Translations under genes and position numbers: made by a program
DNA from: Thermodesulfobacteriota bacterium
Lineage (GTDB): Bacteria; Desulfobacterota_D; UBA1144; Nemesobacterales; JAJCZQ01
Direction: 5' to 3'
DNA length: 64,000 nucleotides
NCBI GenBank assembly: GCA_965203965.1
Contig: CBDBDR010000015.1
Location: forward strand, 51,032 to 115,031
The notes under the pieces: model-generated
Told to the model about the DNA's origin: nothing
Databases searched by the model: none
Seen by the model: only the letters and a program-made list of their open reading frames with translations
Part shown: piece by piece, positions 1-64,000 of the stretch
Numbering within the stretch: position 1 is the stretch's first letter
How the letters are laid out: every line of letters starts with the position of its first letter

Positions 1-3000
1 GCTCTTCGCGAGGCAATATACTTACATGCTTCCGAGTTTAAGGCTCGAGGAAACCAGCCAATTATGGGACAAGAGATTCCTGCTAGCTATTTTCAGCTCA
101 ACAAAGAATTGGAGAAGATACAACAACAAGTGAAAGAAAACAAGAGTGAGCCAATCATGCATGCCGAGCGCTTCAAGGATCTAGTTCAACAGCTGAAGCT
201 CCCTGACATCCACAGCGATGGAGAGCTGCGAACAGCCACCCTCTTCCTCAACGAGGTAGGAACTATTCTCCACTATGATGATCGTAGCCACAACTTAAAT
301 GAGCTATATTTCGTGGATCCTCGTTGGCTTTGCGACATGATGTCAAAAGTTGTCACAGTCAGAGAAAGAAACAACTTTGTCAAGAATGGAATTCTCCATA
401 GTATGTACATACCATTTCTTTATCGTGACAAACGATTTCCCTGGCAGTACTTTGAGCAGTATGTCACTCTTCTGGATCGCTTTGAAATAGCTCTTCCTCT
501 CGACAACAAGCGAATACTTATTCCCTCCATGTTGCCCATTGAGCGTCCAAACGATGCTGATCTGTCTAGTCATCCAGATGGCCCTTACTACATGCGCTAC
601 ATCACATTTGCTACTACTGTTCCTCCTGGATTCTGGAGCCGACTTATCTCTCGTATCATGCACACTGTGCCTGAAGTGTGCCATGCTGTTGATGTGAAAG
701 CTGCCATGTCAAGTGATGAGGAGGCTATGGCATATTCTTATCCAGGAACACCAGATAAACCAGGTGACTTACTTATGGATTCTTCTGAGGCCGTCTCTCC
801 TGCTGGACCTCAATCTCCCAAGCCACAGTCTCCTTTGTCTACTCCTTCTACTCCTTCTACTCCCGGTAGTCAGCCTACTGTTCACCCACCCCTTGTTTTG
901 CCTAATATCAGTCGCATTATTCATGATGAAGACTTTGGCGATGTCAATCCTGAAGACATCAAACTGGTGTACTGGAGAGAAGGACTAGTGTATGATGGAC
1001 CTACAGTTAGTTTTGCTGTGGAGTCACTGACAAGATCAGGGCATAGATCAAAATCTGGTAGACAAGGTGTGTTATTAAAGGCATCTCCTACTGGGAAAGG
1101 CACCAAGACTATCTGCCTCTTGGTCGACTTGGTATTGGCACTTATTCATGACTGGTATCCAGGCCTGAACGAAAGTACCTTTGCCAGTGGATGTGGTGTT
1201 GAGCAATGCATCCCTTGCTATGAGTGCCTCAGAGAAAACCATAGTGATCCTTTTGAGTTTGAAATTGAGCAATCACGTCTACATATAAGTAACAATCAGA
1301 TGCAGATACGATGTGGATACAACACAAGAGATGATTCAGCCAATCATTTAGTCCAATTAAGTGACATTGTTCCAGATATGCTCTTGAGAGATCTTGATGC
1401 TGTATTTCTCCTTAAGAATTCTGAAATCAAGTATCAAGAAGATGCCAATTCTTTGCTAGGTGAGGGAGGCTTTGGAAAGGTGTATCGAGGCAAGTGCAGA
1501 GATAAGAGTGTTGCTATTAAGAAGTACATAGTGAACAGCAGTCGTCTTGAAGATGCCTTCAGTGAGCTTCGAGCAGAAGCTCTTGTTCTTCAGAAGTCTC
1601 ATCATCCGTGTTTAGTGTGTCTTGTGGGAGTCTGTGTTCATCCTATGATGGCACTGGTTCTAGAGGAAGCTCCCATGGGATCTTTAGAGAAGTACCTCAT
1701 TAAGAAACCAATACCAATTTCTCGAGTTGTGATCTATCGCATGGCAGCTCAGATTGCAGCTGCACTAAGGTTTCTTCATAATACGGGGTACATCTTTAGA
1801 GATCTGAAAGCAGCAAATGTGCTCGTTTGGTCACTAGAGCCTGAGTCTTTGTGCCACTGCAAGGTAACAGATTTTGGCATCGCCACGCACCTCTCTCCAG
1901 TTGGAGCACTTGGAATTCAAGGAACAAAAGGGTTTATTGCTCCAGAGGTTCTCTACATTGGAAAGAGGAAGGCTGTCTATACTCACAAGGCTGACATTTT
2001 TTCTTTTGCAATGTTGCTGTATCAGATGATTGCTCGTCGCCATCCTTTTCATAATGTACAGCCAGTGAAGATTGATACGAAGGTTGTGAGTGGAGAGCGT
2101 CCGAACATTGTTGATGTCCCTTTCGCTGACACTGGTTACTTTTTCTTGACCTACTTGATGAAGAAATGTTGGGAAGACAGACCAGAGTTACGACCACAGA
2201 CCAGTGATATCATCAACAAAGTGTCTGGAATGGTCATGCAGTCAGTGATGGCCATACATTCGGTGAACAGCCGCTTCTCTGTACGCCGTTGCTGTGCGAT
2301 TACACCAAGTAACTATGCTCGTGCTAATGTAGGCAACCATCCAAGTGAGCTTTGGGTTTGTTGCGATGGGGCCGAGGGAGCGGAAGTTAATATCTACAGC
2401 ACTCGAATGGTGAAGCTGAACAAAAACTTTATCAAAGATAATCAAGTGCAGTGCATGTGCGTGTGTGGAGACCATGTCTGGGTTGGATCACGAGCTGGCA
2501 TTGAGTATGGAGTGATTGATATATTCAGCATCACATCACGCGAACTTGTTCACAACATCCGAATGAGAGAGAATTCAGTCTCCTGTATCACCTGCTCTGA
2601 CTCAACTGTCTACCTCGGTACACTTGAGGGCTACTGTTTTGCTTTCTGCATGGATATCAAGGCCATTCAGTCGAATGCTCGTCCACGATATAAGTACATC
2701 TCTGAGAATGCAGTGGATGGTATCGCTGTGACTAACAAGCATGTATGGGTGTCTCACACTAAACTGATATACTTCCTCAACCTTGAAACACTGCAAATGG
2801 AACACTCCTGGCACCGACAAGGGAATCAAGATGAAGGGAATCAAGATGCGTTCATTGGACAACTGTCATGTTCAAATGATGGAAAGATCATCTGGAGTGC
2901 TCATCTTGGAGGAACAATATTATCTGCTTTTGATGCACACGATGAGACCCACTTGTACGATATCAATATCCAGCAAGAGTTCATACGTTTAGTGGGGAAA

Positions 3001-3969
3001 GGAATCCACTCAGAATATGATATCATAATGACAGCCGTAACTCCAGCACTAGACACAGTGTTTGTGGGCATGGCAACAGGTCACATCGTGGTATTCCATG
3101 AGCAACTAGTAATGATGATCGCTCGACCATACACAGAGTATGTGAGGTTCCTTTGTCCGATTTTATCAGAAGGCCCTTGCCAGACAGAAAAGTGCATGGT
3201 CTTGGCTGGAGCTAAAGGATTCACCAGCCCTTTACCAGAGTACGATGTTGTTCTTTCTACAGCCGACTCAGAGGAAGAAAAGGGACATCAATCAGCCGGT
3301 GTACTAGTGATGTTTGAAGCTTATCCTGGCCCAATGATAAAGCAGATGAAATGTCTTGAGGATGATGAAGGAGGCTATTTGTCATCACACACTAATCTCG
3401 CCAGAATGATTCGTAGTCAGCACTTCAAAGATGCTACTCATATCCTTGATTTAGCTGGAAAGAGTGAGACACTGAGACCAGTTCTACAGAAAACCACCAA
3501 AGATTTTGAAGAAAGCGGCATTCGTCACTCTATGCTGACCTCCTCCATAGCTGGCTCTCTTCCCTCTACTCCTATCAAACAATCAAATGAAAATTTTGAA
3601 GAGAAGAAAATTTCACCACTTCCCTCATCCACCGAGATAGATGGACAACCTCCTTGTAACAAGGAAGAAATTATCAAAGAATTGGAATCTCCTCCTCGAC
3701 CACGAGCAAGAACCAACACGGTTATTCAAGAGACAATGGATGTGGAAGTGCAAGGCCAAGCGGTACGTATCTCCTGTCCCAAGCCAGCAACAATGTCAGA
3801 AGTTATGAGAGAGCTAGCCATCAATACATCAAAGGAGACAACTCAGAACCATTGTCTTGGGTATAGAGCTCTAGATTCGGGAATGATGATAAAGGTGCTC
3901 GCAGACGATGAACTACAGCAGTATCTCAAAATGGAGTCTCGACCCAGCCTAACCTTGATCCTAAAATAA
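1..3969 (+). CDS. LRRK-type ROCO kinase, copy 1 (5' part outside window): end of Roc, COR, TKL kinase, WD40-like repeats, C-terminal PB1-like domain
   Basis: Open frame from window start to TAA 3969. COR motifs (GTILHY, YFVDPRWLCDM, PPGFWSRLISR), kinase motifs GEGGFGKVY, VAIK, RDLKAAN, DFG, GTKGFIAPE, then WD40-like repeats (VQCMCVCGDHVWVG, VFVGMATGHIVVF). Confidence 0.92.
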   Translation, partial: ALREAIYLHASEFKARGNQPIMGQEIPASYFQLNKELEKIQQQVKENKSEPIMHAERFKDLVQQLKLPDIHSDGELRTATLFLNEVGTILHYDDRSHNLNELYFVDPRWLCDMMSKVVTVRERNNFVKNGILHSMYIPFLYRDKRFPWQYFEQYVTLLDRFEIALPLDNKRILIPSMLPIERPNDADLSSHPDGPYYMRYITFATTVPPGFWSRLISRIMHTVPEVCHAVDVKAAMSSDEEAMAYSYPGTPDKPGDLLMDSSEAVSPAGPQSPKPQSPLSTPSTPSTPGSQPTVHPPLVLPNISRIIHDEDFGDVNPEDIKLVYWREGLVYDGPTVSFAVESLTRSGHRSKSGRQGVLLKASPTGKGTKTICLLVDLVLALIHDWYPGLNESTFASGCGVEQCIPCYECLRENHSDPFEFEIEQSRLHISNNQMQIRCGYNTRDDSANHLVQLSDIVPDMLLRDLDAVFLLKNSEIKYQEDANSLLGEGGFGKVYRGKCRDKSVAIKKYIVNSSRLEDAFSELRAEALVLQKSHHPCLVCLVGVCVHPMMALVLEEAPMGSLEKYLIKKPIPISRVVIYRMAAQIAAALRFLHNTGYIFRDLKAANVLVWSLEPESLCHCKVTDFGIATHLSPVGALGIQGTKGFIAPEVLYIGKRKAVYTHKADIFSFAMLLYQMIARRHPFHNVQPVKIDTKVVSGERPNIVDVPFADTGYFFLTYLMKKCWEDRPELRPQTSDIINKVSGMVMQSVMAIHSVNSRFSVRRCCAITPSNYARANVGNHPSELWVCCDGAEGAEVNIYSTRMVKLNKNFIKDNQVQCMCVCGDHVWVGSRAGIEYGVIDIFSITSRELVHNIRMRENSVSCITCSDSTVYLGTLEGYCFAFCMDIKAIQSNARPRYKYISENAVDGIAVTNKHVWVSHTKLIYFLNLETLQMEHSWHRQGNQDEGNQDAFIGQLSCSNDGKIIWSAHLGGTILSAFDAHDETHLYDINIQQEFIRLVGKGIHSEYDIIMTAVTPALDTVFVGMATGHIVVFHEQLVMMIARPYTEYVRFLCPILSEGPCQTEKCMVLAGAKGFTSPLPEYDVVLSTADSEEEKGHQSAGVLVMFEAYPGPMIKQMKCLEDDEGGYLSSHTNLARMIRSQHFKDATHILDLAGKSETLRPVLQKTTKDFEESGIRHSMLTSSIAGSLPSTPIKQSNENFEEKKISPLPSSTEIDGQPPCNKEEIIKELESPPRPRARTNTVIQETMDVEVQGQAVRISCPKPATMSEVMRELAINTSKETTQNHCLGYRALDSGMMIKVLADDELQQYLKMESRPSLTLILK

Positions 3970-4152
3970 CTATACTAGTGTGTGCTATGTGTATTGCACC
4001 TTTTACCAACTAGGACTCTACAATAGACTAATTTGATTTCAGTGTAAATTTGCATGCAGATCATTATTATTTCGCGCTTTGGTTCGTCACGTCCACGTGA
4101 TAGAGATCTCTTCTGGATGTGTCGAGAGTCGAGATTTTAATAGCAGGTGATC

Positions 4153-7100
4153 ATGGCAAGATATTTTAGCTTCAAGAAAAAAGACAGCAACTCGCTTCAA
4201 GGTAAGAAACTCCGCGTCCGTGCTTCTGAATCATTTGCGGCTACGACCTGTACGAGGTTGCCGCTGGAGCAAATGTACAATGTATTCGAATGGTGGATAG
4301 GGCATTATTCATTGCGGTAGGAGGTGGTCGGATTTTTATTTTGGTTTGGTACAGATATTAGCGCCATTATTACCCTGGGGTAGGGTTGGGTTTGTCTGTC
4401 TGTATGTAGTATGTGTATGTACAAAAAACGTGGCTGTTTATTGCCTTACTGCTCAAAGATTGTCATGAAATAGCTCTCAACAGCTTGGTTGTTGAATATT
4501 TATTCAACGCTTGCGAAGTCATGCATGAAAGTCTTCTGTCGCGTGCTACGGCCATGCATGTATTCCTATTAGCAACATCGCCGATTAGAACATTCCGGTA
4601 AGTAGGTGTGCCACAATTGTGAGACGTGGCCAAGCCATTAAATTAAAATCCACCAATAATTATTTTGACAAAACGCTAATAATTATACATGTAGTACTTT
4701 GCGCCAATATTTTCTGCTATATGGTATGAGATACCTATGTCCATTGCTGTTCCATTTAGCGACTGATTAGAGCATAATAATTATTAGACCACAGCTAAAC
4801 AACGCTCACGTGTCTTTGCTCGTCGTTCGTGTTGTTTTTGTTTGCTGTTGCTATGGTCTAAATCAGTTAGACTGCGCATCCAATCGGATCTACGCGATGT
4901 AGATGCCCTCACGCCGTTACCATAGCGCCCTCGCTACACTCGGATGCTATATAGCAACGGCTCTCGGGCTTCTAAATTGTGTAGATCCTCGGATGCGCTG
5001 TCTAACTATTATTTATAATGAGATTTACAGTGAAACCCCTCTTAATTAGCATGGACCGGACTCATCTCTCTATAATAGCACTTATTATTACTGAACCCCA
5101 AATAATGGATACCCTAGCTCTCTAAAATGGACAATATTGTTTGTCCTAATGGTGTCCGCTTTATAGAGGCTCCACTGTATCGCAAACTTCTGACTTGTTT
5201 AACTTTCAGAAATGGTGTTAGTTTTTAAGATTTGGTTTGTTTATAGTTTTAGAATCAGTTCTGTTTTTGTTTGAGGTTTGGACGTTTATTATGACAAGAA
5301 GGTTTTCATAATAAAAGCTTGACTCAATGAATGATTTTATGTAAGTCCACAAAGAAGTCTGTGGAGTATGTTAAGCTCCTGTTTGAGCTAATTTATAATT
5401 CTTAAAACCTGTATTGGCAAAAGGAAATGCCATTTAGTAAGTTAGTGGTTTTCCAGAAGTAACACAAGTATGCAGCAGTCATAGTGCATTGTCTGGTAAC
5501 AAGGATTAAAACTCACAAGACTGAATAATTATTATTGCACCAAAATTTAAACAGCTTGATGGTAGCCAGCAAAAGTATCCTGATCTACTTGAGTGCCCGA
5601 TACTGTTTTGCTTGGCTACTGATGAATATCGAACAAGTCTGAACTTCATGGAATCCTCGAGGACAATTCACTACATAGTTAGCAAAATAGCTTTACTCTC
5701 TCAGGCCCTAGTAAGACAGTTAGTAGATGAGTACTGTTCGTAATTTTGATGCTAGAATTGGTATGCCATTTTCCAGCACAGCGCCCACACATTATGCTCA
5801 CTGCAGCTACATCCATGGAGGCGCAGCAGAATTCGACTAGATGATAATCATTCAATGACTCAATACAATGTTAATGTTGTGACTATGGTTAATCGATAAT
5901 CAAGGTAGAGGAGCTCCACATTATGACACTGTAAGCGTGGATGCTTTTTACTATGCGAAAACAGTAAAATTTCTGTGTTTATTGTAGCAAATTTTTACAC
6001 TACTGATTTAATAGTGTGTGATAGAAACTTTTCACTAAAATTTTAATCATAGAAAAAATCCAAGAAACAGAGGATGAGGATCGAATAAAGAATGAGGAAT
6101 TGGAGAAGGACTGCCTCGAGCGAGCTCTCACAGCTGCTGTCACAACTGGTAACCACTTCAATGTGGGCAAGTTGATTGTTAAGGGTGCCACAAATATCGA
6201 CAATGCCCTCAAGCAAGCCATCGAAACAAAGAAATACCATGCCACGGCCATGCTTCTTTTGGTTATTGCTGCTATGAAAGGGAAATGTCAGCTTGTTCTG
6301 AAGCTGTTTACTGAGTATTCTGGGGCTGTTGCTCTCCCTGAAGGTGTAGAAATCACTGAAGAGGATATCAAAGAAGTACAGAAAGCTGTTACATCTGGGC
6401 AAGTATCCACAGTCGTACCAATCGAGATAGCTCGAAGAAAGGGCCAGGATAGTGTCCGAGAGGAGCTGCTTCTTCACACTGAAGTGAAACAAGATGAAGG
6501 CACCGTATATTGGCATGGGCTACGACTGCTGAATATTGAGCTCTCCTGGATCAGAAAGATTCACTGGGTAAAGAGACTACGTCTTGCTCGAAATGGATTC
6601 CGCTTCATTCCAAGTGAAGTCAGACAATATCTAAAACAGGTAATTAGTCAGCATAATATTTTTTCCAATTAGAATTAAGGCCTACAAAGTGCATTGAATT
6701 CCCTTTGGAGAATTGCTCGTCCAAGGTGAAGTCAATGCGCATTGAGTGCGTTCACAATTTAGTGACAATACAAATAAAGAAACGATTTGAAAAATGAATT
6801 AGCCATTACCGCTGTCATGTGACCAAATTTCTCTTGGCGTCCTAGTCACTTCAGTAGCCCATCCAATCATCCATGCAGTTGTAGTACCCCTCTAGTCTCT
6901 CTGCATGCACTCACGAAGCACATTTTCACGATTTCATGCAAGAGGTGTGACTTCGTTATTGATGAATAATAATATGATTTGCTTGAATCGCTTCCAGTCC
7001 ACTTCCAAACCATCTCCGTACATGGTTTAGCTGAAAGCGCATTGAACTCGAATGCGCATTCAGTGTGAATGATGCAAATCGAATTCAATGTGCATATAAT

Positions 7101-10100
7101 GTACATTGAATTCGCAATTTTGCCATAGTATAATGAAGGGCCTTAAATGGGTGCACACTGCTCACTTCATACTTGTTTACTCTTTCCCTATCTAGGTCGT
7201 TCTGCTTGATTTACAGCACAATGAGCTGACAGAAATACCTCGTTGTATCCTTGAGCTGCCTAGTCTAACCAAACTCATCCTCTCCCACAATCATATTGTG
7301 GAATTGCCTGATATACATGAGTGGTCCGCTGGTCTGACAGTACTAGATTTGGCTTTCAATGAGCTAAGTAACCTCCCTAATACAATCGTAGCTCCCTCCA
7401 TCAGGACACTGAATATCAGCGGCAACAAATTTCGCTTCGTTCCACTTTGCATCTGCTCGTTTACCAGCCTTCAATATCTTGATCTCAGTGAAAATGTTCA
7501 CATTCGCTTTCTTCCTGTTGAAATGGGTCGACTCTCTAATCTTACTAAGCTAGGACTGAAGGGTCTGAAATATCTCAGTGATCCTCCACGTAATGTTCAG
7601 CGTGATGCAAGAGACTGTGTTTACTACCTCAATAGCAAGCTTCGCAGTGCTAAAAAATTTTATCGCATGAAGCTTATGCTTATTGGCAAGCAAGATCGAG
7701 GTAAGACAACTTTGGTAACTCGACTGCTAGGCAATGAGATCGTGGGTCCCAACCAGTCTACGGTAGGTGTAGACGTGAGCGAGTGGAATTATGGTGGTAT
7801 TGGCAAGCGCAAGTTTCAGTTTAGTATCTGGGACTTTGGTGGTCAAGAAGAATACTATGCTACTCATCAGTGCTTTCTCTCTGAGCGATCTATGTACCTC
7901 CTTCTTTTCAACCTCAAGCACGGAGAAAAAGGAGTTGAGGAGCTCAAACCATGGCTTGACAACATTGTCCTCAGAGCACCACGTTCCTGTGTCATCATTG
8001 TTGGTACTCATCTTGATGAAGTGGAAGACTCAGAAAGGCCACAGATCGACCAACTTCTCAACAGTGTGGCCACTCTTGCCAGCAGCTATGGCAACAAGCT
8101 GCAAGTTCCTGAAGTACTGCCTGTTGGTCTTGTGAACAGGCTAGAGAACATAGGATATCTTCGTGAGGCAATATACTTACATGCTTCTGAGTTTAAGGCT
8201 CGAGGAAACCAGCCAATTATGGGACAAGAGATTCCTGCTAGCTATTTTCAGCTCAACAAAGAATTGGAGAAGATACAACAACAAGTGAAAGAAAACAAGA
8301 GTGAGCCAATCATGCATGCCGAGCGCTTCAAGGATCTAGTTCAACAACTGAAGCTCCCTGATATCCACAGCGATGGAGAGCTGCGAACAGCCACCCTCTT
8401 CCTCCATGAGGTAGGAACTATTCTCCACTATGATGATCGAAGTCACAGCTTAAATGAGCTATATTTCGTGGATCCTTGCTGGCTTTGCGACATGATGTCA
8501 AAAGTTGTCAGAAGAAACAACTTTGTCAAGAATGGAATTCTCCATAGTATGTACATACCATTTCTTTATCGTGAGAAACAATTTCCCTGGCAGTACTTTG
8601 AGCAGTATATCACTCTTCTGGATCGCTTTGAAATAGCTCTTCCACTCGACAACAAGCGAGTACTTATTCCCTCCATGTTGCCCATTGAGCGTCCAAACGA
8701 TGCTGATCTATCTAGTCATCCAGATGGCCCTTACTACATGCGCTACATCACGTTTGCTACTACTGTTCCTCCTGGATTCTGGAGCCGACTTATCTCTCAT
8801 ATCATGCACACTGTGCCTGAAGTGTACCATGCTGTTGATGTGAAAGCTGCCTTATCAAGTGATGAGGAGGCTATGGCATATTCTTATCCTGGAACACCAG
8901 ATAAAAAATCAGGCGACTTACTTATGGATTCTTCTGAGGGCGTCTCTTCTGCTGGACTTCAATCTCCCAAGGCACAGTCTCCTTTGTCTTATCCTTCTAC
9001 TCCCGGTAGTCAACCTACTGTTCACCCACCCATTGTTTTGCCTAATATCAGTCGCATTATTCATGATGAAGACTTTGGCGATGTCAATCCCGAAGACATC
9101 AAACTGGTGTACTGGAGAGAAGGACTAGTGTATGATGGACCTACAGTTAGTTTTGCTGTGGAGTCACTGACAGGATCAGGGCATAGATCAAAATCTGGTA
9201 GACAAGGTGTGCTATTAAAGGCATCTCCTACTGGGAAAGGCACCAAGACTATCTGCCTCTTGGTCGACTTGGTATTGGCACTTATTCATGACTGGTATCC
9301 AGGCCTGAACGAAAGTACCTTTGCCGGTGCATGTGGTGTTGAGCAACGCATCCCTTGCTACGAGTGCCTCAGAGAAAATCATAGTGATCCTTTTGAGTTT
9401 GAAATTGAGCAATCACGTCTACATATAAGTAACAATCAGATGCAGATACGATGTGGATACAACACAAGAGATGATTCAGCCAATCATTTAGTCCAATTAA
9501 GTGACATTGTTCCAGATATGCTCTTGAGAGATCTTGATGATGTATTTCTCCTTAAACATTCTGAAATCAAGTATCAAGAAGATGCCAATTCTTTGCTAGG
9601 CGAGGGTGGCTTTGGAAAGGTGTATCGAGGCAAGTGCAGAGATAAGAGTGTTGCTATTAAGAAGTACATAGTGAACAGCAATCGTCTTGAAGATGCTTTC
9701 AGTGAGCTTCGAGCAGAAGCTCTTGTTCTTCAGAAGTCTCATCATCCGTGTTTAGTGTGTCTTGTGGGAGTCTGTGTTCATCCTATGATGGCACTGGTTC
9801 TAGAAGAAGCTCCCATGGGATCTTTAGAGAAGTACCTCATTAAGAAACCAATACCAATTTCTCGAGTTGTGATCTATCGCATGGCAGCTCAGATTGCAGC
9901 TGCACTAAGGTTTCTTCATAATACAGGGTACATCTATAGAGATCTGAAGGCAGCAAATGTGCTTGTTTGGTCACTAGAGCCTGAGTCTTTGTGCCACTGC
10001 AAGGTAACAGATTTTGGTATCACCACGCATCTCTCTCCAGTTGGAGCACTTGGAATTCAAGGAAACAAATGGTTTATTGCTCCAGAGGTTCTCTACATTG

Positions 10101-11629
10101 GAAAGAGGAAGGCTGTTTACACTCACAAGGCTGACATATTTTCTTTTGCAATGTTGCTGTATCAGATGATTGCTCGTCGCTGTCCTTTTCATAATATACA
10201 GCCAGTGAAGATTGATACGAAGGTTGTGAGTGGAGAGCGTCCGAACATTGTTGATGTCCCTTTCGCTGACACTGGTTACTTTTTCTTGACCTACTTGATG
10301 AAGAAATGCTGGGAAGACAGACCAGAGTTACGACCACAGACCAGTGATATCATCAACAAAGTGTCTGGAATGGTCATGCAGTCAGTGATGGCCATACATT
10401 CAGTGAACAGTCGCTTCTCCGTACGTAATTGCTGTTGTGCAACATTGTCTTGCAAATCTGCTCAATTCCATAGCAGTAGCCAATTCAGCGAGTCTTGCAA
10501 ATTCAACAGTAGGAGCCTATTGGGTGAGCTTTGGGTTTGTTGTGATGGGACTGAAGGAACAGAATTTATCATTTACAGCACTAGAATGGAAAATCTGGGC
10601 AAGATACTCATCAAGAACAATCAAGTGCAGTGCATGTGCGTGTGTGGAGACCATGTCTGGGTTGGATCACGAGCTGGCATTGAGTACGGAGTGATTGATA
10701 TATTTTGCAAGACGTCACATGAGCATGTTCATAACATAAAAATGACTAAGTTGGTCTCCTGCATCACCTGTTCTGACTCAACTGTCTACCTCGGTACACT
10801 TGAGGGCTACTGTTTTGCTTTCTGCATGGATATCAAGGCCATTCAGTCGAATGCTCGTCCACGATATAAGTACATCTCTGAGAATGCAGTAGATGGTATT
10901 GCTGTGACTAACAAGCATGTATGGGTGTCTCACACTAAGCTGATATACTTCCTCAACCTTGAAACACTGCAAATGGAACACTCCTGGCACCGACAAGGGA
11001 ATCAAGATGCGTTCATTGGACAGCTGTCATGTTCAAATGATGGAAAGATCATCTGGAGTGCTCATCTTGGAGGAACAATATTATCTGCTTTTGATGCACA
11101 TGATGAGACCCACTTGTACGATATCAATATCCAGCAAGAGTTCATACGTTTAGTTGGGAAAGGAATCCACTCAGAATATGATATCATAATGACAGCCGTA
11201 ACTCCAGCACTAGACACAGTGTTTGTGGGCATGGCAACAGGTCACATCGTGGTATTCCATGAGCAACTAGTAATGATGATTGCTCGACCATACACAGAGT
11301 ATGTGAGGTTCCTTTGTCCGATTTTATCAGAAGGCCCTTGTCAGACAGAAAAATGCATGGTCTTGGCTGGAGCTAAAGGATTCACCAGCCCTTTACCAGA
11401 GTACGATGTTGTTCTTTCTACAGCCGACTCAGAGGAAGAAAAAGGACATCAATCAGCCGGTGTACTAGTGATGTTTGAAGCTTATCCTGGCCCAATGATA
11501 AAGCAGATGAAATGTCTTGAGGATGATGAAGGAGGCTATTTGTCATCACACACTAATCTCGCCAGAATGATTCGTAGTCAGCACTTCAAAGATGCTACTC
11601 ATATCCTTGATTCACCTACGCATGTTTGA
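4153..11629 (+). CDS. LRRK-type ROCO kinase, copy 2 (ANK-like, LRR, Roc, COR, kinase, WD40-like), C-terminally shorter than copy 1
   Basis: Inferred exons 4153-4201 (MARYFSFKKKDSNSLQ, gtaag donor), 6053-6639 and 7196-11629 splice in frame. LRRs (LDLAFNELSNLP), Roc P-loop GKQDRGKTT, WDFGGQEEYY, THLD, COR and kinase. Near-identical to copy 1 over ~8155-11611. Confidence 0.9.
4784..5010. mobile_element. Non-autonomous palindromic element: short inverted-repeat pair plus ~145 bp hairpin with CCTCGCTACACTCGG centre
   Basis: TTAGACCACAGC (4784) and GCTATGGTCTAA (4850) are inverted (11/12). 4865-5007 is an imperfect palindrome (AGTTAGACTGCGCATCC...GGATGCGCTGTCTAACT). Same design as 40567-41474. Confidence 0.65.
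5028..5177. mobile_element. Tc1/mariner (pogo/Tigger-like) MITE
   Basis: TA|CAGTGAAACCCCTC...GAGGCTCCACTG|TA: imperfect TIRs flanked by TA. Termini resemble those of 47228-47337. Confidence 0.65.
6679..7142. mobile_element. Possible degenerate non-autonomous DNA element in ROCO intron 2
   Basis: TTAA|GGCC...GGCC|TTAA ends, with repeated AATGCGCATT/CATTGAATTC motifs near both ends. TIR match beyond 4 bp is poor. Confidence 0.3.
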
Positions 11630-11870
11630 AGATTAAAGTGCTTACAGATTAATTACATCAATACCTGAAGAAACTTGCACCATAGTTACAAATATCTTTA
11701 ATCCTCATTTTAGTTTATTGATCGTCATAATAATTATAATAATGATTTCACAGTATAAACAAATTTGACATAGGTCTTGTGAATAGTTACATGGTATGCA
11801 GTTTAGATCAGTAGTTCAGACTTAGTAGTGGTAGTGAGTATTTACAAATTGCATGTAATAAAGTACTTGT

Positions 11871-14800
11871 TTAGTTATTAATCCTGTCAGCCATCTCATT
11901 CTCTTCCATCCGTTTTAGAGCAGCTCTCAACACACTCCATGAGGGCACACCTTTCTGTGATACAGTGTCTTTCTGTTGCAGCCAAGCTACCAGCATCTTT
12001 AACTTGCACTGTGAGATATTTCTATGCTGTTCTTCTGAAATTCTTTCCAATGTGGGATAGTGCAGGCCCAACTTTAGACCAAGGTTCATCCAGTCATTCA
12101 GATCTTCTACAATTTCCAACACATCACACAGATCATTAACAGCTGTGAGTGAAAAAAAAACAGTTTTGTGATCTAAAGTCTGTTTCAAAACATGACACAG
12201 ATGCCAGCATTAGACAACAAGGCTTATGACACTGCATGATAAAAATTACAATCTAATCTTAGTATTGATCAGCATAATGTTTGTTAGAAGCTAGCACAAG
12301 CATCATATTGTAGCCAGGTTTTACTCACAGAGTGTGTCACTGCTAACAGCATCAGGAGCTTCTGGTGGCTCTATGTCCTCTGCTTTCAGTTCTGCTACTT
12401 CCTGTACACACATACATAATACTACTGCACATGTCATTAGCAACAGTGCTCACCAGAGGATTCCTACCGGCAAATATGCTTTGTTTGTTCAGGCAATCTC
12501 TCAGTTCCTTATGGTCTTGTGGTTTCTGCTGGGCCTGTTGGAAGTACCTGAGTACTTCCTGAAAGAGGGAATCTAGAACAGGTTGGCTAGCCATGGTTTC
12601 TTTGAAGAGCTGGCAGACAGATGAGGGTCGTAAGAGATAGTAAGGTTCACAAGATAGAGCATCACTTGTAAGAAACTTGTTTCTTCCTTCCTTTCGATCC
12701 AAAAGAAGCTTATGCTGAAGAAGCATCGACTTTGCTACTGTAGGCATATCAAATAGGTCGATATCAGGCAAGATGTCAAAGGGATAGCGGTCTAGTAGAG
12801 AGGGAGAGATTAGACATTCACATGTGCTCACAACACTGCACAGCTGCTGTTGGAGGTCAAGGATCATCCTAATGACACTGCTAATGATCTCTGCTGCTTC
12901 TGTACTTTTCTCAGACACCAGCACAATAACCCAGCGATTACGATCCACAATCTCTACTACTGTGGACACACCAGAGACGCTCTCCCAGCTAATTCCATTT
13001 CTCCACACCATGCATTGTCGCTCAAGACCACGTAGAGAAGAAGAGGGAGAAAGATGCTTACTGGCCAAAGGAAATGTGAACGCTAGTCGAAGGAGAAGGA
13101 TATGTAGAAAACGATTACTGAAAAATTGATGAGGGTCACTGCATCCCAAACACCAGCCAAACCTAGGAGAGAAGAAAATATCAGGTCGATGCTCTTTAAC
13201 TAAACTTGGGAAAAAGAGATGGCTTGCTCCTAATGGTGATGGTATTAGTGATCCTAAGTTAGTTCCTTGAAGTGCTGAGGGGTCTACTGGACGACAGAAT
13301 TCCATGCTCTCAAGACAGCCCACTAGCATCTCTGAACTATACCGAGGGAAAAACTCTTCTAGGGCTGTAATAGGTACTATTCCAGTATTGCTGGAGAGAG
13401 ATCGGCGATACTGCTTAAAATTGTTGGGAGCAAATAGTGTTCCATTGACGTCTCTCAGTAGCGTCTCTTTCTCTACAACCACCCAGCTAGACTGGGGACG
13501 TCCCTGGTTAAGCACAAAGATAATGAGGCCTTTATCACAGAGGAAGGTTAGTGACTCTATCAGTATAGTAGAGTCAGGAGAAGGAAAATCTTTGTCTGAA
13601 GCAAGAGAAGAGGCCAGCTCTTGTACTGTGCAACTTGACTTCCCAAGCTTTGTTCGAAGAAAAGCATACAACACATGACAGTACAAACTCATGCTGGGCT
13701 GGGATGATAGTATGGCTTGTTGACTGGTTGAGAGGAGAGAACGGAATTGACGTGCCTCTTTGGTTTTTGACCATCGGCAATCCATGCTAACAAATCCTCC
13801 ATATGTCAGCTGCTTCATTCTGCTCTCTGCTATGCTCTCCACTAGTGAGCTCTTCTCCTTGATTTCTCGTGGTGACTTGACCAGGTCAGCATGGCTGCCA
13901 ACTATGATGATGTGTGATGATTCTTTGGCTGAGGTGCAGGCATTCTCGATAAAACTCATCCAGTAGTGTACAGACTCACTGATCTTCTCCATGCACTGGC
14001 TCATATCAACAATATTAACAAAAATAGCAGCAGAATTCTTCATGACACGTTCTAGTACAGCGGCATGACTAGAATAGTACTCTTGCTGGCCAGCGAAATC
14101 ATATAATACCATGTTACCAACCTCCTCCACTTTGCTTTCGATATGAAGAGGTACGATTCCAGCAGTGAGGCATTCTACATTAGAAACACGACCTGATGAT
14201 AGAACTGAGAAAAACCCAGCCTCTTTAGCTGTGGCTAAGAGAAGAATAAGCTGAGATATGGTGGTTTTTCCTGCTCCACTGTATCCAGTTAAGATAACTT
14301 TTGTGATAGCGTGTACAGGGAAGTCCCTCTTGTATTGTGGAAATGACTGAAACAGTTTCAGTATATCATAACTGTCATCATGTTTACTCGCATAGTCTAG
14401 CGGAGTTTTTCCAAACTTGTCCTCGGCCAGAGGGTCTACTTTACCAGTTGACAGTAAGTATAAGATAGTGTGTGTGCAACCATTGCAACAGGCTCGATGA
14501 AGTGGTGTATGACCATTCTTGGTCTTACATGATGGGTCACAGCGTACCTCACTGATGAGATATTGGGTGATGTTGAGATGACCAGAATTACAAGCAAAGT
14601 GAAGCGGCGTATACTCATCATTGTCTTTAATCATTGGATCACAGTGTTGTTCATTGATTAAGTACCTTGTTATCTCCAGGTGACCATTGATAGCGGCATA
14701 GTGCAGAGGAGTGCTTCCATTAGAGTCCCTAGAATTGGCGTCGCACTTGTAATTGGCTATCAGTTCAATGACGAGATTCACCCAGTCGTGGGCAGCTGCC

Positions 14801-14994
14801 AGGTGGAGCAGGGAGACGAGACTAGCAGCCCACCAAACTACTGGAACATTGATCGTTATCGTTCTGGCGCCAGCTGGTTGTCGTGTTTGTGGTAGTAATC
14901 GCTCAGCGTCTAGTTTGTTCCCTCGTTGAAAAGCTACAACGCATTCTCTTTCTAATCGTTCTTGTGAATGCTGTGATGACGTTGCTGTAGACAT
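11871..14994 (-). CDS. Ankyrin-Roc-COR-Death domain protein (DAPK-like architecture without kinase)
   Basis: Exons 14994-12454, 12401-12329 and 12142-11871 splice in frame. Ankyrin repeats (GSTPLHYAAING, YTPLHFAC, HTPLHRAC), P-loop GYSGAGKTT, YDFAGQQEYY, IVGSHAD. Last exon is a death domain (WMNLGLKLGL...MLVAWL...PSWSVLRAAL). Confidence 0.88.
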
Positions 14995-15103
14995 CTAGAC
15001 AGCTTGTACTTGCTGGGAAGGGAGCTAGCGGGCGTGTAGCTCGGCGGGAGGGGCTTGTGACCGATTCGTGTACTCGTTCGTGTACGTGACACGTGACATA
15101 GAC

Positions 15104-16875
15104 ATGTCGGTAACAACTATCAGTAATTCTAGCGGTCCCTCTCTATCTCCGTCACTTCAGTCGGAGCCTCTGTTACGGAAATCAAGCTTCCCGATGGGTA
15201 AGATGCAGCATGATTATACATGTAATATGTATCGTGCTCCAAGCTGCATGCATGAATGTTTGGTAACACCCACTTAATTTTCTGCAGGACTGATGTTGTT
15301 CTAGGCTACAAAGACTTAGAAGGTAAATTTGCTCTGCAGTGCAACAACTATAGGTTCTCTTTTTCTCAGTATACAAGACCAATCCTTTCTACCTGGGATG
15401 CAGTGTAGGACGAGTGACCAACCGCACTGCTGGAGCCCAGTTCACGCTGGATGGTAAAACCTACAAATTGACTGCAAATGCCGGAGACAATCATCTACAC
15501 GGTGGAATAGATGGATTTAACAAAGTGCATATGCTTTTCTGTTACTCTAATAATTATGATTTTATGTCTCTTAGGCTGATTGGAAACTGGAGAGTCGCAC
15601 AGAAACATCGGTTACATACAAACACACTAGTCCAGATGGTGACCAAGGTTACCCAGGTACACTCACGGCTCATGCTCGCTACTCTCTGTGTGGGTCTAAT
15701 GACATGTTGGTGGAGTACTGGGCTGAGACTACTGCTCCTACTCCTGTCAATATGACTAACCATAGCTACTTTAACCTAACTGGAAAGGTATGTATAAAGG
15801 TTTAACTGAGCTACAATGTGTGCAATACTGTTAGGGTACTATAGAGGACCACATACTAACACTGAATGCTGATACCTACACTCCTCTAGACCCTAAGGAT
15901 CTAACTGCTACTGGTAAGAACGATAGTGCATAGACATGTGCACCAGTATAATGTGTAATTTGTAGTATTGGAGCACTTTGTAAAAAGCAAGTTGTGCATA
16001 GTAATACCAGGAGCGTATAAGGGGAAGGAGCGTTTAACTGTTGATAACGAAATCTAAAGTCTGCCGCTTGCGCTCAAAAAGCTTCCTTATAAGGAAGGTT
16101 TTTGCTGGCCGCATATGACGGTGATCATGGCTCTGGCTGAATGCTCGCTTGTTTTAGCTGGAAACGGGCAGGACGAAGCGTGGATGAACATATTATAGGT
16201 AGGAAATAGCGAGCAACAATGCACAAAGAAAGGCCCAAGTTCCAAGTAGCAACAGCGCATGGTGGCAGACTAGCAGTTGAACGCTCCTTCCTACGCTCCT
16301 GGTAATATGTATAGATGTCATGCATTTTTGCAGTGTTTATAGTGGTGTTTGTTGATTCAGGTGAAATTGCTCGACTGACTGATCCAATTGATTTCCAAAA
16401 ACCTCGTCGTGTTGGGGAGAAAATGAGTCAGGTTGGAGAGCGAGGCTATGATCACAACTATTGTCTCAAGAAGACTCCATTGCTTGATGGAGATAAAGAT
16501 CTTCACTGGGCTGCTACGTATGTGAAATGTGTTATTGAAGTTTCTTCACTCTGCGTTAATACAGGCTCAAAGATCCCAACTCCGCGCGGTCGCTTCAGAT
16601 CTTCACTGACCAACCTTGTGTGCAACTGTATGTTGGTGGTTATTTGGATGGAGTAACGCTTGGGAAAGATGACTTACCAATACAGCCTCATGCTGGGCTG
16701 TGCTTGGAGACGCAGCATCATCCCAATGCAGCCAATGAGGTAACAATAAATCTATATGCAGCAACAACACACTATTATTGTTACGATCTCTCTCGCATAG
16801 CCTGCTTTTCCAAGCATCATACTCAAACCAGGTGATAAGTACATCAGCAAAACTCTATGGAAGTGGAGCTGGTAA
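15104..16875 (+). CDS. GALM: Galactose mutarotase (aldose 1-epimerase), multi-exon, with a reading-frame problem in exon 1
   Basis: Spliced motifs [61 protein letters not shown]. Stop TAA at 16873-16875. Confidence 0.9.
16007..16302. mobile_element. MITE in GALM intron
   Basis: TA|CCAGGAGCGTA(taaggg)GAAGGAGCGTTTAACTG ... CAGTTGAACGCTCCTTCCTACGCTCCTGG|TA: ~30 bp inverted termini with one indel. Confidence 0.7.
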
Positions 16876-17020
16876 ACCCAATGACAATAATTATTACATA
16901 ATGTAAAAGTGTGAATTGACTAAGTCAAGTTTTTAGTGATTCTAATGAACACAAGAGATTATTTGAATTGCCTGAAGTTAAAAGCCTGTAATAAATTTCA
17001 AAATGAACTAAAAAATGTCA

Positions 17021-20000
17021 CTAATACACACTCAAGATGAGAGAGAAGGTGAAAGACAGGCTTTTCATATCGATAACCATGTTAGAGCTGAGTTCTGGCC
17101 CCACTGCTAGTACTAGTTCCTCCAGACGAGTCTCCAGTAGTTCTCTTTGCTTATCCTCTAACTGGTAGTTCTCCACTAACTCACGGAAGGGCAGGTATCG
17201 CTGATGGTTCAGACAAATGACCACACTCCCAACGTCAACACTGCTGGAACCAGTCAAACGCTCACGACGTACTCTATCCAGTGACAAGGCATCGCCAGGA
17301 CAACATTCTTCTTGACAGCATTTTTCTTGACAGCTTTCCTTACTACAACAGGGCTAGACTGAAAAACATTAATAAATGTTTTGATCTCCACACTATCTGT
17401 CTGATCGGTGGCTGTGTCCTTTTCTTGAGCTTGTCTCCATTTCTCTCTAGCCTCTTCTTGAGCTTTCTTGACTCCATCCAGTCCACACACCCAATCTGTG
17501 ACAGTACAAGGACTATAGAAGTCGCCAGGAGTGTAGTTAGCTTTGTAACTGAGCTTGTGATTGCTGCCATTCCACCCTTGCAGGTAGTAGTACTTGATGT
17601 TGGGGTTGCGTTCACTTAGTTTCTGTGCAAATTCGATCTCCTTTAGAGCAGAGTAGACTCCGAGAGACAGTTTCTGCATCTCCTTGCTCATAGAATACCA
17701 CATGTACAGGCTCACCACTCCGTTAGGGACAATATCGATTAGTCCAACAGCAACTAGCTTCCCATCCAGCCGATACAACTGGTGATGGGTCCCATACTCG
17801 ATCCCATCAATAGTCTCATTTCTGATCGGGCTATTTACAGTATGCTGTGCATACGAGAACTCTGATTTGGATGGTTTGTTATGTTTGTGTTGATGGTATT
17901 CGTTATAGAGCTCAAACGACTCTCTCACGAACTGGGTAGGGATGGTTTCAATGGTCATACTGTCTGGCACTTTCTTGAGCACTTTCCGATAGCTTTTACG
18001 GGAACGATGGTTGAACTCTGAGAGGATCACTCTTGTCTCCCAGTCACTGCAATTCAAAGAGTGGTTATAACGGAATCGATACATCTTGACAGCTCCTCTG
18101 CGGTACCAGCCATTGTCAATGAGACATTGGTATTGGTGAGGGGTAAGACCATGTGGTCTAAAGACTAGCTCTTCTGAGTGATCATCACTTTCACAATTGC
18201 TGCAGCTTGTGTGGTTGTTACCACATAACCTTCCAACACGAAAAAGCGGTTGATCAGGTGACAGGCCTAGCTTAGAAAGCTGCTGCTTGTCTGTTTCTGA
18301 GAGAAAAGGAGCAGATGGATGTTGTGCAACCAGGAACCTCTCGTCATCTTGAGGAAGAAGAGTGAGTGGAATGCGAGTGATCAACACACTGTCATTATCT
18401 ATGGGCAAAGGAGCTCCTGAAATTACCTCAGGCCATGTCAGACTGTCCTTCAATGCACTCAATAGTTCTTCCTCTTTGTCTTGGCTAACAGATAAAGTGA
18501 AGAGAGCGCTTTTCTCCAGTAGTGTGACTGCCCATCTTTGGAGGTCAGGATTGGCTCGAGTCAGACGATCGTTTTCTATCTTTTTCTGAACACCTCGAAC
18601 AAAACCAAGTTCTCTCAGTCTCACAGCATTTATGTCTAAATCAACTGCTGCAAGGCTAAGCAAGACCGTGTAGCCAGCAACTTTGGCATCACCGGTTGAA
18701 TTGAGTATCTCGTGAGCAGTTCTTAAAACCGGCATTGTCAGCACATAGCACTTATTAACTAGTGCCATGAAGCCAATCGAGGCTATTAAACCTAGAGACT
18801 GCCATACCAGATCCGCAACATTTGCTCTAGTGTGAAGTAGACGAAGGAGAACACTAACAACTCCACACTCTGCAAACATACGCTTGGCAGAGTCTCCTGA
18901 TCCAAGAATGCGCAGAACTCGGCAGCAAGCACCAAGAGTAAGAGCATCAGTGTCAACCATGCGTTGATCAAGAAACGTAAACAATTTCTCATGGAACTTG
19001 TCATCCAATATACCTTGTTTATAGCATGGCTATTTAGTGCTACATTGCCGATGGCATGTATTGATGAGCGAGTGATCTGTGGCTCATAATGACTGCTAAC
19101 CAATGAGTAGAGTTCTTGCATGTATCCCTGCGAGTAAAGGAGATCAGACAGATTCTTGTCGGCTGTAAGACTCAAAACAATTCGACTGAAATGTCCAGCA
19201 TATTCTGTAGCCTCATTGTCGTCATTAGACGACCGCATACCCACCTGTTGGGCCAGAAGAACAATCATCGAAGGCAGCTTAGTAATGGCAAAAGATGTAA
19301 TGTTTTGCAAATATGTATGATACAAACGAATGAGTACAACGACAAGATTAAGAGTGACCGACCGAAGCTCTCTTTTCAACTTTATTGTTGACAATACATT
19401 GACTACCTTGGTATGAAGATCCAAGTCTAGCACTGCTTGAGCCAATTCTTTGCCATTGATGACATGGATTACAGAGTGCACTGTAATGACTAGCAGGCGA
19501 GTTTCGTGCTGAAGATCGTCAACATCTGAAAAGATCTTAGAAAATATTGTTTCAAGAAATGGTTTATTGACAAAGGTTGGTGGTATTCCATTCTTGAAAA
19601 GCCGAACAGTGGTGGAATAGATTGCTAAACGATGCTCAGAAGTGACCAATTGATTTTCGAGAAGATTCTTGATAAAACAGACATGGTTGTTACTGTAAAA
19701 CTTTTGCTTTAGCTTTTCATTTGCAGAATTAACAGTGAAATGACCGCGAACAAAGAATGGCAAGGAAGCTAGATCAGGAGGGAATTGTGACGAGACAGAG
19801 TCAATGGCAGCACAAGTAGGAAGAATGCATAGAGTGGGCCACTTTTCTGTTGCTTCTTTAAGTCGACCAACAATATCATACTGCATCAATAGCTCAATTG
19901 TTGGCTGTTCTTTTATATGAGTACACAGCAACGCCAAAAAATTGGCTATTTCCAAAAGAATTTCTTGATTCTCGCTCACTCCATTAGAAACATCTAAGAT

Positions 20001-21212
20001 CCCTAGAATGAGTGTCATTAGTTCTCGACAGTTCAAACTTGCTGGAATAATAGTGGCAGGATATTTCGTACAACACAACAGAAGAAACTGGATGACCTGC
20101 AATGTAGACCTGTTCTGTTGGACGGCTTGAGCTTGAAGAATGAGAAATATAGCTGACAGCAATGTAGCACCATCAAGCTCACTCATGAAAGAAGGCGAAT
20201 TCTCACACAGTTTCATCATTATCTTCCATATTAGCGACTGACACGCCATAGCCATGGAAAACTTTTGAGCAGCAAAGAGCAAAAGTAGATGAGAAGATTC
20301 TTCAACATACTGATCAGAACTGCTGGGACAAGCTTCAAGAAACTTGATTAAAGCACAAAGCAGCCCGGCTAATTCTTCTTTCTCCATGACATCGTAGCAG
20401 CCAACTAGCATTCTTAGCTTTCTGTGTACGCCATCACTATCAAGCTGTCGAAGGAGTGAGATTGATAGTCGTAAAGGAAATTGCCTACCACAAGCAATGG
20501 CTGGTTGAGTGAGACTACCATAGGTGTCTGTGTCGAATGCCTTGCAGTAAATTGCTGCAAGATTGGACACCAGTTCAGGAGAAGAAAAGGATCGTTGAAA
20601 ACAGACAGAAAGATCGCCTGTCAATTCAATAAGTATAGGTCCTCTAGATGGGTGATCTTTCCAGCTGAAAGACGAAAGAGCTGAGAGCACAGAAGAGACC
20701 ACCGGAAAAGTAGTGGAAGGAGAAGAAATTGGGACAAATTTACTAGCAGCCGAATGACATGCTTTTGTAACATTAGCAATGACATCATCATTGTGCAGGA
20801 ACTTTCTGACCACTCTTTCAACAGCCAGCCACAACCTACACAGAAAACATTAATAATAGAGTGTAAATGTTCTAATTATGAGGTGAAAATTAGTGTCATG
20901 CAAATTAACAAAACTGAATCCAGAAAGTGAAAGTCAACGGAAACATTAATTTCTGACCAACCTTACGAATGCACCGTGTTTGTAGGATATACTTACCTTG
21001 TAAGCTGGAGTGGGGTACATTCCATACTTGTATCCATCAAAATTTCGTTGATAACAGACATGTCAGCATCACAATTTGGGTCAGTTCCTGTGATCACGAA
21101 ATATACAATTTCTAAGTATTCTGGTCTGTTCAAAACAATCCTGACCTGTCGCCATGACACTGTTACATGAAGACCCGTCTTCTCGCTGAACTACAGATTC
21201 ACTGGCTCCCAT
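17021..21212 (-). CDS. Large ARM/HEAT-like helical-repeat protein fused to a divergent arginyl-tRNA--protein transferase (ATE1-like) domain; apparent frameshift near 19015
   Basis: Exons 21212-21146 (MGASES...), 21087-20997 and 20835 onward. ORFs 18792-20834 and 17254-19008 overlap in different frames. ATE-like motifs YQCLIDNGWYRRG, YGTHHQLYRLDGKLVAVGLIDIVPNGVVSLY, SLGVYSALKEI, YYYLQG...KLSYK. The tail (ORF 17021-17287) joins via a possible 38-nt intron. Confidence 0.75.
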
Positions 21213-21338
21213 CCTGTCGATCACCACAGAATCCGAAAACTCGATCGAACTTCTCGGAAAGATCTCCGTTCGTAGGCGGGTCCCGAATTGGCATCACGTG
21301 GATTTGCCGATCTATCACGTGATATAGCCGCCACAAAG

Positions 21339-24031
21339 ATGTCTCTTTCAAGGTAAGATCCACGAGTACAGCTTCTAGAACACACATGAGTCTTATTTCT
21401 TTCTTCTTAGCTTGTTGCCCAAGCCGACCCAGCTAGCCTATGACCCATCAGCTGAAACTGGAGGTGGGAATGCTTCTTACCAAGTATGTCTTAAAACTCA
21501 CTATTCTCTGTCAATGTTGATGTGTGTGTATATTAAACAGCCTGTAACTAAAAAAGAGCCACCACCGTATGGTAGTCGAAGAGGATGGACTCCACGATCA
21601 TTAGAGGTTGTGATATATTGTGTGTTGCTTACTCAATCACTCACTGCTGCTGTTAGGATTATGGCGACGGTGGGGCATTTCCTGAGATACATATAGCTCA
21701 ATATCCACACAATATGGGCAAGAAAAAGGTGACTTTATTTACAGTAGATTGTAGATCCTCCTACTAAACTTCACTATTTGAACCATTTTCATGGCTCTGT
21801 GGCCACGGGTTCAGATAAATGAAGCTGTGTATTTCAGCCATACCTTGAGGATGCTGGCGGGCTTTACATGTTGGGCTACACAACCCATATGGCCATGGGC
21901 GATGCTCTGTATGTTCTTCTGTGTCCAGATTATTGGTGATGATTTTTTGAAAATCTTGCCAGCTTATTGGCAAACTTCTGGTTATGTGTGAGCAAGCTAA
22001 ACTAGTTAGCAGAAAGCCAGAAACATATTTACTCACCATGATGAGTATGGCGGCTTCAACCTTCATTACGACACCTCTGCTTGGGCTTCATGTCCTTGAT
22101 GCTTGTAAATCGGATATTGCCCACGCAATAGTGTTATTAATAACATACCCACAAATTTTATTGCTAACAATCTAGTTGTAGCAAATTTTTCCTATAGCAA
22201 TCGTCAGCAGTAGTGCCGTTACAGCTGGATGCCACTGGTAAGCTGAAGTTTGATGCCTTAGCCAGGATTGGTCAGCGGAAGGATAAGGTAAACTGTTGTT
22301 AGACAGAGATATCACTGCCGCCTCCATTGCTACTTGTCTCTAGGTTGTGCATAGCTCACTACAGGCTATGGTCCCTGCTAATATCAGTGCCAATGACCCT
22401 GGACTAGTTCCTCCTGATGAAGAAGATTTAGAGAAGGTGACAGAAGAGACCAGGCAAGCCCTGGAAAAGCTGGTACAGAAGAAGGTATCAGCAGCTCAGC
22501 CTGTCAAAGCTGCAGAGAAACTGGCACCAGCTCAGTACATTAGGTTAGTATTTTGTTCATGTGATATGCTACTGCACCATCTCCTGCTCCTTAGGTACAC
22601 TCCAAGTCAGCAGGGAGCTGCCTACAATTCTGGAGCCAAGCAAAGGGTTATACGTATGGTTGAAGCCCAGCGTGATCCTATGTCTCCTCCTCGCTTCAAG
22701 ACCAACACCAAAATCCCTCGTGGTCCTCCCTCTCCACCTGCACCTGTGCTCCACTCACCAACAAGAAAAGTAGCCATTGCTATACTTGCCTTCGGTACAG
22801 TCTCATTATACCACCTTCTTTTAGGTTACAGCCAAGGAGCAGCAAGACTGGAAAATCCCTCCTTGCATTTCTAACTGGAAGAACAATCGCGGTTACACCA
22901 TTCCACTGGATAAAAGGCTGGCAGCTGATGGGCGAGGCTTACAGGATCACACTATAAATGACAACTTTGCAAAACTAGCCCAGGCACTGTACATGGCGGA
23001 CAGAGAGGCATGACAAAAATAGGCAACTGTGTACTTCTTATTATTGCCCACTCTACAGGCTAGAATTGCTGTGGAGACTCGTAACCAGCAGGAAAGGAGG
23101 TTTGCTCAAAAGACTCAGGAAGGCAAGGAAGCAAAGCTGAGGGAGCTGGCTAGACAAGCCAGAGATCAACGAGCGGGCATACGAACAGCTGATGCAGGAG
23201 GTGAGAAAGATATAACAAGTGATTTCACCTTGTTGTGATTCACCTTGCTGTGTGCTACCTACAGATGATCAAGAGGTAGCTAAAGAGAGAGATCAGTTGA
23301 GATATGAGCGACACAAAGAGAGGGAAAGAGATCGCAGAATAGCTCGTGCTCATCCTGATAAGCGGTAGCTAAAAATATAGATTACTATATTGCATTGTCA
23401 ATATTTCTCTTCAGGTCTAAGCTAGATCGTAACAAGGACAGAGATATCAGTGAGAAGATTGCTCTTGGAATGCCTACTGGGGCTAATTCACAAGAAACCA
23501 TGTTTGACCAGCGACTATTCAATAAGACACAGGTCAGCAGTCTATACTATCAACTCTACGTCTCTCTCATTTGTAATGTTGCTTCAGGGCTTGGACTCGG
23601 GCTATGGTCTGGAAGATGATACCTACAATGTGTATGATAAACCATGGCGAGCAGCTGGAGGGGCAGGGCAAGCTATATACCGCCCTAGTAAGAATATGGA
23701 CAAGGATATCTATGGTGATGATGTTGAGAAACTTATCAATACTAGCAGGTGAGACAATGTGTTCTCCTTCTCGATTGTTCTGGTCTTTTTTTAGGTTCCA
23801 ACCGGACAAGGAATTCTCAGGCACTGATCGTTCTCGTGTGCGTGATGGTCCGGTACAGTTTGAGAAAGAGGTAGTAGATGAAGATCTGTTTGGACTCAAC
23901 CAGTTCTTGACTGAAGCCAAGAAGGCAAAGCGTCCGACAGACAGCTCCAGGTGAAATACTTATTGTGTCGCTGTAATGTCAACATTCTCTATTGCAGGGA
24001 CAGCTCTCGCTCTAAAAAACCAAAATACTAA
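21339..24031 (+). CDS. SNW1: SNW domain-containing protein 1 (SKIP/Prp45), multi-exon
   Basis: PPPYGSRRGW, YGDGGAFPEIHIAQYP, YIRYTPSQQ, PRGPPSPPAPVLHSPTRK, IPPCISNWKN, DRDISEKIALG, GPVQFEK. Confidence 0.96.
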
Positions 24032-24309
24032 ACTGTTGCAGTCAATTAATTTTTGTCTCAAACACGACATGTTAACTATTATGTCCTCCAATACTGCTGT
24101 TTGATAAAAGTGAAATCAAATGTACCATCAAGTAGTTACCCCACCCTTACGTTTCACAACACAACTGAGCTACAGTGAACTTTTGAACACTTATCATACT
24201 CACTGCCAGGTTCACCAAACCTTCGAATCACATGACTAGCTGACAAACACATTAATGAATGATCATAAAATTCAACTTCAACAGTTAGTAATTATGCTAG
24301 ATGAATGAA

Positions 24310-37539: not shown

Positions 37540-39153
37540 ATGGCTACGGCTACCAGCCCTGAATTATGTTTAGTGACCGGTGCTTCAGGCTACATAGCAG
37601 GTCATGTCATCAAGCAACTGCTAGAGCGTGGAGAGGTGCGCGTGCGTGGGACAGTGCGAAGTCTAAAAAATGAAAAGAACGAAAAACTCCGTAGCCTTGT
37701 GCCCGATGCAAAATACCCTCTGGAGCTGGTAGAAGGAGACCTGCTGAATGCCGAGTCCTGGATAGAGGCTGTGAAAGGATGTTCAAAGGTCTATCATGTC
37801 GCATCTCCCTTCCCTCGCGGGACTCCAAGGGATGAAAACGAGGTTATAACCCCTGCTGTTGAAGGCACCCTAAACGTTCTCAAGGCGTGCGCTGAAGCTG
37901 GGACAGTGAAAAGAGTCGTTTTTACCAGCTCCATAGCGGCTGTATCTAACGGTATGAATGGAGAAAATGGTCGCACCTACACATCAGATGACTGGTCTAT
38001 AGAAGAGAACTGTGGTTCTTATGAGAAGAGCAAATTGTTAGCAGAAAAGGCAGCTTGGGACTTCGTGAAGCAGTTGGAAGAGGACAAGAAATTTGAACTT
38101 GTTGCTATAAACGCTGCAGTTGTTTTTGGGCCTTTTGCCAGTCCTACTTCTGTCAATTCAACTTCAGTCAGCATCATAAGTGACATTTTAAACAACAAGA
38201 TTCCTGCCTTTCCTCGTGTAAGCATGCCTTCAGTCGATGTCAGAGATGTTGCTAAGGCTCATTTGGCTGCCATGGAAAAGCCTGAAGCAGCTGGTAACCG
38301 CTTTGTTCTTTATTCCAAGAGTATATGGATGAGAGATATGGCTGATACTATTGCAGCTGAGTTCAAGCCAATGGGTTACAAGATTTCTTCAATGAATCTA
38401 CCCAAGTTTGGATTGTGGATTGTCAAATGGTTTAGTGCTGATGCAAAGCAGATGTACCCATTGGTTGACAAAGAATTCAGCTACGACACTACTAAGCTGA
38501 AGGATATATTGGGTATTGAACCAATCGACCTCAATGCTACAATTATCGACACGTGCTATAGCCTCATTGAGTATGGTGTGGTTCCCAAGACTGCCAATTA
38601 CAGGAATCCAAAATCAACTGAAGCAGAAACAGCAATTGAACAACCAGAGGAGACACCTAAAGCAGAACCTGCTACTGAGCAGAACGAACCAACCAAAGCT
38701 GTAACAGCACAAACAGCACAAGAAGAATCTCCTGAAGAACCTGTTTCAAAGCAGAATGAATCAACTGAAGCTAAGTCGACTGAAGAAGAGACACAAGAAG
38801 GTGCTTCCAATCATGATGAGCCCAAATCAACTGAAGTAGAGACACATGAAGAAGGTGCATCCAATCAAGATGAACCAACTGAGCCCAAGTCAGTTGAAGA
38901 AGAGACACAAGAAGGTGCTTCCAATCATGATGAGCCCAAATCGACTGAAGTAGAGACACAAGAAGAAGGTGCATCCAATCAGGATGAACCAACTGAGCCC
39001 AAGTCAGTTGAAGAAGAGACACAAGAAGGTGCGTCCAAGGAGGATGTACCAACTGAGCCCAAGTCAGTTGAAGAAGAGACACAAGAAACCACTGAACAAC
39101 CTGCTTCTAAGCAGGATGAAAAAAAGGAGGAGTCCTCTCCAGAAGAGTATTAA
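37540..39153 (+). CDS. Extended SDR with acidic repeat tail, copy B (recent tandem duplicate of A)
   Basis: Same motifs and near-identical to copy A in the enzyme domain. Tail ~180 aa. Confidence 0.92.
   Translation: MATATSPELCLVTGASGYIAGHVIKQLLERGEVRVRGTVRSLKNEKNEKLRSLVPDAKYPLELVEGDLLNAESWIEAVKGCSKVYHVASPFPRGTPRDENEVITPAVEGTLNVLKACAEAGTVKRVVFTSSIAAVSNGMNGENGRTYTSDDWSIEENCGSYEKSKLLAEKAAWDFVKQLEEDKKFELVAINAAVVFGPFASPTSVNSTSVSIISDILNNKIPAFPRVSMPSVDVRDVAKAHLAAMEKPEAAGNRFVLYSKSIWMRDMADTIAAEFKPMGYKISSMNLPKFGLWIVKWFSADAKQMYPLVDKEFSYDTTKLKDILGIEPIDLNATIIDTCYSLIEYGVVPKTANYRNPKSTEAETAIEQPEETPKAEPATEQNEPTKAVTAQTAQEESPEEPVSKQNESTEAKSTEEETQEGASNHDEPKSTEVETHEEGASNQDEPTEPKSVEEETQEGASNHDEPKSTEVETQEEGASNQDEPTEPKSVEEETQEGASKEDVPTEPKSVEEETQETTEQPASKQDEKKEESSPEEY
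38782..39090 (+). repeat. Coding 114-bp (38-aa) tandem repeat
   Basis: GAAGAAGAGACACAAGAAGGTGC units start at 38782, 38896 and 39010. Confidence 0.9.
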
Positions 39154-39563
39154 ATAATTATTAGGTCAACTATTTCTGCAATGTTGTTTTTAGCTTCACT
39201 TTTGTCTATGTGATGCGTTGGGTACGGTACGGTACATTGCGTTCGACGTTCTCGTGCACGCGCGCGCACACAATGCACGCGTGATCAGAAGCTAACACGT
39301 GACAAAGAACAGCACAGCTGAGTTTGATTTGTTCGTCCCGGCTTGTCTCTGGAGTCTGGACGAAGATCTTGCGTTACTTTGCGAGGCGCCTCTCTCTCTT
39401 GAGAGGGAGAGAGAGTAGGATTCGCTTAACTCATCTCGCTTGTTCACACGATGGATCTGGTATTGCATTGTTGTTGCGCAATCACTCGTATTTTTATTGA
39501 AAACTTTTGCGAGTGAGCAAGTCAGGACGAGCGAACTAGCGTATCAAAAGAGTTGTCAAAATT

Positions 39564-42500
39564 ATGTCTCGAGCAACGAAAAGAAAGCACGTGGCAAAAG
39601 AAGTTATGGAAGATTTGGTGGAGCCCACAGATACCCAAGAAATTGTAAAGGTAGGAGTTATTATCATGTAGTGACTAGAGTCCAGTTAACATTTTCTATT
39701 GGTCCAAGGTTGAGTGTGGGTGTGGTAACAATCTGCACAGGGTCCAAGCATCAGATGGCAGGCAGTTTCTTGTAAGCATGCCCCGAAAATTTAGGCGTAA
39801 TGTGTGGATTAAAAAAGGTACAGTTGCATTATGACTAAGAATAAGCACATTTCATTTCAAGTATACTTAGGTGATTATGTGGTAGTTGAAAGTATTGCTG
39901 AAGGACGCAAAGTGCAAGCAGAAATTGTAAACATTCTTTTTCCACAGCAGGTTAAGCACTTGAAGGAGGAGAACATGTGGTTAGTAAAGTGTACTAAGAG
40001 TGTTTACAATGGTCTTTTTTGCTTTGTCTATGCATTTGAGTTGTCTAAAAAGGTATAATGGGTTGCTACTTTAAGGTGGACTAATGCGATGTTTAGTTTT
40101 ATTTTCTTTGCTATACGCACTTGAAGCAGCAAACAGACAGCTGCTACAATGTTGCAGCATCGCTACCTCACTAAGAAGCATTTTTGCCATCTGTATTTTG
40201 CTTGATATGCATACAGCCACGAGTAAACACAAGCAAATAAATTTTACATACTTGTTTCAATGCTGTGCCAATCGCTATGCAAGCTTCTTTGTGACTGAAC
40301 TCTGACGCAAGCATGGGTTTCTCAATCTTCAACTTGGAAGTACTAAAACAGCAAACTTGTATGCACACATTTACTGAACCCTACGGTCATCGTTTTTCAA
40401 GCTGAGCTATGCGTGTGTGCAAGCATTACAGTTGAATGTCATGCAGTAAAAATTTTATAAATCTGCAAGACTATATGAAAACTATAGGTCATAATAGGTT
40501 TGCATTCTAAACTTTCAGTAGCATCCATTATTGTTATATCACTGTACGAGTACATGCCATACTCACATTTATAGCATAGCTACGAGTATTTGACCAATCA
40601 GATTGCTCAGTTGCCGGGTTATAATTCTCATATGACCCGCGGGCTTTCATATGACCCGCGGGCTTTCATATTACCTGGCTACAAGTTATTGTGTTATTAA
40701 TAGAATTCATGATTGATAATACTATTCATAATAACTGCTGTATAAACAAAGTCGGAATACAATGTACAACACAGAAAGCAGGTGAATGATGACTGTGGAG
40801 ATTTGCTGATATGTTTTAGGTACAGTGAACCAAGAGCTAGAAGCCTGCTGCTGCTGATGGTAGGAGCTAGTAGGGGGTGCAGAGTAGGTAGATAGTGCTG
40901 TAACAGAGCTGGATAGTGTCGAAGAGGCAGTGAAGGAGGAGCTGGTTAGTGGTGATGGAAATACTGGAACAGTATAATAGTAGATGAGAGAGTGGATTGG
41001 AGGCGAAGCTGGAAAAAGCTGGTGGGTGGTGTCAAGGCGGAGGTCAGCGGTAGTAGATGAAAGGGTGGAGCTCGCAAGGCCTAGGGCTGGGCTAGTATCC
41101 GGCGATGGAAGTCACTGAGAGCGAGCTGCGCGATGGTGTTGGTGGTACGTGGTAGCTGCCACTAGCTGGGATATAAGCTATTGCTGTTGGAAGACTAGCC
41201 GTAACTTGTAGAGTAGTTGGGTCAAAAACGTCGTCATCTTGGACAAAAACGCAGCAGCTCTGGACACTCAAGTCAGCAAGAGAGCGTTCCATTGTAGCTT
41301 TTGCGTCGAAAAGTACTGTTGCTATGCTATAAATAACTTAGATACCTCGTCCGCGGGTCATACGTGATTTATAAACCCTCCGCGGTAAGTAACGACCTCG
41401 CTACGCTCGGTCGTCACAACAACCGCGTCGGGTTTATAAATCCCGTATGACCCTCGACTCGGTATCTAACTATTATGTATGATATCGCATACAGGTCTTT
41501 ATGAATAATTATTTATTATAATAGTGCTACTGCACCTGCCACCTTTAAGAGATTATAGTTGCAGAGCACCTTAGTGCGAGGCAAATAATCCTGACAGTGT
41601 TGGTGTGGTGGAAATCTCAGCTAGCATAATAATTATTTACTTTATATATCCATCACGCCCTGGAATGCAATAACTTACCCCCGGGGCCGTTACTGCTACA
41701 GTTGTGATGCTGTTCATATTATGAACTTGGAGATATGCCAGATGCAACTCGTGCATGAAACGCGCTGTGTGGTGAACATGAATGCTAGCTCCTGCTGTAC
41801 GACGATTGTGTGACAACTGTCGCATAGTCTCGAGTAGTTTGAGTCGAGTCAACGGATTTACCATTTGCCTGCTGCACAAAGATCATGACATAGCCAAGTC
41901 GACTAGTAGAATGTGTAGAAGCTATGCATAGTGAATGACTGTCAAGTGTACTGGGCTTCCGTAGGGTGGGACCATGTAGATAATATTATCTATGGTGGGA
42001 TGACGTCGAACAGCTGCAGAACTTTCCAACCACGTGATCTCCCCTGCTACAGTATGGTGTGCCCGGGCGCCCATGGGGTATTGCCCGGCACCCTCAGGGT
42101 AATAAATTGCACGAGGCATTCGTACTGCTAGTTAATGATGAAACTAACCATACATGATAGCAGGAGCCACTCCGTATTATCACAATACAATGGTGAAATC
42201 CGAACATGGCTGCCATCTGACACAGAAATCTATTGCTAGGATATGTTGCTTATTACTAATACTACTCTTATTCTATAGCATGTGCCGCGAAAGGCGAATA
42301 GTTGCAAAACTAAACACTGGGCATGGTCAATGCATTTTTCTCCTTTTTGGTCCGTCAATACCCCCTATGATACTACCGTACTGACACGTTAGACTCGTGT
42401 GCTTATATTTCCACAGCAAAGAAATAATTATGCACATATCAGACAATGATGCGCCTATCGCCTACATGAGGATTTTGCTGTTTACAGAGGGGTACATGGT

Positions 42501-43027
42501 CAATGAGCTCATGATGGGGCTGTTTTTTTTTGGTGTTCAATTTCCACAAGTTTCCGTTCATGAAATTTAAGTACACACAACAGAAACCAACTCTGCCGTG
42601 TCAGTGTTAATTCTGTGGAGTCTTAAAATCTCTAACTTAGCTATAATGTATTGGTTGTGGTTGTCGTCTCTATTACTTTTATCTTGACTGATAATTATTC
42701 TGTGTTGCTGTCCTCGCATACAATTTGCCCAGCAAGCTTGTACACCAGTTCAACATTAACTGCAAAATTTATCCTAGGCCAGCTGCATTCAATGAACCAA
42801 ATCACACTTCTCATTCGGCTACTCAATCAGCTCTTGACAACGAGAGAATAACAAAAAGGTACACTAGCAATAGTCAATGTTTCTTTTATTTATCTCTCTC
42901 TTTATCTAGTACTCAAGAAACTGGTGATAGTAGTGAAGATAGTTCAGATGATGATAGTGATTTGTTTGTCAACACAAACAGACCTCCGTTGCTTTATGAT
43001 GACGATGATTCTGATTCCGAAGATTGA
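39564..43027 (+). CDS. EIF1AD: Probable RNA-binding protein EIF1AD, multi-exon with a ~2.8 kb element-filled intron
   Basis: [54 protein letters not shown] (acceptor 42777), DLFVNTNR. Confidence 0.93.
40567..41474. mobile_element. Non-autonomous palindromic element, long member, in EIF1AD intron
   Basis: Perfect 14-bp inverted pair ATTTATAGCATAGC (40567) / GCTATGCTATAAAT (41321), 19-bp tandem repeat at 40629-40666, and terminal palindrome 41332-41474 centred on CCTCGCTACGCTCGG. Confidence 0.7.
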
Positions 43028-43251
43028 AGTCATTTTTACATGCATCTTTTTATTATAATTATTTCTAATGTAATTCTGTTTCTAATACAAAAACGACCCT
43101 TACTAATTATTTTGTCCATGCATGCCAAGCGCTACTGCGTGTAGATTCATAATCAAATTACGAAGTGGATGACGCATGCATAATACATTTTGTCGACCGC
43201 AATAAAATACTGTGCATAGCGCCTTGCAGTAGTTGGCAATTCAGTTGAGCA

Positions 43252-45396
43252 ATGTCTACTGAGGCAGATAAAGAGGCTCCAGCTCCTCAAGAGGAGTCCC
43301 AGAATAACACAGAAGCTCCTAAGTCCGAGGAACCCCAAACCACCACGGAAGAAATTACAGAGCAACCGGCTAATGAAGAAGCCCCTGCTGAGGCTGCTGC
43401 AGCACCAGCTGATGAAGGGCCACCGATTGTGCTGGTAACTGGCGCGTCTGGTTTCTTGGCGTCGCATATTGTTCAACAACTGCTGCAGCAAGGTCGATAT
43501 CGCGTACGAGGGACCGTGAGAAACAAGGATCGCGAAGACAAAGTCAAGCCACTCAAAGAGCTACCTACTGCCAATCATCCACTGGAGCTCGTAGCTGCCG
43601 ATCTAAACAAAGAAGACACGTGGACAGACGCTGTTAAGGGGTGTACATATGTGCTGCACGTAGCGTCGCCTTATCCTAGGCTGACAAAGCAGCCAAAAAA
43701 CCCTGATGTAGTCATTCGCCCTGCAGTGGACGGCGCATTGAATGTCCTAAAGGCTTGCGCAGAATCAGGGTCAGTGAAACGTGTCGTGCTCACTAGCTCT
43801 ACAATGGCAGTTAGTGGCGGGTTAGGTGGAGAACCAGGCAAGGTGTACACGGAAGAAGATTGGGCTACAGACGAAAGTTGCAAAGGAGCATACGAGAGAA
43901 GCAAGTTTCGAGCCGAAAAAGCTGCCTGGGAATTCGTCGAGAAATTGGAAGCTGGAAAGAAATTTGAGCTAGTAACAGTGAATCCCAGTGGCATTTTAGG
44001 TCCTTTTATCAGTGCTTCATCTGGAGATTCTTCAGCCACGCTTGTAGCTGATGTTCTAACTAACAAGTTACCGGGTATACCAAATATCTCTTTTCCAATT
44101 GTTGATGTCAGAGATGTTGCTGCGGCTCAACTTGCCGCCATGGAATCACCTGAAGCAGCTGGTAAACGCTACATTGCCCACAACACGACCCTGCCTTATT
44201 CAGAGATTGCTGCTATAATCTCACGAGAATTTAAACCTCAGGGGTACAAGGTCCCCACCAAACCAATAAAGAAAATTATGCTAGGAGTTTTGAGCAAATT
44301 CAACTCGGGGGCAAAGTTTGCAGCTAAAAATGAAGGTAGTGATATACAGATCAGCAACGACAAGATGAAGAGTCAGCTGGGTATAGAGCCTCGCTCAGCG
44401 GAGACAACAATCATAGATCAGTGCTACACCCTGGTTGATCTAGGACTTGTCAAAAGAAAACCTGGATACCTCGGACATCCCAACAAACGACCAAAAGAGG
44501 AGCCAAAAGCTGCAGATGGAAAAACAGATGAAAAAGCAACTGAAAACTCTAAGACAGAGGAGTTGTCAGTAGAACCCAAAAACAATGAGACAAAAACAGA
44601 GGAGTCAGAGCCAAAAGTAGAGGAACCACCAGCAGAAGAGCCTAAAGTAGAGGAGCCAAAAGCAGAGCCAGCAGCAGAAGAACCAAAAGCAGAGGAACCA
44701 CCAGCAGAAGAGCCGAAAGCTGAGGAACCACCAGCAGAAGAGCCAAAAGCAGAGGAGCCACCAGCAGAAGAGCCGAAAGCTGAGGAGCCACCAGCAGAAG
44801 AGCCAAAAGCAGAGGAACCAGCAGCAGAAGAACCAAAAGCAGAGGAGCCACCAGCAGAAGAGCCAAAAGCTGAGGAGACAGCAGCAGAAGAGCCGAAGGC
44901 AGAGGAGCCAGCAGCGGAAGAACCAAAAGTTGAGGAACCAGCAGCAGAAGAGCCAAAAGTTGAGGAGCCAGCAGCAGAAGAGCCAAAAGCTGAGGAACCA
45001 GCAGCGGAAGAACCAAATGTTGAGGAACCAGCAGCAGAAGAGCCAAAAGCTGAGGAGCCAGCAGCAGAAGAGCCAAAACCTGAGGAACCAGTAGCAGAAG
45101 AGCCGAAACCTGAGGAACCAGCAGCAGAAGAGCCAAAACCTGAGGAACCAGTAGCAGAAGAGCCGAAACCTGAGGAACCAGCAGCAGAAGAGCCAGTAGC
45201 AAATGAATCAGCAGCAGAGGAGCCACCTGCAGAGGAACCAGTAGCTGACGAACCAGAAGAGCCAAAAGCTGAGGAACCAGTAGCAGATGAGGAACCAAAG
45301 GCAGACGAGCCAGCAGCAGAAGAGCCGAACGCAGAGGAACCTGCAGTAGAAGAATCAAAGACAGAGGAGGCAGAAACTGAAAACAGTGAATCATGA
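43252..45396 (+). CDS. Extended SDR copy C with acidic N-extension and long EEP-rich repeat tail
   Basis: LVTGASGFLA, HVASP, YERSK, NPSGILGP, DVRDVA. Intronless, with a ~300 aa tail. Confidence 0.92.
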   Translation: MSTEADKEAPAPQEESQNNTEAPKSEEPQTTTEEITEQPANEEAPAEAAAAPADEGPPIVLVTGASGFLASHIVQQLLQQGRYRVRGTVRNKDREDKVKPLKELPTANHPLELVAADLNKEDTWTDAVKGCTYVLHVASPYPRLTKQPKNPDVVIRPAVDGALNVLKACAESGSVKRVVLTSSTMAVSGGLGGEPGKVYTEEDWATDESCKGAYERSKFRAEKAAWEFVEKLEAGKKFELVTVNPSGILGPFISASSGDSSATLVADVLTNKLPGIPNISFPIVDVRDVAAAQLAAMESPEAAGKRYIAHNTTLPYSEIAAIISREFKPQGYKVPTKPIKKIMLGVLSKFNSGAKFAAKNEGSDIQISNDKMKSQLGIEPRSAETTIIDQCYTLVDLGLVKRKPGYLGHPNKRPKEEPKAADGKTDEKATENSKTEELSVEPKNNETKTEESEPKVEEPPAEEPKVEEPKAEPAAEEPKAEEPPAEEPKAEEPPAEEPKAEEPPAEEPKAEEPPAEEPKAEEPAAEEPKAEEPPAEEPKAEETAAEEPKAEEPAAEEPKVEEPAAEEPKVEEPAAEEPKAEEPAAEEPNVEEPAAEEPKAEEPAAEEPKPEEPVAEEPKPEEPAAEEPKPEEPVAEEPKPEEPAAEEPVANESAAEEPPAEEPVADEPEEPKAEEPVADEEPKADEPAAEEPNAEEPAVEESKTEEAETENSES
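44608..45350 (+). repeat. Coding 30-bp minisatellite (about 20 KAEEPxAEEP units)
   Basis: Repeating GAGCCAAAAGCAGAGGAACCACCAGCAGAA-type units. Confidence 0.95.
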
Positions 45397-45741
45397 CTTG
45401 TTATTTAATGGTGTGTCATTCATTATTAATATTGCATGCTTGTATTAGTGTTGGCGATTCTTAATCATCACCTTCCCATCACTACTACTACTATTATCAT
45501 TAGTTATCACTACTCATTATTCAATTTCATCAAGAATATGAGTGTATATCACTGTTTGTGTGTGTGTGTAGGTATAAGTTTACAACAATCTGCTAAGTTA
45601 TTTTGAGTTGAGTATAAAAACCAGCTAATGGTACACAGATAGTGCATGGTGTCCACAAACACAAATACTGTTTGCACATGAGTCCCACAAAGTAACCACC
45701 ATACTCTGAAGTTATCACAACAAGACTAGACCAGATGGTAT

Positions 45742-48700
45742 CTATGAGCGAGCCGACTGTACTGTGATCATCTACAATGAAACAGGTACAATGGGTTACA
45801 GATAAGCTAATGCACAATCCTCATGTGTACGCACCTCACTGCAATAAGGACACTCTCCTGAGACCATTGGTGCATTGAAAGTGCTCAATAGAGGATTGAT
45901 AGAACTTGCTCCTAAGCTGTGCAACCACTGGGTAAGGAATGCATTGTTGACACAGTACATTGAGTAAGACATAGATGAGTAGTGTCAGATATACAACAGT
46001 CTACTATTAAGTGTTGGTAATGTATATAATAGCATACCACAAGAGGAGTTGTGTAGGCTAGAGTGTTTCCATGCATGAGTGTGTGAATGAATATAAGGCA
46101 GTACTAGCTTGAGTACGATTGTTTCCAAAGAAGGAAAGTCAGTAGATCAGGTCATAACCAATATGCCACATACCTCTAGTAAGCAGTCATGATGGTAGGC
46201 CTTCATGCAGTGAGTGTTACCACACACAACATCAGGAGCATGCCCACACTCACTCCTTTCAACATAACAGATACCACACTCCAGATGATGGTCAACCTGC
46301 CAAGAGGTGAACAAAGTAAATTGTACTCAGTTGGCAATTGGCATCGACACACAAAATCTTAACAGACAGCTACTGTGCTGCCGCACAACCTGAGAATGTC
46401 ACACGATATGTACCGAAGCACTTGTCACTCCAGTACAAACGGCAGTTTGTACAGTACAACTGGATGTCTTTGTATAATGCGTGATGTAGAATATGCATAC
46501 AGAAATTAAATTCCTTTCATACACAAAGTAGTTAATTACTTAATAGTTAATGATACACAGCACATGTGGTTCAACACGCACTAAATGATATAGCTGTTGT
46601 AACTAAATTATAGGATATCGTATAAATAACTACTCAACCTTAATTTTAATTTATAGGGGAAAATAATTATGTGTTCTGCTGTTTCAATAAGCTATCTAGA
46701 ATACATAATTGTTATGCAACAGAGGTAAACACTAGGCCTAGTGTTGCTGGATAAACCACACAGCATACAGGTCTTTGTGCTGTTTGAGCACATAACTTCA
46801 CGTGAATGTAAGGCCGTAACAACTATCTGAATGACCCATACTCATGCACTGTGTTTTGATTCTGATCAATCAACCTACACACTATCATTGCTCAGTGATA
46901 CCTCATTGCTGGTAGAAGTGGAGGGACTTGGAAATGTCAGACCTAAACCTGATTGAAGATTTGCGAGTAAAGACATTGAAAAATTCCTGAAAATGGTAAT
47001 ATTGATTGAGGTGAGAGAAATAGGAGAGAAGGACAAACAAACCAATTCTCTTCATATGAGTACAGCTTGTCACGCAACTTTGATACAACTATAATTATAG
47101 AAACAAACATTCAATCGAAAAGTGAAGACAAACCACACTATGTGCATACAAACAGATTTAATGTTTCCCATAGACTTGGTTAATATGCTCCCCAGGGGCA
47201 AGTGTACAAAGTAAAACATTGCTTGTACAGTGAAACCTGCTTAACAAGACCACCCTTCGGACCAAAATTTGTGACCTTAATAGAGAGTGTCTATATAAAA
47301 TCATGTATAGAAGTAGTCTTTGAGACAGGTTTCACTGTATACATAAATAATAAATGACAACACTGATAGCTGTCATACAGCCCAGCCGGCACCAGGTGCT
47401 GCTGGTGGATTGAGTGGTATGGCTGTTCACACACAATCCCACATTATTGTGGATTGTATCACACAATCAGAAAATGAAATCACACTATGTAAGTAGGTAC
47501 AGTCTTCTGACAGACCAAAGGACCAGCATACTCAGCACTTGTCTGATTAAGGTCACATGATAAACCATTTTATATAACAAATTGAAATTTGGCAAAGGAT
47601 ACAATAGTTACAAGTCATGTAGAACTTTTGTATTGAGCAAGTCATGTAGAACTTTTGGACCCTATACACATGTGAATTATGGATTGTTCAAGGGATTCTT
47701 TTGTGTGTACTATAAATGTGCACAATCTTTCCAGATGCAGCACTTGTTAGAACACGACATTTGATCACCCTACTGTGGTTCTCACTTTGGTCTGGTCCCA
47801 GGAGTGTGTGCTTAGGTACGTGGTTTGGGTTAATGGGGTCCACTGTGATATGGATTGACAGAGCAGTATCTGAGTTGAAAAGGAGTAAGTAAACAGTAAA
47901 CACATGATACAAGTAATGCACACATAATACTTGTGACCTAAGAAACACACTTAAGTTGATTTTAGATAATTTTATAAGCTTTTATATCCACATTAAACAT
48001 ACAGCATTGTGTGCCTCACCTATTACTATTCTTCGCTGCTTACAAGCATGAGAAGGAAACTGTGGCTCTAGTACCCAACATGACACATCGATCTCATTCA
48101 TAGTCTGCCAGAATGGTTGGTAACAATCAACTTCCTAAAATAAAGGTTTTAACTCACAAAGCAGTGATAATGTGCTGCTTTAACCTTTTCAAATTGAGAG
48201 ATCAAATCTTGCAAAGATCCATTAGGAGACCAGGAAGGGAGAAATTGAGAGGGTAGAGTTGATTCACAGTGTGGCGGAGACATAGGATACTGCGGCATAA
48301 AAATGAGTAAGAAAACTAATGGAATCACTTTTTTACATCTTCAAGAAAATGAAGTGATAAAATATGCTCTCTGCTTCCTCTGTCACTGTAGCAAGGTATC
48401 AAAATATTAGTCATGATAAATACATGACCATACACAGTTTTTAGCTTGAGCATGGTAAAATTTAAATCTATATCGATGACCCTGTAAAAAAAGAAATTTT
48501 TTGTTCATACACCGACGTACGGCATCCAGTACCTTTCCCATCCAATGGTTTCTATATCAGAAAGCAAAGCAGAATAGAAAACGGGCGGAGGAGGAGAAGG
48601 GCAAAGTGGTCGGACACGCTGGGACTGTTCCTGACAACACAGGATTGAATTACATGAATGACAAGTTCATTCATCTTACCAGTATAGCAACCAGCTCAAT

Positions 48701-49154
48701 GAGAAATGAAGGAAGGTCTTTGCTTTGGGACAGTCTCTGAATTGGACAGGTATACATGTACCTGGCAGAAATCATCAAACAGATGTTGTGACCTTTTCAA
48801 CTGCTTGCTCCAATCCTCTCAATGCATTGCTCATGTGAAGATCACACTCTAACCTTTACACATGTTACTAACATTGTACAGAAACAAACCACATGTTGTA
48901 CCTTGCATTTTTGATAGTATTATCATGTGGTAAAGTTATTCTGAGGTAGTAATCCTTTCCCTGTAAACCACATTGTTCACAAAACCACTAAACTGGTCTC
49001 TTTCTTACCGCTACAGTGATAAGTCCAGCATAACAACGTCCATGCAAGTCCACTGGCAGCAACAATGGACAAACTCTCTGAATTCCTCTAGCTAGAGAAA
49101 TAGAATAAGCAATCATTCCTGTATAGGCTTTGGCTTACAGAATTCAACCTCCAT
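45742..49154 (-). CDS. FANCL: E3 ubiquitin ligase FANCL, many small exons, essentially absent from ORF track
   Basis: MEVEFS|RGIQRVCPLLLPVDLHGRCYAGLITVA at the N-terminus. RING: ECGICY...PDVVCGNTHCMKAYHHDCLLE|WLHSL...GECPYCSE|MITV. Confidence 0.88.
47228..47337. mobile_element. Tc1/mariner (pogo-like) MITE in FANCL intron
   Basis: TA|CAGTGAAACCTG...CAGGTTTCACTG|TA: perfect 12-bp TIR with TA target duplication. Confidence 0.8.
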
Positions 49155-49215
49155 CCCACGTGGTCTGATGGGCTACAATTAAAATAAGAGCCACGCCCAT
49201 TAAATGAGCGCTGAG

Positions 49216-52200
49216 ATGTTCCCTTCAGCTCGTGCACTGTTCCCATCAGCAGAGTCTAGTACCCAGTCAAACAGCACAACAGGTGATCATAGTGCACACG
49301 ACTTTAAGTTTGATTGATTCCACCTTTTCACTACAGCCAAGCCGGACTGGCTCACTAACACAAGTTATCAACATCCACCAACCCCATCCCCATCTATCAG
49401 TGAATCACGTGGAGACGATAAACTAGATCTACAGCGTAAACGGCAATCACATGATCGTGAGGTATTGTCATCAGGCAGTGATGACGATGAGAGGTCACAC
49501 AGACATCACAAGAAGAGGAAGGAAAAGCACAGGCACCACAAACACCATAAGGAAAAAATCCACAAGAAGGAAGATCATCGTCCTACCAAACCTGCTACAA
49601 TATGGATCGATGAGGCCGGCGGTCTTGCCCCGAGCGATGCTTACAGAATAGACCACAAGTCAGACGTTAGTAATTTGGGATATGACTCGCTTTACAGCGG
49701 TGACACTGCTAATTATCGACGATGGTTTGGTGACGTTTGTGTTGGATTGAGACAAGGTGACACCTTCAAGTTTACAGACTCTCGTAACCGAATATTCAAA
49801 AAGAGAAAGGTTGAGGTAAACATAAGGTACCATCGTCAAGTAGTGGCTCAAAATAGTCAAGATGCTTTGCTTCATTTTACCACAGACAAGAGCAAAAGAG
49901 GCACAGACAAATATTTGACAGCTGACGTGCTTCCTCTTACTACAGAAGAAAAGGAAGAAAAAGCATCACCATCAGTTGAGATCTCTCCTGAATCTTACAT
50001 CAGTAAGCACACCAGCCATTATCAGCAGCAACTAGCTGATAATCCTCATGACACTGACTTGTGGCTCAAGTTCATTGCATTTCAGGATGAAGCTTTGGTG
50101 TGGGGAAAGCCTCCTGGGTTATTTAGTGGAGATGAATCTGGTAGTTCTAGTAATGTAAGGCATAAGCATCGCTTGGCAGTGCTTGAACGCAAGGTAGCCA
50201 TTTTTGAACGAGCTTTGGAGAGTAATCCATTGTCTGTAGAGCTGCTGGTTGGTCACATGACGTTGGCTGGGGAGATCTGGGAAACTGAGAGACTAGTCAA
50301 GAGGTGGAAGGATATTGTGTTCAAACAACCAAACAAGTCGTTATTATGGTTACGATACATTGAGTTCTGTCAATCTCGTTTCTCATTCTTTCGTTTGTCT
50401 ACTCTTCGGACCCTCTATTGCAAGGCTATTTCTACTCTAGTGGCTATAATAGATCGCTCTCTTGTATCCCATCGTCCTGAACCAGATGCCGAGAAGCACT
50501 TGCTCGCAATATTTCTTCTCTACTGCTACTTCCTGCGTCAAAGTGGTCACGCAGAAAGAAGTGTGGCCTGTCTTCAAGCATTGGTAGAGTTTACCATGTG
50601 TTGTCCTGTTGAACTACTTGACAACTCTTGCAAGGAGAGGAAAACATATTTTGAGGCATATTGGGACAGTGGATCGTGTCATGTAGGTGAAGAGGGAGCT
50701 GCTGGATGGAGAGCATGGTGGGAAGGACGGAAACAAGGATTTTCAGCAACTCCACTTGGACAGCATCAGTGTCCTGGAGCTGAAATTGATGTTGAAGTTG
50801 TAAAACAAGAAAAGGAAGATGAAGAAGAAGAGGAAGAGGAAGAAGAAAAGGAAGATAAAGAAGAAAAGGAAGATGAGGAGCTTCAATTGGTTCGTGTTCC
50901 TACTCTCTCTGAAGCTTGGATCAGACTGGAGTCTCACAGGGATGTAGTACACTGTTTCCCAGCAAAAGATGAAGATGAGGATGATGCAGGGCTCGATCCT
51001 GAACGAGTGGTGCTCTTTGATGACATTGCATCATGCCTGTTCATTTTGCGAGACACAAAACTGCAACATACGCTACTAGTCGAGTTTCTTAGGTTCCTTG
51101 GTGCTCCTGTTCTCTCTCCTTCTTTCCTCTTATCTGTCTTTCCTCATCTAAGCAATATCATCATCTCACCTCAGGAAATTCTTCATCCTTCATTGTCTCT
51201 CACTGCAGTTTCTTACCCTCTTCTTCGGCATCATCAGCCTTTAAGTCTTGGAGACGAGGACAAAGCATTTCAAACTACGGTACATGGACTACTCTGCAGT
51301 TACTCTCCTAGCGCTCCTTCTCTCTCTTCATCTGTGTCATCCTCTCCACAGGTTAGGCAATTCACATCAAATTTATTCAATCAGTCTCTATCACTATATC
51401 CTCTCGGTGATGCAAGGTCTCCTCTGTCTTCACTTGCTGAATCCTGGCTGCTCTACGAGTTTAATATTTTGCAACAAGTCAAGGATGGTCAGAGTAGCAT
51501 CAGGGCACAGAAGCTTCATTCTCTCTCGATCTCTCTTCTGTCCGAAGGATGGCTGACTGATCACAAGTTTGTCTGGTGGTTCATCGCTCAGTTGGAACAA
51601 GAACTAGATTTGAAGCGAAAACCATCCAAGTTGAGCAAGCAATATCTACAGCAATACACATCCACTCCTCTATCGCAAGATGCCAAGCAAGCTCTCTCTC
51701 TTCACTGTCAATTCTTTGTTGAGTGTGTGCTAGGTCTACGACCAGCCATGGCATGTTATCGCCGTCACAAGGATAATCGTGAACTCGCTATGTATGCTCT
51801 AGTGTTACTGTCTGAAGATGGATTCAACCCAACCATGCTACCTGTCTCTGTTCCCACTGTGTCACCTGCTAGACTACTCAGATCTGGTAGTGCTTTGAGA
51901 CAAAATGCTCTTCACAGCGTAAAATCATTGTGTGACAGTGCCGACTTTTCTCATTCTCTTTCACTTGTTGCTTGCCATGGGTACTACCAGTATGTCTTGA
52001 ATGACCTGGAGACTAGCTGTGTAGCTCTACGTGAAGTTGAACAAAGTTTAGAAGAGCAGCTTTATGGTGAAGAGCGCCCTCCACATTGTGCATCCATACT
52101 AGAGCCAATCTACATTCTTCACACTCAGCTCATTCTGCATCACTCTCAACATTATCCTATTAAACCACACTTTCTTCGTGAAATTCTGCAAAGGGCACTC

Positions 52201-52854
52201 AAATTCTTTCCTGATCATTGCTGGCTATTGCAGGCTTACATAGAGTCTGAGCAACACTCGTTCATTAGCGGAGATCTTCGGCGATTCTTTTCCTCTCATG
52301 CACCTCAGAGCGTTAATGCATCTTTGTGGTTCCTCACGGTGTTGTCAGAGGTTCAGAGATACCACAGACTGTCACAATTGGTTGCTGGAGGAGAACGAGT
52401 AGATGAGCCGGCAAGTGGTCTTTTGCACAGAGTTCGAGCAATACTAGTGCGTGCTTGTCAGGCAGATAATGGGCACTTATGCCCTGCTCTATGGAGATTG
52501 AATATGAAGTTTGAAGTAAGCAGTGTTGTTGTGTAGAGAAGACATTTTTTTATGTATACAATGCTTGATTTTTTGCAGGTTGAGAATGGTCATAAGAATG
52601 AAGCTAAGGCAGTGTTTTATCAAGCCATTAACCAGTGCCCCTGGGCAAAGGTAACCTTAGTGCACCGATGCGCATGCATTAATTTTTCAATTCAATGGCA
52701 GATGCTGTATTTTGATGCTGTGCTGTACTTTCCTGAGGAAATTGAGAAAGTGATTGAAATTGCTGAAGAGAAGGAGATACGATTAAGAGCTCCCTACCAA
52801 GAAGCAAAACTGCTTTGGTCTGCAGCAAATGACAACCCCACGTGTACACAATGA
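49216..52854 (+). CDS. NRDE2: Nuclear exosome regulator NRDE2 (alternative in-frame ATG at 49204)
   Basis: MFPSARALFPSA|..DWLTNTSY, NPHDTDLWLKFIAFQD, ERKVAIFERAL, FEAYWDSG..HVGEEGAAGW, DPERVVLFDDI, CPALWR, AINQCPWAK, EKEIRLRAP. Confidence 0.92.
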
Positions 52855-53080
52855 TAGTTATGCGTTAATAATGATCCGTAATGAGCGGGTGTTCCCATGA
52901 CCACGTGGAGTGCGCAGCTGCAACCGGCAGCATGTCGCTAGCTGCTGTGTAGCTCCAGTTTGCGCGCCATGCTTTCGTGTTGTCAGTTGGTGGCGCTAGG
53001 TTACTTGAGAGAACAAGCAGAGAAGAAAAGTGCCAGTTTTTGTCGCAGGCTCTGCAGAAGAAAGATAAAAATCAACTGAC

Positions 53081-54570
53081 ATGGCGACTGTGTGCTGTCT
53101 TCAACCAATTACTCAACCTCGGTACTGTCCAGGAATAAAACGACCACTGAGTGAGGCAGATGAGAGTGAAGGGGAGGAAGAGGCTGTCTGTAGACGGCGT
53201 TACACACCGGCTTGGTGCAAGTTAGCTCTGTATCAATGCATTCATTGCTGTTCTTTCTGTTACTAGTCGTTCTCGTGTCATCACTCGCAGTAAGGCCAAG
53301 ATACAACGAATAAACAGTGCTCCATTAATCGATAGTTTCCTAGAGTTGTTGGGTACGTGCTCATGACTCTTCACCCACATAATTAATGCAATTTTCATTA
53401 CAGAGGACGAGTCCATTCAAGACTTTTTATGGATAGACTCGTGTTATCAAATTTCTGATAGAGTAAGGATGCTGTCTAACTTTACTAATCTCTCATTGTT
53501 TTTCACCTCAGTACTTGATAGCCATGGCGTATGTGTACTTCAGACGGGCTCATCTTATGCTGGATGAATACACCCGGTACAACTTTTTCGTTGCACTGTG
53601 AGTTCGAGTGACGATTGGTTTAGACTAGTATCATGTCTGTGTCTAGTACTTGTGTGTGGTTGTCATACCTAAACAATTGAGCAGTGAAGTGTTGAATATT
53701 TGTTCACTCACACATGTCGATCTGTGAATGGATTATTAATGTGTGATGGAGTATCTGTCTCTCTTTAGATATCTTGCTAACGATATGGAGGAGGATAATG
53801 ATGATGAGAAGTATGAGATATTCCCGTGGGCTCTTGGGGAGGGTTGGATAACCAAGTATCCTACATTGCTAGCTAGTCGTGATCTGCTTTGGAGGAGAAT
53901 GGACTTTCGAGCTGTTGTTAGTCGGCGGACATGTGAGGAGGTATTACATTACATGATACAAGTACAAGCCTGTTAATTGTTGCACAGACACCAGTACTGT
54001 TGTAGTAGTAAAGTCTGTTACTCTAAACGCCAAACTAGGTTTAAAGAAGCCTCACGAAATTTGTTTTGCCTGTTCTTAAATTTTGTTTCATTCTCAGGTA
54101 ATAGGTTTGTCACCAGACCATGCTATATGGCAGCGTCACAGACAGAACCATCATGGTGGGGCACTGCGCAGCTACATGAAGCTACCTACCCCACGATATG
54201 GTCGCACATCTCCCTCATTCTGTCAACAATGTAGCCATGCTCGACAGCACAGCACTCTCTCCCTCCCACCGTGGGAACCTGTGCCAAAAGTAGCGATTGA
54301 CTTACTGGATGAAATTGATCAACGCTATAACCAATGCGCAACATCAAGCATGAGAGAGTCAGGTATGATTGCGAGACATATCATTACAACCATAGTGTCA
54401 TAACTATCCGGCTATGTCACAAATATTTGATTGTCATGAATGCCTTGCTGTAGATTTGTTGGATGAAATAGATCAGCGCTACAGCCAGCATGGACCAAAT
54501 GTGAAGCGATCAGGTCTGTTGCATATGTGTGCATGCATGCGTGTGAGTAGTGTTTATAGACCATGGATGA
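53081..54570 (+). CDS. SPDYA: Speedy/RINGO CDK activator, multi-exon (3' end uncertain)
   Basis: IQDFLWIDSCYQISDR|YLIAMAYVYFRRA, FFVAL|YLANDMEED, YEIFPWALG, FRAVVSRRTCEE|V, HHGGA. Confidence 0.9.
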
Positions 54571-57500
54571 TAGTCGTGTGTTGTGACGTCACTACTAACC
54601 ACACAAATGGAGGTGCTAGTAACTAGCACACTTTGTTCCCTTGCCACTGGAATGAATGTATTCTTGTGCCTCATTATGTGCTTCTTATTCAGATTCCTTC
54701 CATTCAATAATTATGATCTCACAGCACATCTGTTGTTATGTGCTAATTATGTTTTCACACGATTTTGGACGATATAATACGATGGTGCAATATTGCTGTT
54801 AGAAATTTGCCAAATCTCGCCATACATAGTATCAACAAGTTGGCAGTAAAGTATAATTGCGCTGAGTAATCGTCAGACCACAATTGATTCATAATCAAGT
54901 TTTTGTCCAATTAAACTATTGGATTGCTAGTGTCTATTGTGTTTACCAGTTCATGCAAGCTGTGATGCACGGTTGTGGTCTTACTAAAATTTGTACCAGT
55001 ACAAAGTTGTCTGTAAATAAAACAAATAGCACATAATGTGCATTATCAATAGTCAAAACACTACTCACTGTTCCTTTGTTCGGCACCAACACAAGGCTAG
55101 TTGTGTTATATTGTGTGTGGGTGTCCTGTTCATGATCATTGGTACCAATCCTGAGTATATGTTAGCTGGATCAGTGTATTAAGATATCAAAGAAAGGACA
55201 TACACTGTACTGTAGTATCAACAAGTGTAGGAGTGCATGTGTGGGTAGTCCCCTTGGCTGTACAACAAACACAATTGTTTGCCAGCGTGTCCTTCTGCGT
55301 GTGTGTATGTGCAGGGCTGCATCATGTTGTATGAAACCTCATGTGTGTGCATGACTCTTGGCTTCTGCCCTTGTAGACTTGCGTGATTCGCGGTTATCTG
55401 TCACAAATAGGACTCACAAACATCACTCCGAGACAAGAAAGGAGGAATGATAACTCATGTAGCTCCTCATCATGTTATGTTTATACCCTATGGACCTCTC
55501 GCTCACTCTCTTTCTTCAGCAGCCGCCTGACTGCCTTCAGTTAATGTATACTGCCAAGATTTTATCACTCATTCTGAATTCGAACGTTATCTCTCTTATA
55601 GTACTCACCACCATATTATCACAACACACTAGTACTATGTATCAGCTTTATCGCTCATTAATACAATCCAATGATACAAGTTTGCTCTGATCTTCAGAGT
55701 ACTTATATAAACTGTCATTTGTTATCAATGTTGCATTGTGTCAAACTCTTAAATGAGGTGTATTGTGTGGACTGTGGTCGACTAAGCAAAGATCCACAGA
55801 TACAAATCCACAACTGCAGCAGTGCAGGTGTAAACCATAGCATCAATCTGTTGTCATAGCCAAGTTCAGTTGTTACAATGCTTGTTCGTGTTCACATTCT
55901 TCTCAAAAGCTGGCTCAGAAACCCTGTGACGCGAGAGACAAAAAGACTGATTCATTTAACACGCTCTCACATCTCATTACTGATAACGCAATTGCTGCTA
56001 TATTCTTTCGTGTGAAATTTTAAGTTGATTTTGTTTTGTAATTCAATATTGGTTGATATTCATATCGTGGCTTCTCAATGCCTTGTAGGTTTGAATTGGT
56101 AGGAGTTCTGATATTAAGAACCTGAAATTACAGTATTATTGTATGAGACTGCTTGTCATGGTGATTGAGTGTTACATCAACGGAACCATAGAAACAGACG
56201 AGCATTGATATCAATATTTTGTAGTGCAAAGCATTCCTGCGTTGATTGAATTTTGGCTGTGTAAGAATAGAGTGTTGTTGTGCAAAGATTTTAAGAAATA
56301 CCTACCAAGTGCTTACTTGCCTGTGAATGATTCTGGGCACCGCTGTATAATTATTGTACTACAAACTATTTGTATAATCGGTGTGAATTGAGTATACAGT
56401 ATTTGAATGGAGTACGTGCTGTAGTATTAACCTGTGTGTGGTGAGAAGGTCTCACTGGATAAGGCATATGGTGGTTGTTTACTGGTGGTCTAGCTGGCAC
56501 CTCTGTCAAGCTCCACATCCCTTTACTTCCTTCTAGAGGCAAAAGCAGATGTTTACTAGAAGCTGGTCTCACTGCCCAAATCTTGTGATCAACTTCCACC
56601 ACCTGGTGTAAGTCCAATAGTAGATTCCTCAACCGTACATGGCTAACCAACTGTATGACTTGTGTAATGCAGTATAGAAGAGATACATGTTTGTTTAACA
56701 GCATAACTACATTGGTGGGATGATGAGAAAAGGAAATACCACCGAATAGTAATGATGATATTAAACCACTAAATGAGTGCAACTTGCATGACGGGGATTT
56801 CAAAGCACAGAGGTGCTGGGTACATGGAGATAATAATTCATTTGCAATCTGAGCTAGACACACCGCAACAATTCCCTGCATGGAGAATGGATAGGTGGTC
56901 TTCCTCAAAACACTGACAATTCTCACAGTACAGACAAACTGACTAACACCGTCTAGACGCCTTACCATATACCATAGTTAATTAAATCTGTCAGTTGTAA
57001 TAATGGGGACATTTTGCGGAGATGTACCTTGGACCATGTTTGAAACCTAATCATGCAACAGTCAGGTGAGCTGACATTAGTCATCTACCTCAGCAGTGTA
57101 TGACAGTATCTTACGTAACATTACTACCATGATGTCATGCCTGTACTTGAAGCATTGATCTGATGTCATACGCAACAAAAGGCAGTGTACACTTATCAAT
57201 GTCAAAATGGAATGCTGAATATGAATGATATTCTGCGTCAATGAGCGACTTGTGACAAATTGACACCAGAACTAGACAATAATCATTTAAAAATTTTGAG
57301 CATGCATTCTTAGTATTGTTCAGTAACACTAATCCGATTACATTTGTGGTTATCTTTGAATCCTTTGATTTTTGAGCTCACCAAACAACACAGCCTAACA
57401 CAATAGCAAGCTAAATACATCATTGAAACATGATCCTCAGTCGAGACTACTGGAGCCCTAGTTCATTATACTGTCAGGAACAACGGAATGTAGATTGAAC

Positions 57501-59611
57501 CACAAACAAACATAGGAAGTGTAACTCAATCAGCTCTGATACCACAATGTCACTGCTGATAAGAGAACTGGAAGTTGCTCCCCGTCAGGGGAAGATAAAC
57601 CAGTCCCTGCTATAGTGTGTTTACTATTGTGATCTACTTTGGCAAGTAAACAACCAGAGAATTAAGTGACTTAAGAAGATATTCAGCGGTTCTAACACAT
57701 AGTCTGGTTGCCGTACATCCAAGAATACCTGCATATGTAACAAAGATAGTGTTGAAGTACAGTAATTGGTTCTCAGCGTCAATTGATGCAGGTACCAGCA
57801 GGTCTCTAGATTCTTAAAGGAATGTCACTTACTCACTCATTTCATACCCAACTTGTGTGCTCAACCATTATTTTCAGGTGATTCTTTCATACCTCGAATG
57901 AATGCACCTTCCTCTATTACCAACTGTGTTTTGATTCAAATATAGGTGATCAAAGCATCTAGTACACAAGTAGCAATTTTCTGCTTGTTTAGTGACTGAT
58001 GCTTGAATTGTGTGATTTGAGCATGTTAAAACAACTGCATATTGACACTATAGGGGGTGTCTGTACAAACAATGGTAAAGTTTGTTTTCTATAAAAACCT
58101 GTTTCTAGAAAACTATCAATTTGTGAGTATTAGATTCCAGCAACTACCTAATCAACACCCACACAGCTGTTATTTCAAGAGCACAAAAATGGTAACAAAA
58201 TAATTATAGCAACACTTTAGAGGCTACATAAGGCATCATGATAATTATATGCTGTGTTGCTGTGCTCCGTGGAAATCCCCTTGACAATTTTCGGACCAGT
58301 ACGTGACTAGACTTCCTGTTTACAAATAACTGTTCATTTCCACTAACACATGAGTAGGAAAATGTAATCAACCGTCATCAAAGTAATGTTCGATACATAG
58401 ATACATACTTTCAGTCTGGACTCAACCAGATTAAAAGATTGAATCGACATAACACAAGTGTTTTTAATACTTAGTTAAATTCTGTTTACCTTTACTTCTT
58501 GGTATATAGACTAAACTATTAAGAACATGCTTGTAATAAACTTCTGGTTACTTTTTTAGCAAGTCAGTTATTTCAAATTACAGTTGTGATGATAAAAAAG
58601 AATTCTGATGATCCATTTTCACATTCTTCTACTTCCCATGTGACCTGATAGATTGTACTTTGAGGGAAAGCGTAAATTCAGTGTTTTGAACTGATATTCA
58701 CCACTTAGCTGCTATGCTAAAATATGATGGTTGTACTATACAGTGAGTGGATAAGCATCTGACAGCTTACATTGATACACGCTGCTTAGATCACCTGTTG
58801 CTACTATCATCACGAAATTGCCGTGCATGAGCATGTAGAGTTAATACTGGTCTCATTGATGTTGCATAATATTATTTGGCTTAAAAAAATAAGAAATTGT
58901 CTGTTTTAGTCTCTTACCACTACAACCAAAGGATGTCTGCTACATCAGTACATATGAATGCCGCCAAACAAGTTCATGTCTCAGTTTTTGTATGTACATT
59001 AAATTTTGATAGACAACCAATAGTTTATATTTCCCAGTCCCATAAACAAGCTAACTTAACTTTATTTCAACCCAGTTTCAACCAGTATTCTGTGCATGCA
59101 CACAGCACTCTATGATAATCATGTTCTACTACATACACACACACCTGAAATACATATGAGCTCCTGAACCACTGCCTGCCCCATGCAAGCACACATGCAC
59201 ATAAAGCTACCCAGACCAATAGTCAGCATGCCCATATGCACAATTACCCATTATGTCTTTCTCATGCTATAGGAAGGAGTATAGATCCCCATTTTTATAC
59301 ATACTCTTCAAATGTCAGTTTACATATCAGTAGTTTTTGTTCGAGTGACTGTGTAATTTAAATGTTCCTGGCTTGCAGCCAACAGACAAAGACAAATTTC
59401 CATGTCTCTTATATTTCCCATTCTCCAGAAGAAACAGGCTCTTCTTCCTCATGCATGTGGTCTACCGCTAAGACAGATTCTTCAAATTAAATGTCTGCAA
59501 ACATATATTATGTTTTAGCACAGAAATTCCAACTAGTTGATCTCCTGAGGACATTTTCAGGGGTGTTACACTCTTTGAGTCTCATAACTGGTACTACATG
59601 TAGTCCTGTGA

Positions 59612-59830
59612 TGACGTAGGCCGGATATGGAAGCCACCCAAACCACGTGTACTGGGTTTATAACTCTTCTGCGCATGCCTGCAAGCTATGGTTGATATCT
59701 GTTATCCATCTCCTTATACGGCGCTGTAAAAGGCTGGTACACTCAGTTGCCGTAGATCGAGTCTCTGGCGATTCTGGAATCAACACCTTCTTCCATACAA
59801 GGCAACTCTGCGGCTGACTTTACCGGATAT
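59612..59830 (+). promoter_or_regulatory. Putative SRF proximal promoter
   Basis: TGACGT 59612, CCGGAT 59621, CACGTG 59644, TGCGCATGC ~59670, near-CArG CCTTATACGG 59712 and CCATACAAGG 59793. Confidence 0.45.
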
Positions 59831-59836
59831 AAAGCG

Positions 59837-61306
59837 ATGCGCCGATCACGGAGCTCACAGTTCCCCGCTGCCACTGCTAACGTAGCGTCTACGCTCAGCC
59901 CCCCTAAACCCCCTCAAAGCAAGCGCTTTCGGTCTGCTGGTCGGACTGCTGGTCAAGCCTCAATCCCCTCTACTAGTACGAACACAGCAAATATGCTTGG
60001 AGACAATCGGTTTGGTAACTCCACCGAGACGGCACCCAACCCCTACCCCCTTCCCCCATTCAAAACGACAATGGCTACTCCCGCCACCACCAGTCAACAT
60101 ATGGACGACAACGATCGATCCAGCGTGAGCGACAACGACTCCGTGCACTCTCCGCATGAGAGAAACGAAGCTGCTGCTGATGCAAGTAAGCCAAAGCCTG
60201 CGCCCGGGAAAAAGACCCGCGGCCGAGTCAAGATCGAGATGCAGTACATACAAAACAAATTGCGCCGATACACCACCTTCAGCAAGAGAAAGTCTGGAAT
60301 CATGAAGAAGGTAAATATGAGAGAAGCAATGTGTAATATTTAACCTATGTGATTCTAAAGAAGAACTTGCTCACTTTATAATAATTATTATCTTTCTTAT
60401 TGTAGGCATACGAATTGAGCACTCTAACTGGCACCCAAGTGATGCTGCTAGTTGCCTCTGAAACCGGACACGTGTACACATTTGCAACACCCAAGCTGCA
60501 ACCAATGATTACCTCCGAGGCTGGAAAGGCACTGATACAGACATGTCTACACACCCCAGATCCCTCTGCCCCCGGTGGGGAATACGACATCCGCATGTCT
60601 GTCGGTGGATACGAAGAGACTGACCTTGGATATTCCATGAACGAGGAAGAAAGCTTTAAGGTGTGTTTTAACAACAAATACATTCACTTAGTGCCAAAAA
60701 GACAACATCCTCAACAACATCTTTCATTTCTTTACTGTTAGTTTCACTTCATCTAAATTATCTTTCCTCTTCCTTTCTCAGGCTGGACTAGAAAACGCAC
60801 ATCTCATTCAGTCCACTTCGATGGCTCCTCTTCTCAACTCACACAGTGTAGTCCTTCCTCAGGGAATGATGCCGATGTCCTTCGCGACCTCTGCTTCTCT
60901 TCCTGATCAATCCATGGGACTGATGTCCGCTCATCAACTCCCTGCCTACTCCATTCCTCCCACCACCTCGGTTGTGTCCCCACATAGCCACTCCTCCCCA
61001 CCCTCGTACTCACCAACACACTCTGCCTCACCACAGAGGACATTCCCGGGGAGTCCTGCCACAGTCCCGTACTCACAGTCCATGCCACCACCTCCAATGA
61101 TGATGGATGAACTAGCCTCTGGAAGTAGCCCCATGAGAAAGAGCCCCGAATCACACTACCTCCATCACGGATTCGATAACAGCCCAAGCAACAGTCCCAT
61201 GGGTGCTTCTCATTTCCCAGTACGGACTCACTCACCATCTCACTCTGGACTATACTCTGGTAGTCCCACGATGATGTCCAATCACTCGCCTGTGGCACAT
61301 TACTGA
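59837..61306 (+). CDS. SRF: Serum response factor (MADS box), 3 exons
   Basis: GKKTRGRVKIEMQYIQNKLRRYTTFSKRKSGIMKK|AYELSTLTGTQVMLLVASETGHVYTFATPKLQP...GKALIQTCL. Exons 59837-60310, 60406-60660 and 60782-61306. Confidence 0.97.
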
Positions 61307-62124
61307 GTAGCTATAGTAGTGACTATTTTCACCATTTGACTAACTGCTCCATTCGCCTCTCTTCTCTATCTCTTGCATGTACAATAACTGGTGTATGTGT
61401 TGTGTGTCTGTGTCTTGAGCTGGTCTCAAGTTTTTGAAGCAGGGCTTCAGGTAACCATCCCCACTGGACAATTTCCCTTCCTTACCCCTCTCGGCCGTCT
61501 CCACCAAAAACTCTCTCCCCCACTGCTGGTCAGTGGTGTCGTACTACCATTGGTAGCTGGTCTGCCACACCCATAGTTAATAATACTTTCCCATTACTCT
61601 GACACTTAAAACATTTTTACCAAAAAAAATTAACAAAATGAATGATCTTAAGTCAGTTCAGAATACAGAGCTACTAGTTGAGAGAATGCTTGCATGCTGT
61701 GAGAGTTAGCGCAAGTCAAAATACTCATGTAGAAACACCATGAAGATTTTCTTGAAATTCGTCACCATATTTTCATCTATGGCGTCACCATTGTCTGACA
61801 ATGTGTGCCACACACGAGGGAATGGGACTGGAATGAGATGGACAATCGGCACTCCTAGTGTGGGACAAGAGGGTGAAAATAATAGAGAACAGAAACAGAT
61901 AGTGATAGAGATAATGCAATAGACAGTGAAAACAGATGCCACAAAACCCAGACGATGACGTTGCTATTAGCATCGATGATTAGTGCCAGTTTCAAGCGTA
62001 GCCTTTGAACGAAGCCCAACACAGAGGCAAACACTAGTTGATCATGTTACTTGTAACAAGATAAAGTAGCAGTCAATATCTCATATATACATTCCTCGCT
62101 GACCACAAGATTGAGAACAACAAG

Positions 62125-62835
62125 TTTAGTAAGGAAATACCCCTGAGAGAGTATGGCTGCCAACATATAATACGTGATTACCGGTCACACAGGAATATTA
62201 CACGGTGCAGAGACTCTATTACACAATGTTTCTCTCGCACACACCTCTGCGCAGGAATGGTAAGTGATCATCTTCTACTCCTCCAAAACCGTACGAGCTC
62301 CTAGTCTCTAAGTAGGCACTGGTGTGTCCTTCAAGATGACCCTCCCTATGAAGACGTTGCTCTGAAAAGGAAAGGATAAGAGAGAGGAAGAAAGAGGGTA
62401 GAGGAAAACATATTCACGATAGTTAATATTCACAATTCATCACATGTACTCCATGACATGCACCGTTGCAGAAATGAATGCTATAGCAAAGGACAGTGGT
62501 AGAGAATTCATTGCCTGCATGTGCTCAACAGACACTCACTATATGTGTGACCAATAACATTATAGAGCAATAGTACTACAGTGTGAGTACAATTTAGTGA
62601 GTGGTCAGTCACACAGCGTGACAAGACACGCATACTGGCGTGTTCCTTATCAGAAGAGACACTTTGTGTGTGAATTGAGCGTGTGTGTATGCGCGCGGCA
62701 CGTGTATCTGTGTGATAACAAACTTTACTGCTCTGTCATTGTACATGTCTCTCTTCCTCCGTCCCTTTCTCCCTCGAGCAAGACACCACTCACCCACTAC
62801 CATCACAATCACAAACATCCCACCAATGACCGTAC
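62125..62835 (-). CDS. Possible 3' exons of an uncharacterised spliced gene
   Basis: Strong polypyrimidine acceptor before an open 117-nt exon (62361-62245). Adjacent candidate exons chain in frame, but no family was recognised. Confidence 0.3.
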
Positions 62836-63139
62836 TAGGTAAACAGAGCATACCACAACCCTCTCCCACACACAATGTGTACTCATCAATTAACATTCCC
62901 ACGTACAGTCATGTGATCTATAAAATATAATATACCAAGCTAGCACACACGCAGTGACCTCTTAGGAGTCTGACAGTGCAGAGTAGAAATATGTACATTA
63001 GCTACCTGCAACACGGTTACATAAACTAACAATAATAACAATAATAATAGAGTTTGTTTTGACCTCTGGAGTGTGAGACTAGAGACGAAACACAGCGAAT
63101 ATTAGCAAGTGTAAAATAAATACACACAAGACAAGTCTT

Positions 63140-63203
63140 CAACTAGACGTCAGCATTACCTCTGTACATACAACTAGACTCAGCCATTACCTCTGCACAT
63201 ACA
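63140..63203. repeat. ~31-bp imperfect tandem duplication
   Basis: CAACTAGACGTCAGCATTACCTCTGTACATA followed by CAACTAGACTCAGCCATTACCTCTGCACATA. Confidence 0.8.
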
Positions 63204-64000
63204 AGTATTCACGATGAATTATGAATAATTTGAGAATGATAAATATTGTTAACTTGGTTAGTGTGGTATGCAATAATCGTCATCACTGAAATACCTATTT
63301 TAGCAAGTCGTTGAAACAGTTTCGAGCCTGATTTCTGCATGTCATAAAACTTGGGGTAAGGGTCTGTAGATCCAATTAGATCAAGAAGAATCAGAGCTTC
63401 CTATTAGAACAGAGAGAGGAAGAGAGCTGTGATGATAGCACAACAGCAGGTGAATCAGGTGATTGATTAACTCCTTGTTACTAGCTTGAGTGCAAAATAG
63501 TGAGGGCACCACAATGCTTCATAACAAGATTCCACTTTCTCTCTCTCTACCCACTCTCATAATAGTGGGAGGAAAATCAACACACAACAAAAAACCACAG
63601 CATATCATTAAGGTCATATTAGCAATACAAAGCCCTATGTTTAGGGTGTGGAGAGATACATATTCTTGGTGTGGCACTAGGGATGGTCTAGTAACCATAA
63701 AACTGCATTAGATTCTGATGCCAGCATAGAGTTGCTAGCGTAGAAATGACGCTAGACTTGATTTCTGTTCCAGCATTGTAAAACCGCATTAGAGCACCTA
63801 TCAGATTATTGAAAATCGATACCAAGATTTAATACACAGGTTAAAAACACATTTTCTTCAAAGTTCAGAACGTTTGTAAGTCATGACGCTCAAAGTCTAA
63901 GATCATTATATTTCTAGTGAACCGTGAAATATTATCTTAGTAACATGTGTAATAATTTTATTTTTAACTCTTTGAGTATGGCTCACTATGGCTTGTAATC

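Follow-up and report, generated by a model that had tools for sequence, protein, structure and literature searches.

To our knowledge, arginylation of proteins in eukaryotes is attributed to a single free-standing enzyme, ATE1, whose substrate selection is poorly understood. ARMC5 and ZER1, two adaptors of the armadillo (ARM) type, are substrate receptors of ubiquitin ligases. Published residue roles for the transferases were drawn from the available excerpts of PMC11283454 and PMC9351520. According to the excerpt of PMC9351520, the Arg pocket of klAte1 consists of S255, S273, E277, and Y289, these four positions read A, A, Q, and L in Bpt, the Leu-transferase of bacteria, and the klAte1 mutant Y25F nearly loses Nt-Glu arginylation. 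The excerpt of PMC11283454 describes a basic tRNA acceptor-arm helix with K88 and K92 in hATE1, and the CX2C...CC four-cysteine metal motif is called "strictly conserved" in ATE1 in the excerpt of PMC10115844. The gene analyzed here belongs to an undescribed, well-conserved eukaryotic family, referred to as ARM-ATE, in which, unlike in ATE1 (human 8tzv; S. cerevisiae 7tif/8e3s; K. lactis 7wg1), the ATE domain is fused behind an ARM solenoid of about 800 aa.

The window is a stretch of 64,000 nucleotides from an assembly recorded as a Thermodesulfobacteriota bacterium. The contig that carries it is eukaryotic host DNA within this "bacterial" assembly, and host DNA amounts to around 0.48 Mb of the assembly. 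The gene is an animal gene; the narrower term "sponge" is based on one named species, Sycon ciliatum, and is otherwise our inference. TRIM, NLR, and ROCO expansions neighbor the gene, and an Rfam scan of the window returned no matches.

The gene (hereafter the window copy) lies on the minus strand at 17021-21212 and comprises two short predicted 5' exons and the ARM solenoid, followed at the C-terminus by an ATE1-type domain. Its large ORFs on this strand are 20849-18792 (685 aa) and 19029-17254 (591 aa), followed by a tail ORF at 17353-17021 (110 aa). The initial annotation had reported one apparent gene of about 1300 aa; the locus, of around 1320 codons, is real, but three frames are needed to read it, and the annotation, although it mentioned a repaired protein, had not weighed a dead gene. 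Reading from the DNA, the putative exon 1 (21146-21212) begins with the ATG at 21212-21210, which has A at -3 and G at +4, encodes the MGASES start (MGASESVVQREDGSSCNSVMAT...), and ends at the donor GTCAGG at 21145. The putative exon 2 (20997-21087; phase 1 in, phase 2 out) ends in ..TDPNCDADMSVINEILMDTSMECTPLQLT before the donor GTAAGT at 20996, and has a homologous exon in a paralogue, with identical intron position and phase just before LW(I/L). The predicted GT-AG introns 21145-21088 and 20996-20836 would splice MGASES in frame to the large 3' exon (17021-20835), which holds both the ARM solenoid and the ATE domain in the three frames -3, -2, and -1 and has its stop at 17023-17021 in the last frame.

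Within this exon, also on the minus strand, the ARM solenoid of around 790 aa spans 18475-20835, on the evidence of the fold of paralogue models and weak matches to Pfam ARM_ARMC5. The ATE_N-like part (18013-18207), with CSNC (18204-18193), GWYRRG, and HSLNC, was placed by alignment to human ATE1 and a Pfam ATE_N match below cut-off. The ATE_C part, a GNAT-type catalytic core including SALKEIEF and YYYLQGWNGSNHKLSYK, covers 17521-17922 according to Pfam, the genome profile search, and the 8tzv alignment. The conserved C-terminal segment of the ATE module (17051-17329; ..VVICLNHQRYLPFRELV..LEELVLAVGPELSSNMVIDM) is 83% identical to the paralogue, and its C, L, N, Q, R, E, and L columns are conserved family-wide. 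The motifs quoted in the initial annotation (CSNC, GWYRRG, HSLNC, and LQGWNGSNHKLSYK) were all recovered in the translation.

The initial annotation had envisaged a second transferase; a profile search of the assembly found just two ATE copies, both of the fused kind, in the 0.48 Mb or so of host DNA. The second copy is an intact paralogue on the same contig (C15:29141-32935), 36 kb from the window copy, and its ORF of 1264 codons holds ARM and ATE together. This paralogue is probably the working gene in the assembly. The ARM solenoids of the two copies are only about 31-34% identical, while a tract at 17060-18050 (minus strand) has around 93-99% DNA identity to the paralogue; the ARM part is saturated by contrast. 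Gene conversion and/or strong constraint may account for this near-identical ATE tract. Over 147 ATE codons, the two copies gave a dN/dS of 0.034 (dS 0.17, dN 0.006), and over 49 codons a dN of 0 at a dS of 0.33, and these codon comparisons indicate purifying selection on the ATE module.

The similarity is far beyond chance. Pfam ATE_C matched the window copy with an E-value of 6.2e-27 and 95.1 bits (cut-off 25) and the paralogue with 88.5 bits, scored above the gathering score in all eight family members scanned, and was found at 4.6e-28 in the genome profile search. Pfam ATE_N reached only 18.8 bits in the window copy (E 0.0019; cut-off 27), gave no match at E<=0.01 in the paralogue, and scored 17.6-26.1 bits in the other seven members scanned, all below 27. 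Thus, the Pfam check suggested in the initial annotation held for ATE_C and fell short for ATE_N in both local copies. In a phmmer search against the PDB, the window translation matched human ATE1 8tzv at 1e-31, with the ATE_N-like part aligned to residues 21-100. The AF2 model of paralogue residues 540-1264 (pLDDT 91.7, pTM 0.91) bore out the predicted ATE fold in the C-terminal part: with Foldseek, it matched human ATE1 8tzv_A with an E-value of 2.6e-18 and a TM of 0.75 (target-normalised), and the yeast ATE1s at around 1e-11. Like ATE1, the fused module combines an ATE_C match with a GNAT-based ATE fold.

Residue conservation was counted over 137 fused-type rows, with positions mapped by hand through the 8tzv alignment. 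The Arg-pocket residues klAte1 S255, S273, E277 (hATE1 E387), and Y289 correspond to ARM-ATE S1045, S1065, E1069, and Y1086, each kept in 97% of the rows and present in both local copies. Among the residues tested by mutation in hATE1, K419 (ARM-ATE K1101) is kept in 100%, K415 (K1097) in 94%, and H303 (H988) in 94%. The tRNA-helix residues hATE1 K88 and K92 correspond to K950 (93%) and K/R954 (99%; K in 78%, R in 21%), and the helix reads RKSYRKVLKK in the window copy. The CxxC metal ligands C881 and C884 are kept in 98%, and the Arg pair of the Nt-Asp/Glu pocket (hATE1 R56/R57) corresponds to R915 (100%) and R916 (95%). The second cysteine pair is C-C in about 70% of the 137 rows and C-S only in the two copies of the host species, and four residues upstream there is a family-specific His (98%). 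These figures weigh against the altered amino-acid specificity and the altered metal/Fe-S binding considered in the initial annotation; across the 137 family rows, nothing in the pocket residues pointed to a different donor amino acid.

Nine near-substrate hATE1 positions are consistently replaced (Q299H, D305K, R317E, F318H, Y369W, F408G, I410N, G24S, and Y25N); thus, the acceptor could differ, or transfer could be lost. The klAte1 Y25 is Asn in 92% of the family and Y87 is Phe in 86%. Where ATE1 has YYMG[FY]YIHxCPKMxYK, ARM-ATE has YYLQGWNxxNKKLxYK, and this replaced motif is near-invariant (Q1089 97%, G1090 99%, W1091 100%, N1092 97%). ARM-ATE further differs from ATE1 in CSNC for CGYC, a one-residue Tyr insertion (GWYRRGG), a two-residue K-E insertion, and the absence of the long variable insert that separates ATE_N from ATE_C in canonical ATE1. 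Taken residue by residue, the fused ATE domains keep the Arg pocket, the tRNA-helix lysines, and the CxxC, and have a remodelled set of acceptor-side residues.

At the fold level, as judged from predicted models, the helical repeats form a true armadillo solenoid. The AF2 model of paralogue residues 1-600 is all-helical (pLDDT 93.6, pTM 0.89), and its Foldseek matches are beta-catenin, SYS-1, importin-alpha, and designed ARM proteins (E 2e-6 to 7e-5, TM around 0.5). The model of residues 540-1264 likewise matched ARM proteins, with E-values of around 1e-6. By predicted fold it thus shares the right-handed ARM superhelix of the beta-catenin/importin-alpha, ARMC5, and ZER1-type adaptors. Unlike these, ARM-ATE has no BTB or other E3-linking domain, its partner domain being a transferase, and all its ARM HMM matches are far below curated cut-offs: ARM_ARMC5 scored 13.3-32.6 bits against a cut-off of 79.9, the other Pfam ARM models were likewise under theirs, and one weak HMM match to ZER1-like_2nd occurred among the family members scanned. 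The ARM part is 15-29% identical to all but one of 112 family rows, and the half comprising the C-terminal ARM region and ATE shares 33-50% identity with most family members. By these identities and the 31-34% between the local copies, the ARM part evolves much faster than the ATE part.

The N-myristoylation pattern after Met is G-{EDRKHPFYW}-x(2)-[STAGCN]-{P}. Candidate MG starts fitting this pattern are MGASESV in the window copy and MGGLFSK in the paralogue, and each would splice in frame. The 3.1 kb that precede the large exon of the window copy contain no MGxxx[STAGCN] start candidate other than MGASES, and MGGLFSK is the only such start candidate upstream in the paralogue. Such a candidate was absent upstream in three of five related loci, and in the Sycon homologue the RefSeq model begins with MEGIL, without the myristoylation motif. 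The motif is not family-wide, and the case for the membrane tethering proposed in the initial annotation is weaker than stated there; the two local copies may be N-myristoylated.

At least 119 public protein clusters have the full ARM+ATE architecture; ATE_C is present in all 119 matches, their lengths are 829-1460 aa, and most cover >=88% of the query. In a separate protein search, 20 of the first 31 matches were >=900 aa long. In the tree, 49 fused-type ATE rows are split from 42 canonical and one bacterial row by a branch with an SH-like support of 99, and the ATE domains of the fused type make up a single clade that has its own invariant signature. The fusion itself, the divergence of its ATE part from canonical ATE1, and the existence of homologues with the same architecture were thus all supported, and a literature search found no paper on the family, in line with the initial remark that the architecture was not recognised. 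Among 30 family proteins looked up, two JGI rows are annotated as arginyltransferase and one as "hypothetical protein." The sole species-named member in these look-ups is XP_065175038.1 (P0161) of the sponge Sycon ciliatum, "uncharacterized protein LOC135804982." It has the same order of ARM, ATE_N, and ATE_C in 1310 aa, carries the insertion as GWFRRGG, and groups with the fused clade, but shares only 23% identity across the C-terminal half, has a long branch (1.55), and shows the intermediate motif YYYLGNYCPTNRKLAYK. A full-length search of the ESM Atlas produced no usable match, and with the ATE part only generic clusters of ATE1 and of bacterial proteins came up. The species-representative prokaryote genomes contained two bacterial ATE-like loci of around 30% identity and no other contaminated assembly.

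As assembled, the window copy could not yield the full-length protein. In tblastn with the intact paralogue, frames -3, -2, and -1 were required. The first frameshift, from frame -3 to frame -2, is in an AAA run at 19018-19020 (minus strand), one base short of open reading; it was located by tblastn and by an orthologue fragment (P0293, 80% identity) that crosses this site in a single frame. At the second (17298-17299, minus strand; DNA alignment and tblastn), CC stands against CCC in the paralogue and the frame changes from -2 to -1. A third homopolymer difference (17062-17065, minus strand; AAAA against AAA in the paralogue), identified from the DNA alignment, the family consensus, and P0006, alters the last ten or so residues from the family-typical DMKAC.. 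to DMKSLSF... The net changes are two disabling 1-nt deletions and a terminal 1-nt insertion, all in homopolymers. A short intron at 19014-18895 in place of the first frameshift was rejected, since the frames do not join on a hand check. We lean towards a very young pseudogene rather than a mis-assembled gene. The converse reading takes the three indels for errors of assembly or polishing and the window copy for a second ARM-ATE gene, intact, expressed, and around 1324 aa long; it is somewhat less probable, though a serious contender. Single-base homopolymer length changes are a typical error class of long-read assemblies, and the differences are all single-base length changes in runs of three to four identical bases; in-frame stops are absent from all three frame segments (around 1270 codons in all), the ATE part of the window copy is under strong purifying selection by the dN/dS given above, its end branch in the tree is short (0.067), and sites 2 and 3 fall within the tract near-identical to the paralogue, so reads can be mis-assigned. 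Against this reading, the other long ORFs of the window are intact (1477, 1322, 1072, 880, 715, 544, and 457 aa), the run lengths as assembled are only 3 and 2 bases, and site 1 falls in the diverged ARM part, which has no close paralogue to confuse polishing. Weaker evidence on the same side comes from the protein collection, where, among the 8000 best word-sharing candidates in each case, a "near" search yielded no identical fragments and no intact form of the window copy, and a "longer" search for an intact orthologue yielded just the paralogue cluster at 32% identity. Non-3n gap counts in ROCO and epimerase paralogue pairs were discarded as a gauge of assembly error, because BLAST splits compensating gaps.

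For the protein itself, we consider it probable that the locus is a member of a family of tRNA-dependent arginyltransferases with a built-in ARM substrate-recruiting scaffold. The ATE module would bind the acceptor arm of Arg-tRNA(Arg) and add Arg N-terminally to a client protein, which the fast-evolving ARM solenoid would recruit or position; the client may carry an acidic N-terminus, as for ATE1, which arginylates Nt-Asp, Nt-Glu, and oxidised Cys. If the ARM part recruits the client, a role suggested by analogy with other ARM proteins, substrate choice would be built into the enzyme and not left to a free-standing ATE1. It is unlikely that the ATE module is instead a non-catalytic pseudo-enzyme that binds tRNA or an N-terminus, leaving the protein as a scaffold only. 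The subthreshold ATE_N scores, the loss of Y25 and of YYMG[FY]YIH, and the loss of the fourth Cys in the local copies fit such a scaffold, but the mutationally validated residues that could be mapped are 93-100% conserved in the 137 rows, except R56, which is offset by the one-residue insertion, and the near-invariance of the replaced positions argues for a remodelled rather than a decaying pocket. An active module using another aminoacyl-tRNA, for example Leu as in Bpt, is less probable still. ARM-ATE resembles the bacterial homologues in its compact ATE_N+ATE_C core without the eukaryotic variable insert, and many of its pocket-lining residues are substituted; however, its donor pocket is the S, S, E, Y of ATE1 and not the hydrophobic A, A, Q, L that the excerpt of PMC9351520 gives for Bpt, the substitutions cluster on the acceptor/CCA side as listed for hATE1 in the excerpt of PMC11283454, and, unlike Bpt, ARM-ATE is eukaryotic, spliced, and ARM-fused. 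The conserved Glu at the E387 site had for a time been regarded as uninformative on Arg versus Leu as donor, the bacterial locus L004 also having Glu. This was abandoned because Bpt has Gln there in the same excerpt of PMC9351520; L004 is thus probably an Arg-type homologue and the E387 residue informative. Finally, the different frames of the ARM and ATE parts in the window, taken alone, could suggest a gene-model artefact joining two neighboring genes. This is hardly credible, since the two parts share one uninterrupted ORF in the paralogue, in five of five related loci from metagenomes (ORFs of 963-1283 codons), and in the Sycon ciliatum RefSeq model, and AF2 packs them together in the model of residues 540-1264.

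Beyond a recruiting transferase, ARM-ATE might be read as a set of tandemly expanding "self-targeting" arginyltransferases of sponges or early-branching animals, in which a diversifying ARM part picks the client and a near-frozen ATE part, held by selection and gene conversion, adds the Arg mark. This broader proposal is speculative and rather unlikely. If true, the clients could include proteins of dense microbial symbionts or viruses, and the arrangement would resemble the recognition-plus-effector logic of the neighboring TRIM, NLR, and ROCO expansions. By hard-wiring an ATE1-type core with a consistently remodelled acceptor pocket to a large, predicted peptide-binding-type scaffold, ARM-ATE provides a natural experiment on the targeting of arginylation and a putative second lineage of eukaryotic aminoacyl-tRNA transferases to characterize. 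For structural work, it supplies a compact ATE core that lacks the variable domain, and more than one hundred public proteins that are unnamed or "uncharacterized" can be flagged as ARM-ATE. The locus further shows that host DNA has been binned into a bacterial genome record.

The initial annotation had proposed an ARM-ATE fusion, an armadillo (ARM) solenoid with a C-terminal ATE1-type domain, in the minus-strand gene at 17021-21212, and every motif it quoted was found in the translation. The gene is spread over three minus-strand frames of the ORF listing, of 685 aa (20849..18792), 591 aa (19029..17254) and 110 aa (17353..17021). The expected Pfam domains were recovered in part, with ATE_C matching at 6.2e-27 while ATE_N stayed under the cut-off (0.0019); the ARM_ARMC5 match was faint. 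Using phmmer against the PDB, human ATE1 (8tzv) was retrieved at 1e-31 in two stretches and the yeast ATE1s at about 3e-8.

A profile search of the genome's contigs revealed a second ATE_C 36 kb away, within a 1264-codon open frame at 29141-32935 of the same contig, C15 (5142-8936 of locus L003, which spans C15 24000-40000). This intact paralogue lies on the opposite strand, so that the two copies are convergent. Its upstream exons splice in frame, the first beginning MGGLFSKNEDRST, and its last intron has the same position and phase as that of the window copy. Aligning the paralogue to the window by tblastn required three frames, covering residues 5-614 (frame -3, 30.6% identity), 622-1167 (frame -2, 62%) and 1171-1263 (frame -1, 83%). 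The ATE halves (window 17060-18050 and L003 ~7900-8930) shared 93-99% DNA identity, and the ARM halves were saturated, at 31-34% amino acid identity. An island at paralogue residues 984-1003 had 35% amino acid identity inside the near-identical half. This pattern suggests that gene conversion may have been restricted to the catalytic half, with residues 984-1003 as a short unconverted island.

The 591-aa piece, used as query in an exhaustive HMMER search, matched 1972 proteins at E<=1e-3, of which 34 reached E<=1e-30; among the best 31 matches, 20 were at least 900 aa long and matched in their C-terminal half. When the whole paralogue was the query of a word-seeded search, at least 119 clusters were found, all with ATE_C, 27-98% identical and mostly with at least 88% query coverage; the majority carried a precomputed ARM_ARMC5 match, and several clusters have a longest contig of identical length, which points to tandem paralogues. 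When 30 proteins were looked up, the sole species-named cluster was Sycon ciliatum XP_065175038.1, an 'uncharacterized protein'. All five related metagenome loci encoded ARM and ATE in one frame of 963-1283 codons. In a FastTree phylogeny of a subsample of 92 rows (every third fused row and five chosen in addition, every second canonical stand-alone ATE1 and one bacterial outgroup), a branch with support 99 separated the 49 fused-type rows from the others. ARM-ATE is thus a real, conserved fusion family. Literature searches combining arginyltransferase with armadillo or with sponge found nothing relevant, and the family is apparently undescribed so far.

AF2 models built from a 113-row family alignment reached pLDDT 91.7 and pTM 0.91 for paralogue residues 540-1264, and pLDDT 93.6 and pTM 0.89 for residues 1-600. 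Because the pTM of the two-domain model is high, the prediction suggests a fixed arrangement of ARM and ATE. The anticipated ATE fold was confirmed by Foldseek against the PDB (human ATE1, E 2.6e-18, target-normalised TM 0.75; yeast ATE1s ~1e-11). For the helical parts, the matches were designed armadillo proteins, beta-catenin, SYS-1 and importin-alpha, with E values of ~1e-6 to 1e-5.

For the ATE module, 137 fused-type and 83 canonical regions were aligned, chosen from 289 local matches; 10 fused and 37 canonical rows of incomplete coverage or length were left out. Positions were mapped by hand, on human ATE1 (hATE1) through the phmmer alignment and on K. lactis Ate1 (klAte1) through motif offsets, and residue roles follow PMC11283454, PMC9351520 and PMC10115844. 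In the fused-type rows, the CxxC motif (98%), the two Arg residues that follow GW (100% and 95%), the lysines K88 (93%) and K92 (as K or R, 99%) of the tRNA helix, klAte1 Y173 (100%), klAte1 H178 (hATE1 H303; 94%), the Arg-pocket residues S, S, E and Y (each at 97%), K415 (94%), klAte1 Y303 (100%) and K419 (100%) were kept. The changed residues were near-invariant inside the family: CGYC became CSNC, placing Asn at klAte1 Y25, where Y25F almost abolished Nt-Glu activity according to PMC9351520; Y87 became Phe; an inserted Tyr gave GWYRRGG; and Q299H, F318H, Y369W, a K-E insertion and D305K with R317E occurred, the last two substitutions possibly representing a swapped ion pair. YYMG[FY]YIHxCPKM was replaced by YYLQGWNxxNKKL. 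At the CC pair, about 70% of the family had C-C and both local copies had C-S; a family-specific His (98%) lies nearby. Unlike canonical eukaryotic ATE1, ARM-ATE is without the long variable insert.

The altered amino-acid specificity suggested initially was not borne out, since the pocket retains S, S, E and Y, unlike the A, A, Q and L reported for the bacterial Leu-transferase Bpt in PMC9351520. A 304-aa ATE-like protein of a Tepidisphaeraceae MAG (locus L004, 2860-3771) likewise has the Arg-type donor pocket (S, S, E, Y), which differs from the hydrophobic type reported for Bpt. Judging by residue conservation, the Arg pocket and the tRNA helix of the donor side appear intact, and the acceptor side has been remodelled under strong constraint. 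An arginyltransferase that remains active and has a modified acceptor pocket would agree better with this than would decay of the domain or a change of donor amino acid. The ARM part diverges far faster than ATE, with 15-29% identity across the family (47% for the close relative P0162, a database protein) against 33-50% in the C-terminal half, as one would expect if client specificity resided in the solenoid, which may be the case.

The putative myristoylation start, MGASES, is opened by an ATG at 21212 with A at -3 and G at +4, and predicted introns of 58 nt (21145-21088) and 161 nt (GT-AG, 20996-20836) would leave two small exons in frame with the large exon. Each local copy has a single upstream MGxxx[STAGCN] candidate with good initiation context and in-frame splicing, but three of the five related loci have none, and the Sycon model begins MEGIL. 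The motif would therefore be a lineage-specific feature at best.

The window copy is broken or mis-assembled. Its first frame switch is the AAA run at 19020-19018, where P0293 (a 499-aa fragment, 80% identical, from a related organism) is unbroken (..GNIALNGHDMKQSVLNDKFHEKLF..), so the window is one base short. The second is CC at 17299-17298, where the paralogue has CCC; at a third site, AAAA (17065-17062) instead of AAA, the family-typical ending DMKAC.. is replaced. We lean towards a very recently decayed gene, a young pseudogene, because seven other window ORFs of 457-1477 aa are all unbroken, the affected runs are short, and switch 1 has no close paralogue able to mislead polishing. Assembly error is nevertheless quite conceivable, as each of the three differences lies in the length of a homopolymer, about 1270 codons contain no in-frame stop, and the ATE part compared with the paralogue has dN/dS 0.034 at dS 0.17. 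Under decay and assembly error alike, selection acted on this copy until very recently.

The assembly, whose 17 contigs are one of 1.5 Mb and a further sixteen of 4-115 kb, had been given a completeness score of 99.5% as a prokaryote genome. Contig C15, of which the window covers 51032-115031, is DNA of a eukaryotic host, as its gene content and its spliced genes indicate, and the ARM-ATE finding therefore sits in host DNA (about 0.48 Mb of the assembly) that was binned together with bacterial contigs. This host may be a sponge, going by the single species-named homologue from Sycon ciliatum. The contig encodes an HSP90 ending MEEVD, ANCHR-like proteins and RING-B-box proteins; the paralogue's neighbours on either side are the HSP90 3' end, an ANCHR/ZFYVE19-like B-box protein and a TRIM-like RING-B-box gene (L003 1-4184 and 12840-14447). 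On the plus strand of the window lie SNW1/SKIP-like exons with short introns (22344-22874), an NDUFV2-type 2Fe-2S thioredoxin-like protein (ferredoxin; 26056-26943, Pfam 1e-62), an NRDE-2 homologue in one 1072-codon ORF (49318-52536, Pfam 4e-83) and a MADS/SRF-type box (59756-60343). Tandem LRR-Roc-COR-kinase (ROCO/LRRK-like) genes at 1-3969 and 7196-11629 (+), each a single ORF of >1300 codons, share 93.7% DNA identity, the second ending earlier than the first, and an 880-aa single-ORF protein at 12352-14994 (-) has a Roc GTPase domain after its ankyrin repeats. Three NAD-dependent epimerase/3-beta-HSD-like paralogues (36024-37397, 37519-39153 and 43249-45396, +) have long acidic C-terminal tails with PKAEEP/EEPAAEEPK-type repeats, which give rise to long but spurious open frames on either strand around 44400-45400.
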